A stretch of 64,000 bases of DNA, taken from sequence record NC_023693.1; one strand, written 5' to 3'. Below are positions 1 to 64,000 of this stretch, piece after piece. The translations under genes were made by a program, and so were the position numbers. This DNA comes from Escherichia phage phi92. How positions within the stretch are numbered: the first letter of the stretch is position 1; the number at the start of each line of letters is the position of its first letter. The notes beneath the pieces are model-generated. The model saw only the letters and a program-made list of their open reading frames with translations. It had not been told where the DNA came from and ran no database searches.

Positions 1-904
1 TAAACGTTACTGTTGCACTTCCACCACGACTTGCTTGTTTTGATGCTCCAACACTTGTCTCCATCCATTTCAGATATGGTAAAAGACCACCGTGAACGAT
101 ACGGTTGTTCTTAACACCTTGTCCTGTGGCACGGGTTTGAAGGTTAACACCAATACCTGCATTATTCAATGTATATTCATGCGCAAGATAGTTAGCAATT
201 GCTAAAGATTCTGCTGTATCGTCTGCTCTAAACAGACAACAAGAAGCACTACCTTTAATCTTAGTACGCAAAGTTGTTAAATAAGGCGATGGTAAATTAA
301 TCTTAAGATCACTTACGTAGGTATATAGACGTTTAATGTCTTCTACTCTGCGATCTTTTGGTTGGATTTCCATTACCTTCATTGCTACACCAATGAATAA
401 AAACTGTGGTGATTCAAAAACAACATCATTGATCGCATCTTTCACAAGATACTTATCAACCATCTGGCGCAGTACGGAATAACCATAAGTTAGGTTTTTA
501 TCGTGATTGACAATTTTACCAATCTCAATAATTTCTTCTTCTGTATAATCCATTTTTCCCCAATAGCCTTTACTTACAGACATATTGTAGAAATCCAGGA
601 GGGAGGGGATATTGTGATATCCCCCATGAGCCTGTTTATAAATCATACCAAGAAGTAACCGACCTGCCATATCACTATATGCCTGATCTTTCTTATCAAT
701 ACATGCTGCTATCATAGCTTTATGTAAATCACGAGTAGGCACACCGTCGTAACAACGTTTAACAGCTTCGAGTTCAATTTCAGACCAATTTAATTTACCA
801 GCAGCAAACTCTGACCATTTACGAAGTTTTTCTGGATTAAATTCTTCTTTCTTGCCGTTTGTTTTTGTTACATAACGGATAGATTTGCTTAGATACTGAG
901 TCAC
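1..904 (-). CDS. nrdA: ribonucleotide reductase class Ia large subunit, N-terminal part (gene runs off the window start)
   Basis: Reverse-strand translation from GTG at 904 gives an ATP-cone (VTKTNGKKEEFNPEKLRKW) and blocks ESPQFLFIGVA, KINLPSPYLTTLRTKIKGSASCCLF, SRGGSATV that parallel E. coli NrdA; AGGAG RBS upstream. Not in ORF track because it is truncated by the window edge. Confidence 0.8.
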   Translation of the reverse strand, partial: MTQYLSKSIRYVTKTNGKKEEFNPEKLRKWSEFAAGKLNWSEIELEAVKRCYDGVPTRDLHKAMIAACIDKKDQAYSDMAGRLLLGMIYKQAHGGYHNIPSLLDFYNMSVSKGYWGKMDYTEEEIIEIGKIVNHDKNLTYGYSVLRQMVDKYLVKDAINDVVFESPQFLFIGVAMKVMEIQPKDRRVEDIKRLYTYVSDLKINLPSPYLTTLRTKIKGSASCCLFRADDTAESLAIANYLAHEYTLNNAGIGVNLQTRATGQGVKNNRIVHGGLLPYLKWMETSVGASKQASRGGSATVTF

Positions 905-915
905 TTCCTCTCCTA

Positions 916-1176
916 TTAATTATGCATATTTAGAACATCTACATCATAACCGCCACGCATCTCATTATATAAGCCATTTGCGTATAGAAAACCTTCAAAA
1001 TGATCTATACCTTCAAAACCTTTTGCCTTTGCTTTGCGGTCTGCTTCTTGTCTTTTTGGAGATAATCTTTTAGATGTATCAAGGATAACTGTTACATTGC
1101 AACCTAATGTTTCATCAAAATAGACTTCAATTTCACAGCCTTCATATTTATTACTTTCTGTCATTTGGCCTCTCAA
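916..1176 (-). CDS. hypothetical protein (86 aa)
   Basis: ORF tightly packed between nrdA and upstream gene on same strand; no recognisable motif. Confidence 0.4.
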   Translation of the reverse strand: MRGQMTESNKYEGCEIEVYFDETLGCNVTVILDTSKRLSPKRQEADRKAKAKGFEGIDHFEGFLYANGLYNEMRGGYDVDVLNMHN

Positions 1177-1587
1177 TTAGAATTCAGAATCATCATCTCG
1201 TGATGGATCATGTTCATTTCCGAAGTCTTCCATTTTGATATGAGAGCTACCCCAACCTGTAAAATCTTCTTCTCCAAAGTGCAAAATATCTACACCTTGA
1301 TAGATTCGCTTATATTTATAGTCCTGTCGAACTGGGAAAGTATACAATGTAGTATTTGCAAACACCACACGTCGATTGTTGTTACTACGAATATTAACAC
1401 CACGTTCTACTGTATAATGTCCATCGGTAGACATACCAAGCATTACTAATGCTGCTCGCAATGTAGTGTTATGATACTCGTGAGGAATTTTTCCTCCGTG
1501 TTTTTTAGCCATTTCTTTCCAGATCGGTGTAGCCTTAATGGTAGACATACTTACGGTCGCCCAAATGGTTGTATTAATTAGTGACAT
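1177..1587 (-). CDS. hypothetical protein (136 aa), acidic C-terminus
   Basis: ORF in co-directional array; ends DPSRDDDSEF; no recognisable family. Confidence 0.4.
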   Translation of the reverse strand: MSLINTTIWATVSMSTIKATPIWKEMAKKHGGKIPHEYHNTTLRAALVMLGMSTDGHYTVERGVNIRSNNNRRVVFANTTLYTFPVRQDYKYKRIYQGVDILHFGEEDFTGWGSSHIKMEDFGNEHDPSRDDDSEF

Positions 1588-1685
1588 AAATTCTCCTTCT
1601 CTCTTTTTAAGGAGAGCTACGCTCTCCTAACGTTAGCCTATACTACACGAATCTCAATTAAAAGTCAACTATAATTTTAAGTTGA

Positions 1686-2657
1686 TCACCATTTTGTATG
1701 GTTAGTCAAAAGTTGACGATGTTGAATCCAACCACAGAAGTTTCCACTCCACAAACGATGTTTACGATCCATATGTGTAATACCTTCTTCCCAAGAGGTA
1801 GGGAACGGAGGAATATTAATACCACCTTTCTGTTGTTTTAATCCTGACAAATCCATTTCTTTCATTGGCGTTGCCTGGTGTTCAAACGGAGATGCATGTA
1901 CCTTTTGTCCAGACAGCAAACGAGAATAGATATCCAATGCTTTATCTTTGGTATCATTCAATTTACGATAACTTACCTGAGCGCAACAAGAAGCTGAAAT
2001 AGCTTTTGCTTCATCTTCTGTCAACATTTTCTCGTTGGAGAAGGTTTCACCCAAGAAATAACGGATCATACCAGTTTCTGGATCTCGATCACGATTAACG
2101 TAAGGTGTATGCCATTCCCCTGGGAAAAGAAGATATGGTTCAGAAGATTCATACAGTTTTTTAATTTCTTTAGCAAGAGCCTCAATAGTAGGATCTGCAT
2201 CAGCATCTACGCGCAACCACAAGAAGTTTTCTAGCTCTGTAGTGGTTACTACAGTCTTCATACGCTGGAATGGTTCTAGTAGGCGGTTTGCAACCTGTTT
2301 ATGATAACCAGCAAGGGCAAACTCTTCTGCAAAACGTGCAGCACTTAGCGCAGCCAAGTCCCACCATTCTTTTGCAGTGTAACCTGCATCAATCAGGGCA
2401 TCGTGATCTGTGCCTTTATCTTGCATACCTGGTTGGTTAGCACCAAAACGATAAGGACGTGCTGGAGATTGCCGTACCATTTCAATTAGAGTTTTAACAG
2501 GGATAGCTCGACTTGATGCGGCATTACGAGAAAACAAACGATGCGTCATCAATTCAGAGTGAATGATTCGAGGATATTCAAGTTCAAAGGTAACAATATC
2601 CTTACCTTCAGATGTTTGAGAGTGTGCAATAATTTTTGCTGAAATAGAGTTTGTCAT
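1686..2657 (-). CDS. thyX: flavin-dependent thymidylate synthase ThyX
   Basis: ThyX signature HRLFSRNAASSRAIP (RHR ... SxR motif); AAGGAG RBS before ATG. Confidence 0.9.
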   Translation of the reverse strand: MTNSISAKIIAHSQTSEGKDIVTFELEYPRIIHSELMTHRLFSRNAASSRAIPVKTLIEMVRQSPARPYRFGANQPGMQDKGTDHDALIDAGYTAKEWWDLAALSAARFAEEFALAGYHKQVANRLLEPFQRMKTVVTTTELENFLWLRVDADADPTIEALAKEIKKLYESSEPYLLFPGEWHTPYVNRDRDPETGMIRYFLGETFSNEKMLTEDEAKAISASCCAQVSYRKLNDTKDKALDIYSRLLSGQKVHASPFEHQATPMKEMDLSGLKQQKGGINIPPFPTSWEEGITHMDRKHRLWSGNFCGWIQHRQLLTNHTKW

Positions 2658-2666
2658 TATTTCTCC

Positions 2667-3257
2667 TTAAGGTAGTAAAATACTTTCAATTTCTTCCCAC
2701 TGATTATCTAAACCAGTGATAATTACATTAGGAAGTTTCTTTAACTCTTCCAAGTATGGATCTTCGTAAATAGTGTTGAAATATATTTTCAACGTTTCAT
2801 CTGGAAATAGGACAAGATTTTCAGCCCTATCGTCAATAGTTACGTCGCAAGGTAATAAGTATTTTTCTTTTGTTGCGAAAAAGCCATTACCAGATGTTCT
2901 ACTAAAGTCCACTTTATCTAAAGATCGTGTTACGTGTCTATATTTAGAACTAAGGTGTCCACCCTTAGTGTGGCTTGCTATAGATATATTAGCGCCATTT
3001 GCAATTATACGATGAACAACATCTGTACTATTAGGTACTACTCCCATAGTATCATATAGATGTTGGTTATCCCAAAAAGAGTAAGGATCTACACCAAATT
3101 GCTTTTTAAAATCAGGAAAATATTTCGTAATATCATAATGCACAGTCTTTTGTGTCTTATCAAACTTGATATTAGATCTACTTACCGCATTTAACCAACT
3201 CAACCATTCTATATCGGCAGGAGCTATTACTAAATCCCAATCACATACTAGACGCAT
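2667..3257 (-). CDS. hypothetical protein, possibly HAD-like nucleotidase
   Basis: Start reassigned to internal ATG (MRLVCDWDLV) preceded by AGGAG and overlapping tk stop; hydrophobic-DxD-like N-terminal motif is weak evidence only. Confidence 0.4.
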   Translation of the reverse strand: MRLVCDWDLVIAPADIEWLSWLNAVSRSNIKFDKTQKTVHYDITKYFPDFKKQFGVDPYSFWDNQHLYDTMGVVPNSTDVVHRIIANGANISIASHTKGGHLSSKYRHVTRSLDKVDFSRTSGNGFFATKEKYLLPCDVTIDDRAENLVLFPDETLKIYFNTIYEDPYLEELKKLPNVIITGLDNQWEEIESILLP

Positions 3258-3804
3258 TATTTCTCCTGTTATAACATTTTCTACACATTGTTTCGTAAAT
3301 GTCTTCTCCTCCAATAACAATCTGTTCTTTAGAGTCGATAAGTCTAGCATTGAAAATAGCTTTTCTTCCACATTTACAAATGCTTTTCAATTCTGTAATT
3401 GAATCTGCTATGGCTAATAACCGTTCAGAACCTTCAAACAATTCTGTAGCAAAATCTGTTTTAAGCCCATAACAGAATACAGGAATATCGTAATTATCTA
3501 CCACATCTCCAAGAATGTCAACCATATCTTTAGTTAGGAATTGTGATTCGTCAACAAATACTGCATCTACTGGATTTTCTTTAAGCTGTGTATAAATTTC
3601 CAGCATATCTTCTTTTGTTTTAACTGGTTTTGCTTCCTCTTTAATACCTATCCTAGAAGCAATAGCACAACCAGATCTGGTATCTAAAGCTGAAGTTAAA
3701 AGAAGAACTTTCATATTTCTTTCTTTATAGTTCCAAGCTGTTTGTAGCAGGTGTGTGCTTTTACCACTGTTCATCGGACTGTATCGGAAATAAAGTTTAG
3801 CCAT
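3241..3804 (-). CDS. tk: thymidine kinase
   Basis: P-loop SPMNSGKSTHLLQ, VDESQF, C-terminal CxxC...CxxC zinc ribbon typical of Tdk; RBS present. Confidence 0.9.
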   Translation of the reverse strand: MAKLYFRYSPMNSGKSTHLLQTAWNYKERNMKVLLLTSALDTRSGCAIASRIGIKEEAKPVKTKEDMLEIYTQLKENPVDAVFVDESQFLTKDMVDILGDVVDNYDIPVFCYGLKTDFATELFEGSERLLAIADSITELKSICKCGRKAIFNARLIDSKEQIVIGGEDIYETMCRKCYNRRNNASSM

Positions 3805-3849
3805 ATTTTCTCCTCTAACGCTCCCATTTGTGGGAGCGATAATACTTTA

Positions 3850-4425
3850 TTATTTCTCTTCGTCAAGAAGAATTTTTACTATTTGTTTTCTTCGCTTACT
3901 TACTGTACTTTCTGGTGAAATTCCGCGCTTCGTTAGCCAATTTTTATCCTTTTTAGACTGGCATAAAGCTATCGCTTCCTTCTCCGCTTTTGCTTCCCTG
4001 AATGTCATATCGTGCTTGTCAGCGTAAGCCAGGATAGCGTTACACTGCTTACAAACTACACGCAGGTCGTCTTCTGTTACGTACAATAGGCGTAAAACAA
4101 AACTTGGGATATCTTCATAACAGGTTAATGTACCTGCTGCATTAATATGGTCTACTTGAAAGTCTTTCATACCTCCTGTATGTCCACACAATTCACACTT
4201 ACAATTCCAAACCTGTTTCGGTTTGCCTGTTTTCTTATCTAAAACTATATTTCCATCTTTATCCAACCTATCAGCTTTAAACCGTACAGATTGAATCTTT
4301 TTTATCTTATTCGGGTGTCTCACCCATGCTTTCCTTAAGCAACCCCTTAAATATGTATAAAAGGCTGCTTGAGTTTTCCAAGGTGTTCCATCTCCCCAAA
4401 TAACTTTAGGTTCTTTATTTTCCAA
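3850..4425 (-). CDS. HNH (beta-beta-alpha-Me) endonuclease-like protein
   Basis: CKCELCGH ... VDHINAAG ... CKQCN ... H arrangement typical of HNH nucleases. Confidence 0.55.
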   Translation of the reverse strand: MENKEPKVIWGDGTPWKTQAAFYTYLRGCLRKAWVRHPNKIKKIQSVRFKADRLDKDGNIVLDKKTGKPKQVWNCKCELCGHTGGMKDFQVDHINAAGTLTCYEDIPSFVLRLLYVTEDDLRVVCKQCNAILAYADKHDMTFREAKAEKEAIALCQSKKDKNWLTKRGISPESTVSKRRKQIVKILLDEEK

Positions 4426-4609
4426 TAGTGCTCACCTTTTTAGCTACATAATCTCCTGGTGGAATGTTATATTTAAAGAAAAGCATACGGTCTAAACCAG
4501 CTTTACACATGTTTTCTGGGATTGTGATTGTATATAGGAGTTTATCTCCACGCTTATTGTATATTTTATATACTTCACCCTCTCCGTATTGTTTACCGTG
4601 AGAAGCCAT
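4415..4609 (-). CDS. hypothetical protein (64 aa)
   Basis: small ORF overlapping neighbours by a few nt on same strand. Confidence 0.3.
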   Translation of the reverse strand: MASHGKQYGEGEVYKIYNKRGDKLLYTITIPENMCKAGLDRMLFFKYNIPPGDYVAKKVSTIGK

Positions 4610-4994
4610 CTACACTCTCCTTCAATGCTTCAATAGCATCTGCTGCTTCAATATACTTACCTTTGTACATTGCTTTTAAAGCCTTACGAACAAGATCATC
4701 GTCTGTGTATAAATCAATTAGCTGATTAGCTAACTCAATTTTTACAGGATTTTTTAAGTTAGGGTAGGCTTCATACAACATATTGTAATACTTATCACTT
4801 AATTCTTTTTCAATATGAATAACGTGAATCGCTTTGTTTAGGTTGATCACACGATCACCTTTGTTTCGACAAGCATACTTAGCTAACTTAGTGAAACAAG
4901 GAGTTGCACCAATTAGATATGCAAGTTCCAAAGGTTGCATACGCATACGTTTGTAGTGATCACCATCAATTTGAATATCCAGTGCTGTAGTCAT
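4593..4994 (-). CDS. hypothetical protein (133 aa)
   Basis: ORF followed by hairpin plus T-run terminator region at about 5005-5030. Confidence 0.4.
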   Translation of the reverse strand: MTTALDIQIDGDHYKRMRMQPLELAYLIGATPCFTKLAKYACRNKGDRVINLNKAIHVIHIEKELSDKYYNMLYEAYPNLKNPVKIELANQLIDLYTDDDLVRKALKAMYKGKYIEAADAIEALKESVDGFSR

Positions 4995-5004
4995 AAATCC
5001 TCCA

Positions 5005-5031
5005 AAAATAAAGGGGCTTTCGCCCCTTTTT
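5005..5031. terminator. bidirectional rho-independent terminator-like hairpin
   Basis: AGGGGC-TTTC-GCCCCT stem-loop flanked by A-run and T-run. Confidence 0.6.
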
Positions 5032-5032
5032 A

Positions 5033-5995
5033 TTAAATTCCAATAACAGTGTTTACACGCTTCTCTTTGCTACGCAAATTAACACGTCCACGAGACAGGC
5101 TATTACATGATGTGCATCTTAGCACTTGGAATGTACTAACCGCTGTTGTGTAAACCTTACCAGGAACAAATTCAAGGTGCTCTTTACCGCAACGAGGACA
5201 ACGAAGTTTTTCATCGTCATAGAATGCAGATACGTTAGGATGTTGTGGAATCCATGCACGAAGTTTGATGTAAAGATCTCTAAGAGAAACAACATCACCA
5301 TCGTTGTATGTTTGCATACGGAAGAAGGCATGTCTATCTCCTTCACAACATGCTTTCCACAAAGGAAAACCTTCATTATCAAGTTTAAAGTTTTCTGTAT
5401 CAAAATACAAACACATTTCTTTAAGCGCATTAGAAGGTAGTGCAAACTGCTTCTTAGCTGCCTTGAGTGTATCAATTACAACATAATGTGATGGTGGCTC
5501 CATACCGTGAAAAGCAAAACGTTGGTTAATATAAGCCTTATCAAACTTAATACCGTTGTGCGCGATCACAATATCTGCATCGTCAAGCAAGTGCCAGAGA
5601 TCTTGACATAATTCCCAATCATCTGTATGATCTATGTCAAACAAAGGGTAATTGCTAAGGTTCTTACCTTCTACTTCCCCTGTTTCTAAATCAGCAGATG
5701 AATAGGAAAGCAAGTAACCTCGACGAATAACTTGTTCAGGTGCAATAAAGGCTTTGAAACGTGAGAAGCTATACACAATCTCCGGTGCTGTCTCTACGTC
5801 AATAATTTTAATTACTGGCCCACCTTTATCTTGCGGAGCACCGCGATGTGGTGAATTTACACGAGCTAAGTAATCATTTACTGTGCTCTTCTTAGTAGAA
5901 CTTCCCAACACCTCTTGTGCAATCTTACGCGAAGAATAACCTTGTGCTTTCATAGATACAATCAAGGCTTTCTGTTCGTCTGTTAATTTACTCAA
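5033..5995 (-). CDS. DnaQ-like DEDD 3'-5' exonuclease with N-terminal HTH-like region and C-terminal zinc ribbon
   Basis: Exo motifs IIDVETAP, HNGIKFD, YNDGDVV; CPRCG ... CTSCN. Confidence 0.6.
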   Translation of the reverse strand: MSKLTDEQKALIVSMKAQGYSSRKIAQEVLGSSTKKSTVNDYLARVNSPHRGAPQDKGGPVIKIIDVETAPEIVYSFSRFKAFIAPEQVIRRGYLLSYSSADLETGEVEGKNLSNYPLFDIDHTDDWELCQDLWHLLDDADIVIAHNGIKFDKAYINQRFAFHGMEPPSHYVVIDTLKAAKKQFALPSNALKEMCLYFDTENFKLDNEGFPLWKACCEGDRHAFFRMQTYNDGDVVSLRDLYIKLRAWIPQHPNVSAFYDDEKLRCPRCGKEHLEFVPGKVYTTAVSTFQVLRCTSCNSLSRGRVNLRSKEKRVNTVIGI

Positions 5996-7026
5996 TGTTC
6001 CTCCTGCTCTGAAATATATGCTTGTAGCATACTTTCAAAAGTTGTTTCATCATTCGCCCAACGTTTCATATATACCAACTGAAAAATTGTCTCTATCCAT
6101 TCATCAGTTGTCATTTCTACTTCTTCACCATCCCAAGAAGTAAATTTAACGCCATCTGGGAACCATTCATAATACTGATCTTTAACTGTCTGAAAAAGTT
6201 CAGCCTGTGTTTTACATTTGGAAATAAGATTAAAGCAAGTAATATCTCCAAATTTAACATCGAAGTCTTGGTAAGGTCGAATACTATCTGTCTTATCACC
6301 CATTAGCATTTGATAAGCTAACCAGTAACTACCCCAACCCTTAACTTCTTTTTTCTTACCTTTTTCTACGATCCAGATATCACCGATAGATTCATCAATC
6401 AGAATAACACAAGGATTTTTATAAACACCATCCTCTTTATAAAAGTTAAAGAGTAAACTTGGTGTATGTAAGCTATCTTTGTCGATAGATGCTACAATAT
6501 GAGAAAACTTACCAGTTTCCTTGTAGGCTTTATACCCTGCATATCCATAGATTTCTAAAGCATCATCTGCCTCAATACCAGTAACAACGTCACCGTTATG
6601 TTTTTCAACTAGATAATCTTTAGTATCTGATAATTGGATTGGTCTTAAATCTGATCGTTCTGATTTATATTCTTTTGGCATTTTGAAAGAATGCCGGAAG
6701 GTTTTTCCTACCCCGATGACACCGCAATACTTTTGAAGTTTTAGGTGATCCACCATCTGGGTTATTTTTGTCTTTGCAGCTTGAAACGTAAAAGAAATAT
6801 TCTCTGGGACTATTTGAACATCTTTTATTTCAAAATCTTCCTTGGAGAACAACTTCTTACCAGCAGCTTCGCGTTGCGCGTTAAGTGCTCCTAACCATCC
6901 TCCAATGTTTTTTGAAGATTTACCCCAAAAATCTGTTCTTGTTTCAAACTCTTTTACATTACCGGAAGCCTTGTGTACAGCGTGGATTTTTCTTTGTTCT
7001 AAAGCTGAAGACGCTTGGAACGCCAC
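5992..7026 (-). CDS. hypothetical protein (344 aa) with P-loop-like GVIGVGKT segment
   Basis: ORF only; Walker-A-like motif may be coincidental. Confidence 0.35.
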   Translation of the reverse strand: MAFQASSALEQRKIHAVHKASGNVKEFETRTDFWGKSSKNIGGWLGALNAQREAAGKKLFSKEDFEIKDVQIVPENISFTFQAAKTKITQMVDHLKLQKYCGVIGVGKTFRHSFKMPKEYKSERSDLRPIQLSDTKDYLVEKHNGDVVTGIEADDALEIYGYAGYKAYKETGKFSHIVASIDKDSLHTPSLLFNFYKEDGVYKNPCVILIDESIGDIWIVEKGKKKEVKGWGSYWLAYQMLMGDKTDSIRPYQDFDVKFGDITCFNLISKCKTQAELFQTVKDQYYEWFPDGVKFTSWDGEEVEMTTDEWIETIFQLVYMKRWANDETTFESMLQAYISEQEEH

Positions 7027-7118
7027 TTGATCGTAGTCTATTGCAAGAATTGTGTTCTCGTCAACATATTTGTGCAGGTCTTCCGGTTGGATTAAAATGT
7101 AACCGCTAATATTACCTC

Positions 7119-7331
7119 CTATTCGTCATCTGAACTCTCTGTTGAGAATGTTCGTGTGTAGGGACACTGACGACTTGCAGAAACCTCTATAACCTTGTCG
7201 TACATACCGTTAGAGTAAAAACAGTATTTTGTACTTCCAGAAACTTGTTCTCCAGAATTAATTAAAGTTATTTGACCAGCATAAGAATAAGAACTGATTA
7301 CTAAAAGTAAACCGACAAGAAGTTTTTTCAT
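7119..7331 (-). CDS. small secreted protein with N-terminal signal peptide
   Basis: MKKLLVGLLLVISSYSYAG signal-peptide-like N-terminus, two Cys. Confidence 0.45.
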   Translation of the reverse strand: MKKLLVGLLLVISSYSYAGQITLINSGEQVSGSTKYCFYSNGMYDKVIEVSASRQCPYTRTFSTESSDDE

Positions 7332-7406
7332 TGGTGTGTCTCCTTAAAAGCCCACCTAACTAAGTAGGTAGGCATATTAACACATATTAAATTAGTAAGT
7401 CAAGTG

Positions 7407-8291
7407 TTATTTTTGAATAGTTGACTTAATAAGGTCTTGCATAATACCCCGGATTTCATTAAAGCACAGAAGGACAGATGCTTCAAAAGATCCTTCTTCA
7501 TCGTTAAAGTATTTAGGGAATTTAATACCACTCAACTTAAATTCTTTATCAACAATAAAGTTAACGAAACCGTCATATTCCAGGCCAATGGCAACAACGT
7601 GTTTACCATCTTCCATAAGTTCTACTGCACGAGATTCATAAAGGGACTCTTTACTCCATACAACCACACCTTCAGAATCTTCAAGTTTAATATAATTACC
7701 AAGGGTCAGTCGTTCAGCCTCATGTTCTTCTAAGATGGTATCAAAACCTTTAATAATGGCTTCTTCGTGTACACTAAACGGCAGGACTGGGAAAGTACCC
7801 AACACCTCACGAAGAAACACAGCAATATCTTCACTAATTTTCTTAGTACCATTAAGAACGTAGGTAATACTGTTTTCAGTGTCTACAACAACATAGTTAT
7901 AGAAATCATCTGCCTCTGTTTCTGGGAGCAGAGAAAACACGATATCAGCCTCAATTGCTTTTTTACTTTCTTTGTCCAAGAAGAACTCTTTAGTAGGATT
8001 TGCAGCAATAAACTCTTGTTCCATCTCTTGGAGTTTTTCATTAAGAATGCGTTTAACTTTTTTCTTGTTAACTTTCTTAACAGATTGCCCTACTTTAATA
8101 ACCTCTAAACCAGAGAACACTTTTACATAGGAACCATCGTCTTCAAAACGAACAAGACCAATGGTATGTGCTTGTTGACCCTGTGCCACAACAAAATCCA
8201 GCGGTTTATCTGTTACTGTGTTCAGTGCGGAAATAGACAGACCATCACCAGAAATCAGGGTTACGCAAGATTTGAAATTTTTAGCAAACAT
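7407..8291 (-). CDS. RdgC-like recombination-associated protein (tentative)
   Basis: Size about 300 aa and FPVLPFSV block resembling RdgC; weak. Confidence 0.35.
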   Translation of the reverse strand: MFAKNFKSCVTLISGDGLSISALNTVTDKPLDFVVAQGQQAHTIGLVRFEDDGSYVKVFSGLEVIKVGQSVKKVNKKKVKRILNEKLQEMEQEFIAANPTKEFFLDKESKKAIEADIVFSLLPETEADDFYNYVVVDTENSITYVLNGTKKISEDIAVFLREVLGTFPVLPFSVHEEAIIKGFDTILEEHEAERLTLGNYIKLEDSEGVVVWSKESLYESRAVELMEDGKHVVAIGLEYDGFVNFIVDKEFKLSGIKFPKYFNDEEGSFEASVLLCFNEIRGIMQDLIKSTIQK

Positions 8292-8301
8292 AGTTTTCTC
8301 C

Positions 8302-8580
8302 TCAAATAATAACTACAAAATATTTTACACCATCATATTCGACAATATGATCAGGATATTTAAATCCTTTATAAGATTTACCAAACAGACTAACAGCTTC
8401 ATTAGCTTTGTTTTGCGGATTACTCAGCCACTGTTCTTCTGTGTAAAACTTAAACTCTGTTCTCTTACCTTCTTTTTCTAAACCAACAATTTCCTGTGTG
8501 ATATCTTCAATACCTGCATTCTTCAAGGATTTGATTACCTGACGCAAACCGTGTTTAAAGATATCTTCTGCTGTTAACAT
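8302..8580 (-). CDS. hypothetical protein (92 aa)
   Basis: ORF in co-directional array. Confidence 0.4.
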   Translation of the reverse strand: MLTAEDIFKHGLRQVIKSLKNAGIEDITQEIVGLEKEGKRTEFKFYTEEQWLSNPQNKANEAVSLFGKSYKGFKYPDHIVEYDGVKYFVVII

Positions 8581-8616
8581 AATACCTCCAATAAGCCCCC
8601 GAAGGGGCTTTATTTC

Positions 8617-9339
8617 TTAAGCAATGATTGCTGCGATATTAGGTTTAACAAAGGTAGATGGTTTCATAATTTTACCTTTGTCATCAAAGAATACGTACAC
8701 CTTTTGAACTTCGTTATATACAGCATGTACCCCAGTATAAGAACCTTCTGCACGATCTTTGCTTCGCATCTCGATAGCATCGCACTCTTTTTCAAGAGCT
8801 TCAATAATATCCTTAGTTTCCCAAATAGCCAGGAGTTGCTTCTTGGTAGGATACTTGGACTCATTACTATTCAACACTTCACGCATAACCTTCTTCTCGT
8901 TATAAACAGAACGCACCAAAGTATCTCGTGCCATACGTGTAAGTGTAAGAGACATTAGGGCAAATTGCAAGTCATTTTCTACCATTTTATCAAATTCAAT
9001 GATAACATCGTAGATGTTTTCTGCCAGAACATCTCCTGTCGGCATTTCCAGAGCTTTATCAACACCTTCTTTACCAAAGAACATAAATGCCAGGTAGGAT
9101 GCTACCACAAAAATATCTGCTGCTGCATCAAGTAATTCAACGTGATCATTTTCCTGTGCTGCTGCTTGGAACTCTTTTAGTTCTTCGCGTACAAAAGAAA
9201 GTTGAGCTTCAAACATCTCTTGAGTAAATTCTGGAGTTACTCCACCGCGTGCCTTAGCATTCCAAGCAACAATTTGATCGGCAGCTTTGATAAAGAAGCT
9301 ATTGTCCACTTTTACTTGTTTGAAAAAATTCTCGATCAT
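8617..9339 (-). CDS. MazG-like nucleoside triphosphate pyrophosphohydrolase
   Basis: EELKEFQAA ... ELLDAAADIFVV resembles the MazG/HisE EExxE ... ExxD metal-binding helix pair. Confidence 0.5.
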   Translation of the reverse strand: MIENFFKQVKVDNSFFIKAADQIVAWNAKARGGVTPEFTQEMFEAQLSFVREELKEFQAAAQENDHVELLDAAADIFVVASYLAFMFFGKEGVDKALEMPTGDVLAENIYDVIIEFDKMVENDLQFALMSLTLTRMARDTLVRSVYNEKKVMREVLNSNESKYPTKKQLLAIWETKDIIEALEKECDAIEMRSKDRAEGSYTGVHAVYNEVQKVYVFFDDKGKIMKPSTFVKPNIAAIIA

Positions 9340-9348
9340 TGTTTCTCC

Positions 9349-9555
9349 TTATTTAAAATATTGTTCTAACAAAACACTAATGCGAACTACCGATTCGCCC
9401 ATATACGCCCCAGCACAGAGGAAAACAACAAATCTACAAAAATTGCAGTACCATTTGTCCACCGGAAACGAGGCTAACATTATAATTGCAATAGCAATTA
9501 ACATCATAAGAACTGTTACTAATACCATATTATCTCTTACTCTGCTGGTTCCCAA
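9349..9555 (-). CDS. small membrane protein (68 aa)
   Basis: two hydrophobic helices. Confidence 0.35.
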   Translation of the reverse strand: MGTSRVRDNMVLVTVLMMLIAIAIIMLASFPVDKWYCNFCRFVVFLCAGAYMGESVVRISVLLEQYFK

Positions 9556-10653
9556 GTACCTGGAATCATCTTACGTAAACGGACACCTGTTGGTTTTGTA
9601 GGTATTCCACCATCGGAAAATTCTTCGTACTCTATTTCAACAAATTGACCAATAAGTGTCAAAGCATTTTCTTCTTTACGATAGTTAATGGTTTCATCTG
9701 AATCCTTACGCATCAGGAATTCGACTACTTTACCATTTTCCATCTCACCTGTCAATACCCCGTCACCATTTTTATCACGTTTTGCACTTACCACTTTAAC
9801 TTCAAGCGTCTGACGTGGTTTACGTTTAATAACATCATAAGAACGTTTATCAAACTCGTAAACACCTTGTGCGTTACGATACACCACACCTTCCGCTTTC
9901 TCACGTAGAGCTTTTGCATAGAAAGCATCAAACTGCTCTTGGTTTTCAATGTACTCTGTATGTACTACACAAATAAGTTCATCTAAACCTTTATCTTCAA
10001 CAACGTCTTTTAGAGCAGCCAAAACTTCAACCCTCTTCTCAAATGGTACAGATGGCACAGGAACATCATATACATAGTATTTAAGAAGCGGAGTGTTAGC
10101 ATTATGCTTTTTCCACGCACTATTAATTTGTTGAAGGCTAAGGACACCCAAACCAGCAAAAACTTCACCGTCAAGAGGATGACCAACTACTTCTTTAATG
10201 AAGGTTGGAATTTCTTTCCAGTGAGGTGGAAGTTTATATACTTCCCCAGCTTTAGATAAACATTCACCTTGCATGTTAATCATTGAACGTAGACCATTCA
10301 ATTTATATTGTGCATAACCTGGGAACAAAACACGATCAGCATAATCTTTATAATCCTGACATTTCATGGGTGTGGAAGGAACATGGTTTTCAGCTTCCTC
10401 TTTTGTTTTATAATACCCATTCTTAAGTTGTTTTGTCCATTTGGCAAGAGCTTCTATTTCAGCTTGTTCTTCTGCTGTTGTTTCATTTGAGCGACCAATA
10501 TTTTTAGGTTCTGCTGTGTAAGATTTGCTAGTAATCTTTCCACCTAATTGACCATGAGCAACAGTTACAACACTACCTTCGGTATAGACTGACCACTGTT
10601 TAATTTTACCTGTAGAAGTTTTACCATACAATGTAGGATTAGTTTGTTTCATC
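9537..10653 (-). CDS. ATP-dependent DNA ligase
   Basis: Nucleotidyltransferase motif I KLNGLR, motif IV EGVVYR, OB-domain tail; start set at internal ATG (MKQTNP) preceded by GGAGG. Confidence 0.8.
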
Positions 10654-10842
10654 TTTAACCTCCAGTTGCGAAAGAACCCATTTAGCCATTTCAATTTCAC
10701 CGTGTAGTCTGCCTAGTTCATAGGCATCATCAATATTACCACCAGTGTAATCATCCACCATAAAGTAAGGATCTTCACTACTGTTAGGCGCGTTTGCAAT
10801 TCTCGTTAGTTCTTCAATAAATGTCATAGTTAACCTTACCAA
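10639..10842 (-). CDS. hypothetical protein (67 aa)
   Basis: ORF overlapping ligase start. Confidence 0.35.
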   Translation of the reverse strand: MVRLTMTFIEELTRIANAPNSSEDPYFMVDDYTGGNIDDAYELGRLHGEIEMAKWVLSQLEVKDETN

Positions 10843-11060
10843 TTATACACAAGAGTTTGAATTTCTTCCATCAAATCTTCAAGATCTGTATCAACATATT
10901 CAGAAGATGTTGCCATAAAGTATGTAATCATTGTGAACCCTTCCGAAGAAAGGGCATCAAGGATATCATTAAACATATCTTCCATTTCAGTATTCTCACC
11001 AAATGAAAATAACATTTGTTGATCTTCGCTTACACCTTTAACATAGATAGCTGTGCTCAT
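10836..11060 (-). CDS. hypothetical acidic protein (74 aa)
   Basis: ORF only. Confidence 0.35.
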   Translation of the reverse strand: MSTAIYVKGVSEDQQMLFSFGENTEMEDMFNDILDALSSEGFTMITYFMATSSEYVDTDLEDLMEEIQTLVYNW

Positions 11061-11063
11061 ATA

Positions 11064-11384
11064 TTAATCCTTAAGACGTTCATTTAAATCTGCAATAACA
11101 TCACCTAAATCTTCACATTCCAGTGTTAACTCTGAAACTTGTCCACTCAAATAACAAACTTCTTCATTTAGATCTGAAATAATGTTTTCTAATGAATCTA
11201 CTTGGTCATCATATGAACGTTTTGTTTCTTCAAGTTCTTCCGTAAGATCATTAATCAAACGGAGCAAAGATAAGATATAACCGTCTCCTGTCTCGTTCCT
11301 CCACTCACTTCCGTAGCGATAAATAATAATTTCACCATTATCGACTACTGTAAAATACTTACCTTCACCAGAATAAATTTCCAT
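11064..11384 (-). CDS. hypothetical protein (106 aa)
   Basis: ORF only; coiled-coil-like acidic C-terminal half. Confidence 0.4.
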   Translation of the reverse strand: MEIYSGEGKYFTVVDNGEIIIYRYGSEWRNETGDGYILSLLRLINDLTEELEETKRSYDDQVDSLENIISDLNEEVCYLSGQVSELTLECEDLGDVIADLNERLKD

Positions 11385-11393
11385 AAACTCTCC

Positions 11394-11798
11394 TTATTGT
11401 AGCTTAAGTGAACTGCGAAGACGTTCCTCTTGCTGATCACGAATATGTTGTGGAACCTCATGAATTGAATCGTTACCGTGCCTATTCTCCACAACTAAAG
11501 AAATAACTTGATAACCAAACTCTTCAGCAAGAGTTAAATAGGGTTTAAGTTCTTTTTCTGTAGTAGAGGTATTAGAAACAATAATCTTTTCAACACCATA
11601 CTGCATATATTTTTGTACTTTGACACGACACCATTGGTGTGCTTTATGGATATTCTCTTGTTTCCACTCATACACACCATCTTCAGTGTAGTGGTATTGA
11701 TCTGCCTCACAAATAGGCCAATGATTTTCAGAGATAATTTCTGCTACTGTAGATTTACCTGCACCTGAAACACCACGTAAAATGATAAGTTGTTTCAT
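11394..11798 (-). CDS. polynucleotide 5'-kinase (kinase domain only)
   Basis: P-loop GVSGAGKST and IIVSNTSTT resembling the T4 Pnk kinase domain; no HAD phosphatase domain attached. Confidence 0.65.
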   Translation of the reverse strand: MKQLIILRGVSGAGKSTVAEIISENHWPICEADQYHYTEDGVYEWKQENIHKAHQWCRVKVQKYMQYGVEKIIVSNTSTTEKELKPYLTLAEEFGYQVISLVVENRHGNDSIHEVPQHIRDQQEERLRSSLKLQ

Positions 11799-12731
11799 TT
11801 AGCCTCCAAAGAAGTTTTCTATTTCTTTACGTCGCTCTTGTGGATCTAAAGCAGCCCATTGAGTCTTAGTAAAGTTGTTTCGAAGCCATTCTAGCAAAGT
11901 ATAATATTCTTCGTCAACAATTTGTTTAGCATTGTTTGGGTTGTCCCAAATCATATCCCACTTCTTATTGCCACCACGCATAAGGAATTTTTTAGCAAGA
12001 TAGTATGGTGACTTAATCTTTAACAGTAAGTTAAACGGGTAGTTTGTTTCACGAACAACAAACCCTTCGTGTTTACAATGTTTAGACATTTCAACAACAT
12101 CTGAAAATTTAATCATCGGATAAACTTCAGGACGTTTAAATTTTGTAACAGATGCAATCCCATCAAGAACACCTTCAGGTAACATGAAACTTGTCCCATC
12201 AAGATTTTGAATTCTTGCTCCAATTAAGTATGCGCCTGGTTCTTCTTCGACAATATGTGGGTCAGAAGGATCACAGATTTCAAAAAGAAAAGTTGCTTTT
12301 GCACTTTCTGTCCACTTAATGAAATACTCTATGTCGTCACACTCGGAAACAATACGGTTCTTTGCCATAATTGCGAAATCTGATTCTAGGCTCCCTGTTG
12401 TTGATACAACAAGTTTCCCTTTGTACACACCTACAGATGCCACAAAACCGTTTACTTTACGGACAGCATCTACAATTTCGTCTGCTGGAAGATCTGTACC
12501 ATTTTCAAAACGATTAAAGATTTTAGTAAAAGGCCAAATAACAACATTGTCTTCTGAGTCAACAACCAACCCACGACAATCTAAAAGTCGTTTGTCAACG
12601 TTCCACAAGTTATCCCAGAATACATTGTTTTTGTATTTAAGTACAGCAAGACCAGCATACTCTCCAGATTTAACTTCTTTTTTATGCACTAAACCTTTTG
12701 CAATCAGGTCATCACAATTGAACTTAGCCAC
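11799..12731 (-). CDS. RNA ligase (Rnl-type nucleotidyltransferase)
   Basis: motif I KVNGF, motif IV EGFVVRE, motif V LLKIKSPYY; adjacent to kinase and phosphoesterase. Confidence 0.7.
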   Translation of the reverse strand: MAKFNCDDLIAKGLVHKKEVKSGEYAGLAVLKYKNNVFWDNLWNVDKRLLDCRGLVVDSEDNVVIWPFTKIFNRFENGTDLPADEIVDAVRKVNGFVASVGVYKGKLVVSTTGSLESDFAIMAKNRIVSECDDIEYFIKWTESAKATFLFEICDPSDPHIVEEEPGAYLIGARIQNLDGTSFMLPEGVLDGIASVTKFKRPEVYPMIKFSDVVEMSKHCKHEGFVVRETNYPFNLLLKIKSPYYLAKKFLMRGGNKKWDMIWDNPNNAKQIVDEEYYTLLEWLRNNFTKTQWAALDPQERRKEIENFFGG

Positions 12732-12732
12732 C

Positions 12733-13284
12733 TTAATCTCCTTTGATTATCTTATGATGATCTACAACAATAATATCACGCTTATCCATAATAGAGATGA
12801 TTTCGTCAAAATGCAAGATTTTCCCGTGTGCATCCCAACCAACATCCAACATTTTCCCATACAAATGATCAGGGAATGATCCGTGAGAGTGTCCGTGTAG
12901 CATGATTGATCCATGCCCTTGTTTATTCCAGGCAGCCATAGGGTAATGACTTAAGACGAAGAACAGCTTCTGATATTTCACTTCGTCATAATACAAAACT
13001 TCTCCATACTCTGCAAGCACTTTTCTGTGTTTGCTGTAATCATGGTTCCCAACACAGTAAGTAATATCCCCTTGGAGACGGGAAGCAATCTTACGGGTAT
13101 CTTCTTCAGTCCCGAAACAGAAGTCCCCAAGATGGTACATCTTTACTCCTGGTGTTGTGGCACATTTATTCCATGCTTCGATCAGTGCTTCTGTCATATG
13201 CTCCATATCTTCCCACGGACGATATTCAGGAGCAAACTCTCGGATACGTTTGTGCATAAAATGCAAATCACTTGTAATAAACAT
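12733..13284 (-). CDS. calcineurin-like metallophosphoesterase
   Basis: SDLHFMH, GDFCFG, GNHD, HGHSHG metal-binding motifs. Confidence 0.75.
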   Translation of the reverse strand: MFITSDLHFMHKRIREFAPEYRPWEDMEHMTEALIEAWNKCATTPGVKMYHLGDFCFGTEEDTRKIASRLQGDITYCVGNHDYSKHRKVLAEYGEVLYYDEVKYQKLFFVLSHYPMAAWNKQGHGSIMLHGHSHGSFPDHLYGKMLDVGWDAHGKILHFDEIISIMDKRDIIVVDHHKIIKGD

Positions 13285-13646
13285 TAGTATAATCCCTCGC
13301 TGAATAGTTCACTGTTGTGACCATTTCTTTCGTAGTTAATTTGTTTGGCGTTATCTGCAATGATATAAGCATCTTTGCGACTCCACCAGTTATAATACTG
13401 ATCAATAAACCCTTGATTATCAGGTAAGCAAAACAGTTTATCGATCAATCCTGCATCTTTTAAAACATTAAGTTGTGCAGATAGTACAGGATTTGCATGC
13501 CTAACACAAGGAATAATTAACTCTTCGCCATTGTTAAGAATATACTTATTCGCAGCGCATACTATAACACGTTGAGCATAGTGATCCTCACCAATCCAAG
13601 TAAGAGGTTGGTAACAAATATCATGTTGATTAGTAGCGCACATCAA
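13284..13646 (-). CDS. hypothetical protein (120 aa)
   Basis: ORF only. Confidence 0.4.
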   Translation of the reverse strand: MMCATNQHDICYQPLTWIGEDHYAQRVIVCAANKYILNNGEELIIPCVRHANPVLSAQLNVLKDAGLIDKLFCLPDNQGFIDQYYNWWSRKDAYIIADNAKQINYERNGHNSELFSEGLY

Positions 13647-13801
13647 TTTTCTCCGTACTCTTTTAATCTATCAGCGAAAAAACTGTAATCAGGAAGTAAA
13701 AGATCATTACTCATATCGTTACAGTTTTCTTCCTCTTTATAGATAAAACGCCCTTCATCCTCTTCTTGCTCTGACCAAACTGAGTAATGCATAATACCTA
13801 C

Positions 13802-14143
13802 TTAATAATTAACACGTTTAATTTCAACACCATAGGATGAAATAAAATTTTCCTTAGCTAACATATATTTACCAGCAGCAGAAGGATTTGATGTATGAAC
13901 ATAGATAGTTTTAAGAGCATCCCATTCACCCGCGTACAACATACATTCTACGTCTAAGAACGCATGATATCCTTCTTGATCTTCTCCAAGATCATTATCG
14001 AAGTGTATCTCTGAGATATTATTGAAATTATCTTCATCTGAAACAAAAGATAACCAATCCTCAAAAGATTTTAACCAAATGGCATCCTCATAACCATAAT
14101 CTTTAGGATCTCTTAAATCGTCTAACCAAAGAATTTTAGCCAC
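13802..14143 (-). CDS. hypothetical protein (113 aa)
   Basis: ORF only. Confidence 0.35.
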   Translation of the reverse strand: MAKILWLDDLRDPKDYGYEDAIWLKSFEDWLSFVSDEDNFNNISEIHFDNDLGEDQEGYHAFLDVECMLYAGEWDALKTIYVHTSNPSAAGKYMLAKENFISSYGVEIKRVNY

Positions 14144-14337
14144 TATCTACCCCCTTCCTGTTTCTCTTCTTTCCAAGTTTTACCATTATCTACCAACTTC
14201 TTAGAAACAGCAAATCTTTCTCCATTGATATAAAACAAATAAAGAATAAAGGATTTTCCTATAGTTACAGTATCTGCTACTTCTACACGCTTTACACCTT
14301 GCATGTATTTGGCTTTACCTGAATAAATAAGAAACAT
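14143..14337 (-). CDS. hypothetical protein (64 aa)
   Basis: ORF only. Confidence 0.3.
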   Translation of the reverse strand: MFLIYSGKAKYMQGVKRVEVADTVTIGKSFILYLFYINGERFAVSKKLVDNGKTWKEEKQEGGR

Positions 14338-14615
14338 TACTTATTCCTTTTGTTGTTGATCACATCTAAAGCTGTGTAAGGTTTGTTTGTACCGCTGTAT
14401 TCAAGAATAATTGGTACATATTCATAGACCAACTCAAAAGTACCATACACAGAATCTGCAACTGAAATAAGCATTTCAGTGCCTTCGTCGTTCTTAATTA
14501 ATGAAAATCTTGCCCCTGGTTTATTGAGCACTTCATATTTCTTACCTGCTGTCAGCAAACCTGAATACCATTCATTTTGCACAACAGACAAACACTTCAG
14601 ATAAGTTTTTCTCAT
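14337..14615 (-). CDS. hypothetical protein (92 aa)
   Basis: ORF only. Confidence 0.35.
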   Translation of the reverse strand: MRKTYLKCLSVVQNEWYSGLLTAGKKYEVLNKPGARFSLIKNDEGTEMLISVADSVYGTFELVYEYVPIILEYSGTNKPYTALDVINNKRNK

Positions 14616-14953
14616 TTCTTTTTGCTCCTTCTTTTAGGCTTCTCGTATAAACCTAACACAGCCGATTCTTTTGCACAAATAGGAACTGACTTCATTCCTC
14701 GTTTTTTAGCTTCTGGTAGATTCAAAACCCACCAGCCAAACCAGTACAATTCATCTTCTGTGAAAGGATCTGCCATAGGATCTGCATCACGTGCTTCAAA
14801 TTTAGCAAGAGCTTCTTCTATCTTTTCTATTGGAGTATCAAAGACAAAAGCCTCTGTGTCAAATTTTTGTTTCTTAGGAGCGGCTTTTGCCGCCCCATCT
14901 TTAGATGCGCGCTTTGTTACGGATCGCTTCTTCGGTGTTTTCGCCATCAACAA
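14612..14953 (-). CDS. hypothetical protein with lysine-rich basic termini (113 aa)
   Basis: N-terminus TPKKRSVTKRASK and C-terminus KPKRRSKKK. Confidence 0.35.
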   Translation of the reverse strand: MLMAKTPKKRSVTKRASKDGAAKAAPKKQKFDTEAFVFDTPIEKIEEALAKFEARDADPMADPFTEDELYWFGWWVLNLPEAKKRGMKSVPICAKESAVLGLYEKPKRRSKKK

Positions 14954-15140
14954 CCTCCATGCGGTGTAAGAAATCTTGCTGGAATCGCCAATACTGTTGA
15001 CCAGTCCTTACATCTTCGTAGATCACAACAGGATCAAATACTTTAGATACACCCGCTGGTTTAGGAAAGCCAACTACACGATATAAACCGCCTTTGCTAA
15101 TACAAGAATATGTTACATCAGTTAAAATTTCTTTTTTCAT
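14901..15140 (-). CDS. hypothetical protein (79 aa)
   Basis: ORF only; overlaps upstream ORF. Confidence 0.3.
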   Translation of the reverse strand: MKKEILTDVTYSCISKGGLYRVVGFPKPAGVSKVFDPVVIYEDVRTGQQYWRFQQDFLHRMEVVDGENTEEAIRNKARI

Positions 15141-15334
15141 TTCTTAATAAACTCCAATACAGGTACGTGATCAGCAGTTAAAGTTACACAATTGTAACTT
15201 ACCTTTTCAACTTCAGAGAATGCTTCAACCCAAAGCAAGAAATTCTCTTTAGCTTCTTCATAATTCAATGTTGACTTAACAACATGGAACTCACCAAGAA
15301 TTACTCTATAGATTGTTTGCATAGTTTGATTCAT
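15137..15334 (-). CDS. hypothetical protein (65 aa)
   Basis: ORF only. Confidence 0.3.
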   Translation of the reverse strand: MNQTMQTIYRVILGEFHVVKSTLNYEEAKENFLLWVEAFSEVEKVSYNCVTLTADHVPVLEFIKK

Positions 15335-15400
15335 TTATTTTTCCTTTGTTTAAAATGTGTTAAACAATCGCAAATGCTTGTGACGCACTTTGTGATTCCA

Positions 15401-15769
15401 CTAATTAATGTCAGCACTATGATTGTTGAAAGTATAGGATACTCCATCGCCCAAGTCAACATGAATCTCAACTCCTAACTGTCTTTCTAATGGTAAACGT
15501 TTTGAGAATTGATAATTACAAAGTTTACAGTCTAAGTCAAGCAATTCATGTTTGCTTAAACCTGCAACGATAACTTTGCTTCCCGCTGTCCACTCAATAC
15601 CTTCAAAGTTATCTCTTCTTTTCAAAATGTCAAGTAAGAAGATGATTTGTTGCCATTCCGTAGACAAGTCTTCTTCATAGAACGCAGAACAAAAAGTTTT
15701 ATCATCGTAGAAAGCATACATTATGCCTCCATCTATTGTTTCACTTCTAACGTAACGTGTGACCCTCAT
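15401..15769 (-). CDS. hypothetical protein (122 aa); first gene of the leftward block
   Basis: ORF adjacent to divergent regulatory region. Confidence 0.4.
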   Translation of the reverse strand: MRVTRYVRSETIDGGIMYAFYDDKTFCSAFYEEDLSTEWQQIIFLLDILKRRDNFEGIEWTAGSKVIVAGLSKHELLDLDCKLCNYQFSKRLPLERQLGVEIHVDLGDGVSYTFNNHSADIN

Positions 15770-16110
15770 TATTTCCTCCTGTACGGCTCTGTAACGAGCT
15801 AATAGCCTCTAAGATATGCAATCACCTTACCTCACAGTAAAACTCGTTACAATCGTTTTTAGGAGGTTTAGGTTGTACTTAAAAATAATCTAAAAAGGTG
15901 TTGACAAACGCAAAAAAGTATGCTACCCTAACCCCCGAAAAACGCCGAGCGCAGCGAGGGGGTGTTATCTAATCTTGTGATACATGATCTAACAGACAAC
16001 TGAGTAGTCTACATATAGCACTATGTTATGTCTATAATACTAACATACATACTCTATACTAACAATAGATTCTTTATTAATTTTATTATTAATTAAATAA
16101 TAAATATCTA

Positions 16111-16139
16111 TTGACTTTAGATCTATCTGTATGTAGAGT
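16111..16139 (+). promoter_or_regulatory. sigma70-like promoter upstream of prs-like gene
   Basis: TTGACT - 17 nt - TAGAGT. Confidence 0.5.
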
Positions 16140-16178
16140 AGAGAACATAAAGTCCTAACTCAACTAAGGAGATAAACA

Positions 16179-17072
16179 ATGAAAGTTAGTATTCTACATG
16201 GTGTTGGCTGTTATGTTACTGATGTAGACGTTAAAGTCTTTACATTCTCTGGTGGAGAACAACATGTTCAACTAGACACGAATCTATCAGGTTTCAATCA
16301 TGCTACAGACAGAATCTTACTCTCTTTAGAAGTAAGATCTGCTAAAGACTTGATGACTTTGGTTATGACTAAGAATGCATTGGACAATATGCTATATCAT
16401 AAACCATATTGTGTTGATTTGCTCATGTTGTATGTGCCATATGCACGACAAGACAGAGTGTGTGAACCTGGGGAAGCATTCGGAGTTAAAGCATTTGCTT
16501 CTATAATTAATTCATTAAATTTCTCACGTGTTATCGTTGCTGATCCACATAGTGATGTTACTCCAGCGGTGTTTGACAGACTCTGTGTAATACCTCAAGA
16601 AGAAATTGCTTACGAAACTTTAAAGTGGAAGTTACGTATGGAGAATTTTGCTCTTGTTAGTCCTGATGGTGGTGCTCTTAAGAAAATATTTAAATTATCT
16701 AAGAAAATGTCTTTAGATGTGTTCTGTGCAGAGAAGGTTAGAGATACTGCAACAGGTGCTATTGTTCGTACAGACATTTCTGTACAGGATTTCAATAAGC
16801 GTAACCTGATGATCGTAGATGATATCTGTGACGGCGGTAGAACTTTTATTGAATTGGCTAAAGTGCTACGTGCTCGTAACGCAGGTAAGATTGAGTTATA
16901 TGTTACACACGGTATCTTTTCTAAAGGTCTTAAAGAGTTAAGTGAGCACTTTGACTGCATTCATTCTCTTAATGTGTGGGAAGATAACATCCAAGAAGAT
17001 TCCGGTGTTCTTGTTAAGAATCAGTCAGATTTGCAACAACAAATTGTATCTCCATACGTGTGGAATTTTTAA
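16179..17072 (+). CDS. prs: ribose-phosphate pyrophosphokinase family protein (PRPP synthetase-like; possible ADP-ribose pyrophosphokinase)
   Basis: PRPP-binding loop MIVDDICDGGRT, VSPDGGALKK, VIVADPHS; strong RBS AAGGAG. Confidence 0.85.
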   Translation: MKVSILHGVGCYVTDVDVKVFTFSGGEQHVQLDTNLSGFNHATDRILLSLEVRSAKDLMTLVMTKNALDNMLYHKPYCVDLLMLYVPYARQDRVCEPGEAFGVKAFASIINSLNFSRVIVADPHSDVTPAVFDRLCVIPQEEIAYETLKWKLRMENFALVSPDGGALKKIFKLSKKMSLDVFCAEKVRDTATGAIVRTDISVQDFNKRNLMIVDDICDGGRTFIELAKVLRARNAGKIELYVTHGIFSKGLKELSEHFDCIHSLNVWEDNIQEDSGVLVKNQSDLQQQIVSPYVWNF

Positions 17073-17082
17073 ATAATAAGTG

Positions 17083-17111
17083 TTGACAATAGGGAGTATG
17101 CTTAGTAAGAT
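17083..17111 (+). promoter_or_regulatory. sigma70-like promoter overlapping an 8-bp-arm palindrome, upstream of NAMPT-like gene
   Basis: TTGACA - 17 nt - TAAGAT; palindrome GGGAGTAT ... ATACTCCC spans about 17091-17116. Confidence 0.5.
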
Positions 17112-17143
17112 ACTCCCACACTAACAAACAAGGAGACATAACT

Positions 17144-18877
17144 ATGAATATTTTTGCACCTTTTGCTACTGATTGGTATAAACCTGGTCACAAGCAGATG
17201 TACAACCAAAATACAAAACTCATTTTCTCTAATTTAACTCCTCGTAATGATAAAAACTTTGCACACTATGCAGATCGTGAAGCACGTGGTGTGATTGTTT
17301 TAGGTATTCGTCGAGCAGTCACTGATGCTCTTGTAACTATGTGGGATAGCTTCTTTAAAATGTCTCGTAGTGCAGCAGTAAATAAATTTTATCGTATGTC
17401 TAAAAATGCATTAGGTGCTTCTGCTCCTTCTGCTGAATGTTGGGAAGAATTGCACGATTTAGGTTATCTTCCGCTAGAAGTTCGATCTCTGCCAGAAGGT
17501 GTTTTGTGTCCTATTGGTGTTCCTGTGTTTACTGTGCATAATACTTTAGAAAAATTCTTTTGGTTAACTAACTATGTGGAAACACTATTGTCAGATGAAA
17601 CTTGGAAGACAATGACTAATGCCACAGCAGCTTTTCAGTATAAGCGTATCGCTATGGCGTATGCGATGGCAACGTGTGATAACATTGATCACGTTAATTT
17701 CCAGTGTCATGACTTTAGCCTACGTGGTTTAAGCAATATCGAAGATGGTTATAAGAGTGGTATCGCTCATTTGGCATCTTTCACAGGAACAGATAACATT
17801 CTGGCTATTGAGACTGTGCATGATTATTATGGTATTGATTATGATCAGTTTGTTGCAGGTTCTATTCCGGCAACAGAACATTCAGTAGCAACGACTAACA
17901 TTGGAGCTATTGTTGAAGATCTGAAGAAACATTTCCCACATCTTAAAGATGATGTTGATGGGCTTCGTTATGTAGCAGAGAAAGAGTTTCTTCGCCGCTA
18001 TATTGAAGAAATTGTTCCAGAAGGTTTTTGTTCATATGTAGCAGATTCTTATGATTACTGGGCTGTCTTGACTCGCATTCTGGTAGAATTGAAAGAGTCC
18101 ATTATGTCACGAAATGGTCGTCTTGTTATTCGTCCAGATTCAGGAGATCCGGTTAAAGTTGTTGCAGGATACAATGTTGAATCTTTTGCTAACTATGAAG
18201 ACCTTTTAAATAATGGTATTGCTACAGCCACTGAAGTAGTTCATTTGGCTGATGTTAATAAGTATTACAATGTTCTTCAGGATTGCAGTGTTGCTGATTG
18301 TATTGATGAAACTTATGAGATTCCTTATTGTGAAGCAGTAGGTTCTATTCAAATCCTTTGGGAAGTGTTTGGTGGTACTATCAACCGAAAAGGCTACAAG
18401 GTTCTTGATCAGCACATCGGTATGATTTATGGTGATTCTATTACTGTTGAACGAGAATACGAGATCTTACGCCGACTGAAGAAGAAAGGTTTTGCAGCTT
18501 CCAATATTGTATTTGGTGTTGGTAGTTATACTTATCAGTTCAATACACGAGATACTTTTGGTTTTGCTGTTAAAGCAACAGGTAGTATCATCGGTGAACA
18601 CGAAATTTTGGTAAGTAAGGAGCCTAAAACTGATCCTGGTAAACGCTCTGCAAAAGGTTTTATTAAGGTTGTTAAGGATACAAATGGTAAACTTTCTCTT
18701 GTGGATAATCTTTCTTTTAAAGATATCCAAGATGAAGACAATGAGTTAAAAGTTATCTTCAGGGATGGTACGGTTATTACACCACAAGTAGAAGGACGTG
18801 ATGAAACATTTACTGATATCCGCAACCGTGTTGATGTAGAGGTTCTTCGTACTATGGGAACCATCCAGGTTGACTAA
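17144..18877 (+). CDS. nadV: nicotinamide phosphoribosyltransferase family protein (NAMPT/NadV-like)
   Basis: N-terminal FATDWYKPGHKQMY matches the NAMPT TDSYK region; 577 aa with C-terminal extension. Confidence 0.85.
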   Translation: MNIFAPFATDWYKPGHKQMYNQNTKLIFSNLTPRNDKNFAHYADREARGVIVLGIRRAVTDALVTMWDSFFKMSRSAAVNKFYRMSKNALGASAPSAECWEELHDLGYLPLEVRSLPEGVLCPIGVPVFTVHNTLEKFFWLTNYVETLLSDETWKTMTNATAAFQYKRIAMAYAMATCDNIDHVNFQCHDFSLRGLSNIEDGYKSGIAHLASFTGTDNILAIETVHDYYGIDYDQFVAGSIPATEHSVATTNIGAIVEDLKKHFPHLKDDVDGLRYVAEKEFLRRYIEEIVPEGFCSYVADSYDYWAVLTRILVELKESIMSRNGRLVIRPDSGDPVKVVAGYNVESFANYEDLLNNGIATATEVVHLADVNKYYNVLQDCSVADCIDETYEIPYCEAVGSIQILWEVFGGTINRKGYKVLDQHIGMIYGDSITVEREYEILRRLKKKGFAASNIVFGVGSYTYQFNTRDTFGFAVKATGSIIGEHEILVSKEPKTDPGKRSAKGFIKVVKDTNGKLSLVDNLSFKDIQDEDNELKVIFRDGTVITPQVEGRDETFTDIRNRVDVEVLRTMGTIQVD

Positions 18878-42711: not shown

Positions 42712-45587
42712 TGTCAAGAATTAAGCACAGAATTGACAATGTTTTTCAACTGATCGATGGACATATTCAGTTCTTAGATCGTAATACAGGTTTAACTGTA
42801 GATCCTACAGTGCAACACTATGTATTAAACCCACAAAACGTTCTAGCTAATAACAGACACTTTATAAACTGGACTGCTCAAGAAGGGCAACCAAACGGGG
42901 ATGCTACAACAGAAGGTCAATCCGTGCTTATTCTTGGTTGCGCTTATGCATACCTAGCTTCCGGCGATACAAAGTATTTAGACTCTGCTAAAAAATATTG
43001 GCAAGCCTATATAGATTACTTCTTTGGTGGTCAACCTATCCCAGATCCGCCAGCAAAATATCGCCCTAACTGGATTATTAACGGTAAAGAACCACGTCTT
43101 GCACACTATCCTCTTACAGATGATGGCTACCCTACACACGGAGGTTTTAAGGGTAGCTTAATGACGTGGACTAACGGTAGAACAGTTATTCCTCATGGTG
43201 CTCCACATTGGGGAGAATACCTTGATAAAGCATGGTTTGCTTTTAATGGTAATCTAGGATGGAACTCTGTAAACGCTACAGTATATGCTGTTAATGCAGA
43301 TGGTACAACAGATTGGTCTAAGAATGGAGATCAATGGGATGTTGATTGGATCATTGATCGTCTAGGACGTAAAGTTGATTGGGATGGAAATATCTTAGAA
43401 GAAGGTTTTCCAACATCTCAATACGGAACAGTTCAACTAAAAAATACTTCTGTAAACGGTACATATAAATTTAACTACGCGACTTGTAACCCTGTTGAAC
43501 ACGGTGGTTATTTAATGGAGCGTAACACTATGTGGCATAACAGACCAGTTAACGTTCCGGTAGAAATGGGCTTTCAGGATAATGCGTCAGATGCTGAAAC
43601 TTGGTGGTGTGATGCTAATTACCTGATGTACCAAATTACAGGAGAAAGAAAATATTGGCTATGCTGGCAGTCTTCACTGTTAGTGTGTCAAGATTACTCA
43701 AACATTGATATGTTTGATAAATTCTTCCGTAAGTCTACATATGCAACTATCCCGTTTACAGATGGCATCTCTTACGATTATTCGTATCCATCTACAGCAA
43801 TACCTAAATATTCAAGAGATACTTTAGGCTATATTGTTATTAGACAAGATGTTGCTGCTCAAACAACATTAGAACAGCAAGCCATTTGGTTTAAAGTTGA
43901 TCAGAACTCTAAGTTACGAGTCCAGTTTCAAGGTGTAGATGACGCAGGACATGGTATTCTTTTCCGTCCAGAGTTGGAATTAAGTAAGACCAAAGATGAA
44001 AATAACACAGTAACTTACCGCTGTGGCTTACCACTAGGTACAGCTAATATGACAAGCATGGATATTCCACTATCCAGCTTTATGAGAAGTACCCCTCCTA
44101 GTGGTGGAACATATATTATCGCAGATCCGCGAATTATTGTTGACTGGGGTGACAATACTGTGGTACAATATAAGTATGTAACAGGTATTGCTGGAACTAA
44201 TAATGACCAGATTGTTACTGCATCAATGGATACGGATGGTGGTGTTACTGTTGGTTTTTGGTTAACTCCTACATCAAAAGCTAATGTTAAGTCTATTACA
44301 TATAGAACATATGAAGATGACTTTAACATGACTATCACGGATGCTCAAGGTTGGAGATGGTGGGCTATGCTGCCTAAAACGCAAGGGGCATGGAGTACGA
44401 AGACTTTATCAGCCTCTGCTTTTAAGTTAAGTGCTTACCAGCCTAATCATCCAGAAACAGATCCTAAACCTTCAGCAATAAATCTTACTGCTGTAGATCA
44501 GGTAAATTTAGTTCTTGATACGGCTCCTGTCAATGGTTTAACAGGAACAATAGATTTCTATTGTATTAACGATGTACCTGAAAGATATTCGTCATCTTCT
44601 GGTGATGATTATACCATGTACTTCCGTATTACTGTACAGGCTTCAAGTCCTCATACTGCTAAGTTAGGTGATTGTACTATTATTGACTATAAGTTAAATA
44701 GTCTTAATTACACACCAGGAGTAATTCCATTCTCTAATATCAGTGACCCAAACACTGCATTATACGATGGATGGCGTGGTATTCCATACCCAGGATACCA
44801 GTATCCTTCCTTATACTGTTTCGCAGGTAGGGATATTGATTGGACACGTTTAAACAACAGTATTGATTTCTTGTATGATGCTCAAATGTGGTTTTATAAC
44901 ACGTTTGATCCTGTGATGCCTGGGCCTATGGCACAAGCATATGTGTGGGATCGTTGGGATGCAAGAAAATACGGTGAACCTAATACGTTTACAATGAAAC
45001 ACTGGAATGAAAAAGCGTGGGATGGTTATGAAGCTCGTGCATTCTATTGTGCTTGTCATGCTGTATACGAACTTGTACAAAGAGGAGAAACACCTCCTGA
45101 AAAACTAGTAACTGTTTGTAAAAATTGGATCAACTACCTTAAATGGTTCCAAGACAATAATGATGGAAGAACACCAACTATCTTTAATCCAGATGGTACA
45201 GTTCTTGCACCTATAGATGACTTTACTAGTCATATGTCTGCACTGTTTATGGCGGGTTGTTCAATCATGGGCTTGGCAGGTTATGATTCACAAATTCCAA
45301 ACATTGGTATTGTAGCAGACAGATGTTTTGATCTGATTCAGCAAAACTATATTGTGCTTTCCCCTAACCATCCGATGAATGGTTCCTGGAGTGTTGCACC
45401 ACGCCCAGATTCAGATAACGGAATGTTCTTTGGTTTCCATGCTGGAGAACTATTACGTGGTTTTGGTTTATATGCCTTGTATCGTAAACTAAACCCTCAA
45501 AACGCTTTACCAATTTTGGATAATAGTAACATACCAACACTAACTGTTCTAACTATGAATGATATTAGTGTTGATGTAACCAAATAA
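42711..45587 (+). CDS. large tail/baseplate-associated protein (958 aa)
   Basis: long ORF, Trp/Tyr-rich; function not assignable from sequence alone. Confidence 0.4.
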   Translation: MSRIKHRIDNVFQLIDGHIQFLDRNTGLTVDPTVQHYVLNPQNVLANNRHFINWTAQEGQPNGDATTEGQSVLILGCAYAYLASGDTKYLDSAKKYWQAYIDYFFGGQPIPDPPAKYRPNWIINGKEPRLAHYPLTDDGYPTHGGFKGSLMTWTNGRTVIPHGAPHWGEYLDKAWFAFNGNLGWNSVNATVYAVNADGTTDWSKNGDQWDVDWIIDRLGRKVDWDGNILEEGFPTSQYGTVQLKNTSVNGTYKFNYATCNPVEHGGYLMERNTMWHNRPVNVPVEMGFQDNASDAETWWCDANYLMYQITGERKYWLCWQSSLLVCQDYSNIDMFDKFFRKSTYATIPFTDGISYDYSYPSTAIPKYSRDTLGYIVIRQDVAAQTTLEQQAIWFKVDQNSKLRVQFQGVDDAGHGILFRPELELSKTKDENNTVTYRCGLPLGTANMTSMDIPLSSFMRSTPPSGGTYIIADPRIIVDWGDNTVVQYKYVTGIAGTNNDQIVTASMDTDGGVTVGFWLTPTSKANVKSITYRTYEDDFNMTITDAQGWRWWAMLPKTQGAWSTKTLSASAFKLSAYQPNHPETDPKPSAINLTAVDQVNLVLDTAPVNGLTGTIDFYCINDVPERYSSSSGDDYTMYFRITVQASSPHTAKLGDCTIIDYKLNSLNYTPGVIPFSNISDPNTALYDGWRGIPYPGYQYPSLYCFAGRDIDWTRLNNSIDFLYDAQMWFYNTFDPVMPGPMAQAYVWDRWDARKYGEPNTFTMKHWNEKAWDGYEARAFYCACHAVYELVQRGETPPEKLVTVCKNWINYLKWFQDNNDGRTPTIFNPDGTVLAPIDDFTSHMSALFMAGCSIMGLAGYDSQIPNIGIVADRCFDLIQQNYIVLSPNHPMNGSWSVAPRPDSDNGMFFGFHAGELLRGFGLYALYRKLNPQNALPILDNSNIPTLTVLTMNDISVDVTK

Positions 45588-45595
45588 GGAAAATA

Positions 45596-47755
45596 ATGAA
45601 ACAGGCTATTTTTACTGTAACTCGAAATACGAGAGTAAATGCCAGTTCATTCAGCTATAAGACCGTCGATGGAACGGCGGTCGCTGGTAGAGATTATGTA
45701 GCTAAACAGGGAACAGTAACGTTCCCTTCTGATGCAGATTCTGCTACTGTGGTGGTTGATGTATATGAACGTCCGGCAAACTCTTTAGATCTTTATTTTA
45801 CTCTTGAGATTACTAGCATAAGTCAAAATAACATGATGATCAATGAAGAAATTCGTTGTGTTATTACGACTAATCAATCGAATACAACCCCGCTAACTTG
45901 GCCTGTTGTGAAGTCTAGAATGTTTGATCCTAAGTTTTGGACAATAGATTCTCAATCAACAGAAAGTTGTTCTATTATCTCTAATGGTGATTCTTTCACA
46001 GCAAGAATGGTTAATAGGACAGTGGCTGGTCTTGCTGGGATTATTTGGTCAACTTACGATAAATATGATCACAAAGGATTAGGCTACCAAGAACATTCTG
46101 ACTTAAGTAAAGAGAAACTTTGGTTTAAAATGGAACTTAGTCAAGGTGTTCCTGGATTAAAAGAAGAAAAATTAATACCATCCTTAACAGTGACACTGAA
46201 GGATGAAACAGTTCATTATGTATCTCTAAACTTTTATGCAGAAGAAGTTTCAGAAGATGGTAAGACAGCAACAATCAAACTAGATTTCTCAAATTTAAAA
46301 TCTGGGCCAGAAAATGATATTGTTGTTGACACTACACAGATAGATAATATGTTCTTCTCCTTGATCTCCGCAAGGTATCAAGAAATTGAAGATGTTATAC
46401 CTGTAGACAATATGGATCTTTCCTTTAAGTTTACCATACTAGAGCCTGATACTGGTTACAGTATGATGAATATGGGTAATTTAAATGTTCCGGCGCACAC
46501 CATAAGAATGTGTACATCTTATGATGATATGTATAACCTAACCCCGGAGCGAGTTATTTCTAATACCTATAGATTAGGTTATAGGGATATGATTAACCAT
46601 TATAATGGTATGTCACACTATTATCAATTCAGTTGGGATGCTGGCTCTAATAAATGGGCTTTGAACAGAACAGAATATTTAAACCCAGCAACAGAAGCCT
46701 GGTTTGATAATTTCCACGCTAATGCAAAAGCTATGGGCTACACAGTAATGAACTCCTTAAGTTTTGAACTTATGAGTACAGTGTGTCCTGTAGAATGGGT
46801 ACAACATACTTGGAATGATGATCTGGCTGCTACAGGTTATGAGCCACCAAGTTATGTTTTATCTCCTTCAATTGATGAAGGGATGAATTATTTACAAGGT
46901 GTAATAAATAAGATAGCTTCTATATCCGCTGCTAATGATCTTCCGGTTATTATTCAGGTTGGTGAACCGTGGTGGTGGTATAACACAGCTACCAATCTAC
47001 CGTGTATTTATGATTATACAACCAAAGTTGCATTTAATAATGAAACTGGATTATATGCACAAGATGTTGGTACAGTTAAAAATTATAAAACTGGTACACC
47101 ATATGATGAATATTATGCATTCCTATCTAAAACATTAGGACTGCGTGTTGCTAAATTTGCAACAGATACCAGATTAGCATACCCTGGAGCGAAAGTTACA
47201 TTGTTACCATTTGTACCATCCATCTTAGGTAATGGTATGATGGAGTTTGTTAACTTCCCTAAAGATTATTATATTCCAGAAAACTTTGACTTTTATTGTT
47301 CAGAATGTTATGATTGGTTGTTGGAAGGTAAGATGGAAAGATCTTTTGACGCTATCACAATACCTAATGAGCAACTAGGTTTTAGTTATGATAAGATACA
47401 TTATCTTGCAGGGTTTGTTCCAGATGCAACTCTAGCACCATTATATGGCTTTGATCCTGAATCAAACTATAGGACATATTTGTGGAAAATGATTATAGGT
47501 AATATTGTATTGAATGACCAGAAGTTTGTTGGTTTATATCAATACATATGGGCTTATCCACAAATAATGCATGATTCAATAACTGTTCTTAATTCAAAAT
47601 CCCAAGTTTTTTATATGGGTAATGTGCCTTTGAATTGCTATTTGCAAGATATCACTCTTAAACAGGTAAATGTTACGATTGCTACTATAAGCGGAATTAC
47701 ACTAGCCACTAAATCTGGAGAAGATTTAGTAACAACACAAAAATTTTATATATAG
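45596..47755 (+). CDS. large tail-associated protein (719 aa)
   Basis: long ORF in tail-fibre region. Confidence 0.4.
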   Translation: MKQAIFTVTRNTRVNASSFSYKTVDGTAVAGRDYVAKQGTVTFPSDADSATVVVDVYERPANSLDLYFTLEITSISQNNMMINEEIRCVITTNQSNTTPLTWPVVKSRMFDPKFWTIDSQSTESCSIISNGDSFTARMVNRTVAGLAGIIWSTYDKYDHKGLGYQEHSDLSKEKLWFKMELSQGVPGLKEEKLIPSLTVTLKDETVHYVSLNFYAEEVSEDGKTATIKLDFSNLKSGPENDIVVDTTQIDNMFFSLISARYQEIEDVIPVDNMDLSFKFTILEPDTGYSMMNMGNLNVPAHTIRMCTSYDDMYNLTPERVISNTYRLGYRDMINHYNGMSHYYQFSWDAGSNKWALNRTEYLNPATEAWFDNFHANAKAMGYTVMNSLSFELMSTVCPVEWVQHTWNDDLAATGYEPPSYVLSPSIDEGMNYLQGVINKIASISAANDLPVIIQVGEPWWWYNTATNLPCIYDYTTKVAFNNETGLYAQDVGTVKNYKTGTPYDEYYAFLSKTLGLRVAKFATDTRLAYPGAKVTLLPFVPSILGNGMMEFVNFPKDYYIPENFDFYCSECYDWLLEGKMERSFDAITIPNEQLGFSYDKIHYLAGFVPDATLAPLYGFDPESNYRTYLWKMIIGNIVLNDQKFVGLYQYIWAYPQIMHDSITVLNSKSQVFYMGNVPLNCYLQDITLKQVNVTIATISGITLATKSGEDLVTTQKFYI

Positions 47756-47763
47756 GAGTAAAA

Positions 47764-50520
47764 ATGTCAACTACAATTACTAATTTACCCGAAACATCAA
47801 AAGTTAATAGTTCTGATTACCTGGTTTTAGACCAGCCTGATAAGACTGTTAAAAGCACAGTTTCCAACTTTCTTGCTGACACTGGGGTGGTTTTAGCCAC
47901 CCAGCTAAAAGATACTTCTGGTGCTACCAAGTATCCAGAACTTCAAATGTCGCGCTGGAGAGATGAAGGTGATCCTAGAGGATGGGGAGCAGTAGGTGAC
48001 GGAGCAACAGACGATACTAATGCTATAACACAGCTTCTTGCTGCTATGCCTGATGGATGGATTATTGATGGGCGTAATCTCACTTTCAAGGTTACAACAC
48101 TACCAGATATAAGCAAGTTTAAAAACGCTGCTTTTGTTTACGAGCGTATTGTTGGACAACCCCTTACTTATGTATCTGAAGGTTTCTTCGATGGAAATCT
48201 GACAAAGATTACGGATACACCATTTTACAATGCTTGGACGCAAGATAAGACGTTTGTTTATGATAATGTTATATATGCACCATTTATGGCTGGCGAACGT
48301 CATGGTGTACAAAACCTCCATGTAGCGTGGGTTAAATCAGGAGATGATGGACAAACTTGGTCTATGCCAGAATGGTTAACTCCAATTCATCCTGATTATA
48401 CAGCAGACAAAGTTAACTATCATTGTATGAGTATGGGTGTATGTGGTAATCGCCTATATGCAGTCATCGAAACCCGTTACTTATCTAACATGCGATTGAA
48501 GAAAGCAGAACTTTGGTCACGTCCAATGCCTTATTATAGAAGGCCAACTGGAGGTATAACAATTAGTTCTGGGTCTACTACGGCGACGATTGTTTTAAAA
48601 AAGCATGGTCTTAAAGTTGGAGATGCTGTTAACTTTTCCAATTCGGGTGCAACTGGTGTATCTGGAAATATGACTGTTGCATCTGTAATTAACAAGGATA
48701 CATTTACGGTTACATTAGCAAGGGCTGCCACATCTAATATAGATAATACAGGAACTACTTGGCATTTTGGAACACGTTTCTGGGATAGCCCTTGGGAAAT
48801 TACAGAATTACCAGATGTTGCCTATTCTACTAATGCAGACTTATGTGTTACAGAAACCCATAGTTTTACAGTTATAGATGATGATAATTACACTTTTGCT
48901 GTGGGTTATCACAATGGTGATATTTCCCCAAGAAGATTAGGTATTTTGTACTTCAATAATGCTTACTCTGACCCAAGTTCTTTTACTCGTAGAACAATTA
49001 GTCAAGAATATGCTGACAATGCAGCAGAACCCTGCATTAAATATTACGATGGAATTTTATATTTAACTACCAGGGGTACTTCAACTTCTGCTGCTGGTTC
49101 TACATTAGCAATGAGTGCTGACCTTGGAGAAAACTGGAATTACTTAAGATTTCCTAACAACGTTCATCATACAAACCTACCATTTGCAAAAGTTGGTGAT
49201 TATCTTTATATCTTTGGTACAGAACGTTCATTTGGAGAGTGGGAAGGGCAAGAACTAGATAATAGATATAAAGGTACGTATCCTCGAACGTTTATGTGCA
49301 AGATTAATGTATCTTCATGGCCTGTATCTTTATCCAATGTTCAATGGTTTAATATCACTGATCAGATATATCAAGGGCATATTGTTAATTCTGCATGTGG
49401 CGTTGGTTCGGTATGTGTTAAAGATGGCTGGTTATATTATATCTTTGGAGGTGAAGATTTCTTATCTCCTTGGTCTATCGGAGATAATAGTAAAAAATTA
49501 TGGTACAAGCATGATGGTCATCCAGCCGATTTATATAGCTATAGACTAAAGATTACCGAACATGATTTTGTATCACGTGACTTCAAATATGGAGCTACGC
49601 CAAACCGTACATTGCCTGTATCTATGGGTACAGATGGGGTAAGGCATGTCTCAGCCCCTGTAACTTTTGATAATGATGTACAGATGTACTCTTTAACAGT
49701 TACTGGTCTTGAGCATGATGGGACACAACAATCTGCCGTTAGAGTAAAATTAGATGGTGATTATGGGGTTATTGCAAAAAATATCCCAATAAAAAATCCT
49801 TCTGAACAGCGACTAATCTTATGTGGAGGAGAAACTCCTTACACTACTGATGGATCGTTATTACAATTGTATGGTTCAAACCATACGTATCCAAACAGAG
49901 CAATTTTATATGCCCCAGGAGGAGCATATACACAAAATAATTTCATGCCGTACTTAGATGGACAAGTTTCATTAGGTGGTGCATCTAATAGATGGTCAGA
50001 AGTGTATGCATCTACAGGAACCATTAATACTTCAGACGGAACATTAAAAACTAAACCTACAGAGATTGAAGATATTTTACTGAAAGCATGGGAAGATATT
50101 CATGTAATCTCTTACCAATGGCTTAGTGCTGTCGCGGAGAAAGGAGATTCTGCGCGTATTCATTTTGGTGTTATCGCTCAAGATGTAAGAGATATTCTGA
50201 TTAATTATGGTTTAATGGATGAAAATAGTACTGATTGTAAGTATGCTTTTCTATGTTATGATGAATACCCTGCTATGTATGATAGTGTTGTTACGGGACA
50301 AAAAGAAATCACTTTACTTGACGATGAAGGAAATAATGTAATTGATGAAGAAGGTAATCCAGTAACAATTGTAGAAGATGTTGTAGAAACTATCGAAGTA
50401 ATTCCAGCAGGATCGCGATGGGGTATCCGCGCTGACCAAATGTTTTTTATTGAGATGGCTTATCAACGTAAAAAGTTAAAAGCTCTTGAAGAAAGACTTG
50501 CAACCCTAGAAAGTAAATAA
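47764..50520 (+). CDS. tailspike/tail fibre with beta-helix-type motif and C-terminal self-cleaving chaperone domain
   Basis: AVGDGATDDTNAI motif; C-terminal SDGTLKTKPTEIEDILLKAWEDIHVISYQW matches the intramolecular chaperone (S74-type) signature; followed by terminator. Confidence 0.7.
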   Translation: MSTTITNLPETSKVNSSDYLVLDQPDKTVKSTVSNFLADTGVVLATQLKDTSGATKYPELQMSRWRDEGDPRGWGAVGDGATDDTNAITQLLAAMPDGWIIDGRNLTFKVTTLPDISKFKNAAFVYERIVGQPLTYVSEGFFDGNLTKITDTPFYNAWTQDKTFVYDNVIYAPFMAGERHGVQNLHVAWVKSGDDGQTWSMPEWLTPIHPDYTADKVNYHCMSMGVCGNRLYAVIETRYLSNMRLKKAELWSRPMPYYRRPTGGITISSGSTTATIVLKKHGLKVGDAVNFSNSGATGVSGNMTVASVINKDTFTVTLARAATSNIDNTGTTWHFGTRFWDSPWEITELPDVAYSTNADLCVTETHSFTVIDDDNYTFAVGYHNGDISPRRLGILYFNNAYSDPSSFTRRTISQEYADNAAEPCIKYYDGILYLTTRGTSTSAAGSTLAMSADLGENWNYLRFPNNVHHTNLPFAKVGDYLYIFGTERSFGEWEGQELDNRYKGTYPRTFMCKINVSSWPVSLSNVQWFNITDQIYQGHIVNSACGVGSVCVKDGWLYYIFGGEDFLSPWSIGDNSKKLWYKHDGHPADLYSYRLKITEHDFVSRDFKYGATPNRTLPVSMGTDGVRHVSAPVTFDNDVQMYSLTVTGLEHDGTQQSAVRVKLDGDYGVIAKNIPIKNPSEQRLILCGGETPYTTDGSLLQLYGSNHTYPNRAILYAPGGAYTQNNFMPYLDGQVSLGGASNRWSEVYASTGTINTSDGTLKTKPTEIEDILLKAWEDIHVISYQWLSAVAEKGDSARIHFGVIAQDVRDILINYGLMDENSTDCKYAFLCYDEYPAMYDSVVTGQKEITLLDDEGNNVIDEEGNPVTIVEDVVETIEVIPAGSRWGIRADQMFFIEMAYQRKKLKALEERLATLESK

Positions 50521-50522
50521 TA

Positions 50523-50547
50523 CCGCTTCGGCGGTATTTCAATCTTT
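50523..50547 (+). terminator. terminator-like hairpin
   Basis: ACCGC-TTCG-GCGGT followed by T-rich tract. Confidence 0.55.
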
Positions 50548-50568
50548 ATATCTCGCTTAGAGGTACTC

Positions 50569-50835
50569 ATGGTTAAAGAGAAAAATGGTTTTAAAAAATT
50601 TATTCGAGGTATGTTTTGTACATATCCTGATAATAAAGTCAGTTCTACTAAAGTTTGGAATGCTATTGGTATGATTGTTATGTCCAGTATGTTTATTTAT
50701 TTGGGAATTGATAAAGAAATTCCTGAATGGATGGGCTGGGCTTTTGTTTTTATGATCACACCATCCAGATTAATGAAGAATTTAATAGATTTACGTTGGG
50801 GCAGATCACCTGCCCCTGATAAGGAGGATAACTAA
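50569..50835 (+). CDS. small membrane protein with two transmembrane helices (holin-like topology)
   Basis: hydrophobic segments VWNAIGMIVMSSMFIYLG and WMGWAFVFMITP. Confidence 0.35.
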   Translation: MVKEKNGFKKFIRGMFCTYPDNKVSSTKVWNAIGMIVMSSMFIYLGIDKEIPEWMGWAFVFMITPSRLMKNLIDLRWGRSPAPDKEDN

Positions 50836-52322
50836 TGGCAGATTATGGTTTAACAGATGCTGGTTTTGTCATTCCAACGTTTGATGATATTTTAAATAAT
50901 TATATGACAGCATTGAAAAACACTTTCGGTGCAGATACAGCTACATCCGAAGATACTGTCTTTGGTCAACTGTTTCGTATTATTGCATATACAGATTACA
51001 CCCTTTGGGAAGGTATGCAAGGTGTTTACAATACCCAAACCTTAGATGGTGCAGAAGGTATTTACCTTGATGAAATTTTCTCTAAAAGGGGTTTTTATCG
51101 TAAAGCTGCTTCTGCTGGTAGTGGTTATGCTTATGTTAAATCTAACAATAAGGCAGCTTGGACTTATGAACTAAGCACAGATGTTTATTTTAATGCCGAT
51201 AACGATTTGACATATTATGTCAGTGCACCAACAATGTTGAATGCTAAGATTGGAGCATATACCATTTCTAAAGCAAACGCAACAGCTTCTGGTGAAACTT
51301 CTATTACTTTCTACATTCAAAGTGCTATTGATGGTGGTCTTAACAGTAAAACACTAAGTCCTAGCAATACAAACTTTATTTTAGATCTCACGAATTTCAT
51401 TAAAGCTAACGTATCAACAACAGATCGTGCTTTAGTATGGAATGATGCTAGTAATGTTTACATGGGTTATAATCCAGAAGATAATGTTAATCCAATAGGT
51501 CTAGTAACACCAGTGAAATTTTATGCATCTATTGCAATTGGTACAAAATGGAGTGAAATTCCAGTTACGTGTTCAGACGTTGGTTATAATCCAGTAGGTA
51601 CAGAAAGTATTACAGGTATTTCTTCAACGTTTACAGGCTTTTTAGATACAGGTAACTTCTATCCATTCTCTCCAGGTACAGATGTTGAAACAGATGCAGA
51701 ATTCCGCTCTCGTTTCAATGATAATATGGATGAAGCTAATGCTGCTACTCGTGCTGCTATTGTTAAAGCTCTGCTACTGACAGATGGTGTGACAAAGGTT
51801 AAGATTTATGATAACCCTACATTACATGATCAAGAACATGCTCCAGCTATGACATTCCAGACTATTGTGTATGGTGGTACAGCAGAAGAAGTTGCACAGG
51901 TTATTTATAATACTAAGCCTATTAACACCCTAACCTATGGTACAACAGCAATTACTATTGTAACAGAAGATGGCGGTCAAGAAGTAATTCGTTTTTCTCC
52001 TGGTGACAATGCTGAATATTCACTTAAACTAGTATATCAAACTGGCAATGGTAGTGTGTTAAGTACAACAGAAAGAGAAAATATTGTTTCTGCTCTTTCA
52101 AATCTACAGGCTTATTTTGAGTTAGGGTCAACAGTAACTAACGATCAGATAAAAGGTGTAATTTATTCTGCACTTGCGTTCGGACGCTTGACTTCTCTCC
52201 GTGTTTATGTTAAACTTAATACTGAGGATGACAGTAAATATAATGAGGGAGATATCACTCCAGCGTACAATGTTGTACCATCCTTTGACCTTGATAATAT
52301 TTCCTACGAGTACGGAGTCTAA
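50835..52322 (+). CDS. tail/baseplate structural protein (495 aa)
   Basis: ORF in array. Confidence 0.35.
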   Translation: MADYGLTDAGFVIPTFDDILNNYMTALKNTFGADTATSEDTVFGQLFRIIAYTDYTLWEGMQGVYNTQTLDGAEGIYLDEIFSKRGFYRKAASAGSGYAYVKSNNKAAWTYELSTDVYFNADNDLTYYVSAPTMLNAKIGAYTISKANATASGETSITFYIQSAIDGGLNSKTLSPSNTNFILDLTNFIKANVSTTDRALVWNDASNVYMGYNPEDNVNPIGLVTPVKFYASIAIGTKWSEIPVTCSDVGYNPVGTESITGISSTFTGFLDTGNFYPFSPGTDVETDAEFRSRFNDNMDEANAATRAAIVKALLLTDGVTKVKIYDNPTLHDQEHAPAMTFQTIVYGGTAEEVAQVIYNTKPINTLTYGTTAITIVTEDGGQEVIRFSPGDNAEYSLKLVYQTGNGSVLSTTERENIVSALSNLQAYFELGSTVTNDQIKGVIYSALAFGRLTSLRVYVKLNTEDDSKYNEGDITPAYNVVPSFDLDNISYEYGV

Positions 52323-52324
52323 AA

Positions 52325-52954
52325 ATGGCAGTGAGTGTTGACCATGTGACAACGTGGGATAGTATCAATGAAGATGTTAAAGACCTACTGATTGAAGATT
52401 TTAAATCTTCTCCGAACATTGTCAAACTACTCTATATCATTTCTAGCGAAAAACAAAAGATAGATCAGGCAATGATCTATCTTGCCAAACACCGCTTAAT
52501 CTCTACTGCAACTGGTAAGTATTTAGATCTTATTGGTGAAGAGATGGGGATGGAAAGAAATGGTGCTACAGATGAAGAGTATCGTACAATATTAAAAATC
52601 AGGGCTTATCGTGTTGCGTCTTCTGGTACGCGAGATGATATCATTGATATGTTCGCTCGTTTTACAGGAACAGAAAAAGAAACGATCAATACATACGTTG
52701 GATTAAATAAAACATTCGACGTATTCTTTTATAATTTGTGTCTACAATCCGATCAGGCAGTAGCACAGTTACTTAACGTTTTCCCGATCCTAAGTAGTTA
52801 TCGCTTAGGTGCGAAAGCGGGTGCAGCCTTTGGTTTCACTTCCTATTATGCCACAACTCCACCTCATGGTATAGGTGGTTTAGGTTCTCTTTACACAGAG
52901 GCTGAAGGAGATGATACAGGGCGAATGACTATGCTGATAGCTCAAATAGAATAA
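52325..52954 (+). CDS. tail structural protein (209 aa)
   Basis: ORF in array. Confidence 0.35.
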   Translation: MAVSVDHVTTWDSINEDVKDLLIEDFKSSPNIVKLLYIISSEKQKIDQAMIYLAKHRLISTATGKYLDLIGEEMGMERNGATDEEYRTILKIRAYRVASSGTRDDIIDMFARFTGTEKETINTYVGLNKTFDVFFYNLCLQSDQAVAQLLNVFPILSSYRLGAKAGAAFGFTSYYATTPPHGIGGLGSLYTEAEGDDTGRMTMLIAQIE

Positions 52955-52967
52955 GGAGTTACTCTTA

Positions 52968-53948
52968 ATGGCAAAGCCACAATACTACCCTGACTGGGCG
53001 ACACAAACAGTAACCCTCCCAGGAACGGGAAACACAAACAAGATTAGACCAAAAGAAACCATCCGTAATGTTGGTATGGACTTTGGTCAGATTATGACTT
53101 GTGAAGAAATGAACTGGATCTTAAACAATATTGGGTCTTGGATTCGCTATATGCAAGATGAATTCTTCCCAACATTGCCTACTACATATCTTCCTATAGT
53201 CGGTACTAAAATTACAATGGCAGGTGATGCTACAGGTGAAGTTACATGGAATGGTAATGCTGCTGTAACATTATCTATTCAAGTAGTAGATAACAGCCAT
53301 AATCACTTATCAGCTAACATTACAGACGCAACATCAAACCAAGTTGTAGGGAATGTCCTTGTTAAGCGTGATAATGGTGGTGCTATCTATGCAGGTGATA
53401 TTTACACTTGTGGTACAGGTGCTACAGATCCTGCAACATTATTCTTTAGAAACTACAACGGACAAACAGTAGGTAATATGTCCTCTGAACCAGGTGCAGG
53501 TGGTCAACTCTATATTTATAGAATAAACCCATCAACTGGAGGAACATCTTGTGCAGTCCGTTTATATGATGCAGGTTATGTTTTAATAGACAATCCTCGT
53601 TCTAATTCTGGTCAAGATACTGGTAATGGTAATGCTCTTGTAAGATTAGATTATCTTAACTCAAGACTAAACTCATTGCAAAGTACACTGCAAAATAATA
53701 TTAACAACGTTAATAGCAACTTGCAAGGCCAAATTAATAACATTAACAATAGAGTTTCTTCTGTTGTGTCTTCTATCCGTCTAGGTACACGTATTAAAGC
53801 TGGTGTGTCTGAGTCTCGTTTCTATGCTGGTCACGTGATCACAGGTTGGGGTTTTGGTGACAAGAAAGAACTTCGTGGTGCTTGGTATTGGTCTGCTCCG
53901 CTACAATATTACATTAATGGTAGGTGGATAACAGTAACCAACGTTTAG
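52968..53948 (+). CDS. tail fibre protein with Asn-rich coiled-coil segment
   Basis: NSRLNSLQSTLQNNINNVNSNLQGQINNINNRVSS heptad-like segment; AAGGAG RBS. Confidence 0.45.
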   Translation: MAKPQYYPDWATQTVTLPGTGNTNKIRPKETIRNVGMDFGQIMTCEEMNWILNNIGSWIRYMQDEFFPTLPTTYLPIVGTKITMAGDATGEVTWNGNAAVTLSIQVVDNSHNHLSANITDATSNQVVGNVLVKRDNGGAIYAGDIYTCGTGATDPATLFFRNYNGQTVGNMSSEPGAGGQLYIYRINPSTGGTSCAVRLYDAGYVLIDNPRSNSGQDTGNGNALVRLDYLNSRLNSLQSTLQNNINNVNSNLQGQINNINNRVSSVVSSIRLGTRIKAGVSESRFYAGHVITGWGFGDKKELRGAWYWSAPLQYYINGRWITVTNV

Positions 53949-53960
53949 TAAGGAGAACAC

Positions 53961-54512
53961 ATGAAAAAAGATGTTATTTACACTGGCTTTGAACTATATC
54001 AACCAGAATTGACAGAAGAAAATGTCATCTATCTTTCAATAGGTGCTGGTTTTCTTAAAGATAAAGATGGTAATGATTGGTACGAAATTCAGAAATATTT
54101 ATCCAAAAATTACCCTGATGCCTATTTCTTAACTCTAGATCACAACAATGTAGTTGTTGCAGCTACGAAAGATGTTTCTACATATTTTCCCGCTGGTCTT
54201 ACTGTTCTTGTAACATACAATGTTCCAGATAAAATAGAAGAAGAAAGCAACCTAGGGTCGTGGAGATATGACAATGGTAAGTTTATTTCTCATAATGGGT
54301 TTGCAATAGAAGATGCCAACCTTAAGATGGAAAAAGAATTAACTTGGGCCACAAATCAAATATCTGCAATTCAAGATTTAGAGGAATTACAAGGTTTATC
54401 TGAAGAACAAAAAGATTGGTTAGGAAAAGTTAAACTATATCGTGCAACACTGATTCAAATTAACGTTGAAGATGCACCTAATATAACTTGGCCTACAAGA
54501 CCTAAGAAATAG
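53961..54512 (+). CDS. hypothetical protein, possible tail fibre assembly factor
   Basis: position immediately after fibre gene; no motif. Confidence 0.3.
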   Translation: MKKDVIYTGFELYQPELTEENVIYLSIGAGFLKDKDGNDWYEIQKYLSKNYPDAYFLTLDHNNVVVAATKDVSTYFPAGLTVLVTYNVPDKIEEESNLGSWRYDNGKFISHNGFAIEDANLKMEKELTWATNQISAIQDLEELQGLSEEQKDWLGKVKLYRATLIQINVEDAPNITWPTRPKK

Positions 54513-54521
54513 GGGTAATGT

Positions 54522-54863
54522 ATGGAGCTAACAGAAGTATGGGATATCGCTAAAGAGGCGATTATCCCTCTTATTGGTGTAATCTGGGTGGTCTTCAAAC
54601 AGAAGATAGATGATATAGCAAGTGATTTGGATAAAATGGAAGACAAATACCGCGAACTAGAAAAGAAGTTGGTGTTTGTTGAATCCACTTATGCTACCAA
54701 AGCAGAACTTGCTCAAATGCTTAACCAGATCAACTCTACATTAATGGCAAATAATACTGCCTTAGAACAGAAGATTGAAAAAATAATGGATTTAAAAAAT
54801 GCTCCTGTTCAATTAATGCTAGAGGAGATTACGAAGCGCACACAAAGTAAGGACAAAAATTAA
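54522..54863 (+). CDS. hypothetical protein with N-terminal hydrophobic helix and coiled coil
   Basis: ORF only. Confidence 0.3.
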   Translation: MELTEVWDIAKEAIIPLIGVIWVVFKQKIDDIASDLDKMEDKYRELEKKLVFVESTYATKAELAQMLNQINSTLMANNTALEQKIEKIMDLKNAPVQLMLEEITKRTQSKDKN

Positions 54864-57277
54864 TGGCGAATTTTCCAACATATCCTGCTACGACACTAGA
54901 ACAAGGTGTTGATCTGGTTATATTCTCGTCTAACCAGATGCATGATGTTATTAATGGGGATGCTACAGCAACTGTAGAAACCGAAACAGGTTTAATACCT
55001 ACACTGCGTAAAGCACTTGTTGATAACTTCTTCTTTAAGAGTCCTGTTGCTTGGTCAGCAGGATCAACTGAAACTGTATTTAACCAGTTACGTTATTTTG
55101 AAAACGGTATCTTGAGTGGGTACTATTATGCCCCATCTGCCACTACTGCGAACCCTGTACCTATGCAGGGCACACCTGTAGGGGACAGTAACTGGACTCT
55201 GTACGCTCTTAAAACTGAACAGTTAGCTTCAGATGTGTATCCTTGGTATTTTAAAGGTGCTACAGGATATGAAACAGAAATCAGTCCTCCTTATATCTTT
55301 GATAATGCTATTGTCACCATTAACGGTGTAATTCAGATTCAAGGTGAAGCATTTACTATCAAAGATAGTAAAATTATTCTGGCAGAACCATTAGGTTTAG
55401 ATCCGTCTACTGGTCTACCTAACAAATTGTTTGCTTTTATTGGTAAAACAACAGCCTCTACTTCTTACGTAGAGAAAAACCTTTTGTCATCTACCACTGG
55501 TGCAGCAATGGTTGGTCTTCCATCTGGAGGCAACCTGTTACAAGCTCAATACTTTGTAACGCCTGAGCAGTTTGGTGCAATTGGTGATGGAGTTACCGAT
55601 GATACTCAAGCAATTTTAAAAACTATTACTTTCGCTAACACGAATAACATTCAAGTACGTGCAGATAAGAATTATAGATTCACAAGCTCAATTGCTATGT
55701 CTGGTGTTCGTTGGTATGGTGGTACATTCACTGGTAACGGTGGAACAATGATTTCTACTGTGTCCTGTTGGATGGAAAACGTTCGCTTTGAAAAATGTTA
55801 TGTTAAGATGTTAGGTGGTGATTGCCGATTCTATCGTAATATCTTCTCCAACGCAACATCTACAGCAGCATTCTTAATGCAAGCAATGACAAGTGAAGGT
55901 ACGTTGGACTTCAGTTACAACGAAATGTATGGTTGTAAATATGCGATCCTGCAACAAGGTACTGGAGAAGTAATGACCTATGGGCGTTACTCTAACAACT
56001 ATATTCACGATATCAAAGGTGATGCTATTGAACTTAACGTAGTTCAAAAACACTACACTGAAGGTTTGATTATCGAGAATAACCACATTGCTAACGTAGA
56101 TGCTTCTGGACAAGGTGCAAACTGGGGTATTGGTATTGGTGTAGCAGGTAGTGGCCCATATGGTGTTGATGTTCCTGATTCACAATATGTACGTAACTTC
56201 AGTATCGTTGGGAATAGGGTTTACAATTGCCGTCAATGTCTACACGTTGAAATGGGTAAAAACTTCACGATACGTGATAATGAAGTTTATCCTAACACAG
56301 CAGTTTCAACAGGTACAGGTTTAACTACTTGTGGTGTTGCATTATACGGATGCCAAGATTTTGAAGTTGATGGTTTAACTGGTTATCTGCTTAATGATCC
56401 ATCTGTTTCAACACGCATGGTCTTTATTGACTGGGGTGTTAACAATGGTAGATATGCGGGGCCACCAATTAACTTTACAATTAAGAATTTGGATATTCCA
56501 GAATCTTCAATTGAGATTGCAACATCTGGATCAGATGCCTGGGAAAACTCTACAATTGTTAGTAATATCAATTGTAATGTTTTTAAATGGCGTGGGCTAC
56601 CATCTAGCTCTACCTTTAATAATATTCGTTGCCGTAGTATTGACTTTATTGGTCAACACGGAAGCGGAGAAGGAAGTGGTGGCGGTTTCTATACTCGCAG
56701 CCAATTCACGTATATGAAGTGGGTAGGATGTACAGCACTTAGCGGAGATGAAACAACAGTTTCTTTTGCTAAAATCTACACTGATCGTTGCGATCAGGTT
56801 GGAAATAACTTTGGTGTTCCAACTGCTGTTGATGGTACAGGTCATCGTGGGCCAGTTTTAACTACTATTTCTGAACAATATTTTACAGCTTATGATGAAT
56901 TCCCAGGTGGGCGTGAATTCCCTACTGGAACAGTTATTCATTGTGCAAGCGGTAAAAAACATGTTGTTACAGTAGGTGGTGCTTTCTTTAGTGACAACGA
57001 GAAAATAAAAGCAACTGTTACAGGTCAAACCTATCTACAGTCTAATGCTTTAAACTGGGCTAGTAATGGCTACGCTAAAGCAGCAGGTACTAAGATTGTT
57101 ATTCCAGGTGCAGGTGCAAATGGCGGCGATCTTGTGACAACTATAGCACGTGCTACATACGTGACAAATAGTTTGTACACAATAGATATTGCAGATCCAA
57201 TTGTAACACCTACAGCAGAGAATACACAAATTAAAGCTCTGAATCCTGTTACTTTTGTTACTGTCAATAATGCTTAA
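54863..57277 (+). CDS. tailspike with right-handed beta-helix (pectate-lyase-like) domain
   Basis: GAIGDGVTDDTQAI motif typical of beta-helix tailspike depolymerases; 804 aa; terminator follows. Confidence 0.65.
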   Translation: MANFPTYPATTLEQGVDLVIFSSNQMHDVINGDATATVETETGLIPTLRKALVDNFFFKSPVAWSAGSTETVFNQLRYFENGILSGYYYAPSATTANPVPMQGTPVGDSNWTLYALKTEQLASDVYPWYFKGATGYETEISPPYIFDNAIVTINGVIQIQGEAFTIKDSKIILAEPLGLDPSTGLPNKLFAFIGKTTASTSYVEKNLLSSTTGAAMVGLPSGGNLLQAQYFVTPEQFGAIGDGVTDDTQAILKTITFANTNNIQVRADKNYRFTSSIAMSGVRWYGGTFTGNGGTMISTVSCWMENVRFEKCYVKMLGGDCRFYRNIFSNATSTAAFLMQAMTSEGTLDFSYNEMYGCKYAILQQGTGEVMTYGRYSNNYIHDIKGDAIELNVVQKHYTEGLIIENNHIANVDASGQGANWGIGIGVAGSGPYGVDVPDSQYVRNFSIVGNRVYNCRQCLHVEMGKNFTIRDNEVYPNTAVSTGTGLTTCGVALYGCQDFEVDGLTGYLLNDPSVSTRMVFIDWGVNNGRYAGPPINFTIKNLDIPESSIEIATSGSDAWENSTIVSNINCNVFKWRGLPSSSTFNNIRCRSIDFIGQHGSGEGSGGGFYTRSQFTYMKWVGCTALSGDETTVSFAKIYTDRCDQVGNNFGVPTAVDGTGHRGPVLTTISEQYFTAYDEFPGGREFPTGTVIHCASGKKHVVTVGGAFFSDNEKIKATVTGQTYLQSNALNWASNGYAKAAGTKIVIPGAGANGGDLVTTIARATYVTNSLYTIDIADPIVTPTAENTQIKALNPVTFVTVNNA

Positions 57278-57280
57278 TTA

Positions 57281-57303
57281 AAAAGGGGCGAAAGCCCCTT
57301 TAT
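57281..57303 (+). terminator. rho-independent terminator
   Basis: AGGGGC-GAAA-GCCCCT followed by TTAT. Confidence 0.65.
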
Positions 57304-57318
57304 AAAAGGAGTAGTAAA

Positions 57319-59280
57319 GTGATTTTAACACGTCCAAATAGTGCCATTGCAGACATGGTAGAGTCTCGCTATAGAAAGCGTAGAAGTTTTGCAAGTGGTT
57401 TTACCTTAAGAGATGCTCGTGAAGCATTGCTCTTTGAAACTGACGGTAACTACTATCAGTGGAAAGGTTCTCTACCTAAAGTTGTACCTGCTAACTCTAC
57501 TCCTACATCTACTGGAGGGATTTCAGATACAGCTTGGAAAAATGTGGGTAATGCAGATGACATTGCTCAAATAGAATCAGAATTAGATGCTATTGAAGCT
57601 GAAATTGAAGATCTTAGAGAATCCATCCCAGAAGCTGGTAAATCAGCTTACCAAATTGCCGTAGACAATGGTTTCCAAGGTACTGAGACACAGTGGTTGG
57701 CTTCTTTAAAAGGTGATCCAGGTGCTCCATTAAAGCTACTAGGGACGCTATCTAATACCAACCAATTACCTACAACTGGAAACAATGCAGGGGATGCATG
57801 GATTGTAGGCGAGAATATGTATGCTTGGGATGGTACTGCTTGGAGAAAAGTAAACTCACAGGGGCCAGAAGGTAAATCTGCTTATGAAGTATGGCTTGCA
57901 GCAGGAAACGAAGGTACAGAACTAGATTATCTTGCCGCAATTAAAGGTGATAAAGGGGAGCCTGGCCCAGAGGGGCCACAAGGTGTGCCAGGTAATAATG
58001 CTAATGGTTTTGATTACCAAGGCGCAGCTAATTCCGTTTCAGATCTTCCTTCTGCATCTCCTGGAAACACATCTCAAGCATGGAGTATTGGTACATATCT
58101 ATACGTGTCAAACGGTGTAGAATGGATCAATATGGGCGCTATAGTGGGGCCAAAAGGAGATAAAGGCGACAAAGGAGATAAGGGTAACACTGGTGATTCA
58201 GCTTATCAAGTCTGGTTAAATGCTGGTAACGTTGGTACTATTGACGAATATATTGCCTCTCTGAAAGGAGAAAAAGGTGATAAGGGAGACAAGGGTGATC
58301 AAGGTGCACAGGGTATACAAGGCTTGACGGGGCCAACTGGTGCAGGGTTGACCATTATTGACATTCTGACTAGCACTTCTGAACTACCACAAACTGGAGA
58401 AGATGGTGATGGTTATCTGATCAATAATGAACTTTGGGTCTGGTTGCAAGGAGCCACAGAGTGGACAAATGTTGGTCGTTTAGCTGGTACTCCAATCACT
58501 GCAAAAGGATACGTTGCGTCTGCAAGTGCACTTCCTCCTACAGCCAATTACGGTGATGCTTATCTGACGGAAGATACAGGTCATCTTTACATTTACACCT
58601 ATGATGAACAAACTCAAACTGCTGAATATGTAGATATGGGTAGTTTGAAAGGTGATAAGGGTGAAAAAGGTGACGCTGGTACTAACGGTACAGACGGTGC
58701 AACTTGGATTGTTAAAACAACAGATCCAATCTCTAGTGATGGTAAACAAGGTGATTATGCCTTTAATATCTCCACTGGCGAGGTGTTCTTAAAAACATCT
58801 GCAACTATCTGGACTTCTCAAGGTACACTACCTAGTATCACAGATGCACCTAGTGATGGTAAGACTTATGCTCGTAAAGATGGAGCATGGGAAGAACTCA
58901 CTAATTCTGTAGATGGTCAAGATATAGTTCCAACAAAAGTAACAACTAATTTTATAGAGGTTACAGCATATACTAACAATTCTGTTACAGGGGACTGGAC
59001 ACCTCCAGGAACACATAACATGAATGTGTTGAATCTTACTGGTAACTCTACTATAAAAGCATGGCCTGGTGTCGAAGATAGCACAAAACCTAAACCATTC
59101 TCTGCAATAGTTTATCTTATCCAAGATGCCACTGGAGGTCGTACTGTTACTTTAGATCCATCTTACAAAGTAATTGGTTCCAGTGATATTAATACAGATC
59201 CTAACGGAGTAACAATACTACAACTAACATATTGTGGTGTTGGCGATTACGTGGATGCTATTGTTGCTAAACGCACATAA
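57319..59280 (+). CDS. tail fibre with collagen-like Gly-X-Y repeats
   Basis: runs such as GDKGEPGPEGPQGVPG and GEKGDKGDKGDQGAQGIQGLTGPTGAG. Confidence 0.65.
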   Translation: MILTRPNSAIADMVESRYRKRRSFASGFTLRDAREALLFETDGNYYQWKGSLPKVVPANSTPTSTGGISDTAWKNVGNADDIAQIESELDAIEAEIEDLRESIPEAGKSAYQIAVDNGFQGTETQWLASLKGDPGAPLKLLGTLSNTNQLPTTGNNAGDAWIVGENMYAWDGTAWRKVNSQGPEGKSAYEVWLAAGNEGTELDYLAAIKGDKGEPGPEGPQGVPGNNANGFDYQGAANSVSDLPSASPGNTSQAWSIGTYLYVSNGVEWINMGAIVGPKGDKGDKGDKGNTGDSAYQVWLNAGNVGTIDEYIASLKGEKGDKGDKGDQGAQGIQGLTGPTGAGLTIIDILTSTSELPQTGEDGDGYLINNELWVWLQGATEWTNVGRLAGTPITAKGYVASASALPPTANYGDAYLTEDTGHLYIYTYDEQTQTAEYVDMGSLKGDKGEKGDAGTNGTDGATWIVKTTDPISSDGKQGDYAFNISTGEVFLKTSATIWTSQGTLPSITDAPSDGKTYARKDGAWEELTNSVDGQDIVPTKVTTNFIEVTAYTNNSVTGDWTPPGTHNMNVLNLTGNSTIKAWPGVEDSTKPKPFSAIVYLIQDATGGRTVTLDPSYKVIGSSDINTDPNGVTILQLTYCGVGDYVDAIVAKRT

Positions 59281-59282
59281 TC

Positions 59283-59306
59283 AAAGCCCCTTCGGGGGCT
59301 TATTAT
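59283..59306 (+). terminator. rho-independent terminator
   Basis: AGCCCC-TTCG-GGGGCT followed by T-rich tract. Confidence 0.65.
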
Positions 59307-59319
59307 TTAAGGAGATTAA

Positions 59320-59928
59320 ATGTATCCTATTCCTTTATTTATGTCAACAACATCAGCTTCAGTAGTAACAGCTACATCTATAACTACTTCCTCTATTGGT
59401 ATTGCAATAGTTGGTGGTAAAAAACAACTGACATACACAGTTACACCGGAAGATGGTGCATTATTTGATATAGCTTTTTCATCTTCAGATAATACCAAAA
59501 TGGTTATAGATAATAGTGGTATGATGGAGTTTGTTGCCGAAGGTGGTTTTGATGCAATAATGACAGCTAAAAATAATTTAGGTGCTGTCTTAACTGATCA
59601 ATCTGGTGGCTATGCTTCAGAATTAAGTGTGTACACTGAAAGTCTATCGGCTATGGATGTAGGCACTACTCAACAGTTGGTTGCTACAATCAGTCCAGAA
59701 GGTGCTAAAGACCTTCCAGATATGGTAATTACATACACCACAACAGATCCAGAAGTAGCTACTGTAAGCCCTACAGGGTTAATAACTGCTCTTAAAGATG
59801 GCGGTTGCCGTATAGGTTGTACTGCAACGTATCAAGGAACAGTTGTGGCCTCTGATAGGTCTTATTTAGGTGTTAATGCTATTCCTGTTATTTCTAATGT
59901 AACAGCCGTATCTTTAATAACTCAATAG
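59320..59928 (+). CDS. Ig-like (Big_2-type) domain protein
   Basis: two Ig-like repeats (VATVSPTGLITALKDGG pattern), Ser/Thr-rich N-terminus. Confidence 0.5.
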   Translation: MYPIPLFMSTTSASVVTATSITTSSIGIAIVGGKKQLTYTVTPEDGALFDIAFSSSDNTKMVIDNSGMMEFVAEGGFDAIMTAKNNLGAVLTDQSGGYASELSVYTESLSAMDVGTTQQLVATISPEGAKDLPDMVITYTTTDPEVATVSPTGLITALKDGGCRIGCTATYQGTVVASDRSYLGVNAIPVISNVTAVSLITQ

Positions 59929-60982
59929 CTACAGATGATTCGTTCATTAAAGAAGTTATTGTCTTTGCTGGACAAGATAACGTAAATGCACACTTTACAG
60001 AACTATCTGGTGCAAATAAAGCAGCAATGAGTAGCACAACAGCCCGTAATGCATATGCTACGCAACGTGGTTTAGCAAATGCTGAAGTTCTTCCGTGTTA
60101 AATACAGCTTCTGGATCATCAGCAGCAGATAAATATGCTGACGATAAAGCTGGAACAGGTACACCAGATAACTACTGGTATGATCTGGATAACACAGCAG
60201 ATGGGCCATGCTTAACTAACTTTATCACTAAAGTCACACCTTATGCAAGTAAGGTTAAAGCAATTATTTGGGGACAAGGTGAAAATGATGCTGTATCAGC
60301 ATCTTCGACTGTTGCAGGTAGGTACAGTAACACTACACGTTACCATGATGCTACGATAGCTATCTTTGATAAGATGCGTACAATAGTTCCTGCTTCTCAA
60401 GCAAAAATTGTTTGGCAGATCCTAGGACGTTCTTATTTATATGGTGTAGAAGTTAATGGTGTGGATTGGCAGAAGTACAGAAATGTACAAAGAACCATCT
60501 CTACAGCACGTGATGATGTTATCATTGGTTCTTGGGTAGATGGTGCTGAACGTTACAGTGGTTATGTTTATGAAGAAGGTATTGATGGTCGTATCCATTA
60601 TATTTCTTCTGTATACCAAACAGCAGCTACAAAACTTGCTAAATCAGCAGCAGACGGTACAGATTTAACATCAACGTCACCTGTTTGGGTTGATATGTCT
60701 GTTCCAACAGGAGGAGCCGCTGTAAGACAAGCTAACCAAGATGTAATTATCTCTTGGGAACCAGCAGGATATACTAAACATTACTTCCGAAATGTAAACG
60801 TCCTCACAGCAGCAATTCTTACAGAACAAACCCTGGATACTAACACTTACACATTTACTTATGCAGATCAGGTTGAACAATATGGATTTGCAGCAGGTAC
60901 AACAGTGTTTGATGTTGCACACTATGATGCTGATAATGACGTGTTATCACCTCTTGTCAGATTTACAGTCAATGTTACATAA
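59898..60982 (+). pseudogene. SGNH/SASA-like esterase gene split across two reading frames (frameshifted or recoded)
   Basis: open frame 59898-60098 with no ATG near its start encodes VFAGQDNVNAH (GQSN-like block); continues in another frame from 60095 with IIWGQGENDA; the preceding Ig-like ORF ends at 59928 in a third frame. Confidence 0.4.
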
Positions 60983-60985
60983 ACA

Positions 60986-61010
60986 AAAAGGAGCCATTAG
61001 GCTCCTTTTC
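60986..61010. terminator. bidirectional terminator hairpin (copy 1 of repeated hairpin)
   Basis: AAAAGGAGCC-ATTA-GGCTCCTTTT between convergent genes. Confidence 0.65.
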
Positions 61011-61017
61011 TTTTATC

Positions 61018-61449
61018 TTAATCAGTGAAAATTACGCTTACATCTTCTTTAGAGAAGAGTTTATGATCTTCACCTTTTGTCTCAAGAGTTTCATACAGAT
61101 TAAGAAGTTCTGAAACGTCTTTCTCTACCAGTTTCTTCAATGTTGCAATTTTCTGTTTGCGACTCTTAATACGTTCAGCTACAACCTTACGCTGGTATCC
61201 GGCAGTACGATAACCTGAGAAAGTTACACCAGTGAGACTTGCAGTTACAGGATCGTAGTGACGTTCAATCTGAAATTTATTAAAAGGTACAGCGTCATCA
61301 CGAATAATCTTACCGCCATTACTTACTTGACGAAGACCAGTAACTTGCTCCAGTCGTGCCATAGAAATCTTTGGAGACAGACCAGAGTCTAGGTTCATAC
61401 CATTGTTAATCAGTGCTTTCAGGGTGATTTTGCTGTTCAGTGTACTCAT
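61018..61449 (-). CDS. hypothetical protein (143 aa)
   Basis: ORF downstream of methyltransferase gene on the same strand. Confidence 0.4.
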   Translation of the reverse strand: MSTLNSKITLKALINNGMNLDSGLSPKISMARLEQVTGLRQVSNGGKIIRDDAVPFNKFQIERHYDPVTASLTGVTFSGYRTAGYQRKVVAERIKSRKQKIATLKKLVEKDVSELLNLYETLETKGEDHKLFSKEDVSVIFTD

Positions 61450-62137
61450 TTAGTCGTTCCTCCGCTTGCTTAAAAATATTTACATCGGCTTCACAGCCAA
61501 AGTATTCTCTACCTGTTAAAAGTGCCGCAACTTGTGTTGTTGCACTTCCAGAGAAGAAGTCTAAGACTACATCTCCTTCGTTGGTGTGTATATTAATAAG
61601 GTCACAAAACAAAGTCAAGTGTTTTTGTGTTGGATGAAAACGATCTGCTCCTTGATAGATAGGATACTCAAACACACCCTTATGGTAGGAAGCATTGAAG
61701 GTTGGCTTCGAACCTTTAACACAAACAATAGCCATCTCTTTAGCGTTACTAAGATAGTTAACACCACTGTTGATGGGTACAGGGTTTGTTTTAATCCATT
61801 CAATAGTACGGAACATACGAAAACCAAGCGGTTCAAGGATTTCACGTAGCTCCTGGATCTTCCAGATATCATACCAAACTATGCAAGTACCACCTTTTCT
61901 AAGCACCCTGTAGGCTTCTTTGAATACTTCTTTAAAGTAAGGAATATCTACAACATCCCAATCACCAAAGTTGTAAGATACACGGAATCTATCCGTATCT
62001 TTTCCAGTCGGCTCTCCAGATTGAAAATTTGTGTCACGAGAAATAGCATATGGTGGGTCAGTAAGAATCAAATCTACACTATTGCTTTCGAGGGTTTGCA
62101 GGTAGTTTAATGCGGTGTTGTTTACAAATTCGCTCAT
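61406..62137 (-). CDS. DNA methyltransferase (amino-methyltransferase, N6-adenine or N4-cytosine)
   Basis: catalytic DPPY (LILTDPPYA) near N-terminus and AdoMet-binding FFSGSATT near C-terminus. Confidence 0.8.
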   Translation of the reverse strand: MSEFVNNTALNYLQTLESNSVDLILTDPPYAISRDTNFQSGEPTGKDTDRFRVSYNFGDWDVVDIPYFKEVFKEAYRVLRKGGTCIVWYDIWKIQELREILEPLGFRMFRTIEWIKTNPVPINSGVNYLSNAKEMAIVCVKGSKPTFNASYHKGVFEYPIYQGADRFHPTQKHLTLFCDLINIHTNEGDVVLDFFSGSATTQVAALLTGREYFGCEADVNIFKQAEERLNEYTEQQNHPESTD

Positions 62138-62150
62138 TATATCTCCTTCA

Positions 62151-62175
62151 AAGAAAAGGAGCCGTTAGGCTCCTT
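62151..62175. terminator. terminator hairpin (copy 2 of repeated hairpin)
   Basis: AAAGGAGCC-GTTA-GGCTCCTT, near-identical to the hairpin at 60986-61010. Confidence 0.6.
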
Positions 62176-62197
62176 ATATTCACACAATACTTAACTA

Positions 62198-63145
62198 TTA
62201 GAAACAGTGCAGGAAGTTTCGACCATACTGCAAACCAATAGGAGCAAATGGGATATCATCATCGAAATCTTGAACAACAGGTTCTGATTCTTTCGGTGCT
62301 GGCTCTTTCTTCTCTACTTTTTTAGTTTCTTTCTTAACTTCTTGTACTGAGGTAGACATTCCACGGATAGCAGCAGCTACTTTATCAGACAAAGCAAGAA
62401 CTTCACGAGCAGCTTCAATAATCTCTTCTGCCGTTACAGTTTTACCTGTATGATCACGACAAGCGTTAAGAATTGCGTGTCCAACTGAAGCACCAAGATC
62501 ATAGTCAGTCGCAGCAGCGCCACGATCTTTAGCAATTTCTGCTTTCAGAGTAACAGTTGCAGATTGTACCACACCAGCCAAGTCGAAAGCATCACCTTTC
62601 ACACCAGCACGTAGAAGCTCCAGAGCGCCGTTTACAGCGTGTCCTGTTTCAATCCCTACGGTATCACGTTTTTTGTAGTTAGGCTTGCTACCTTCGTTAT
62701 TAGATGGCTTATTTCCACCTTTTGAAGAAGATTGTGCTTGCTGAACACCTTCTGTTGAAAGAACAGTGATTTTACCTTTAGAGGAGTTGTAGTATGTTTT
62801 GCCATTCCATTCGGAAGGTTTAACATCTATAGTTACTTCTACACCTTTTTCGATAGTAATCCACTTATCACCATCTTTAACTTGCAGGTTTTCATGTTCT
62901 GGGTGCAGTTTAACTTCACCTAGGCTAACCCAAACACCTTTATCATCAGCACCAGCACCTTTCTCTTTAATAAGCAGAGATGCTTTGTGAGTTGATTCAA
63001 TTTTCTTATCTGGCTGACCTGCAACCTTAATATAAGAGACTTTCATTTCATCAAACTTATCCAGTTTGACATATTCAACGATACCTTCAGCCCAGAATGC
63101 TTCTTTTTTAGTACGACGGTCGATTTCAGAATTAATTACTGGCAT
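62198..63145 (-). CDS. single-stranded DNA-binding protein-like
   Basis: C-terminal acidic tail DFDDDIPF identical in form to the bacterial SSB tip; Gly/Ser/Asn-rich linker. Confidence 0.55.
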   Translation of the reverse strand: MPVINSEIDRRTKKEAFWAEGIVEYVKLDKFDEMKVSYIKVAGQPDKKIESTHKASLLIKEKGAGADDKGVWVSLGEVKLHPEHENLQVKDGDKWITIEKGVEVTIDVKPSEWNGKTYYNSSKGKITVLSTEGVQQAQSSSKGGNKPSNNEGSKPNYKKRDTVGIETGHAVNGALELLRAGVKGDAFDLAGVVQSATVTLKAEIAKDRGAAATDYDLGASVGHAILNACRDHTGKTVTAEEIIEAAREVLALSDKVAAAIRGMSTSVQEVKKETKKVEKKEPAPKESEPVVQDFDDDIPFAPIGLQYGRNFLHCF

Positions 63146-63161
63146 AAATTCTCCTCTATAA

Positions 63162-63560
63162 TTACATTACTTTAACACAAAACTCTCGTAAAAGAGTAGC
63201 GTCAGTTTCTTCCAACAGGTATTTACCAAGACCAATACCAAATCCTATTTCACCACTTTCGAAATGGAGGATTTGTATCTTTTCTCCACCAAGGTTAATT
63301 ACTTTTGCTTTTCCAGGATTATCCAAAACATCTCGTATTGTATCCTGTAGTAGCATTAGTTCACGTTTTGTGATAGTGGTTTCAGATATCTCTTTGTTTT
63401 CTACTCTCACTGTTAAACGGTTGTATCCACCAAAGAGACATAGTATTTGAATAAAAAAGGTATTATCTTGAGGTTCAACATCTTTTTTAGTTAGCTCAAG
63501 ACGATTAGTTTCTCTACTGTAGAACGTCTCGACTAAGATTTTAGAACGATTATCTGTCAT
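63162..63560 (-). CDS. hypothetical protein (132 aa)
   Basis: ORF only. Confidence 0.35.
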   Translation of the reverse strand: MTDNRSKILVETFYSRETNRLELTKKDVEPQDNTFFIQILCLFGGYNRLTVRVENKEISETTITKRELMLLQDTIRDVLDNPGKAKVINLGGEKIQILHFESGEIGFGIGLGKYLLEETDATLLREFCVKVM

Positions 63561-63603
63561 TCAAGTCCTCATAATAACACATAATTACAATGTTTGTCAA
63601 CAC

Positions 63604-63936
63604 TTAAATTTTAAATTCTTCATTGTTAAATGAATCCAGTGTACGTACTTCTGGTTCTTTGGGAATGAAAACGTCTTTTACAAAGCGGAACATAGGGAAA
63701 CGTTCTGCCATTTTACGGACGTGTGCTTCTTTACCTGTGTATCGGTGATTAATAGTGCAAATATTAGTTTTCAATGCAAATTCAAAATCTGGATGATATA
63801 CATAATTTTGACCATCCCAGTAACACAAGCAAATAGCTACATCAAAGTTCCATACGATTTCACTGCGTACACCTTCTTCCATGATCATAAAGTTAAACTT
63901 AAGATCTTTATAGTATGCTTCAAATACCCATTTCAA
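63604..63936 (-). CDS. hypothetical protein (110 aa)
   Basis: ORF only. Confidence 0.35.
   Translation of the reverse strand: MKWVFEAYYKDLKFNFMIMEEGVRSEIVWNFDVAICLCYWDGQNYVYHPDFEFALKTNICTINHRYTGKEAHVRKMAERFPMFRFVKDVFIPKEPEVRTLDSFNNEEFKI

Positions 63937-64000: not shown

What the first reader, a model, noticed from the sequence alone, without database searches (positions are those of the whole stretch)
17089..17118. Palindrome overlapping the internal promoter between prs-like and NAMPT-like genes
GGGAGTAT ... ATACTCCC (8-bp arms, 10-nt spacer) overlaps the -10 region of the TTGACA promoter in the 71-bp gap between the two genes. It could be an operator, an RNA processing hairpin, or an attenuator that decouples expression of the two enzymes.
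Basis: seen in the sequence. Interest (0 to 1): 0.35.

Follow-up and report, generated by a model that had tools for sequence, protein, structure and literature searches.

The report
Stem-loop built into a phage promoter
The palindrome is real and encodes a conserved RNA stem-loop built into a promoter between the two genes of a phage NAD+-rebuilding anti-defence operon, but this promoter-plus-stem-loop design is already known from T4-like phages, so it is a solid but fairly ordinary regulatory feature.

Summary
GGGAGTAT (17092-17099) and ATACTCCC (17110-17117) lie in the 71-nt gap between the two genes. They sit inside a TTGACA-N17-TAAGAT promoter-like site. Three inner pairs extend the hairpin to 11 bp (about -13 kcal/mol).

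The window is a Justusliebigvirus coliphage. The two genes are Adps and Namat of the NARP1 NAD+-reconstitution operon, not true Prs/Nampt.

Klebsiella-phage relatives keep the same cassette with a different stem: two compensatory pair changes plus G-U pairs. More distant namat loci carry unrelated stems at the same promoter position. Using one identical criterion, 7 of 11 strong namat promoters have such an embedded hairpin, against 1 of 33 unrelated strong promoters.

The stem ends one base before the predicted start site. So only RNA reading through from adps can fold it.

The cassette is also a recombination junction. Genes are inserted just upstream of it in relatives, and one metagenome contig switches namat lineage inside its leader.

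This matches the 'promoter-early stem-loop' (PeSL) cassettes of T4-like phages. An operator is unlikely, and the stem lacks the U-tract of a canonical terminator. No transcript data exist, so the effect on RNA is inferred.

Verdict: new member of a known kind, modest interest.

The parts
16111..16139 (+). Upstream promoter-like site (TTGACT-N17-TAGAGT) in front of adps. It is the presumed source of read-through RNA.
   Evidence: Promoter scan; sequence. The same scan found no terminator-like site on the + strand between here and 17092. Activity was not tested.
16179..17072 (+). adps, the Prs-like ADP-ribose pyrophosphokinase and first gene of NARP1.
   Evidence: ORF. Pfam PF14572 and PF00156. 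PDB Prs hits only at E about 1e-15. NARP1 paper.
17073..17082 (+). AT-rich stretch ATAATAAGTG directly after the stop codon. It forms the left edge of the conserved cassette.
   Evidence: Homology with the Klebsiella-phage cassettes starts right after the stop codon of whichever gene lies upstream.
17083..17088 (+). -35 hexamer TTGACA.
   Evidence: TTGAC is invariant in alignment A1. Phage muut carries TTGATA.
17092..17117 (+). Stem-loop. Outer helix 17092-17099 with 17110-17117, bulged G17100, inner helix 17101-17103 with 17107-17109, loop 17104-17106.
   Evidence: -12.9 to -13.1 kcal/mol. Covariation. Strand asymmetry.
17106..17111 (+). -10 hexamer TAAGAT, lying in the loop and 3' half of the stem.
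   Evidence: The T, A and final T are invariant across cassette variants, while hexamer positions 4-5 change together with their stem partners.
17118..17118 (+). Predicted transcription start (A, 7 nt after the -10 hexamer), one base after the stem. This is inferred, not mapped.
   Evidence: Standard sigma-70 spacing applied. In the other namat cassettes the 3' end of the hairpin lies between -6 and +2 of the predicted +1.
17118..17143 (+). G-poor A/C-rich leader (ACACTAACAAAC) with Shine-Dalgarno AAGGAGA at 17130-17136.
   Evidence: The AACAAA...AGGAGA leader is shared with the Klebsiella-type, Mydovirus-type and L010 cassettes. The crossover zone of mosaic contig L052 lies here.
17144..18877 (+). 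namat, the Nampt-like nicotinamide ADP-ribose transferase and second gene of NARP1.
   Evidence: ORF. Pfam PF04095. Best PDB matches are SpbetaL1 Namat 9W5X and 9W5W at E=2e-118, against about 1e-48 for human Nampt.

Best explanation
The palindrome is the DNA form of an 11-bp RNA stem-loop built into a compact promoter cassette directly in front of namat. The cassette consists of the upstream stop codon in AT-rich sequence, TTGACA, a 17-nt spacer, TAAGAT, an A/C-rich leader and a strong Shine-Dalgarno site.

The predicted start site (A17118) lies one base after the 3' arm. RNA started at this promoter therefore lacks the hairpin. Only RNA reading through from the adps promoter (16111) can form it.

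The most likely function is on that read-through RNA. The hairpin would act as a U-tract-less attenuator or 3'-end barrier that ends or stabilises the adps message, while the embedded promoter restarts transcription for namat. Expression of the two NARP1 enzymes would then be partly uncoupled.

The same cassette behaves as a portable junction where genes are inserted and namat alleles exchanged. This is the 'promoter-early stem-loop' (PeSL) architecture described for T4-like phages.

Shown here: the palindrome, its stability, the promoter consensus, the maintained structure with changed sequence, and the mosaic junction. Inferred: promoter activity, the start site, and any effect on RNA.
For: - Anatomy.
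- Structure kept while sequence changes: the Klebsiella-type cassette aligns without gaps and has stem GGAGAGGAU/AUCUUCUCC. This gives two double-sided changes, a G-U pair in 7 of 10 sequences, and 88% of cells paired against 49-65% when the partners are slid.
- The -10 positions T, A and final T stay invariant, while hexamer positions 4-5 co-vary with the 5' arm.
- Strand: the sense fold is more stable than the antisense fold in 7 of 8 variants.
- Recurrence with unrelated stems at the same position:
  - L010: ACUGUGGUU/AAUCACAGU in the spacer.
  - Mydovirus: GGGCG-TACAAT-CGCCC.
  - L124: GGGGTG-TAGAAT-CACCCC, plus L110 and L111.
  - PAK_P1.
- Frequency: 7 of 11 strong namat promoters have an embedded hairpin, against 1 of 33 unrelated strong promoters scored the same way (Fisher P=6e-5). 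Collapsing duplicate hairpins gives 5 of 9 and P=8e-4.
- No terminator-like site lies between the adps promoter and the stem.
- Junction behaviour: relatives have a 67-aa ORF or an HNH gene inserted between adps and the cassette. Contig L052 matches Klebsiella Stephanstirmvirinae up to nt 2397 and Mydovirus from nt 2380, so the switch lies in the leader.
- PeSL papers describe the same layout. The stem-loop is most often between -35 and -10 or over the -10, G-T pairs occur, and one tested stem-loop cut lacZ expression like rrnB T1 (PMC2839356; PMC4122927).
Against: - No U-tract follows the stem in any embedded-hairpin variant: ACACUAAC in the window, and similar U-poor sequences in the others. 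Canonical intrinsic termination is therefore unlikely.
- No 5'/3'-end mapping or RNA-seq for this phage group was found. Promoter use, start site and read-through are all predictions.
- Within the E. coli-phage clade the stem is no better conserved than its flanks. Three singleton variants (muut, AMO3598, L066) each break one pair, with no compensation.
- The covariation rests mainly on one deep split between the E. coli and Klebsiella types.
- Relatives 05F01 and Tr1, and the Ackermannviridae, run NARP1 without the cassette.
- Hairpins are common in the intergenic gaps of this genome anyway.
- Cassettes within the window share no extended similarity beyond the promoter consensus, unlike the repeated PeSLs of RB49.
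Confidence: 0.55

Rival explanations
1. RNA-processing determinant. The bicistronic read-through RNA is cut by RNase E in the AU-rich stretch just after the adps stop (UUUUUAAAUAAUAAG). The stem-loop then becomes the protective 5' end of a processed namat mRNA, or the 3' end of the adps mRNA. It would not attenuate transcription.
For: - The stem forms only in read-through RNA.
- An AU-rich single-stranded segment lies immediately 5' of it.
- No U-tract is present.
- Sense-strand G-U pairs occur.
- From general knowledge: 5'-terminal stem-loops stabilise E. coli and T4 mRNAs.
Against: - No cleavage data exist.
- The AU-rich stretch is also what a promoter UP region would look like.
- The stem is too short for RNase III (11 bp).
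- It is hard to see why processing would require the stem to abut the start site in every variant.
Confidence: 0.15
2. No selected function. The inverted repeat is a neutral or mutationally generated quasi-palindrome (templated repair within hairpins) that happens to sit in a promoter spacer.
For: - Hairpins of this strength are frequent in the window.
- About a third of perfect 8-bp inverted repeats are expected by chance.
- Within-clade variants weaken the stem without compensation.
- Templated mutation can change both arms at once and so mimic covariation.
Against: - At least five unrelated stem sequences occupy the same position in namat promoters, against 1 of 33 control promoters.
- Only 0.1% of shuffles of the 71-nt gap reach the observed energy.
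- The stem is retained across roughly 45% sequence divergence in the arms.
Confidence: 0.15
3. DNA-level element. It could be an operator for a dimeric phage or host repressor covering the -10. Alternatively it could be a cruciform or recombination signal that modulates the promoter or mediates cassette exchange.
For: - The inverted repeat spans the spacer, the -10 and +1, which is the classic operator position.
- The cassette is a recombination junction.
- PeSLs were reported to recombine and form mini-circles (PMC2839356).
Against: - Arm sequences differ between relatives, and arm spacing changes from 10 to 6 nt.
- G-T pairs weaken the antisense and duplex symmetry.
- Other promoters in the window do not share the arm sequence.
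- Stems of 5-11 bp with 3-10-nt loops are poor cruciform formers (general knowledge).
- The crossover in L052 lies in the leader, not in the stem.
Confidence: 0.1

Closest known systems
PeSL (promoter-early stem-loop) cassettes of T4-like phages RB49/phi1, PST and nt-1 (Arbiol et al. 2010, PMC2839356; Comeau et al. 2014, PMC4122927)
   Same: - Intergenic cassette starting at the upstream stop codon in AT-rich DNA.
- Near-consensus sigma-70 promoter.
- Stem-loop placed between -35 and -10 or over the -10, with G-T pairs.
- Shine-Dalgarno site and start codon at the 3' end.
- Association with indels and recombination junctions between related phages.
   Different: - The host phage is a Stephanstirmvirinae (phi92-like) myovirus, not a T4-like phage.
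- The cassette lies inside a two-gene functional operon (NARP1), not next to ORFans.
- Cassettes in this window share no extended repeat similarity.
- The stem is mixed-sequence rather than polyG/polyC.
- Terminator and promoter activity have not been tested here.
Rho-independent (intrinsic) terminators
   Same: A stable stem-loop directly after a gene, on the sense strand.
   Different: No U-tract follows the stem (ACACUAAC), and the terminator scan did not call it. By contrast, Felixounavirus NARP1 junctions carry GGGGCU-UAAA-AGCCCC followed by AUUUUG, which is terminator-like.
Intercistronic mRNA-stabilising stem-loops in polycistronic operons, for example REP in malEFG and the puf operon hairpins (own knowledge, not tested here)
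   Same: A U-tract-less hairpin between two cistrons that could set different mRNA levels for the upstream and downstream genes.
   Different: Those elements are not embedded in a promoter. Here the stem is interlocked with the -10 element and ends at the predicted start site.
Promoter-overlapping operators (lacO, LexA-box type)
   Same: An inverted repeat covering the spacer, the -10 and +1.
   Different: Half-site sequence and spacing are not conserved among relatives, whereas complementarity is.

Membership tests
PeSL cassette | Intergenic, beginning at the stop codon of the upstream gene within AT-rich sequence | tested here: met
   TAA at 17070-17072 is followed by ATAATAAGTG. In Klebsiella relatives the cassette likewise starts after the stop codon of a different upstream gene.
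PeSL cassette | Near-consensus sigma-70 promoter (TTGACA-N17-TATAAT-like) | tested here: met
   TTGACA-N17-TAAGAT matches 10 of 12 positions. The key positions are invariant across variants. This is a sequence match only; activity was not measured.
PeSL cassette | Stable stem-loop inside or overlapping the promoter | tested here: met
   An 11-bp stem at 17092-17117 spans the spacer, the -10 and the discriminator, at -13 kcal/mol.
PeSL cassette | Shine-Dalgarno site and start codon of the downstream gene at the 3' end | tested here: met
   AAGGAGA at 17130-17136 and ATG at 17144.
PeSL cassette | Member of a repeated family of similar cassettes spread through plastic genome regions | tested here: inconclusive
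   8 of 12 intergenic promoter-like sites in the window have a hairpin at or below -13 kcal/mol nearby, and several overlap the promoter (28127, 21282, 19291). However, blastn of the cassette finds no paralogue beyond 13 nt.
PeSL cassette | Sits at indel or recombination junctions between related phages | tested here: met
   An ORF or HNH gene is inserted just upstream of the cassette in Klebsiella phages. The L052 mosaic switches lineage within the leader. Variable inserts lie between adps and the cassette in L111 and L124.
PeSL cassette | Stem-loop attenuates or terminates upstream transcription, and the promoter is active (reporter assays) | not testable with these tools
   Needs reporter fusions or transcript mapping. 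The absence of a U-tract leaves the mechanism open.
Intrinsic terminator | GC-rich stem followed by a U-tract | tested here: not met
   The tail is ACACUAACAAAC, and the site is not listed by the terminator scan.
Protein operator (dimeric repressor site) | Conserved half-site sequence at fixed spacing among relatives | tested here: not met
   The inner arm bases differ between the E. coli and Klebsiella types, and the loop is 10 nt against 6 nt.
RNase III processing site | About two helical turns (roughly 20 bp) of double-stranded RNA | tested here: not met
   At most 11 pairs with a bulge, and no longer helix appears in the 101-nt fold.
Any curated Rfam family | Covariance-model match | tested here: not met
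   The only hit in 15500-19700 at E<=1 is a sub-threshold GA-cis match at 15858-15973.
NARP1 operon (gene context: Adps + Namat) | Adjacent Prs-family and Nampt-family genes in a phage, with the second closer to Namat than to Nampt | tested here: met
   Pfam PF14572 and PF04095. SpbetaL1 Namat structures 9W5X and 9W5W match at E=2e-118, against 1e-48 for Nampt. The operon is described in BASEL phages, and BASEL phage PaulScherrer (Bas60) carries this exact junction. Enzyme activity is not testable here.

The most novel reading that the evidence does not exclude
The hairpin that embraces the -10 element may be a conserved, read-through-specific RNA device of the NARP1 internal promoter. It is kept with at least five different stem sequences across Stephanstirmvirinae, Vequintavirinae and other phages. 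It would set the ratio or timing of Adps versus Namat by ending or stabilising the adps transcript exactly where namat transcription restarts. The whole cassette would also be a mobile recombination module through which phages swap namat alleles between subfamilies.
Probability: 0.2. Interest if true: 0.5.

Novelty: new member of a known kind. Interest (0 to 1): 0.3.

Why it matters
NARP1 lets phages rebuild NAD+ and escape several NAD+-depleting defence systems, and it has been treated as a simple two-gene operon. This analysis shows that in phi92-like and rV5-like phages the second gene has its own strong promoter-like cassette, with a structurally conserved stem-loop interlocked with the -10 element.

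Two consequences follow. First, the two enzymes may be expressed independently, which is relevant to engineering or interpreting NARP1 knock-outs and reporter constructs. Second, the cassette is a breakpoint where genes are inserted and namat alleles exchanged. That extends the PeSL 'mobile regulatory cassette' idea beyond T4-like phages and links it to the turnover of anti-defence genes.

It does not reveal a new kind of element.

Tried and rejected
- Rfam at a permissive threshold: nothing at the hairpin.
- Folding 101 nt around the site: z-scores of only -1.2 (sense) and -0.8 (antisense). The signal is a local hairpin, not a larger structure.
- IMG/VR scan with a pattern that fixes GGAG...CTCC: only the two known stem types plus chance hits.
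- Close-relative protein scan of IMG/VR: only 4 loci.
- Search for paralogous cassettes in the window: none beyond the promoter consensus.
- Polymorphism among nine E. coli-phage sequences: the stem shows no extra conservation and three pair-breaking singletons, so this gives no support.
- Antisense 41-aa ORF at 17139-17014: rejected. The start codon and the peptide across the stem are not conserved in the Klebsiella type.
- Literature search for transcription-start or RNA-seq data on phi92, phAPEC8 or Justusliebigvirus: none found.
- T4 MotA-box middle promoter (TGCTTA at 17099-17104): considered by eye. No suitable -10 lies 11-13 bp downstream, and the phage is not T4-like, so this was dropped.
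- The idea that the 3' arm (CUCC) masks the namat Shine-Dalgarno site: not supported. In the read-through fold the arm pairs with the 5' arm, and it is absent from promoter-initiated RNA.
- Junction hairpins in other NARP1 operons (Felixounavirus, Mooglevirus, Certrevirus): present, but discounted as specific evidence because 68% of gaps in this genome have hairpins.

Full report
**What is there.** The 71-nt gap between ORF 16179-17072 and ORF 17144-18877 contains exactly one inverted repeat. It is GGGAGTAT at 17092-17099 and ATACTCCC at 17110-17117, perfectly complementary and 10 nt apart. The promoter scan places TTGACA at 17083-17088, a 17-nt spacer and TAAGAT at 17106-17111, matching 10 of 12 positions. 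The 5' arm therefore lies in the spacer, and the 3' arm covers the end of the -10 hexamer and the discriminator. Folding shows three more pairs (CUU 17101-17103 with AAG 17107-17109) after a bulged G. That gives an 11-bp stem-loop of -12.9 to -13.1 kcal/mol, present in both the minimum-energy and the centroid structures of the 101-nt context.

**Chance.** Shuffles of the 71-nt gap contain a perfect 8-bp inverted repeat in 0.7% of trials and reach the observed energy in 0.1%. On the scale of the genome the hairpin is unremarkable. There are about 130 local minima at or below -11 kcal/mol on the + strand and about 107 on the - strand in 64 kb. In addition, 15 of 22 same-strand intergenic gaps hold a hairpin at or below -12 kcal/mol. 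The single sequence shows that a hairpin is there, but not that it matters.

**Context.** The region is 99% identical to Justusliebigvirus coliphages (Stephanstirmvirinae, phi92-like). The 401 bases 16900-17300 are identical to the corresponding stretch of phage outra. The Pfam hits are Prs-associated (PF14572) and NAPRTase (PF04095). These are the same annotations that Osterman et al. showed to be misleading for the NARP1 operon. In NARP1 the first enzyme (Adps) pyrophosphorylates ADP-ribose, and the second (Namat) joins the product to nicotinamide to remake NAD+. The second protein matches the SpbetaL1 Namat crystal structures 9W5X and 9W5W at E=2e-118, against about 1e-48 for human Nampt. 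BASEL phage PaulScherrer (Bas60) carries this same junction. The 'prs-like/NAMPT-like' genes are therefore Adps and Namat.

**Close relatives.** Klebsiella-infecting relatives (KP13-26, KP2025, FKP3) have an extra 67-aa ORF or an HNH endonuclease gene between adps and namat. Even so, they keep the cassette directly upstream of namat, starting right after the stop codon of whatever gene precedes it. Their cassette aligns with the window without gaps from the -35 to the leader, but the stem is GGAGAGGAU-gaauua-AUCUUCUCC. In alignment A1 (10 distinct sequences, including metagenome variants L052, L066 and L067) the results are as follows:
- The four outer pairs are invariant.
- Two pairs change on both sides (U-A to A-U, U-A to G-C), and one becomes G-U.
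- Two further pairs form only in the Klebsiella type, which shortens the loop from 10 to 6 nt.
- 88% of cells are paired, against 49-65% when the partners are slid by 1-3 columns.
- The T, A and final T of the -10 hexamer are invariant, while hexamer positions 4-5 change together with their stem partners. Promoter and stem constraints therefore coexist.

For seven of eight stem variants the sense strand folds better than the antisense strand. For four of them the difference is 4-5 kcal/mol, because of G-U pairs.

**Caveats to the covariation.** It rests essentially on one deep split between two types. Within the E. coli-phage clade three singleton variants each break one pair without compensation, and phage muut also weakens the -35 to TTGATA.

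**Distant relatives.**
- Contig L010 (Namat 39% identical) has TTGACT-GTGGTTTCTAATCACAG-TAGAAT with a 9-bp stem in the spacer, and a leader recognisably related to the window's.
- Mydovirus K18PH07C1 has TTGACA-N16 followed by GGGCG-TACAAT-CGCCC, so the stem arms flank the -10 hexamer.
- I surveyed 76 distinct namat upstream regions from IMG/VR. Eleven have a strong promoter (at least 10 of 12 matches, TAnnnT) 15-70 nt before the ATG. Seven of the eleven carry a hairpin at or below -9 kcal/mol whose 5' arm lies upstream of the predicted start and whose 3' end falls between -6 and +2 of it.
- The stems are unrelated in sequence: the window type, L110, L111, L124 (GGGGTG-TAGAAT-CACCCC) and L130/L141.
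- The same test applied to 33 unrelated strong promoters, recovered by chance in the metagenome scan, finds one. Fisher's test gives P=6e-5, or P=8e-4 after collapsing duplicate hairpins. A z-score version gave 8%.
- All surveyed loci have an adps homologue upstream, sometimes separated from the cassette by inserted genes.
- Phages 05F01 and Tr1 lack the cassette. In Ackermannviridae the two genes overlap at ATGA. Felixounavirus, Mooglevirus and Certrevirus have a GC-rich hairpin, some with a U-run, but no promoter.

**Junction behaviour.** Metagenome contig L052 aligns with a Klebsiella-type Stephanstirmvirinae contig (81% identity) up to nt 2397. It aligns with Mydovirus (79% identity) from nt 2380 onward. 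The switch therefore falls in the 18-nt A/C-rich leader between the stem and the Shine-Dalgarno site. Together with the insertions just upstream of the cassette, this marks the cassette as a recombination joint.

**Mechanism.**
- *Shown:* a stable sense-strand stem interlocked with a sigma-70-type promoter, maintained with changing sequence in several lineages.
- *Inferred from standard sigma-70 geometry:* transcription starts at about A17118, one base after the stem, so promoter-initiated namat mRNA begins with an unstructured A/C-rich leader and lacks the stem. RNA initiated at the adps promoter-like site (16111-16139) meets no terminator-like site before the stem and would contain it.
- *Most likely role:* the stem acts on read-through RNA as an attenuator or 3'-end barrier while the promoter restarts namat transcription, which uncouples the two enzymes. 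For PeSL stem-loops in RB49/phi1, one tested stem-loop reduced downstream lacZ as strongly as rrnB T1, and the promoters were very strong.
- *Against simple termination:* none of the embedded-hairpin variants has a U-tract.
- *Alternatives that remain open:* RNase E-linked processing or stabilisation, a neutral quasi-palindrome, and a DNA-level role.
- *Disfavoured:* a protein operator, because arm sequence and spacing are not conserved.

**Comparison with known systems.** The layout matches the published definition of PeSL cassettes point by point. [quoted passage not shown] It also includes a Shine-Dalgarno site plus ATG, and association with indels and recombination. The differences are these:
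- The phage is not T4-like.
- The cassette sits inside a functional two-gene anti-defence operon rather than beside ORFans.
- Cassettes within this window share no extended similarity.
- Activity is untested.

Other promoter-like sites in the window have stems over the promoter or at the start of the transcript: 28127, 21282, 19291, 26433, 38622, and 7403 and 1668 on the minus strand. The style is therefore general in this genome.

**Verdict.** The element is a new member of a known kind. Interest is modest at 0.3. The added value lies in the corrected gene identity (NARP1), the comparative evidence that the embedded stem is maintained, and the evidence that the cassette is a junction for gene insertion and namat exchange.

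Noticed in passing
window 18870-18960 (+): Right after the namat stop there is another promoter-like site (TTGACT-N17-TAAGAT with a TG upstream). It overlaps a very stable structure: 83 nt, -23.2 kcal/mol, z=-3.56, 0 of 200 shuffles as stable. The closing helix (AUAAA..CUUCGUGA with UCACGAAG..UUUAU) pairs the promoter spacer with the Shine-Dalgarno site and AUG (18949) of the next ORF. Only read-through RNA from namat could form it, and it would then hide that ribosome-binding site.
   Followed up: partly
window 18949-19170 (+): A 73-aa Cys-rich ORF, not annotated in phage outra, lies between namat and the next annotated gene.
   Followed up: no
L052 (metagenome contig JACCDR011750338.1), nt 2380-2397 in cassette orientation: Mosaic phage contig. 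The left side (adps, a 68-aa ORF and the cassette hairpin) resembles Klebsiella Stephanstirmvirinae at 81% identity. The right side (namat) resembles Mydovirus of the Vequintavirinae at 79%. The switch lies in the cassette leader.
   Followed up: yes
L004 (Klebsiella phage FKP3) 930-1505; L002/L003 1675-1878: An HNH endonuclease gene (FKP3) or a 67-aa ORF (KP13-26, KP2025) is inserted between adps and the namat cassette. The E. coli phages have nothing at this position.
   Followed up: partly
window 28127-28180, 21268-21303, 19280-19315 (+): Other promoter-like sites have stems overlapping promoter elements. CAAATATCC...GGATATTTG spans the -10 at 28139-28174 and is followed by TTTTT. AGCCTC/GGGGCT straddles the -35 at 21282. 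AACTAG/CTAGTT straddles the -35 at 19291.
   Followed up: partly
window 15858-15973: In the divergent intergenic region, promoter-like TTGACA 15901 is followed by a CCCCC...GGGGG hairpin (-14.7 kcal/mol). On the minus strand this contains a terminator-like stem plus TTTTT (15956-15943). There is a weak sub-threshold Rfam hit to GA-cis (21.3 bits against a 34.7-bit gathering score, E=0.37).
   Followed up: no
GenBank MG065639, MG065645, MG065656, MG065689 (hits H33-H36, H90-H93): Four records labelled 'Campylobacter phage' with host C. jejuni are 99.8-100% identical to this coliphage junction. They are probably mislabelled or contaminant assemblies.
   Followed up: no
L035/L036, L061, L030 (metagenome promoters): A few unrelated strong phage promoters carry long loop-less perfect palindromes in the spacer. 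Examples are GCGGTACGTACCGC and ACATAAGCGCTTATGT. These look more like protein-binding sites than hairpins.
   Followed up: no

What the first reader, a model, noticed from the sequence alone, without database searches (positions are those of the whole stretch)
47764..59280. Receptor-binding repertoire with two beta-helix tailspikes, a collagen-like fibre and a self-cleaving chaperone domain
Two proteins carry the GDG-TDDT motif of beta-helix depolymerase-type tailspikes (47764-50520 and 54863-57277). The first ends in an intramolecular chaperone domain (SDGTLKTKPTEIEDILLKAWEDIHVISYQW) expected to be removed by autoproteolysis. A third protein has long Gly-X-Y collagen-like runs. Multiple enzymatic spikes suggest recognition of more than one surface polysaccharide.
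Basis: partly seen in the sequence, partly recalled or inferred. Interest (0 to 1): 0.45.

Follow-up and report, generated by a model that had tools for sequence, protein, structure and literature searches.

The report
Phage phi92 tail spikes and fibres

Summary
The window is phage phi92 (Justusliebigvirus). The three proteins match GenBank Phi92_gp143, gp150 and gp151 residue for residue. gp143 and gp150 also match phi92 crystal structures 4HIZ and 6E0V at 100%.

All sequence observations hold:
- GDGxTDDT occurs exactly twice in the six-frame translation, at gp143 aa78 and gp150 aa241.
- The quoted chaperone string starts at gp143 S757.
- gp151 has Gly-X-Y runs, but short ones of 6, 6, 9 and 6 triplets.

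- gp150 is a right-handed parallel beta-helix tailspike, the published colanic-acid depolymerase.
- gp143 is not one. It is an endosialidase with a beta-propeller catalytic domain, an inserted beta-barrel and a triple-beta-helix stalk.
- The gp143 C-terminal self-cleaving chaperone is real. The Ser757/Lys762 dyad is conserved, and a RefSeq mature peptide "endoN92-CTD" begins at S757.
- gp151 is a non-enzymatic modular fibre.

The span also contains baseplate wedge genes, the short tail fibre and its chaperone. It omits gp141 and gp142 upstream.

This has been known since 2012, so interest is low. The one open point is virion placement of gp150 and gp151, because fibre II is still unassigned.

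The parts
42711..45587 (+). gp141, a 958-aa tail protein and putative glycosidase fibre. It lies outside the finding's coordinates but belongs to the same repertoire.
   Evidence: PHROG 2871 'tail protein', E 0. No Pfam or PDB sequence match. Listed as a glycosidase of phi92 in PMC5380687. The orthologue in PaulScherrer is annotated as a lateral tail fibre.
45596..47755 (+). gp142, a 719-aa tail protein with a Calx-beta domain, an NCTSP N-terminal domain and a TIM barrel.
   Evidence: Pfam TIM-barrel_NCTSP E 1.2e-81, NCTSP_N E 4.1e-21, Calx-beta E 1.7e-9. PDB 9LC0 Gp64 and non-contractile tail sheath.
47764..50520 (+). gp143, the phi92 endosialidase (endoN92), a polysialic-acid depolymerase spike of 918 aa.
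   Evidence: Exact match to CBY99572.1 Phi92_gp143. aa75-756 are 100% identical to PDB 4HIZ. Five endosialidase Pfam domains.
47764..47985 (+). gp143 N-terminal particle-attachment module (aa1-74). The first ~54 aa are conserved in relatives that carry a different receptor-binding body.
   Evidence: blastp against PaulScherrer bas60_0027: aa1-54 are 91% identical, then no similarity. DNA synteny breaks at 47916 and resumes at 50595.
47989..48189 (+). gp143 End_N_terminal extension (aa76-142), which contains GDGATDDT at aa78-85.
   Evidence: Pfam PF12218 E 1.3e-33. Motif position.
48190..49554 (+). gp143 catalytic beta-propeller (aa143-597), with the beta-barrel inserted at aa256-338 (nt 48529-48777).
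   Evidence: Pfam End_beta_propel E 4.5e-214 and End_beta_barrel E 1.8e-37.
49561..50031 (+). gp143 stalk (aa600-756, triple beta-helix region), ending at T756, the mature C-terminus.
   Evidence: Pfam End_tail_spike E 3.4e-63. The 4HIZ chain ends at T756.
50032..50517 (+). gp143 C-terminal intramolecular chaperone / Peptidase S74 domain (aa757-918), released by self-cleavage before S757.
   Evidence: Pfam Peptidase_S74 E 1.4e-12. Aligns with K1F 3GW6 at E 9.7e-64, with S757, K762 and R743 conserved. The RefSeq mature peptide endoN92-CTD YP_009019179.1 equals aa757-918.
50569..50835 (+). gp144, a small membrane protein of 88 aa. Not a receptor-binding protein.
   Evidence: PHROG 1322 'membrane protein', E 4e-27.
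50835..52954 (+). gp145 and gp146, the baseplate wedge proteins (50835-52322 and 52325-52954).
   Evidence: Pfam Baseplate_J E 4.5e-11 and DUF2612 E 3.5e-6. The gp145-gp146 wedge heterotrimers were modelled in the phi92 cryo-EM study PMC13450770.
52968..53948 (+). gp147, the short tail fibre (fibre III). Proposed in PMC13450770 to mediate irreversible adsorption.
   Evidence: PHROG 4465 'tail fiber protein', E 3e-109. The N-terminus resembles the phiTE short tail fibre 9CUY_c. Identified as fibre III in PMC13450770.
53961..54512 (+). gp148, the tail-fibre assembly chaperone.
   Evidence: Pfam Caudo_TAP E 3.2e-11.
54863..57277 (+). gp150, the colanidase tailspike (colanic-acid depolymerase), 804 aa.
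   Evidence: Exact match to CBY99579.1 Phi92_gp150. aa180-804 are 100% identical to PDB 6E0V/6E0W. PHROG 6117 'colanic acid degradation'.
54896..55240 (+). gp150 N-terminal anchor region (aa12-126), homologous to the baseplate-binding N-terminus of the phiTE long tail fibre.
   Evidence: PDB 9CUY_g residues 15-130, E 1.3e-18. The phiTE long tail fibre N-terminus binds wedge 2A and the sheath initiator (PMC11972413).
55580..56812 (+). gp150 right-handed parallel beta-helix body (about aa240-650). It starts with GDGVTDDT (aa241-248) and a capping helix.
   Evidence: AF2 model with pLDDT mostly above 90 over this range. Foldseek: 6E0V first, then only beta-helix tailspikes and enzymes.
56972..57238 (+). 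gp150 C-terminal Ig-like domain (aa704-792).
   Evidence: Pfam TSP_Ig-like E 8.1e-15.
57319..59280 (+). gp151, a modular collagen-like tail fibre of 653 aa in which no enzyme domain was detected.
   Evidence: Exact match to CBY99580.1 Phi92_gp151. Pfam Tail_spike_N and Collagen. AF2 and Foldseek.
57349..57549 (+). gp151 Tail_spike_N domain (aa11-77), the spike-to-spike docking type seen in CBA120 TSP1/TSP3/TSP4 and in G7C.
   Evidence: Pfam PF18668 E 3.4e-21. PDB sequence matches. Foldseek 4QNL, 6NW9 and 4OJ5.
57637..58488 (+). gp151 three tandem modules (aa107-390). Each has a G[KD]SAY helix pair ending in LKG, then a Gly-X-Y linker, then a small beta-hairpin domain.
   Evidence: Module alignment at 36-38% identity. 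Gly-X-Y runs at nt 57946-57999, 58147-58200 and 58267-58347, with a fourth at 58651-58704. Secondary structure.
58966..59277 (+). gp151 C-terminal beta-sandwich domain (aa550-653), the presumed receptor-contact tip.
   Evidence: AF2 pLDDT 80-93 with all-beta secondary structure. PHROG 4549 C-terminus E 2e-38.
59320..60982 (+). A further tail-protein gene, broken in this genome into 59320-59928 (Big_2 domains) and 60095-60982.
   Evidence: PHROG 32204 matches both pieces, at profile positions 1-219 and 358-655. Eryne has one 628-aa gene here. The window has a 226-bp deletion near 59909 plus a 2-nt indel.

Best explanation
This is the host-adsorption gene cluster of Escherichia coli myophage phi92, the so-called 'Swiss army knife' of Justusliebigvirus.

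gp143 is a trimeric endosialidase. A short N-terminal module fixes it to the virion. A beta-propeller with an inserted beta-barrel cleaves polysialic-acid capsules (K1, K92). A triple-beta-helix stalk follows. A C-terminal chaperone domain (aa757-918) drives trimer folding and then cuts itself off between T756 and S757, using a Ser757/Lys762 dyad that becomes competent only in the folded trimer.

gp150 is a trimeric right-handed beta-helix tailspike that depolymerises colanic acid.

gp151 is a non-enzymatic fibre. It is built from a spike-docking N-terminal domain, a coiled coil, repeated modules with collagen-like linkers, and a C-terminal beta-sandwich tip.

Between these genes lie the wedge proteins gp145 and gp146, the short tail fibre gp147 and its chaperone gp148. 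Upstream lie two more putative glycosidase fibres, gp141 and gp142.

Shown here: sequence identity to the deposited phi92 proteins, the domain folds, conservation of the catalytic dyad, and the cleavage site implied by the deposited mature chains.

Taken from the literature: the enzymatic specificities and fibre positions.

Inferred: that gp151 docks on another spike, and that gp150 anchors directly on the wedge or sheath initiator.
For: - Exact-sequence look-up returns CBY99572.1, CBY99579.1 and CBY99580.1 (Phi92_gp143, gp150, gp151) on a 148,612-bp contig.
- gp143 and gp150 are 100% identical to PDB 4HIZ and 6E0V. The neighbouring central spike (window 40869-41606, gp138) matches PDB 3PQI 'gene product 138' and 21VQ 'Phi92_...' over its whole length at E about 1e-161.
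- gp143 matches all five endosialidase Pfam domains, including End_beta_propel at E 4.5e-214 and Peptidase_S74.
- The chaperone domain aligns with K1F 3GW6 at E 9.7e-64. S757 sits on the mutated Ser911 position, K762 on Lys916 and R743 on the conserved Arg, and the C-terminal helix is conserved. The mechanism is described in PMC4690869 and PMC3742443.
- The RefSeq mature peptide 'endoN92-CTD' is exactly aa757-918, and the 4HIZ chain ends at T756.
- The gp150 AF2 model (pLDDT 80.9) retrieves 6E0V, 'colanidase tailspike protein gp150 of Phage Phi92', and then only beta-helix proteins.
- Literature: gp143 hydrolyses alpha-2,8 and alpha-2,9 polysialic acid, and gp150 hydrolyses colanic acid (PMC13450770). 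PMC5380687 lists five phi92 receptor-binding proteins.
- For gp151, the only significant Foldseek structural matches (E <= 0.001) are to the N-terminal docking domain.
Against: Nothing contradicts the identification.

Limits:
- The phi92 genome record is not in the 'phages' BLAST collection. The best DNA hits are relatives at 96-99% identity.
- Schwarzer et al. 2012 and 2015 were not readable here. Their content is cited second-hand.
- The virion positions of gp150 and gp151 are unresolved. Fibre II was unassigned and the AF3 models fitted poorly (PMC13450770).
- Collagen triple-helix formation in gp151 cannot be assessed from a monomer model, where those segments have pLDDT below 50.
Confidence: 0.97

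Rival explanations
1. One reading: both GDGxTDDT proteins, including 47764-50520, are right-handed beta-helix depolymerase tailspikes.
For: The shared GDGxTDDT segment. A weak PHROG match of gp143 aa53-330 to a colanic-acid tailspike family (E 1.3e-7). The stalk of endosialidases is a (triple) beta-helix (PMC12632334).
Against: gp143 aa143-597 matches the endosialidase beta-propeller at E 4.5e-214. The protein is 100% identical to the phi92 endosialidase crystal structure 4HIZ. Similarity to gp150 is limited to 22 residues. The stalk is an intertwined triple beta-helix, not a single-chain parallel beta-helix, and it is not the catalytic domain.
Confidence: 0.02
2. gp151 is not a tail receptor-binding fibre. 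It is instead a decoration or head fibre, like the Pa223 capsid spike.
Against: The N-terminal Tail_spike_N domain (E 3.4e-21) is the tailspike-to-tailspike docking module of CBA120 and G7C. The gene sits inside the tail-fibre cluster directly after gp150. PHROG families are annotated 'tail fiber'. The Pa223 match has very low TM scores.
Confidence: 0.08
3. The Gly-X-Y runs of gp151 are only flexible glycine-rich linkers and do not form a collagen triple helix.
For: The runs are short, 6-9 triplets. They contain little proline (only the first run has several), and they are Lys/Asp-rich. The monomer AF2 model gives pLDDT below 50 there.
Against: The strict Gly periodicity is invariant across 20 homologues: G210 through G225 and G317 through G343 are invariant columns. 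Pfam Collagen scores above its cut-off. The protein is expected to be trimeric like other fibres, and bacterial and phage collagen-like segments are commonly charge-stabilised rather than hydroxyproline-stabilised (general knowledge).
Confidence: 0.15

Closest known systems
Phage phi92 adsorption apparatus (Schwarzer et al. 2012, J Virol 86:10384; gp141, gp142, gp143, gp150, gp151)
   Same: Identical. The three proteins of the finding are exact sequence matches to Phi92_gp143, gp150 and gp151. Gene order matches the published numbering.
   Different: Nothing differs. This is the same object.
Endosialidase endoNF of coliphage K1F (PDB 1V0E, 3GVL; chaperone 3GW6)
   Same: The domain order is the same: N-terminal extension, beta-propeller with inserted beta-barrel, triple-beta-helix stalk, then a self-cleaving C-terminal chaperone with a Ser/Lys dyad. 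Identity is reported as 54% (PMC13450770).
   Different: gp143 has a short myovirus-type anchor of about 74 aa instead of the long podovirus capsid-binding N-terminus. It has Asp758 where K1F has the essential Asn912. phi92 endoN is reported to cut both alpha-2,8 and alpha-2,9 linkages.
Right-handed parallel beta-helix tailspike depolymerases (P22, Sf6, HK620, CBA120 TSP2)
   Same: gp150 has the same fold and trimeric tailspike role. It starts with the GDGxTDDT cap motif typical of pectate-lyase-3-like domains.
   Different: The substrate is colanic acid. The N-terminal anchor is of the phiTE long-tail-fibre type. There is a C-terminal Ig-like domain. gp143 does not belong to this class.
Branched tailspike assemblies of CBA120 (TSP1-4) and G7C (gp63.1/gp66)
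   Same: gp151 carries the same N-terminal Tail_spike_N docking domain. This suggests attachment to another spike rather than to the baseplate.
   Different: gp151 has no enzymatic beta-helix body. It continues as a collagen-like modular fibre. The partner protein in phi92 is unknown.
Close relatives PaulScherrer, Eryne and VEcB (Justusliebigvirus), and phAPEC8, ESCO5 and nepoznato (Phapecoctavirus)
   Same: The locus is syntenic at 97-99% nucleotide identity. The endosialidase cassette is 96-97% identical in the Phapecoctavirus phages.
   Different: Most Justusliebigvirus relatives carry a different body on the gp143 anchor. They also have an intact gene where phi92 has the broken one at 59320-60982.

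Membership tests
Bacteriophage endosialidase (endo-N-acetylneuraminidase, GH58) | Beta-propeller catalytic domain with an inserted beta-barrel | tested here: met
   Pfam End_beta_propel E 4.5e-214 (aa143-597) and End_beta_barrel E 1.8e-37 (aa256-338). 100% identity to 4HIZ.
Bacteriophage endosialidase (endo-N-acetylneuraminidase, GH58) | Stalk (tail-spike) domain following the propeller | tested here: met
   Pfam End_tail_spike E 3.4e-63, aa600-756.
Bacteriophage endosialidase (endo-N-acetylneuraminidase, GH58) | Conservation of the catalytic residues defined in K1F (E581, R596, R647) | not tested
   I did not map the residues one by one. The protein is the biochemically characterised phi92 enzyme itself (PMC13450770 citing Schwarzer 2015).
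Bacteriophage endosialidase (endo-N-acetylneuraminidase, GH58) | Hydrolysis of polysialic acid | not testable with these tools
   Reported for this exact protein in the literature.
Peptidase S74 / C-terminal intramolecular chaperone (CIMCD, ICA domain) | Domain homology at the C-terminus, directly after a triple-beta-helix region | tested here: met
   Pfam Peptidase_S74 E 1.4e-12. K1F 3GW6 E 9.7e-64. Also GA-1 3GUD and T5 pb1 4UW8.
Peptidase S74 / C-terminal intramolecular chaperone (CIMCD, ICA domain) | Ser/Lys catalytic dyad with Lys five residues after Ser, plus an upstream Arg | tested here: met
   S757 and K762 (SDGTLK) align with the K1F Ser911 position (Ala in 3GW6) and Lys916. R743 in SNRWS aligns with SNRF. 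The roles of these residues are described in PMC4690869 and PMC3742443.
Peptidase S74 / C-terminal intramolecular chaperone (CIMCD, ICA domain) | Actual proteolytic release of the domain | tested here: inconclusive
   This cannot be assayed here. Database evidence agrees with release: the RefSeq mature peptide endoN92-CTD equals aa757-918, and the crystallised chain 4HIZ ends at T756.
Right-handed parallel beta-helix tailspike depolymerase | Single-chain parallel beta-helix as the catalytic body (gp150) | tested here: met
   AF2 model with regular short strands at aa242-646 and pLDDT mostly above 90. Foldseek returns 6E0V and then Sf6, HK620, CBA120 TSP2, AlgE4 and GH87. Homologue P0137 is named 'parallel beta helix pectate lyase-like'.
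Right-handed parallel beta-helix tailspike depolymerase | Single-chain parallel beta-helix as the catalytic body (gp143) | tested here: not met
   The catalytic body is a beta-propeller. Only the 22-residue GDGxTDDT segment is shared with gp150.
Collagen-like (Gly-X-Y) phage fibre | Uninterrupted Gly-X-Y repeats scoring above the Pfam Collagen threshold | tested here: met
   Four runs of 6-9 triplets. Pfam Collagen scores 33.2 bits against a cut-off of 27.2. The Gly positions are invariant in 20 homologues.
Collagen-like (Gly-X-Y) phage fibre | Formation of a trimeric collagen triple helix | not testable with these tools
   Only monomer prediction is available, and those segments have pLDDT below 50.
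Tail_spike_N (TSP1/gp66-type) docking domain carriers | N-terminal PF18668 domain | tested here: met
   gp151 aa11-77, E 3.4e-21. Foldseek matches to G7C gp63.1 (rmsd 1.0 A over 54 columns) and CBA120 TSP1/TSP3/TSP4.

The most novel reading that the evidence does not exclude
The still unassigned 'fibre II' of phi92, and the proximal arm of the L-shaped fibre I, may be a branched hetero-assembly rather than a single protein.

gp150 would be anchored directly on the wedge and sheath initiator through its aa12-126 module. That module is homologous (E 1e-18) to the 'rip-cord' baseplate anchor of the phiTE long tail fibre. gp151 would hang from another spike through its Tail_spike_N domain.

This would explain why no single AlphaFold3 model fitted the fibre II density in the 2026 cryo-EM study. 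It would also link a colanidase spike mechanically to the contraction trigger.
Probability: 0.3. Interest if true: 0.35.

Novelty: already known. Interest (0 to 1): 0.1.

Why it matters
The biology is important but established. phi92 is the textbook example of a myophage carrying several different spikes and fibres at once, which explains its host range across encapsulated and non-encapsulated E. coli and Salmonella. The endosialidase chaperone is the prototype of the self-cleaving ICA domain, later found in the human transcription factor MYRF.

For the scan, the value of this case is calibration:
- A sequence-only reader can recognise the repertoire and the chaperone.
- The GDGxTDDT motif alone misassigns the fold of an endosialidase.

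The only open question touched here is where gp150 and gp151 sit on the virion.

Tried and rejected
- I searched the 'phages' collection for the locus. phi92 itself is not there, and the best hits are relatives at 96-99% identity. Identity was therefore established through PDB chains and an exact protein look-up.
- I tried to read Schwarzer et al. 2012 (PMC3457257). It is not held.
- A BLASTP self-comparison of gp151 found no internal repeats at default settings. The three modules became visible only by motif search and MAFFT.
- Foldseek of the whole gp151 monomer model gave significant matches only for the N-terminal domain. The remaining hits, such as Pizza proteins and RMI, have E above 0.1 and were disregarded.
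- gp150 and gp151 share no domain.
- The sigma-70 promoter scan was no better than shuffles, 73 sites against 68.6 +/- 7.2, so no promoter is claimed.
- I considered whether the split downstream gene could be a programmed frameshift. I rejected this because a 226-bp deletion relative to Eryne explains it.

Full report
**What the window is.** The region lies in a long block of + strand structural genes (GC skew).

- An exact-sequence look-up shows that the three proteins named in the finding are, residue for residue, CBY99572.1 (Phi92_gp143), CBY99579.1 (Phi92_gp150) and CBY99580.1 (Phi92_gp151) of Escherichia phage phi92. The contig is 148,612 bp.
- Independently, aa75-756 of the first protein are 100% identical to PDB 4HIZ, the phi92 endosialidase.
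- aa180-804 of the second protein are 100% identical to PDB 6E0V/6E0W, phi92 gp150.
- The central spike gene upstream (40869-41606) matches PDB 3PQI 'gene product 138' and 21VQ 'Phi92_...' over its whole length at E about 1e-161.
- The phi92 record itself is missing from the BLAST collection. The best DNA hits there are Justusliebigvirus and Phapecoctavirus relatives at 96-99% identity.

- GDGATDDT starts at aa78 of gp143 (nt 47995) and GDGVTDDT at aa241 of gp150 (nt 55583). A six-frame scan of the whole window finds the pattern nowhere else.
- The quoted string SDGTLKTKPTEIEDILLKAWEDIHVISYQW starts at aa757 of gp143 (nt 50032).
- gp151 has four uninterrupted Gly-X-Y runs of 6, 6, 9 and 6 triplets. 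It passes the Pfam Collagen threshold, 33.2 bits against 27.2. 'Long' is an overstatement.

**gp143 (47764-50520).** Pfam finds the complete endosialidase architecture:

- End_N_terminal at aa76-142
- End_beta_propel at aa143-597, E 4.5e-214
- End_beta_barrel inserted at aa256-338
- End_tail_spike at aa600-756
- Peptidase_S74 at aa757-816

The catalytic domain is therefore a beta-propeller, not a parallel beta-helix. The only beta-helix is the intertwined triple-beta-helix stalk, as described for K1F (PMC12632334).

The GDGxTDDT motif lies in the short N-terminal extension. Similarity to gp150 is confined to 22 residues (12/22 identical). The motif is a shared cap-like segment and does not predict the catalytic fold.

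**The chaperone.** The C-terminal 239 residues align with the K1F stalk-plus-chaperone crystal structure 3GW6 at E 9.7e-64.

- S757 falls on the Ser911 position, which is Ala in that mutant structure.
- K762 falls on Lys916.
- R743 (SNRWS) falls on the conserved Arg.
- The HFGVIAQ motif and the terminal helix (YQRKKLKALEERLATLE) are conserved.
- Asp758 replaces the K1F Asn912.

The mechanism is described in PMC4690869 and PMC3742443. A Ser/Lys dyad is made competent only when an Arg from a neighbouring chain of the correctly folded triple beta-helix completes the oxyanion site.

For phi92 itself, RefSeq carries a mature peptide 'endoN92-CTD' (YP_009019179.1) that is exactly aa757-918. The crystallised chain ends at T756.

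**gp150 (54863-57277).**

- An AlphaFold2 model built on 28 homologues has pLDDT 80.9, mostly above 90 from aa240 to about aa650. It shows the regular short-strand pattern of a beta-helix.
- Foldseek returns 6E0V, 'Apo crystal structure of the colanidase tailspike protein gp150 of Phage Phi92', followed only by right-handed parallel beta-helix proteins. These include the Sf6, HK620 and CBA120 tailspikes, AlgE4 and GH87.
- The C-terminus has an Ig-like domain (Pfam TSP_Ig-like).
[quoted passage not shown] 2025).
- The N-terminal aa12-126 are homologous (E 1.3e-18) to the N-terminus of the phiTE long tail fibre (9CUY_g). In that phage this region binds wedge 2A and forms a helical 'rip-cord' bundle with the sheath initiator (PMC11972413).

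**gp151 (57319-59280).**

- The N-terminal aa11-77 are a Tail_spike_N domain (E 3.4e-21). This is the same module that links spikes to each other in CBA120 and G7C.
- A helix follows at aa79-102.
- Three tandem modules follow at aa107-390, 36-38% identical to one another. Each consists of a G[KD]SAY helix pair ending in LKG, a Gly-X-Y linker of variable length, and a small beta-hairpin domain.
- Further beta domains follow, including a weak foldon-like motif at aa504-529 (Fibritin_C 19.5 bits, below the cut-off of 21).
- The protein ends in a confident C-terminal beta-sandwich at aa550-653.
- No enzyme fold is detectable.
- The glycine positions are invariant in 20 homologues, which argues that the triplet periodicity is functional.
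- The family is large and common in big myophages.

**Surroundings.** The span given in the finding also contains:

- gp144, a small membrane protein
- gp145 and gp146, the wedge proteins
- gp147, the short tail fibre (fibre III in the 2026 cryo-EM study)
- gp148, a Caudo_TAP chaperone
- gp149

These assignments rest.

Immediately upstream lie gp141 (958 aa, no Pfam or PDB sequence match) and gp142 (Calx-beta plus NCTSP TIM barrel). A review lists both as phi92 glycosidases.

Comparison with PaulScherrer shows 97.5-98.6% synteny everywhere except 47916-50594. Only the first ~54 aa of gp143 are shared there, and the endosialidase body is a swapped cassette. The same cassette occurs at 96-97% identity in Phapecoctavirus phages.

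**Comparison with what is known, and novelty.**

- The multivalent adsorption apparatus of phi92 was published in 2012 (cited).
- The endosialidase structure was published in 2015.
- The gp150 structure was deposited in 2019.
- Whole-virion cryo-EM followed in 2026.

The finding is therefore already known.

It is right about the repertoire, the chaperone, the gp150 beta-helix and the collagen-like fibre. It is wrong about the fold class of gp143.

**What remains open.** In the 2026 study fibre II could not be assigned, and no single predicted model fitted the density. Two homologies seen here suggest a branched arrangement:

- the gp150 N-terminus resembles the phiTE baseplate anchor
- the gp151 N-terminus resembles a spike-docking domain

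This is inference only and needs multimer modelling or better maps.

Noticed in passing
window 59320-60982: A tail-protein gene that is a single 628-aa ORF in phage Eryne (and longer in PaulScherrer) is broken here. A 226-bp deletion near 59909 plus a 2-nt indel leaves ORFs 59320-59928 (Big_2 domains) and 60095-60982, with a middle piece in a third frame. This could be a real pseudogene or a sequencing error in the phi92 record.
   Followed up: partly
window 47916-50594: This is the only block in the 42-61.5 kb region that is not syntenic with phage PaulScherrer. The first ~54 aa of gp143 are conserved and the endosialidase body is an exchanged cassette. The same cassette is shared at 96-97% nucleotide identity with Phapecoctavirus phages (phAPEC8, ESCO5, nepoznato).
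   Followed up: yes
window 54896-55240 (gp150 aa12-126) and 52971-53183 (gp147 aa2-72): These N-termini are homologous to those of the phiTE long and short tail fibres (PDB 9CUY chains g and c), which bind the baseplate wedge and sheath initiator. This suggests how gp150 and gp147 are anchored. Fibre II of phi92 is still unassigned in the 2026 cryo-EM paper.
   Followed up: partly
window 45596-47755: gp142 combines a Calx-beta domain with the N-terminal domain and TIM barrel of 'non-contractile tail sheath' proteins (Pfam PF23844 and PF23845; PDB 9LC0). That is an unusual pairing for a myophage fibre protein.
   Followed up: no
window 42711-45587: gp141 (958 aa) has no Pfam match and no PDB sequence match, despite being annotated in relatives as a fibre with several glycosidase domains.
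   Followed up: no
window 19625-22544: A cluster of 15 tRNA genes on the + strand. One of them (20508-20583) is reported by ARAGORN with an irregular two-base anticodon.
   Followed up: no
window 58828-58905 (gp151 aa504-529): A foldon-like motif, APSDGKTYARKDGAWEEL, resembles the T4 fibritin C-terminal trimerisation unit. Pfam Fibritin_C scores 19.5 bits, just below its cut-off. Similar hairpins recur in each gp151 module.
   Followed up: partly
window 60986-61009 and 59284-59301: A perfect bidirectional terminator-like hairpin sits at the convergent junction between the late + strand genes and the - strand genes. A GC-rich hairpin with a T-rich tail lies directly after gp151.
   Followed up: no
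window 61406-62137 (- strand): An ORF orthologous to a gene annotated as Dam-like N6-adenine methyltransferase in PaulScherrer. In PaulScherrer the DNA polymerase gene further on contains an intein; the equivalent position lies beyond the window end.
   Followed up: no

What the first reader, a model, noticed from the sequence alone, without database searches (positions are those of the whole stretch)
59320..60982. Ig-like domain gene followed by an SGNH/SASA-like esterase split over three reading frames
The Ig-like ORF stops at 59928. A second frame, open from 59898 to 60098 with no ATG near its start, encodes VFAGQDN (a GQSN-like block in which the usual Ser is Asp). A third frame from 60095 encodes IIWGQGENDA and the rest of an esterase-like domain. 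This could be a decaying receptor-modifying esterase, a sequencing or assembly frameshift, or deliberate recoding. Its position at the end of the tail-fibre module fits a glycan deacetylase on a fibre.
Basis: partly seen in the sequence, partly recalled or inferred. Interest (0 to 1): 0.55.

Follow-up and report, generated by a model that had tools for sequence, protein, structure and literature searches.

The report
Broken tail-protein gene of phage phi92
The three-frame "esterase" is real: it is the wreck of one 628-residue tail-protein gene of coliphage phi92, broken by a 226-base deletion and a 2-base duplication, so it is an ordinary pseudogene, though relatives tend to break the same gene at the same spot.

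Summary
The window is phage phi92. ORF 59320-59928 is exactly Phi92_gp152, and the GTG ORF 60095-60982 is exactly Phi92_gp153.

Close relatives (about 98-99% DNA identity, e.g. phage arall) carry one uninterrupted 628-aa gene here. Its layout is two Big_2 Ig-like domains, a beta-sandwich, an SGNH/SASA-like domain and a second beta-sandwich.

phi92 differs by two lesions. One is a 226-nt deletion at 59908/59909, next to a 7-nt direct repeat, which removes the first beta-sandwich. The other is a GT-to-GTGT duplication at 60095-60098. Each shifts the frame, which gives the three frames.

None of the other 75 arall genes compared in the window is disrupted, and the remnant has no private point substitutions. 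The damage is therefore gene-specific and recent. Recoding is rejected. A sequencing artefact cannot be formally excluded.

The SGNH fold is supported by a model (pLDDT 92.5) that matches phage N4 gp65 and SGNH esterases. However, the nucleophile Ser is Asp in every orthologue, whereas most distant homologues have GQSN. Even the intact protein is therefore probably not a classical esterase.

Unexpectedly, orthologues in many other genomes are also truncated, with at least 10 independent breaks within nt 563-665.

The parts
59284..59301 (+). Terminator-like hairpin between gp151 (tail fibre, 57319-59280) and the gp152 start
   Evidence: Consensus scan; sequence.
59309..59314 (+). Shine-Dalgarno-like AAGGAG, 5 nt upstream of ATG 59320
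   Evidence: Read directly from the sequence.
59320..59928 (+). Frame A = Phi92_gp152, 202 aa. Residues 1-196 are the ancestral N-terminus with two Big_2 Ig-like domains. From residue 197 on the reading crosses the deletion junction: V197 happens to be preserved and the tail SLITQ is out of frame.
   Evidence: PHROG 32204/11922 'tail protein'.
59903..59909 (+). Deletion junction, carrying the single retained copy of the 7-nt direct repeat CAGCCGT. Compared with intact orthologues, 226 nt (gene nt 590-815, aa 197-272, the first beta-sandwich domain) are missing. The two repeat copies lie 225 nt apart in arall, so a clean slip would have been in frame; phi92 lacks one further T.
   Evidence: The junction is absent from all searched collections.
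59909..60094 (+). Frame B segment = ancestral aa 273-334. It holds the start of the SGNH/SASA-like domain, including block I VFAGQDN (Asp codon 59976-59978 at the position of the nucleophile Ser). It has no usable start codon.
   Evidence: In the model the Asp sits at the start of the helix after strand 1.
60095..60098 (+). GTGT, a tandem duplication of GT (2-nt insertion relative to intact orthologues). This is the second frameshift.
60095..60982 (+). Frame C = Phi92_gp153 as annotated (GTG start, 295 aa), equal to ancestral aa 335-628. It covers the rest of the SGNH/SASA-like domain: block III WGQGENDA at 60269-60292, block V His at 60596-60598, domain end near 60670. The C-terminal beta-sandwich follows at about 60683-60979. 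There is no SD before the GTG, and strand 1, block I and the first helices are missing.
60986..61009 (.). Bidirectional terminator-like hairpin shared with the convergent 143-aa gene (61018-61449, minus strand)

Best explanation
The region is a recently inactivated copy of a single tail-accessory protein gene of phage phi92.

The ancestral product, 628 aa, is still intact in most Justusliebigvirus phages. Its predicted layout is:
- a short N-terminal motif, MYPIP;
- two Big_2 Ig-like domains, which I infer form the conserved virion-proximal module;
- a beta-sandwich;
- an SGNH/SASA-like domain homologous to domains of the phage N4 receptor-binding sheath protein gp65;
- a C-terminal beta-sandwich.

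Two lesions broke the gene in phi92. A deletion next to the 7-nt repeat CAGCCGT removed the first beta-sandwich and shifted the frame (226 nt). A GT tandem duplication 186 nt downstream shifted the frame again.

Shown: only gp152, the Ig-like stub of about 196 native residues, keeps a ribosome-binding site and a start codon.

Inferred: the stub is made and may still sit on the virion, while the frame B and frame C pieces are untranslated remnants. Even if gp153 were translated it would lack strand 1 and block I of the fold.

Inferred: the intact SGNH-like module is a non-catalytic or non-canonical module, possibly glycan-binding, because its nucleophile Ser is Asp in the whole clade. It appears dispensable, because it has been lost repeatedly in related phages.
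For: One gene, two lesions:
- Global alignment to arall_18 gives 589 + 186 + 886 collinear nt with 13 mismatches, one 226-nt gap and one 2-nt insertion.
- The repeat and duplication context is shown.

Intact elsewhere:
- tblastn with the 628-aa protein gives one piece at 100% coverage in 52 Justusliebigvirus records.
- Every megablast hit spanning the junction carries the extra 226 nt.

Gene-specific damage:
- 75 of 76 arall CDS have single-frame, stop-free orthologues in the window. The only exception is this gene.
- No other uncompensated coding indel was found.

Recent damage:
- There are 0 private substitutions in 1,661 aligned positions against 12 full-length alleles.
- The nearest allele, L026, differs at 2 sites.

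Identity:
- Exact matches to Phi92_gp152 and gp153.
- An endosialidase tailspike lies at 47764-50520. PMC7552041 describes this gene as unique to phi92 within the group.

Fold:
- The domain model has pLDDT 92.5 and pTM 0.89.
- Foldseek finds N4 gp65 (TM 0.75-0.77, E about 1e-13), then the SGNH esterases 1zmb and 2apj, GDSL, CE2 and SIAE.
- A profile search against PDB sequences finds N4 gp65 at E=1e-85, with two copies of the domain.
- GQSN-type homologues reach the Pfam SASA gathering score (28.7, 37.0 and 27.6 bits against 24.8).

Ser to Asp:
- D295 is invariant in 17 orthologues, while most distant homologues have GQSN.

Dispensability:
- Independent disruptions occur in UAB_1 and in L006, L007, L009, L015 and L018-L022.
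Against: - No reads are available, so the two lesions cannot be verified in the physical phage.
- No independent assembly carries the same 202-aa product.
- The extra single T lost at the deletion junction could be a base-calling error. If so, frame A would run into frame B, but the GT duplication would still truncate the protein.
- Whether gp152 is present in virions, and whether gp153 is translated, has not been tested here. RefSeq calls both 'tail protein'.
- Non-catalytic status is inferred from sequence only. An Asp-based or other mechanism is not excluded.
Confidence: 0.85

Rival explanations
1. Sequencing or assembly artefact: the real phi92 genome has an intact gene, or one with an in-frame deletion, and the deposited sequence carries errors at 59908/59909 and 60095-60098.
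For: No independent assembly has the same product. The junction is not found in any collection. The deletion is 226 nt rather than the 225 nt expected from a clean slip between the 7-nt repeats, so one T of a TT may simply be miscalled.
Against: Both lesions fall in one gene, while 75 other genes compared and all intergenic comparisons show no uncompensated coding indel. Neither lesion is a homopolymer-length error. A 226-nt loss next to a short direct repeat is a typical biological deletion. Very similar deletions with nearby left ends exist in independent genomes and metagenomes.
Confidence: 0.08
2. Deliberate recoding: two programmed -1 ribosomal frameshifts (A to B near 59898-59928, B to C at 60095-60101) yield a full-length Ig-esterase protein lacking the first beta-sandwich.
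For: The frames overlap slightly at both junctions, and both changes are in the -1 direction.
Against: Orthologues encode everything in one frame. The frame changes are created by indels private to this genome. I saw no X XXY YYZ slippery heptamer in either overlap. The B/C overlap is only about 5 nt (sequence). The other broken alleles have quite different lesions.
Confidence: 0.01
3. Two functional separate genes: gp152 (Ig-like decoration or tail protein) and gp153 (an independent C-terminal module) are both expressed, as annotated in the phi92 record.
For: Both are annotated as 'tail protein' in GenBank/RefSeq. Split or truncated arrangements recur in relatives (UAB_1 gp162/gp163; L015).
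Against: gp153 starts at a GTG created next to the duplication and has no SD. It lacks the first about 62 residues of the SGNH-like fold, which lie in frame B. In other truncated alleles the downstream fragments differ in extent or are absent (L009 keeps almost nothing), so no conserved 'gp153' unit exists.
Confidence: 0.06

Closest known systems
Intact orthologues in Justusliebigvirus (e.g. arall_18 QHR67462.1, muut YP_009985829.1, 628 aa; long 939-aa form in KMB37 WQN06861.1, annotated 'tail carbohydrate esterase')
   Same: Same locus, directly after the colanidase tailspike and the gp151-like fibre and before the convergent 143-aa and methyltransferase genes. Nucleotide identity is 98-99%. 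The domain order and the GQDN motif are the same.
   Different: phi92 lacks gene nt 590-815 and has an extra GT. The reading frame is broken twice, and the gene is annotated as two genes, gp152 and gp153.
Phage N4 gp65, the non-contractile tail sheath / receptor-binding protein (PDB 9lc0, 9yf4, 9yf5, 9yft)
   Same: gp65 contains two copies of the same SGNH-like domain (residues 432-602 and 715-982). The profile E-value is 1e-85 and the structural TM-score 0.75-0.77. Its second copy also lacks the nucleophile Ser (GINQ) and the block-V His (alignment).
   Different: gp65 is a 1,382-aa, 10-domain sheath subunit of a podovirus (PMC13434306). The phi92-type protein is a 628-aa Ig-fronted accessory protein of a myovirus. 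In phi92 the NGR-recognising gp65-like piece (NCTSP_N + TIM barrel) is assigned to a different gene, gp142 (bioRxiv 10.64898/2026.04.02.716166; Pfam).
SASA / SGNH carbohydrate esterases (Pfam PF03629; structures 1zmb, 2apj; sialate O-acetylesterase 8f9p)
   Same: Alpha/beta/alpha SGNH fold. Block III is QGE(N)D-like and block V has His. Distant family members with GQSN score above the SASA gathering threshold.
   Different: The phi92-clade protein itself scores 14-16 bits against a cut-off of 24.8. It has Asp in place of the nucleophile Ser, and His is not conserved in the sister clade.
[quoted passage not shown]
   Same: An SGNH-type module carried on a phage adsorption organelle.
   Different: Those enzymes are reported to be active; the catalytic details of G7C gp63.1 are from my own knowledge and were not tested here. 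The phi92-clade module lacks the Ser, and in phi92 it is also broken. No sequence comparison with those proteins was run.

Membership tests
SGNH hydrolase superfamily / Pfam SASA (PF03629) | Three-layer alpha/beta/alpha SGNH (flavodoxin-like) fold | tested here: met
   AF2 model of the orthologous domain: pLDDT 92.5. Foldseek hits to 1zmb, 2apj, GDSL, CE2 and SIAE at E 2e-6 to 5e-4.
SGNH hydrolase superfamily / Pfam SASA (PF03629) | Block I nucleophile Ser (GQSN / GDS) | tested here: not met
   The motif is GQDN in phi92 and in all 13 close orthologues aligned, and GGDN in the sister clade. Most distant homologues have GQSN.
SGNH hydrolase superfamily / Pfam SASA (PF03629) | Block III Asn (GxND / QGExN) and block V His | tested here: inconclusive
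   phi92 has WGQGENDA and GRIHY. In the 40%-identical sister clade the Asn is Gln, and the His is Gln in 2 of 4 sequences.
SGNH hydrolase superfamily / Pfam SASA (PF03629) | Score at or above the Pfam gathering threshold (24.8 bits) | tested here: not met
   Scores are 15.7 bits (arall), 14.3 (KMB37) and 16.3 (window frame C). They are met only transitively, through homologues at 27.6-37.0 bits.
SGNH hydrolase superfamily / Pfam SASA (PF03629) | Esterase activity on O-acetylated glycans | not testable with these tools
   Needs an enzyme assay on an intact orthologue.
Pseudogene (disrupted copy of a functional gene) | Intact single-ORF orthologues in close relatives, with disruption by identifiable lesions | tested here: met
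   226-nt deletion plus 2-nt duplication.
Pseudogene (disrupted copy of a functional gene) | Downstream fragments lack their own translation signals | tested here: met
   Frame B has no start codon giving 30 aa or more. The frame C GTG has no SD upstream. Lack of expression was not itself tested.
Programmed ribosomal frameshifting | The two-frame arrangement is conserved among relatives, with a slippery site and a stimulatory element | tested here: not met
   Relatives use a single frame. I saw no canonical heptamer in the overlaps (sequence).
N4 gp65-type SGNH-like receptor-binding module | Significant sequence and structure similarity to gp65 residues 432-602 and 715-982 | tested here: met
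   hmmsearch E=1e-85. Foldseek TM 0.75-0.77.
N4 gp65-type SGNH-like receptor-binding module | Binds NfrA or the NGR glycan | not testable with these tools
   The literature assigns NGR recognition in phi92-like phages to gp142, not to this gene.

The most novel reading that the evidence does not exclude
The phi92 lesion may be one instance of a genus-wide, recurrent, position-focused truncation of this tail protein. In independent Justusliebigvirus genomes and sewage or gut metagenome contigs, at least 10 different lesions begin within gene nt 563-665. Five large deletions have left ends at nt 563, 569, 580, 590 and 599 and quite different right ends (nt 815 to 2792). This region is the linker after the second Ig domain, which is also where homology to Phapecoctavirus proteins stops (aa 188). 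That points either to a mechanistic deletion hotspot or to selection for a clean 'Ig-only' stub. The second option would amount to a natural on/off polymorphism of a lectin-like pseudo-esterase module, for example to change host range, to avoid sticking to decoy glycans, or to escape a defence that senses the module.
Probability: 0.3. Interest if true: 0.55.

Novelty: new member of a known kind. Interest (0 to 1): 0.3.

Why it matters
- **Annotation of a reference phage.** phi92 is the type phage of its genus and a structural model for multivalent adsorption. Its annotated 'tail proteins' gp152 and gp153 are fragments of one gene. They should not be modelled or fitted into cryo-EM density as two native proteins, and phi92 may lack an appendage module that its relatives carry.
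- **Function labels.** The 'tail carbohydrate esterase' label on intact orthologues is questionable because the nucleophile Ser is missing.
- **A possible dispensable or counter-selected module.** Repeated truncation of the gene at one boundary across the genus hints at such a receptor-binding module. This matters for host-range engineering.

Tried and rejected
- **Recoding:** rejected after alignment with intact orthologues.
- **Independent copies of the phi92 deletion junction or GT duplication:** none found. I searched exact patterns in viral (junction and GT duplication), genome and metagenome contigs (junction), megablast in E. coli genomes and an exact protein look-up.
- **Full-length AF2 model of the 936-aa orthologue:** too poor in the SGNH-like part to use (pLDDT 35-74). 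I replaced it with a domain-only model built from a deeper alignment.
- **Word-indexed homologue search with the domain alone:** returned only 2 fragments. The exhaustive representative search was needed to reach the GQSN relatives.
- **Single-sequence Pfam scan:** sub-threshold SASA hits only.
- **Structural cause for the deletion hotspot:** the DNA fold has z = -1.3, and only short AACAGYYRTGG repeats are present. Nothing convincing.
- **Contig look-ups for the truncated cluster members:** I sampled the locus through identical neighbouring proteins instead.
- **Literature:** the Schwarzer 2012 phi92 paper is not held. No held paper mentions phi92 gp152 or gp153.

Full report
**1. Observation**

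- Frame A runs from ATG 59320 to TAG 59926-59928 (202 aa).
- Frame B is open from 59898 to the stop at 60099-60101. It encodes ...IATDDSFIKEVIVFAGQDNVNAHF... and has no start codon that would give an ORF of 30 aa or more.
- Frame C runs from GTG 60095 to TAA 60980-60982 (295 aa). It contains IIWGQGENDA and GRIHY.

Pfam finds two Big_2 domains in frame A (E=7e-15). In frame C it finds only a sub-threshold SASA match (16.3 bits against a cut-off of 24.8).

**2. What the region is**

Megablast of 59200-61050 against phage genomes finds 58 records, mostly E. coli Justusliebigvirus. In all the best ones the 1,851-nt query spans 2,075 nt or more, in two or three pieces.

In phage arall (99% identity), muut and others, the locus is one 1,887-nt gene of 628 aa. 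In KMB37, alia, Paula and others it is a 2,820-nt, 939-aa version with an extra C-terminal domain.

A global alignment of the window with arall_18 gives three collinear blocks:

| Gene nt | Window coordinates |
|---|---|
| 1-589 | 59320-59908 |
| 816-1001 | 59909-60094 |
| 1002-1887 | 60097-60982 |

There are 13 mismatches. So phi92 lacks 226 nt (gene nt 590-815) and has 2 extra nt.

- **The deletion.** It lies next to a 7-nt direct repeat, CAGCCGT, at gene nt 584-590 and 809-815. The two copies are 225 nt apart, so a clean slip would have been in frame. The window lacks one further T.
- **The insertion.** It is a tandem duplication, GT to GTGT, at 60095-60098.
- **What the deletion removes.** It takes out aa 197-272. 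In the AF2 model of an orthologue this is an all-beta domain between the second Ig domain and the SGNH-like domain.

Each lesion changes the frame, which explains the three frames exactly.

**3. Identity of the genome**

- Exact-sequence look-ups show that frame A is Phi92_gp152.
- The 295-aa GTG ORF is Phi92_gp153. Both come from the 148,612-bp phi92 record.
- Consistently, the window carries an endosialidase tailspike at 47764-50520. PMC7552041 describes this gene as unique to phi92 within this group.
- By position, 54863-57277 is the colanidase gp150 and 57319-59280 is gp151.
- The phi92 record itself appears to be absent from the searchable phage collection.

**4. Real lesion or error?**

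Evidence that the damage is specific to this gene:

- No phage record shares the junction. All 53 hits to an 80-nt junction probe are split by 226 nt.
- The junction was not found in the viral, genome or metagenome contig collections, nor the gene region in complete E. coli genomes.
- Across the rest of the 64-kb window, alignment to arall shows only compensated micro-indels, or indels in intergenic and tRNA regions.
- 75 of 76 arall proteins have single-frame, stop-free orthologues in the window. The only exception is this gene.

Two non-homopolymer lesions in one gene and none elsewhere argue against random sequencing error, but without reads this stays an inference.

The remnant has no private point substitutions against 12 full-length alleles. 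It differs from the closest one (L026) at 2 of 1,661 sites. The inactivation is therefore recent, and could have happened during decades of laboratory propagation or shortly before isolation.

**5. Recoding**

Recoding is rejected for four reasons.

- All 52 Justusliebigvirus records that cover the whole gene encode it as one tblastn piece at 100% coverage.
- The frame changes coincide with indels private to phi92.
- I saw no canonical slippery heptamer in either overlap.
- Other broken alleles carry unrelated lesions (section 7).

**6. Nature of the 'esterase' domain**

An exhaustive HMMER search seeded with a 44%-identical full-length homologue (P0033) found about 39 representatives that carry the same beta-sandwich / SGNH-like / beta-sandwich module inside large multi-domain proteins. 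I aligned the domain from these representatives.

| Motif | Most distant homologues | phi92 clade | Sister clade |
|---|---|---|---|
| Block I | GQSN | GQDN | GGDN |
| Block III | W(A/G)QGE(N)DA | WGQGENDA | W-SLGEQDA |
| Block V | (W/F)IHY | RIHY | RI(H/Q)Y |

- Other members have GQAN, GQMN or a 'GINSL' variant in block I.
- D295 is invariant in 17 orthologues.
- Several GQSN homologues exceed the Pfam SASA gathering score.
- A profile of the domain hits phage N4 gp65 (PDB 9lc0/9yf4) at E=1e-85 with two copies, and weakly hits 2apj, 1zmb and 4k3u.
- A domain-only AF2 model has pLDDT 92.5 and pTM 0.89.
- That model matches N4 gp65 (TM 0.75-0.77), then SGNH esterases: 1zmb, 2apj, GDSL, CE2, PatB and SIAE.
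- In the model the Asp sits at the start of the helix after strand 1, which is the nucleophile position in SGNH hydrolases.

The fold assignment therefore holds. However, a defining catalytic feature, the Ser, is absent in the whole clade. I regard the intact protein as a probable pseudo-enzyme or binding module rather than a demonstrated deacetylase.

The literature assigns recognition of the NGR glycan in phi92-like phages to gp142. gp142 corresponds to window 45596-47755, which carries the NCTSP_N and TIM-barrel domains also found in N4 gp65. The domain repertoire of N4 gp65 is thus distributed over two phi92 genes. This is my observation. I could not establish its functional meaning.

**7. 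Recurrent truncation in relatives (beyond the finding)**

Cluster look-ups and neighbour-gene look-ups turned up many other broken alleles.

DNA-level lesions:

| Source | Lesion (gene nt) |
|---|---|
| Salmonella phage UAB_1 | deletion 569-1677 |
| L009, sewage metagenome | deletion 563-2792 of the long form |
| L015 | deletion 580-1475 |
| L019, L022 | break at 599 |
| L020 | -1 at 178 |
| L018, L021, L027 | -1 at 178 and +1 after 285 |
| L006 | nonsense at codon 353 |
| L007 | +4 TAAC after 1117 |

Lesions known at protein level only: stubs of 196, 197, 204, 205, 209 and 221 aa, and several C-terminal fragments.

- Counting phi92, at least 10 independent lesions start within nt 563-665.
- The five large deletions seen at DNA level have left ends at nt 563-599 and right ends from 815 to 2792.
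- Homology to Phapecoctavirus tail proteins, where the same Ig pair sits mid-protein, ends at aa 188, which is nt 564. The hotspot therefore coincides with a module boundary.
- Of 20 de-duplicated genomic contexts, 12 were intact and 8 were disrupted. De-duplication over-represents the variants.
- I found no DNA structure that explains the hotspot.
- The cause is open: a mutational hotspot, or selection for a clean Ig-only stub.

**8. Mechanistic reading**

- Shown: there was one ancestral gene, it carries two lesions, only gp152 keeps an SD and a start codon, the domain has the SGNH fold, and the nucleophile Ser is Asp.
- Inferred: gp152 is produced as an Ig-only stub that may still attach to the virion.
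- Inferred: frames B and C are silent.
- Inferred: the lost module is a dispensable, probably non-catalytic glycan-interacting domain.

**9. Verdict**

The finding is a real feature with an ordinary explanation: a recent pseudogene in a well-known phage, annotated as two genes. Interest is low to moderate. The boundary-focused recurrent truncation across the genus, and the degenerate N4-gp65-like SGNH module, are the parts worth following up.

Noticed in passing
Orthologues: L008 (UAB_1), L009, L015, L018-L022, L027, L006, L007; proteins P0266-P0285. The equivalent window position is about 59882-59985.: Orthologues of this gene are truncated again and again. At least 10 independent lesions start within gene nt 563-665. 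Five large deletions share left ends at nt 563-599 and have different right ends (815, 1475, 1677, 2792; L019/L022 rearranged). The truncated alleles occur in cultured phages and in sewage or gut metagenome contigs. The cause is unknown.
   Followed up: partly
window 59976-59978 (Asp of GQDN); orthologue alignments A1-A3: The SGNH nucleophile Ser is Asp in every phi92-clade orthologue, and the block-V His is Gln in some sister-clade members. Most distant homologues keep GQSN and His. The 'tail carbohydrate esterase' label on intact orthologues may therefore be wrong.
   Followed up: partly
window 59903-59909: The two CAGCCGT repeats are exactly 225 nt (75 codons) apart in intact genes, so a clean slip would have excised the beta-sandwich domain in frame. 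phi92 lacks one more T, which is what breaks the frame.
   Followed up: yes
window 47764-50520 (+): A 918-aa endosialidase tailspike (End_N_terminal, End_beta_propel, End_beta_barrel, End_tail_spike, Peptidase_S74) sits in a 2.9-kb segment that is absent from arall. Its nearest DNA relatives (about 95-96%) are Phapecoctavirus endosialidase genes, which suggests horizontal acquisition. This is phi92 gp143.
   Followed up: partly
window 45596-47755 (+): This 719-aa protein has Calx-beta, NCTSP_N and TIM-barrel_NCTSP domains shared with N4 gp65. By position it is phi92 gp142, the proposed NGR-glycan RBP. Together with the SGNH-like module of gp152/153, the N4 gp65 domain set is split over two phi92 genes.
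   Followed up: partly
Phage records MG065639, MG065656, MG065689, MG065645 (hits H3-H5, H93): Records labelled 'Campylobacter phage' (host C. jejuni) are about 98% identical to E. coli Justusliebigvirus over this locus. They look like mislabelled or contaminant genomes.
   Followed up: no
L002:3121-5940 versus L001:3121-5007: The gene comes in two natural lengths, 628 aa and 936-939 aa. The long form adds about 311 residues that are mostly beta-strand and have no Pfam match. phi92 derives from the short form.
   Followed up: no
L018, L021, L027 (gene nt 178 and 285); L020 (nt 178 only): One circulating lineage carries a 1-nt deletion in an AAAA run at nt 178 and, in most members, a 1-nt insertion after nt 285 that restores the frame but leaves stops in between. 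This may be a failed or partial compensation.
   Followed up: no
window 61406-61449 (- strand): The convergent 143-aa gene (61018-61449) and the N6/N4 DNA methyltransferase gene (61406-62137) overlap by 44 nt. The arrangement is conserved in all relatives inspected.
   Followed up: no

What the first reader, a model, noticed from the sequence alone, without database searches (positions are those of the whole stretch)
60986..62175. Methyltransferase cassette bracketed by two near-identical hairpins
A leftward DNA methyltransferase gene (DPPY, FxGxG-like motifs) and a 143-aa ORF are flanked by AAAAGGAGCC-ATTA-GGCTCCTT at 60986-61010 and AAAGGAGCC-GTTA-GGCTCCTT at 62151-62175. The pair sits opposite in orientation to the structural genes ending at 60982. 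The repeated hairpin suggests an insulated moron-like insertion that gives anti-restriction protection through self-methylation.
Basis: partly seen in the sequence, partly recalled or inferred. Interest (0 to 1): 0.5.

Follow-up and report, generated by a model that had tools for sequence, protein, structure and literature searches.

The report
Phage methylase gene pair between terminators
The two look-alike hairpins are ordinary transcription terminators flanking an accessory two-gene unit in a phi92-like E. coli phage; the unit is a DNA methyltransferase plus a small uncharacterised protein that sits directly downstream of a phage methyltransferase gene in most lineages examined.

Summary
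The window is a Justusliebigvirus (phi92-like) phage. Both hairpins are stable terminator-like stem-loops. They bracket phi92 gp155, a beta-class DPPY DNA methyltransferase (PF01555), and gp154 (143 aa), which overlap by 44 nt.

All about 54 sequenced Justusliebigvirus genomes have the pair at this site. Phapecoctavirus, two Klebsiella relatives and the vequintavirus Mydo lack it and have one hairpin between the tail gene and the SSB gene. So it is an old, fixed accessory insertion at a bidirectional terminator, not a recent moron. It has no promoter of its own, no base-composition anomaly, and lies on the same strand as the adjacent replication genes. It is probably expressed by read-through of the right hairpin from a promoter at 63571-63600.

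Similar hairpins are not a reliable insertion scar. This genome's terminators fall into few sequence classes, and two relatives carry a different upstream hairpin. Other relatives, however, keep the same GGAGCC hairpin on both sides of gp154 alone, with its own promoter.

The main new point is that gp154 lies directly downstream of a methyltransferase gene in about 10 of 13 lineages, across two apparently unrelated methyltransferase types. Its model suggests a winged-helix domain plus a coiled coil. Anti-restriction remains unproven.

The parts
60986..61009 (.). Left hairpin tL: predicted bidirectional intrinsic terminator between the convergent tail gene (stop at 60982) and gp154 (stop at 61018). 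T-runs follow it on both strands.
   Evidence: Homologous in position and stem to the single hairpin of phages that lack the gene pair.
61018..61449 (-). gp154 homologue, 143 aa. Uncharacterised family that usually follows a methyltransferase gene. The model shows a winged-helix-like N-terminal domain, a 43-residue helix and a short C-terminal helix.
   Evidence: pLDDT 95; fold searches; gene neighbourhoods.
61458..61463 (-). Shine-Dalgarno sequence GGAGGA, 8 nt upstream of the gp154 ATG and inside the methyltransferase coding region.
   Evidence: Read. The conserved N-terminal helix of the family lies upstream of the internal Met18, so the ATG at 61449 is the start.
61406..62137 (-). gp155 homologue, 243 aa: beta-class DNA methyltransferase (motif IV DPPY near the N-terminus, motif I FSGSA near the C-terminus), probably N6-adenine. 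Its 3' end overlaps gp154 by 44 nt.
   Evidence: PF01555, 3.4e-30; closest solved structure 5hek, labelled 'DpnA', 1.8e-28; then CcrM.
62143..62148 (-). Shine-Dalgarno sequence AAGGAG of the methyltransferase gene, directly after the T-run of the right hairpin.
   Evidence: The same arrangement is seen in L007.
62148..62175 (-). Right hairpin tR (stem-loop 62156-62175) plus its T-run TTTTCTTT on the - strand (the last two stem T's plus TTCTTT at 62150-62155). Predicted leftward terminator or attenuator between SSB and the methyltransferase. The + strand has no T-run.
   Evidence: The sequence GGAGCC-TAAC-GGCTCCTTTTCTTT is identical in L007 and L161, and the stem and T-run are shared by L143/L145.
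62198..63145 (-). SSB-like gene (phi92 gp156 homologue), the gene immediately upstream on the same strand.
   Evidence: annotated as SSB in several related records.
63162..63560 (-). gp157 homologue, first gene of the putative transcription unit.
63571..63600 (-). Best sigma70-like promoter in the region (TTGACA-18-TATTAT with TG, 11 of 12 matches), the likely source of transcripts that reach the gene pair.
   Evidence: This is a consensus match only.
60095..60982 (+). 3' part of the rightward tail protein gene, whose transcript tL would terminate.
   Evidence: (phrog_32204).

Best explanation
The region is a two-gene DNA-methylation unit attached to the 3' end of the leftward replication-gene operon of a phi92-like phage.

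The unit consists of gp155, a minimal beta-class DPPY methyltransferase that probably makes N6-methyladenine, and gp154, a small partner gene that overlaps it by 44 nt and has its own ribosome-binding site. The overlap suggests, but does not show, that the two are translated together.

The left hairpin is the ancestral bidirectional intrinsic terminator where rightward tail-gene transcription and leftward replication-gene transcription converge. The right hairpin is the original SSB terminator, or a copy of it. It now lies inside the operon and has a T-run only on the leftward strand.

No promoter fits between the right hairpin and the methyltransferase ATG. The pair is therefore most likely expressed by partial read-through from the promoter at 63571-63600, through gp157 and SSB. 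That would give much less methyltransferase than SSB, at the time the phage replicates its DNA.

An ancestor shared by Justusliebigvirus and some uncultured relatives acquired the unit at a junction that is empty in sister lineages and is a recurrent insertion site.

Shown here: the anatomy, the homologies, presence and absence among relatives, and the link between gp154 and methyltransferase genes. Inferred: terminator activity, read-through expression, adenine specificity, and what the methylation is for. Protection of progeny DNA from some host restriction systems is the default guess.
For: Anatomy and terminator predictions.

Methyltransferase identity. Strong purifying selection: 77-86% amino-acid identity across relatives whose SSBs are 57-76% identical.

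Presence in all Justusliebigvirus records.

Empty junction with one hairpin: Phapecoctavirus (L002, L003), Klebsiella phi1_175008 (L004), FBKp34 (L011) and the vequintavirus Mydo (L012).

Same gene order, SSB - hairpin - methyltransferase - gp154 - hairpin - tail gene, in the divergent metagenomic relatives L006-L009 (L010 shows only part of it).

The right hairpin sequence is conserved in L007 and L161, its stem and T-run in L143/L145, and it matches the single hairpin of phage G1.

Promoter.

gp154 next to a methyltransferase gene: PF01555 directly upstream in L140/L141 and in 16 of 23 further loci; a small NPPF-type methyltransferase upstream in L136-L139.

Phage Paula's public annotation already marks terminators at both positions.
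Against: No transcript data exist. The right hairpin may terminate efficiently, which would require an unrecognised phage-specific promoter.

Motif I departs from FxGxG (it reads FSGSA), so activity is assumed rather than shown.

The direction of change (gain versus loss) rests on a few outgroups and on single-gene identities, not on a rooted genome tree.

L006 and L008 have a different (GGGGC-type) upstream hairpin, so duplication of the terminator at the time of insertion is not proven.

L143/L145 and phage J2-1 carry a gp154-like gene with no adjacent methyltransferase, so gp154 can exist without one next to it.

Phi92-like phages were highly sensitive to the restriction-modification systems tested (PMC8594841).
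Confidence: 0.7

Rival explanations
1. One reading: a recently acquired, self-contained and transcriptionally insulated moron, whose duplicated hairpin is the scar of insertion and whose purpose is anti-restriction by self-methylation.
For: The junction is empty in sister genera. Both flanking hairpins are terminators. L143/L145 show a promoter-plus-gene unit between two GGAGCC hairpins at the same site. Orphan phage methyltransferases are commonly assumed to protect against restriction; this is what the BME3 paper says of its methyltransferases (PMC12210895).
Against: There is no promoter and no space for one; 18 nt separate the hairpin from the ATG. GC content is about 0.39, as in the flanks. 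The pair is fixed at 99-100% protein identity in about 54 genomes and is present in relatives with only 55-65% gp154 identity, so it is old. It is co-oriented with the replication genes. Phi92-like phages plate poorly on the restriction-modification strains tested.
Confidence: 0.15
2. The similarity of the two hairpins is convergence within a small terminator sequence space and says nothing about history. The two terminators arose independently.
For: Four of about eleven terminator hairpins in the window share the GGGGC-tetraloop-GCCCC design. The tail-fibre gene 57319-59280 is also bracketed by two of them. The GGAGCC stem occurs in at least 120 IMG/VR viral contigs. L006 and L008 use GGGGC-type hairpins upstream of the methyltransferase. 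The left-hairpin loop varies among close relatives while the right-hairpin loop does not, so there is no ongoing homogenisation.
Against: GGAGCC hairpins with the same TTTTCTTT tail occur at both flanks in two separate lineages (this window; L143/L145/L161). The same hairpin is the single one in cassette-less phage G1.
Confidence: 0.3
3. The pair is ancestral to the whole subfamily and was deleted in Phapecoctavirus and the Klebsiella phages by recombination between the two directly repeated hairpins, leaving one hairpin.
For: A 20-24 bp direct repeat flanking 1.1 kb is a plausible substrate for deletion. The cassette-less phage G1 retains a single hairpin resembling both copies.
Against: The more distant FBKp34 and the vequintavirus Mydo also lack the pair. 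No Phapecoctavirus hit to gp154 was found anywhere in those genomes, and none appeared among the listed methyltransferase hits. This scenario needs several independent losses against one gain.
Confidence: 0.12
4. The two genes form a selfish or toxic pair, such as a miniature restriction-modification or toxin-antitoxin-like unit in which gp154 is the nuclease or toxin and the methyltransferase protects against it.
For: Tight linkage, with the methyltransferase gene first and overlapping the second gene, across two apparently unrelated methyltransferase families. The family has invariant charged residues (R50, D52, and E34 nearly invariant).
Against: There is no match to any nuclease family, PADLOC model or solved structure by sequence. 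The confident model shows a winged-helix-like domain plus a coiled coil, not a nuclease core. gp154-like genes occur without an adjacent methyltransferase in L143/L145 and J2-1.
Confidence: 0.08

Closest known systems
Phi92_gp155 / Phi92_gp154 and their flanking terminators, as annotated in Escherichia phage Paula (LR865361) and other Justusliebigvirus genomes
   Same: Same genes at 99-100% protein identity and the same context. Paula's record already annotates terminators at both hairpin positions.
   Different: Nothing structural. Public records call gp154 hypothetical and do not comment on the insertion or on its link to methyltransferase genes.
Minimal beta-class N6-adenine methyltransferases: PDB 5hek/5hfj (deposited as 'DpnA'; from memory, Helicobacter pylori M1.HpyAVI) and CcrM (6pbd)
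   Same: PF01555 fold, motif order IV then I, a DPPY catalytic motif, about 240 aa with no separate target-recognition domain.
   Different: Only distant sequence similarity (E 1.8e-28 and 1.9e-16). Specificity cannot be transferred. Motif I is FSGSA. The gene comes with a small partner gene that is not part of what I recall of those enzymes.
Morons of lambdoid phages (Hendrix/Juhala sense, from memory): a promoter-gene-terminator unit inserted between conserved genes
   Same: An accessory insertion between conserved genes, followed by a terminator, present or absent among relatives. The L143/L145 version has all the parts.
   Different: In this window there is no promoter of its own and no compositional difference. 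The phage is described as lytic, and the insertion is fixed across a genus.
Overlapping methyltransferase-partner gene pairs: E. coli dcm-vsr, and phage Mu com-mom (both from memory)
   Same: A DNA-modification gene overlapping a small gene whose product acts on the same pathway, transcribed together.
   Different: gp154 has no similarity to Vsr or Com. It lies downstream of an adenine-type methyltransferase, and its fold looks like a winged helix plus a coiled coil.
Winged-helix dimeric DNA-binding proteins (MarR family, CodY C-terminal domain, RepE, B. subtilis replication terminator protein)
   Same: These are the recurrent top fold matches to the N-terminal 60-65 residues. The long helix matches coiled coils, as in the replication terminator protein.

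Membership tests
Rho-independent (intrinsic) terminator | G+C-rich stem with a short loop, stable as RNA | tested here: met
   Left: 10-11 bp stem, 4-nt loop, -17.4 and -20.6 kcal/mol. Right: 8 bp stem, 4-nt loop, about -13 to -15 kcal/mol. z = -2.6 to -7.
Rho-independent (intrinsic) terminator | U-rich tract immediately 3' of the stem on the transcribed strand | tested here: met
   The left hairpin has one on both strands (TTTTCTTTT and TTTTTGTTT). The right hairpin has one only on the - strand (TTTTCTTT); the + strand reads TTATATTC.
Rho-independent (intrinsic) terminator | Position just downstream of a stop codon, conserved in relatives | tested here: met
   3 and 8 nt from the stops at the left hairpin, 22 nt from the SSB stop at the right hairpin. 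A hairpin occupies both positions in L006-L010, L143-L145 and L161 even where its sequence differs.
Rho-independent (intrinsic) terminator | Measured termination of transcription | not testable with these tools
   No transcript data are available.
Beta-class N6/N4 DNA methyltransferase (PF01555) | Profile match above the curated cut-off | tested here: met
   106.1 bits against a cut-off of 26.7, covering profile positions 1-221. Also phrog_67 at 6e-56 and PADLOC MTase_II at 3.6e-46.
Beta-class N6/N4 DNA methyltransferase (PF01555) | Motif IV (D/S)PP(Y/F) placed N-terminal to motif I (circular permutation of the beta class) | tested here: met
   DPPY at residues 27-30 and motif I at 195-199.
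Beta-class N6/N4 DNA methyltransferase (PF01555) | Canonical AdoMet-binding motif I, FxGxG | tested here: inconclusive
   It reads F-S-G-S-A. This is invariant in four relatives with 77-86% identity, while the 54%-identical L140 enzyme has FLGSG.
Beta-class N6/N4 DNA methyltransferase (PF01555) | Methyltransferase activity and target sequence | not testable with these tools
   No methylome data were found in the papers searched.
Moron (accessory transcription unit) | Present in some related genomes and absent from the same site in others | tested here: met
   Present in Justusliebigvirus and L006-L010. Absent in Phapecoctavirus, the Klebsiella relatives and Mydo. Not variable within the genus.
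Moron (accessory transcription unit) | A promoter of its own | tested here: not met
   No sigma70-like site lies between 62137 and 62200 on the - strand, and only 18 nt separate the hairpin from the ATG. The feature is met in L143/L145 (TTGACG-17-TAATAT).
Moron (accessory transcription unit) | A terminator of its own | tested here: met
   The left hairpin lies 8 nt after the gp154 stop.
Moron (accessory transcription unit) | Base composition different from the surrounding genome | tested here: not met
   GC is 0.37-0.41 across 61000-62200, compared with 0.35-0.45 in the flanks.
Type II restriction-modification system | A cognate restriction endonuclease gene next to the methyltransferase | tested here: not met
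   gp154 matches no nuclease family in Pfam, NCBIfam, PADLOC or PDB sequences, and its model is winged-helix-like plus coiled coil.
gp154 family (phrog_20244; methyltransferase-linked small protein, defined here) | About 125-143 aa with the conserved core LGL..TG.S...LE...G.RQ.SNG..IIR.D..PF..F.I.......L..V.F.GY followed by a long helix | tested here: met
   Alignment A4 of 29 sequences with invariant G23, S25, R50, D52, F77 and G79. The profile search found 32 cluster representatives with E up to 0.001.
gp154 family (phrog_20244; methyltransferase-linked small protein, defined here) | Gene lies directly downstream of, and usually overlaps, a DNA methyltransferase gene | tested here: met
   44-nt overlap in the window. 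The same arrangement holds in about 10 of 13 lineages examined, with either PF01555 or small NPPF-type methyltransferases.

The most novel reading that the evidence does not exclude
gp154 defines an undescribed family of small winged-helix/coiled-coil proteins that work with minimal phage DNA methyltransferases lacking a target-recognition domain. It might be a DNA-targeting subunit or a factor that reads or regulates the methyl mark. If so, many 'orphan' phage methyltransferases would really be two-component systems, and the unit would be an exchangeable piece that moves between phages of different kinds and lands at terminator junctions.
Probability: 0.35. Interest if true: 0.6.

Novelty: new variant of a known kind. 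Interest (0 to 1): 0.38.

Why it matters
The hairpins and the methyltransferase are routine phage genome features and are already annotated in public records, so on their own they score low.

Two results go beyond that. First, the junction between the tail gene and the SSB gene in phi92-like and phAPEC8-like phages exists in at least four states. It can be empty, or hold gp154 with its own promoter, or hold the methyltransferase plus gp154. On top of these, an HNH endonuclease (or, in one relative, an unidentified ORF) may be inserted next to the terminator. This is a clear natural example of accessory genes accumulating at a bidirectional terminator.

Second, the 'hypothetical' 143-aa gene is linked to methyltransferase genes of two apparently unrelated families across many phage lineages. 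That makes a specific idea testable: that small phage methyltransferases need, or are controlled by, a dedicated DNA-binding partner. This bears on how phage methylation specificity and anti-restriction are predicted from sequence, for example in choosing therapeutic phages.

Tried and rejected
- gp154 modelled from 4 sequences gave pLDDT 53 and was discarded. The 29-sequence alignment gave pLDDT 95.
- gp154 matched no family in Pfam, NCBIfam or PADLOC; the wider gp154 family matched nothing in Pfam or in PDB sequences, and four further members matched nothing in PADLOC. A single NUMOD4 hit (E 0.011 in 1 of 29 members) was treated as noise.
- The search for related loci with the broad alignment failed because no stretch was conserved enough. 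The close alignment found only near-identical phages in IMG/VR.
- The phi92 genome paper (PMC3457257) is not held. No paper found reports methylation or methyltransferase function for this genus.
- A compositional signature of foreign origin was looked for; none was found.
- A sigma70-like promoter between the right hairpin and the methyltransferase was looked for; none was found. A weak TGTGAATAT element overlapping the hairpin reaches only about 6 of 12 consensus positions and was rejected.
- Recent recombination as the reason for the identical right hairpin in L007 was considered. The high-identity patch is only about 60-90 nt around the hairpin and ribosome-binding site, so this looks like constraint rather than a recombination tract.
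- No attempt was made to infer the methylation target from sequence; the closest characterised enzymes are too distant.
Full report
**What the window is.** The 3.2 kb around the finding is 96-99% identical to about 54 GenBank phage genomes of the genus Justusliebigvirus (phi92-like myoviruses of about 146 kb, subfamily Stephanstirmvirinae). In phage Paula the same genes are labelled Phi92_gp153 (tail component), gp154 (hypothetical), gp155 (site-specific DNA methyltransferase), gp156, gp157, gp158 and DNA polymerase. Terminators are annotated at both hairpin positions in that record.

**Checking the observation.**
- The left hairpin is AAAAGGAGCC-ATTA-GGCTCCTTTT at 60986-61009. It lies 3 nt after the stop of the rightward tail gene (60982) and 8 nt before the stop of the leftward 143-aa ORF (61018).
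- The right hairpin is AAGGAGCC-GTTA-GGCTCCTT at 62156-62175. It lies 22 nt after the stop of the leftward SSB-like gene (62198) and 18 nt before the methyltransferase ATG (62137).
- The pattern occurs only twice in the window, against 0.01 expected.
- Both hairpins are called terminator-like, the left on both strands and the right on the - strand only. Both are stable as RNA.
- The 243-aa ORF is a PF01555 methyltransferase with DPPY at residues 27-30. Its motif I reads FSGSA.

The description is therefore accurate. One omission matters: the pair lies on the same strand as the neighbouring replication genes, so it is not an oppositely oriented island.

**How special the repeated hairpin is.** It is less special than the shuffle test suggests.
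- A scan of the whole window finds about eleven terminator hairpins. Four share one design, AAGGGGC-tetraloop-GCCCCTT, at 5010, 8593, 57283 and 59284. Two of these bracket the tail-fibre gene 57319-59280.
- The AAGGAGCC-N4-GGCTCCTT stem turns up in at least 120 IMG/VR viral contigs, listed under many different contig ids; their relatedness was not examined.
- Terminators therefore occupy a small sequence space, and two similar neighbours are not in themselves evidence of duplication.

**Comparison with relatives.** At the DNA level, Phapecoctavirus and Klebsiella relatives match the query only from the SSB gene onward. In two of them the match begins exactly at the right hairpin.
- In vB_Ec-G1, phAPEC8_ev052 and Klebsiella phage phi1_175008 the tail gene and the SSB gene converge on an intergenic spacer of about 50-65 nt that holds one hairpin. 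Examples are GAAAAGGAGCC-ATTT-GGCTCCTTTCTTTTAT in G1 and AAAAGGGAGCC-AAT-GGCTCCCTTT in phi1_175008.
- The more distant Klebsiella phage FBKp34 also has a tail gene converging on SSB with one hairpin and no methyltransferase, though its spacer is longer (about 160 nt). So does the vequintavirus Proteus phage Mydo.
- tblastn found gp154 in no phage outside Justusliebigvirus except a 33%-identical protein in Pseudoalteromonas phage J2-1. The next-best phage methyltransferase is only 37% identical.

The pair is therefore accessory at the subfamily level, and the simplest reading is one gain. It is not recent. It is present in every Justusliebigvirus record at 99-100% protein identity, and its GC content is indistinguishable from the flanks.

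Metagenomic relatives with gp154 at only 55-65% identity (L006, a 151.5-kb contig; L007; L008 and L009) have the same order: DNA polymerase ... gp157 - SSB - hairpin - methyltransferase - gp154 - hairpin - tail gene. L010 is a short contig with different genes upstream of the methyltransferase.

**What those relatives say about the hairpins.** Both positions always carry a terminator-like hairpin, but the sequences are not always alike.
- L006 has GGGGC-TTCG-GCCCC upstream and GGGAGCCTC-TTGC-GAGGTTCCC downstream.
- L008 has GGGGCTGC-TTGT-AGCCCC upstream and GGGAGCC-AAT-GGCTCCC downstream. The latter is identical to the single hairpin of phi1_175008.
- L007 has an upstream hairpin identical to the window's right hairpin, including the T-run and ribosome-binding site, but a different downstream one.
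- A further group of contigs of about 38-148 kb (L143-L145, L161-L163; SSB about 60% identical in L143/L145) has SSB - AAGGGAGCC-GAAA-GGCTCCTTTTCTTTT - a sigma70-like promoter (TTGACG-17-TAATAT) - a gp154-like gene at 38% identity - AAAAGGAGCC-TTTC-GGCTCCTTTTTT - tail gene, with no methyltransferase. In L161 the upstream loop is TAAC, as in the window.

The sequence GGAGCC...GGCTCCTTTTCTT is thus the old SSB/tail terminator. It is retained downstream of SSB in several lineages, and a second copy follows the inserted gene or genes in at least two lineages.

This fits duplication of the terminator at insertion, with later replacement in L006 and L008, but it does not prove it.

The two copies look functionally specialised. 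The left one keeps T-runs on both strands. The right one keeps a T-run only on the leftward strand.

Within the genus the left-hairpin loop varies (TAAT, its inversion ATTA, and AATA) while the stems are kept. That is what a purely structural constraint predicts.

**Expression.** Only 18 nt separate the right hairpin from the methyltransferase ATG, and they are filled by the T-run and an AAGGAG ribosome-binding site. No promoter-like site lies there. The best promoter in the region (TTGACA-18-TATTAT with TG, 11 of 12 matches) sits at 63571-63600, upstream of gp157.

The likely transcription unit is therefore promoter - gp157 - SSB - right hairpin - methyltransferase - gp154 - left hairpin, with the right hairpin acting as an attenuator. 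This is inference; no transcript data are available.

**The methyltransferase.**
- It is a beta-class enzyme with motif IV before motif I.
- The closest solved structures are 5hek/5hfj, adenine-specific enzymes of 232-240 residues deposited as 'DpnA' (E 1.8e-28), and then CcrM.
- It is more conserved among relatives (77-86% identity) than SSB (57-76%) or gp154 (55-65%). This indicates selection for function despite the unusual motif I.
- Its target sequence cannot be inferred.
- The genus encodes other methyltransferases as well, gp043 and gp056 (the BME3 paper counts four).

Anti-restriction is therefore a reasonable default but has no direct support.

**The 143-aa ORF.** This is the more interesting part.
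- A profile search of 1.84 billion cluster representatives finds 32 proteins with E up to 0.001. Nearly all are stand-alone proteins of 100-143 aa sharing a conserved core; the exceptions are two short fragments, one 206-aa protein and two very large repeat proteins that I disregarded.
- None of the family members tested matches Pfam, PADLOC or PDB sequences, and gp154 itself matches nothing in NCBIfam.
- With the 29-sequence alignment, AlphaFold gives a confident model (pLDDT 95). It has a small alpha/beta N-terminal domain, a 43-residue helix and a short C-terminal helix.
- The fold matches are weak. Repeatedly, though, they are winged-helix DNA-binding domains (CodY C-terminal domain, PefI, SarA, MarR family, CtsR, RepE, TFE-alpha, replication terminator protein) for residues 1-80, and coiled coils for the long helix.

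Its gene neighbourhoods are consistent:
- In L140/L141 (neighbouring ORFs match a T7 gp5.9 family and DUF3310) a 29%-identical member follows a PF01555 methyltransferase that is 54% identical to the window's.
- In 16 of 23 further loci a PF01555 gene of 232-242 aa where complete (it is cut short in two loci) lies directly upstream, overlapping by 4-35 nt.
- In L136-L139 the upstream, overlapping gene is a methyltransferase-like protein of 172-190 aa with an NPPF motif. It is of the phi92 gp056 kind and gives weak PF07669 hits.
- The exceptions are the L143/L145 group, phage J2-1, and the short contig L164, whose upstream ORF is unidentified.

About 10 of 13 lineages therefore pair this gene with a methyltransferase. 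Two apparently unrelated methyltransferase types are involved, and both are minimal enzymes with no obvious target-recognition domain.

In the window the gp154 start at 61449 is preceded by GGAGGA. The family's conserved N-terminal helix lies upstream of the internal Met18, so the 44-nt overlap with the methyltransferase gene is real.

I read gp154 as a DNA-binding partner of the methyltransferase, either a targeting subunit or a regulator or reader of the mark. This is an inference from linkage and a weak fold resemblance.

**Verdict.** The hairpins are ordinary terminators. The methyltransferase pair is an old, fixed accessory insertion at a bidirectional terminator that has repeatedly accepted extra genes. 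HNH endonuclease ORFs lie between SSB and the hairpin in L007 and L144, and an unidentified 140-aa ORF lies there in L161.

'Insulated moron' and 'anti-restriction' do not follow from the evidence. The unannotated link between gp154 and methyltransferase genes is the part worth an experiment.

Noticed in passing
window 62198-62245 (3' end of the SSB gene, - strand): The SSB-like protein continues for 15 residues after the canonical C-terminal DDDIPF (...DFDDDIPFAPIGLQYGRNFLHCF*). The SSBs of phAPEC8_ev052, Klebsiella phi1_175008, L007 and L143/L145 end at IPF. Phapecoctavirus G1 shares the extension. From memory, a free C-terminal IPF is normally needed for partner binding, so this is odd.
   Followed up: partly
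window 59320-60982: The tail protein gene is a single 628-aa CDS in phage muut. In this window it is broken by a 218-nt deletion (muut locus L165 630-847 is absent) and a further frame change near 60090. This leaves ORFs 59320-59928 and 60095-60982. It may be a genuine pseudogene or an assembly error.
   Followed up: partly
window 57283-57300 and 59284-59301: The 653-aa collagen-repeat tail-fibre gene (57319-59280) is also bracketed by two near-identical hairpins: AAGGGGC-TTTC-GCCCCTT and AAGCCCC-TTCG-GGGGCTT. The same GGGGC design recurs at 5010 and 8593.
   Followed up: partly
L007 269-700; L144 3347-3853; L161 2770-3192: ORFs sit between the SSB stop codon and the upstream hairpin in three relatives. 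L144's matches HNH_3 (E 1.9e-13), L007's has HNH-like zinc-finger sequence features, and L161's 140-aa ORF was not identified. The spot seems to be a recurrent landing site for mobile genes.
   Followed up: partly
L134 6445-6460, L135 6445-6460, compared with window 60996-60999: The loop of the left hairpin differs among closely related phages: TAAT in the window and Paula, ATTA (its exact inversion) in L134, and AATA in L135. The stems are unchanged. This suggests loop flipping at the palindrome.
   Followed up: no
GenBank MG065639, MG065645, MG065656 and MG065689 (hits H2-H4, H26): Four records named 'Campylobacter phage', with Campylobacter jejuni given as host, are 98.8% identical to this E. 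coli phage genus. They are probably mislabelled or contaminants.
   Followed up: no
L005 3980-4393 (Pseudoalteromonas phage J2-1): This phage has a 33%-identical gp154-like gene among nucleotide-metabolism genes, near a gene annotated as an HNH endonuclease (no Pfam hit here), with no adjacent methyltransferase. It is one of the few members not next to a methyltransferase gene.
   Followed up: partly

What the first reader, a model, noticed from the sequence alone, without database searches (positions are those of the whole stretch)
62198..63145. SSB-like protein ending in the host SSB acidic tip
The protein ends DFDDDIPF, the motif bacterial SSB uses to recruit replication and repair partners. 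A phage protein with this tip could load host enzymes onto phage DNA or compete with host SSB for its partners.
Basis: partly seen in the sequence, partly recalled or inferred. Interest (0 to 1): 0.4.

Follow-up and report, generated by a model that had tools for sequence, protein, structure and literature searches.

The report
Phage SSB-like protein with capped tip
This phi92-like E. coli phage gene most likely encodes the phage's own single-stranded-DNA-binding protein, from an uncharacterised family; it copies the host SSB docking motif DFDDDIPF but, unlike most relatives, buries it under a conserved 15-residue extension that should change which partners it can recruit.

Summary
The ORF (62198-63145, minus strand, 315 aa) is real. 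DFDDDIPF is present but is not the C-terminus: it is residues 293-300, and APIGLQYGRNFLHCF follows.

The window is a Justusliebigvirus (phi92-like, 99% identical to phage EmilieFrey). The protein matches no Pfam family and belongs to PHROG 4477 ('unknown function'). AlphaFold predicts four parts:
- a basic linker;
- an orphan four-helix domain that is an internal duplication;
- a disordered tail carrying the tip.

The gene lies in the polymerase-primase/helicase gene block, and no canonical SSB was found in the genome. About 330 family representatives exist, and nearly all end in acidic-[ILV]PF-COOH. It is therefore most likely a non-canonical replicative SSB, and a few GenBank records already annotate it that way.

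The extension is the new point.
- It recurs on canonical Pfam SSBs and on two other phage SSB scaffolds.
- It is under purifying selection (pS 0.93 against pN 0.07).
- It toggles between near-identical phages.
- In relatives it overlaps the start of an HNH homing endonuclease, of which this window keeps a vestige.

Its function is unknown. No paper describing it turned up in my searches.

The parts
62198..63145 (-). CDS of the 315-aa SSB-like protein (homologue of bas61_0038 in phage EmilieFrey), including the TAA stop at 62198-62200
   Evidence: PHROG 4477 E=1.8e-100; no Pfam family at E<=1
62750..63145 (-). Residues 1-132: predicted OB-fold (beta-barrel) domain, the presumed ssDNA-binding module
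62666..62749 (-). Residues 133-160: disordered, basic (pI 10.3) Ser/Asn/Lys-rich inter-domain linker
   Evidence: pLDDT 42-65; composition
62354..62665 (-). Residues 161-264: four-helix domain made of two duplicated helical hairpins, each carrying a G-x3-G-H-A motif. It is the most conserved part of the family. No known structural relative
62270..62353 (-). Residues 265-292: Lys/Glu/Pro-rich intrinsically disordered linker, analogous to the IDL of bacterial SSB
   Evidence: pLDDT about 50; not conserved in sequence or length across the family
62246..62269 (-). Residues 293-300: DFDDDIPF, identical to the last 8 residues of E. coli SSB (SSB-Ct), but internal in this protein
   Evidence: the only PDB sequence matches of the family profile are SSB C-termini
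62201..62245 (-). Residues 301-315: APIGLQYGRNFLHCF, a conserved extension that caps the tip (consensus AP[IV]GL[QM][YFH]-x4-[LIM]-[HNY]-x-[ILMF])
   Evidence: Purifying selection in this reading frame: 5 synonymous and 0 non-synonymous differences against ECO340P2; pS 0.93 and pN 0.07 against PVP-SE1
62191..62226 (-). Vestige, in an alternative frame, of the 5' end of an HNH homing-endonuclease gene (ATG GTC GAA ACT TCC TGC... = MVETSC..., stop after 11 codons). The intact gene starts at the same place in phage nieznany
62156..62175 (-). Intrinsic-terminator-like hairpin (AAGGAGCC-TAAC-GGCTCCTT followed by TTCTTT) 23 nt after the stop; homologous to the terminator after the gene in ECO340P2
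63162..63560 (-). Upstream 132-aa gene of unknown function (phrog_16560), apparently co-transcribed. It is conserved next to the SSB-like gene in Stephanstirmvirinae but not in rV5 or PVP-SE1
63571..63600 (-). Sigma-70-like promoter (TTGACA, 18 nt spacer, TG, TATTAT; 11 of 12 matches) upstream of the two-gene unit
   Evidence: consensus match only

Best explanation
The gene encodes the phage's own replicative single-stranded-DNA-binding protein. It belongs to an uncharacterised, non-canonical family (PHROG 4477). It works like bacterial SSB but is not a sequence-level member of the bacterial SSB family.

Inferred mechanism:
- The N-terminal OB fold binds ssDNA at the phage fork.
- The duplicated four-helix domain probably mediates self-association or cooperative binding.
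- A flexible linker presents a copy of the host SSB-Ct (DFDDDIPF) as a docking peptide for replication and repair enzymes.

In this phage the docking peptide is followed by a selected 15-residue extension. The IPF motif therefore lacks the free carboxylate that canonical partners anchor. My preferred reading is that the extension caps or retargets the tip. It would reduce engagement of the ordinary host SSB interactome and add a second short hydrophobic motif for a different partner, most likely a host-encoded one.

The extension was probably brought in, or spread, by recombination at the conserved tip codons, linked to an HNH homing endonuclease that nests its start codon inside the extension in related phages.

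Shown here: the sequence, the predicted folds, the genomic context, the distribution and the selection. Inferred: ssDNA binding, oligomerisation, partner recruitment and the effect of the cap.
For: - Fold: a confident AF2 model (mean pLDDT 81.7; both domains >88-90) with OB-type neighbours.
- Architecture: OB domain, then linker, then acidic-IPF tip. About 330 family representatives exist, and nearly all end in acidic-[ILV]PF-COOH.
- Context: same strand, about 2.7 kb downstream of the DNA polymerase gene and about 4.8 kb downstream of the primase/helicase gene. Distant relatives (29-32% identity) lie beside DnaB-like helicase plus PolA, or RNR, ThyX and ligase.
- No other SSB: none is annotated across EmilieFrey coordinates 23.6-146.7 kb, and phmmer finds no canonical or Vibrio-type SSB homologue among all ORFs.
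- Independent annotators already label orthologues as SSB.
- The extension is real and selected. Its synonymous sites are near saturation while the peptide is conserved.
- The extension recurs on four unrelated scaffolds: Pfam PF00436 SSBs, the phrog_7364 and phrog_44 SSBs, and PHROG 4477.
- Free carboxylate: an arginine anchors the SSB-Ct carboxyl end in RecO (PMC3152348), and the carboxylate contributes to binding in the DnaG pocket (PMC5872125).
- HEG link.
Against: - There is no sequence-level relationship to any characterised SSB: Pfam gives nothing, and hhalign of the OB domain against canonical SSB gives probability 0.06%.
- The most conserved domain is the helical one, whose function is unknown. 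Its two invariant G-x3-G-H-A motifs could mark a binding or catalytic site unrelated to oligomerisation.
- Nearly identical phages exist with and without the extension (ECO340P2 and SKA64), so the extension is not essential for replication.
- AF2 gives no structure for the tail (pLDDT about 50), and no partner was identified.
- No biochemical data exist.
Confidence: 0.68

Rival explanations
1. The extension is a C-terminal degron or a pro-peptide. Either host proteases (ClpXP, ClpAP, Lon or Tsp) recognise the hydrophobic end (...LHCF, ...IYAL, ...YALYA, ...HAI) and keep mobile-element SSB levels low, or a protease removes the extension and unmasks a functional IPF-COOH tip at the right time.
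For: The extensions always end in non-polar residues, and several resemble the ssrA end, e.g. ...YALYA against ...YALAA (the ssrA comparison is from my own knowledge). Perfect conservation of DFDDDIPF directly before the extension fits a tip that becomes functional after cleavage. The extension sits on mobile-element copies of SSB: an accessory ssb copy is found in roughly 5-8% of complete E. coli genomes, mostly on the chromosome, and such copies could be toxic if over-abundant.
Against: The N-terminal half of the extension (A-P-[IV]-G-L-Q-Y) is at least as conserved as its end, which a simple C-terminal degron does not need. No protease site or adaptor motif was identified. A lytic phage needs large amounts of SSB.
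Confidence: 0.2
2. The protein is not a general SSB. It is an OB-fold adaptor or decoy whose main job is to present the SSB-Ct, either to titrate host SSB partners or to tether one of them to a phage complex through the conserved helical domain.
For: The helical domain and the tip are more conserved than the OB domain. Some family members have only about 70-80 residues before the helical domain. The tip is identical to the host's.
Against: The phage encodes its own polymerase, primase/helicase, ligase and exonucleases but has no other SSB candidate. The family sits in replication and nucleotide-metabolism modules in distant phages too. In this phage the tip is capped, which makes it a poor decoy.
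Confidence: 0.12
3. The extension has no function of its own. It is read-through sequence left behind when a homing endonuclease cassette inserted at, and was later deleted from, the 3' end of the gene.
For: The HNH gene starts inside the extension in nieznany, rV5 and contig L016. ECO340P2 and this window carry deletion remnants of it. The extension is present or absent in near-identical phages.
Against: Strong purifying selection acts in the SSB frame, including in lineages that have lost the endonuclease: 5-6 synonymous and 0 non-synonymous differences, and pS 0.93 against pN 0.07. The two differences that fall in the overlap are non-synonymous in the endonuclease frame. The same peptide motif is found on canonical SSBs that have no endonuclease downstream (0 of 5 loci inspected), and on 72 of the 120 closest relatives of P0099.
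Confidence: 0.07

Closest known systems
Bacterial and phage canonical SSB (Pfam PF00436; E. coli SSB, PDB 1kaw/1eqq)
   Same: Predicted OB fold, disordered linker, and the identical C-terminal-type motif DFDDDIPF. Role in a replication module. Many phage PF00436 SSBs carry the same post-IPF extension.
   Different: No detectable sequence homology of the OB domain. An extra basic linker and a duplicated four-helix domain are inserted between the OB fold and the tail. The oligomeric state is unknown. In this phage the tip is internal.
RPA32 / STN1 type OB subunits (PDB 2pi2, 4joi, 8sok)
Phage T7 gp2.5 and HK620 SSB (non-host-like phage SSBs with functional C-terminal tails)
   Same: A phage-encoded SSB whose acidic C-terminal tail ending in Phe mediates partner binding. 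For HK620 SSB the last six residues (NDYPPF) are needed for Sak4 stimulation (PMC5928155). The T7 gp2.5 acidic tail binds T7 replisome proteins (PMC13402713).
   Different: Those tails are terminal and have diverged from the host motif. Here the host motif is copied exactly and then capped. No Pfam or PHROG match links this protein to gp2.5-type families.
Free-standing HNH homing endonucleases of large lytic phages (phrog_2340 / phrog_1035; T4 seg/mob-type intronless homing)
   Same: In relatives an HNH endonuclease gene sits immediately 3' of this conserved gene, is patchily distributed, and leaves deletion remnants.
   Different: Only a 36-nt vestige remains in this window. Cleavage specificity and homing were not tested. 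An overlap of the endonuclease start with a selected peptide extension of the neighbouring gene is unusual.

Membership tests
Canonical SSB family (Pfam PF00436) | Sequence match to the SSB OB-domain profile | tested here: not met
   hmmscan against Pfam at E<=1 returns 0 families. hhalign of the family OB profile against an alignment of about 120 canonical SSBs gives probability 0.06%. The PDB profile search matches only the C-terminal tip.
Canonical SSB family (Pfam PF00436) | OB-fold ssDNA-binding domain | tested here: met
Canonical SSB family (Pfam PF00436) | Intrinsically disordered linker followed by an acidic tip ending in a free ...D-[IVL]-P-F-COOH | tested here: not met
   The linker and DFDDDIPF are present, but 15 residues follow the Phe in this protein. 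The feature is met by most other members of the PHROG 4477 family.
Canonical SSB family (Pfam PF00436) | Homotetramer (or dimer of double-OB chains) and cooperative ssDNA binding | not testable with these tools
   Only monomer predictions were possible.
PHROG 4477 (phage protein family, function unknown) | Significant match to the family HMM | tested here: met
   E=1.8e-100, 337.7 bits. The best stretch covers residues 141-300, and the profile ends at residue 300. rV5 gp209 matches the full-length profile at E=4.8e-174.
Other phage SSB families (T4 gp32, T7 gp2.5-like, SSB_1 PF22657, phrog_44, phrog_7364) | Sequence match to the family model | tested here: not met
   No Pfam hit. The only PHROG SSB hit, phrog_18154 at E=3.4e-4, covers residues 254-300, which is the tail only.
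'Capped-tip' SSBs (proposed class: SSB-Ct followed by AP[IV]GL[QM][YFH]...) | A conserved 14-16-residue extension immediately after ...IPF | tested here: met
   APIGLQYGRNFLHCF aligns with the extensions of mEp235 SSB, the pCVMN1543 SSB, Vibrio phage K437b SSB, rV5 gp209, PVP-SE1 gp39, P0098 and P0099. Residues G, L and Y are invariant.
HNH homing endonuclease cassette | An intact endonuclease ORF adjacent to the target gene | tested here: not met
   Only an 11-codon vestige (MVETSCTVSNS*) remains at 62191-62226. Intact genes are present in nieznany, rV5, nepoznato and L016.

The most novel reading that the evidence does not exclude
The post-IPF extension defines an unrecognised class of 'capped' SSBs specific to mobile elements. 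By converting the host-type SSB-Ct from a terminal into an internal motif and adding a second conserved motif (GLQY...h-H-x-h), phages, prophages and plasmids would uncouple their SSB from the host SSB interactome (ExoI, RecQ, RecJ, PriA, chi and others). They would redirect it to a different, still unknown host factor, possibly to protect mobile-element ssDNA or to evade or inhibit a host surveillance pathway. The cap would spread horizontally between unrelated ssb genes by recombination at the conserved tip codons, helped by a homing endonuclease that nests in it.
Probability: 0.3. Interest if true: 0.72.

Novelty: new variant of a known kind. Interest (0 to 1): 0.5.

Why it matters
The SSB C-terminal tip is the hub that organises bacterial replication, repair and recombination, and current structural work holds that its free terminal Phe carboxylate is part of the recognition code.

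Two things matter here. First, the likely replicative SSB of the phi92/phAPEC8/rV5/PVP-SE1 group of large E. coli, Salmonella and Klebsiella phages, which are widely used in therapy collections, belongs to a family with no Pfam model and with a new helical domain. Most records still annotate it as hypothetical. Second, a sizeable set of phage, prophage and plasmid SSBs, on at least four unrelated scaffolds, carries a selected cap on that tip. An accessory ssb copy related to one capped example is present in roughly 5-8% of complete E. coli genomes.

If the cap blocks or retargets partner binding, that would reveal how mobile elements separate their ssDNA metabolism from the host's. It would also give a natural reagent for dissecting SSB-Ct recognition. 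The natural near-isogenic pairs with and without the cap (ECO340P2 or nieznany against SKA64 or phAPEC8) make this directly testable.

Tried and rejected
- Pfam scan of the protein: nothing.
- PDB sequence profile search: only the tip matches SSB C-termini, including chimeric constructs that carry the SSB-Ct tag.
- Profile-profile comparison of the OB domain with canonical SSB: no signal. Membership of PF00436 is rejected.
- Fold search of the isolated helical domain: only generic helical bundles and designed repeats. No functional assignment is possible. The sigma-factor and terpene-synthase hits are rejected as non-specific.
- Searching the 5.8-billion-protein set with the tail profile returned only short fragments, apparently because of a length filter, so it could not be used to census N-terminal scaffolds.
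- Literature searches found nothing on the extension or on this family: 'GLQY'+SSB, 'DDIPFAP', phi92+SSB, phAPEC8+SSB, and phage-encoded SSB with host SSB.
- I first read the sequence after the stop in SKA64 as a decayed extension. I dropped this because a second lineage without the extension shares the same 3' UTR, so that allele is a conserved state of its own.
- A conserved upstream partner gene: ORF132 is conserved only within Stephanstirmvirinae and has no detectable similarity to the equivalently placed genes of rV5 and PVP-SE1. Rejected as a general partner.
- Beta-clamp (QL[SD]LF) and PIP-box readings of the extension were checked by eye against the alignments. They do not fit the conserved positions.
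- Retron-Eco8 sensing of phage SSB depends on the OB fold and not on the C-tail (PMC13402713), so it does not explain the cap.

Full report
**Observation.** The ORF at 62198-63145 on the minus strand is real and encodes 315 aa. A GAGGAG ribosome-binding site lies 7 nt upstream of the ATG (read from the sequence). DFDDDIPF occupies residues 293-300. An exact 8-mer match is expected about 5e-6 times in this window by chance, and the motif is conserved across the family. The motif itself is therefore meaningful.

**What the window is.** The region is 98.7-99% identical to more than 50 Justusliebigvirus genomes (phi92-like, Stephanstirmvirinae, about 147 kb), with Bas61 EmilieFrey the closest. There the gene is bas61_0038, 'hypothetical protein'. 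It lies on the same strand as, and downstream of, the DNA polymerase (bas61_0042) and primase/helicase (bas61_0044) genes, and it is followed by a Dam-like methyltransferase. A strong sigma-70-like promoter match (11 of 12) lies upstream of the preceding 132-aa gene, and an intrinsic-terminator hairpin lies 23 nt after the stop. This suggests a two-gene unit.

**Family.** Pfam gives no hit, even at E<=1. PHROGs places the protein in phrog_4477, function unknown, at E=1.8e-100, and that profile ends exactly at residue 300. A word-indexed search found 99 homologues. An exhaustive profile search of 1.84 billion cluster representatives found 333 at E<=1e-3 and 226 at E<=1e-10, so this is a modest, phage-restricted family. 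Nearly all members end in an acidic run followed by [ILV]PF (occasionally PW) as the true C-terminus. The family therefore has the bacterial SSB-type tip as a hallmark. Longer members of about 400 aa (rV5 gp209, PVP-SE1 gp39) have an extra beta-rich segment between the two domains.

**Structure.**
- AlphaFold2 on a 45-sequence alignment gave mean pLDDT 81.7.
- The model has a beta-domain at residues 1-130 (pLDDT about 88-95), a disordered basic linker at 133-160, a four-helix domain at 163-264 (pLDDT >90) and a disordered tail from 265 to 315 (pLDDT about 50).
- Foldseek ranked STN1, RPA32, MCM OB domains, PrgE and lactococcal phage p2 SSB highest, but none reached E<1e-3.
- Profile-profile comparison of the OB region with canonical SSB found nothing, probability 0.06%.
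- My conclusion is that this is an OB fold with no close solved relative and is not a PF00436 member.
- The helical domain modelled alone (pLDDT 89.8) matched only generic helical bundles.
- That domain is an internal duplication of a roughly 54-residue helical hairpin (hhalign probability 94%, E 1.4e-7). It carries the family's invariant residues in two G-x3-G-H-A motifs.

**Is it the phage's SSB?**
- No SSB is annotated across EmilieFrey coordinates 23.6-146.7 kb.
- phmmer with canonical and Vibrio-type SSB OB domains found nothing among all ORFs of 40 aa or more in the window plus those loci. The annotation of EmilieFrey 1-23.6 kb was not read, and I assume without checking that the window covers that stretch.
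- The phage nevertheless encodes a polymerase, primase/helicase, UvrD-like helicase, ligase, exonucleases and recombination proteins.
- Distant family members (29-32% identity) also sit next to DnaB-like helicase plus PolA, or next to RNR, ThyX and ligase.
- Several GenBank or RefSeq records already call orthologues 'SSB' or 'putative SSB': ESCO32, Mt1B1_P17, phAPEC8_ev052, EF1-1, REC, KP2025 and JLBYU50.
- I found no paper that characterises the family.
- I therefore accept 'SSB-like' with about 0.7 confidence. It is a functional analogue, not a member of the canonical family.

**The extension.**
- About 20 of the 99 homologues carry a conserved 14-17-residue extension directly after IPF, and so do all Justusliebigvirus sampled. 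The consensus is AP[IV]GL[QM][YFH]-x4-[LIM]-[HNY]-x-[ILMF], with G, L and Y invariant.
- Among diverse family representatives it is rare, about 6 of 139.
- The same extension occurs on canonical PF00436 SSBs: lambdoid phage mEp235, a Salmonella plasmid, P0099 and Vibrio phages. It also occurs on two other phage SSB scaffolds, phrog_7364 (P0098) and phrog_44 (Vibrio phage K437b).
- It is present on 72 of the 120 closest relatives of P0099. That sample is biased, because the query itself carries the extension.
- An mEp235-type ssb gene is present in 273-412 of 5,426 complete E. coli genomes, on 455 chromosomal and 6 plasmid places. I take it to be a prophage-borne accessory copy, since the housekeeping ssb would be in every genome. 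I did not inspect the C-termini of those copies.

**Selection on the extension.** Codon analysis shows purifying selection in the SSB frame. Against ECO340P2 there are 5 synonymous and 0 non-synonymous differences. Against PVP-SE1, pS is 0.93 and pN is 0.07. The extension is therefore translated and selected. AF2 gives it no structure.

**Why it matters mechanistically.** In SSB-Ct complexes the terminal carboxylate is anchored by a basic residue, for example RecO Arg132 (PMC3152348). In DnaG the carboxylate also contributes to binding (PMC5872125). An internal IPF should therefore bind canonical partners less well or differently.

**Toggling and the homing endonuclease.**
- Within Phapecoctavirus, proteins that are nearly identical up to IPF exist with the extension (ECO340P2, nieznany, Mt1B1_P17) and without it (SKA64, phAPEC8, tuntematon).
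- In nieznany, rV5 and a metagenomic contig, an HNH endonuclease gene (phrog_2340/1035) starts at an ATG inside the extension codons, giving MVETSCIASKVCFKCG....
- ECO340P2 is the same locus with a roughly 430-nt internal deletion of that gene. It keeps the gene's first 52 nt and last 20 nt or so.
- The window keeps the MVETSC vestige (62191-62226), a decayed remnant and the homologous terminator.
- nepoznato has a related endonuclease directly after an allele without the extension (DFDDNIPF*).
- Extension-bearing SSBs elsewhere had no endonuclease downstream, 0 of 5 loci.
- My reading is that the extension is a functional peptide in its own right, and that in these large myoviruses it has travelled with, or been invaded by, a free-standing homing endonuclease that uses the conserved 3' end of the gene as its landing site.

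**How it most likely works.** ssDNA binding by the OB fold and self-association through the helical repeat are both inferred. The tethered host-type docking motif and the change in its accessibility or specificity caused by the cap are also inferred.

| Reading of the extension | Probability |
|---|---|
| Capping or retargeting of the tip | about 0.4 |
| Degron or pro-peptide | about 0.2 |
| Private docking site for a mobile-element partner (disfavoured, because near-isogenic phages differ only in the cap) | about 0.15 |
| No function (disfavoured) | below 0.1 |

**Verdict.** The finding is real but was misdescribed. The SSB assignment is ordinary in kind: a non-canonical phage SSB family, partly anticipated by database annotation. 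The capped tip and its link to a homing endonuclease are undescribed as far as my searches reach, and they can be tested directly.

Noticed in passing
window 62191-62226 (-); L018:2405-2899, L008:3544-4167, L016:2444-2872, L019:2385-2816: A free-standing HNH endonuclease (phrog_2340/1035) nests its start codon inside the extension codons of the SSB-like gene in nieznany, rV5 and a metagenomic contig. ECO340P2 and this window retain only deletion remnants. nepoznato has a related endonuclease right after an allele without the extension, whose tip is altered (DFDDNIPF). This suggests a homing site at the tip-stop junction.
   Followed up: partly
L006:3078-3584 (mEp235 SSB), L009:3048-3584, L007:3048-3584, L020:1409-1933, L021:1240-1779: The same post-IPF extension occurs on canonical and non-canonical SSBs of temperate phages, Vibrio phages and a Salmonella plasmid, often in Erf/exo recombination modules. 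An mEp235-type accessory ssb copy is present in about 5-8% of complete E. coli genomes. I found no description of it in the searched literature.
   Followed up: partly
window 63604-64000 (-), continuing beyond the window end (bas61_0040 in L001:14605-15219): The gene two positions upstream is a small nucleotidyltransferase. It gives PHROG 'nucleotidyltransferase', a weak Pfam PolyA_pol head-domain match, and precomputed Pfam Gad2 (Gabija anti-defence 2) hits on its orthologues in related contigs. It may be an anti-defence gene sitting inside the replication block.
   Followed up: no
window 63162-63560 (-): A 132-aa protein of unknown function (phrog_16560) is apparently co-transcribed with the SSB-like gene. 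It is conserved in this position in Stephanstirmvirinae, and unrelated small genes (phrog_7310) take its place in rV5 and PVP-SE1.
   Followed up: partly
window 62354-62665 (-): The helical domain is an internal duplication with two invariant G-x3-G-H-A motifs (H169, H223). It has no structural relative in the PDB and could be a metal-binding or ligand-binding site rather than a simple oligomerisation module.
   Followed up: partly
window 61406-62137 (-) and 61018-61449 (-): A Dam-like N6-adenine methyltransferase (Pfam N6_N4_Mtase, E=3e-30) follows the SSB-like gene. Its 3' end overlaps the next ORF (143 aa, phrog_20244, unknown function) by 44 nt. A bidirectional terminator-like hairpin lies at 60985-61010, between this leftward block and the rightward tail-fibre genes.
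   Followed up: no
phage database records MG065639, MG065645, MG065656, MG065689, MG065646: Records labelled 'Campylobacter phage' with host C. jejuni are 98.7% identical to E. coli Justusliebigvirus (and one matches an rV5-like phage). The host labels look doubtful, for example from contaminating coliphages in the lysates.
   Followed up: no
window 1177-1587 (-): A 136-aa ORF next to the thymidylate synthase and RNR genes ends in an acidic tail with a terminal Phe (...DPSRDDDSEF). This is another possible acidic-tail docking peptide in the same phage.
   Followed up: no
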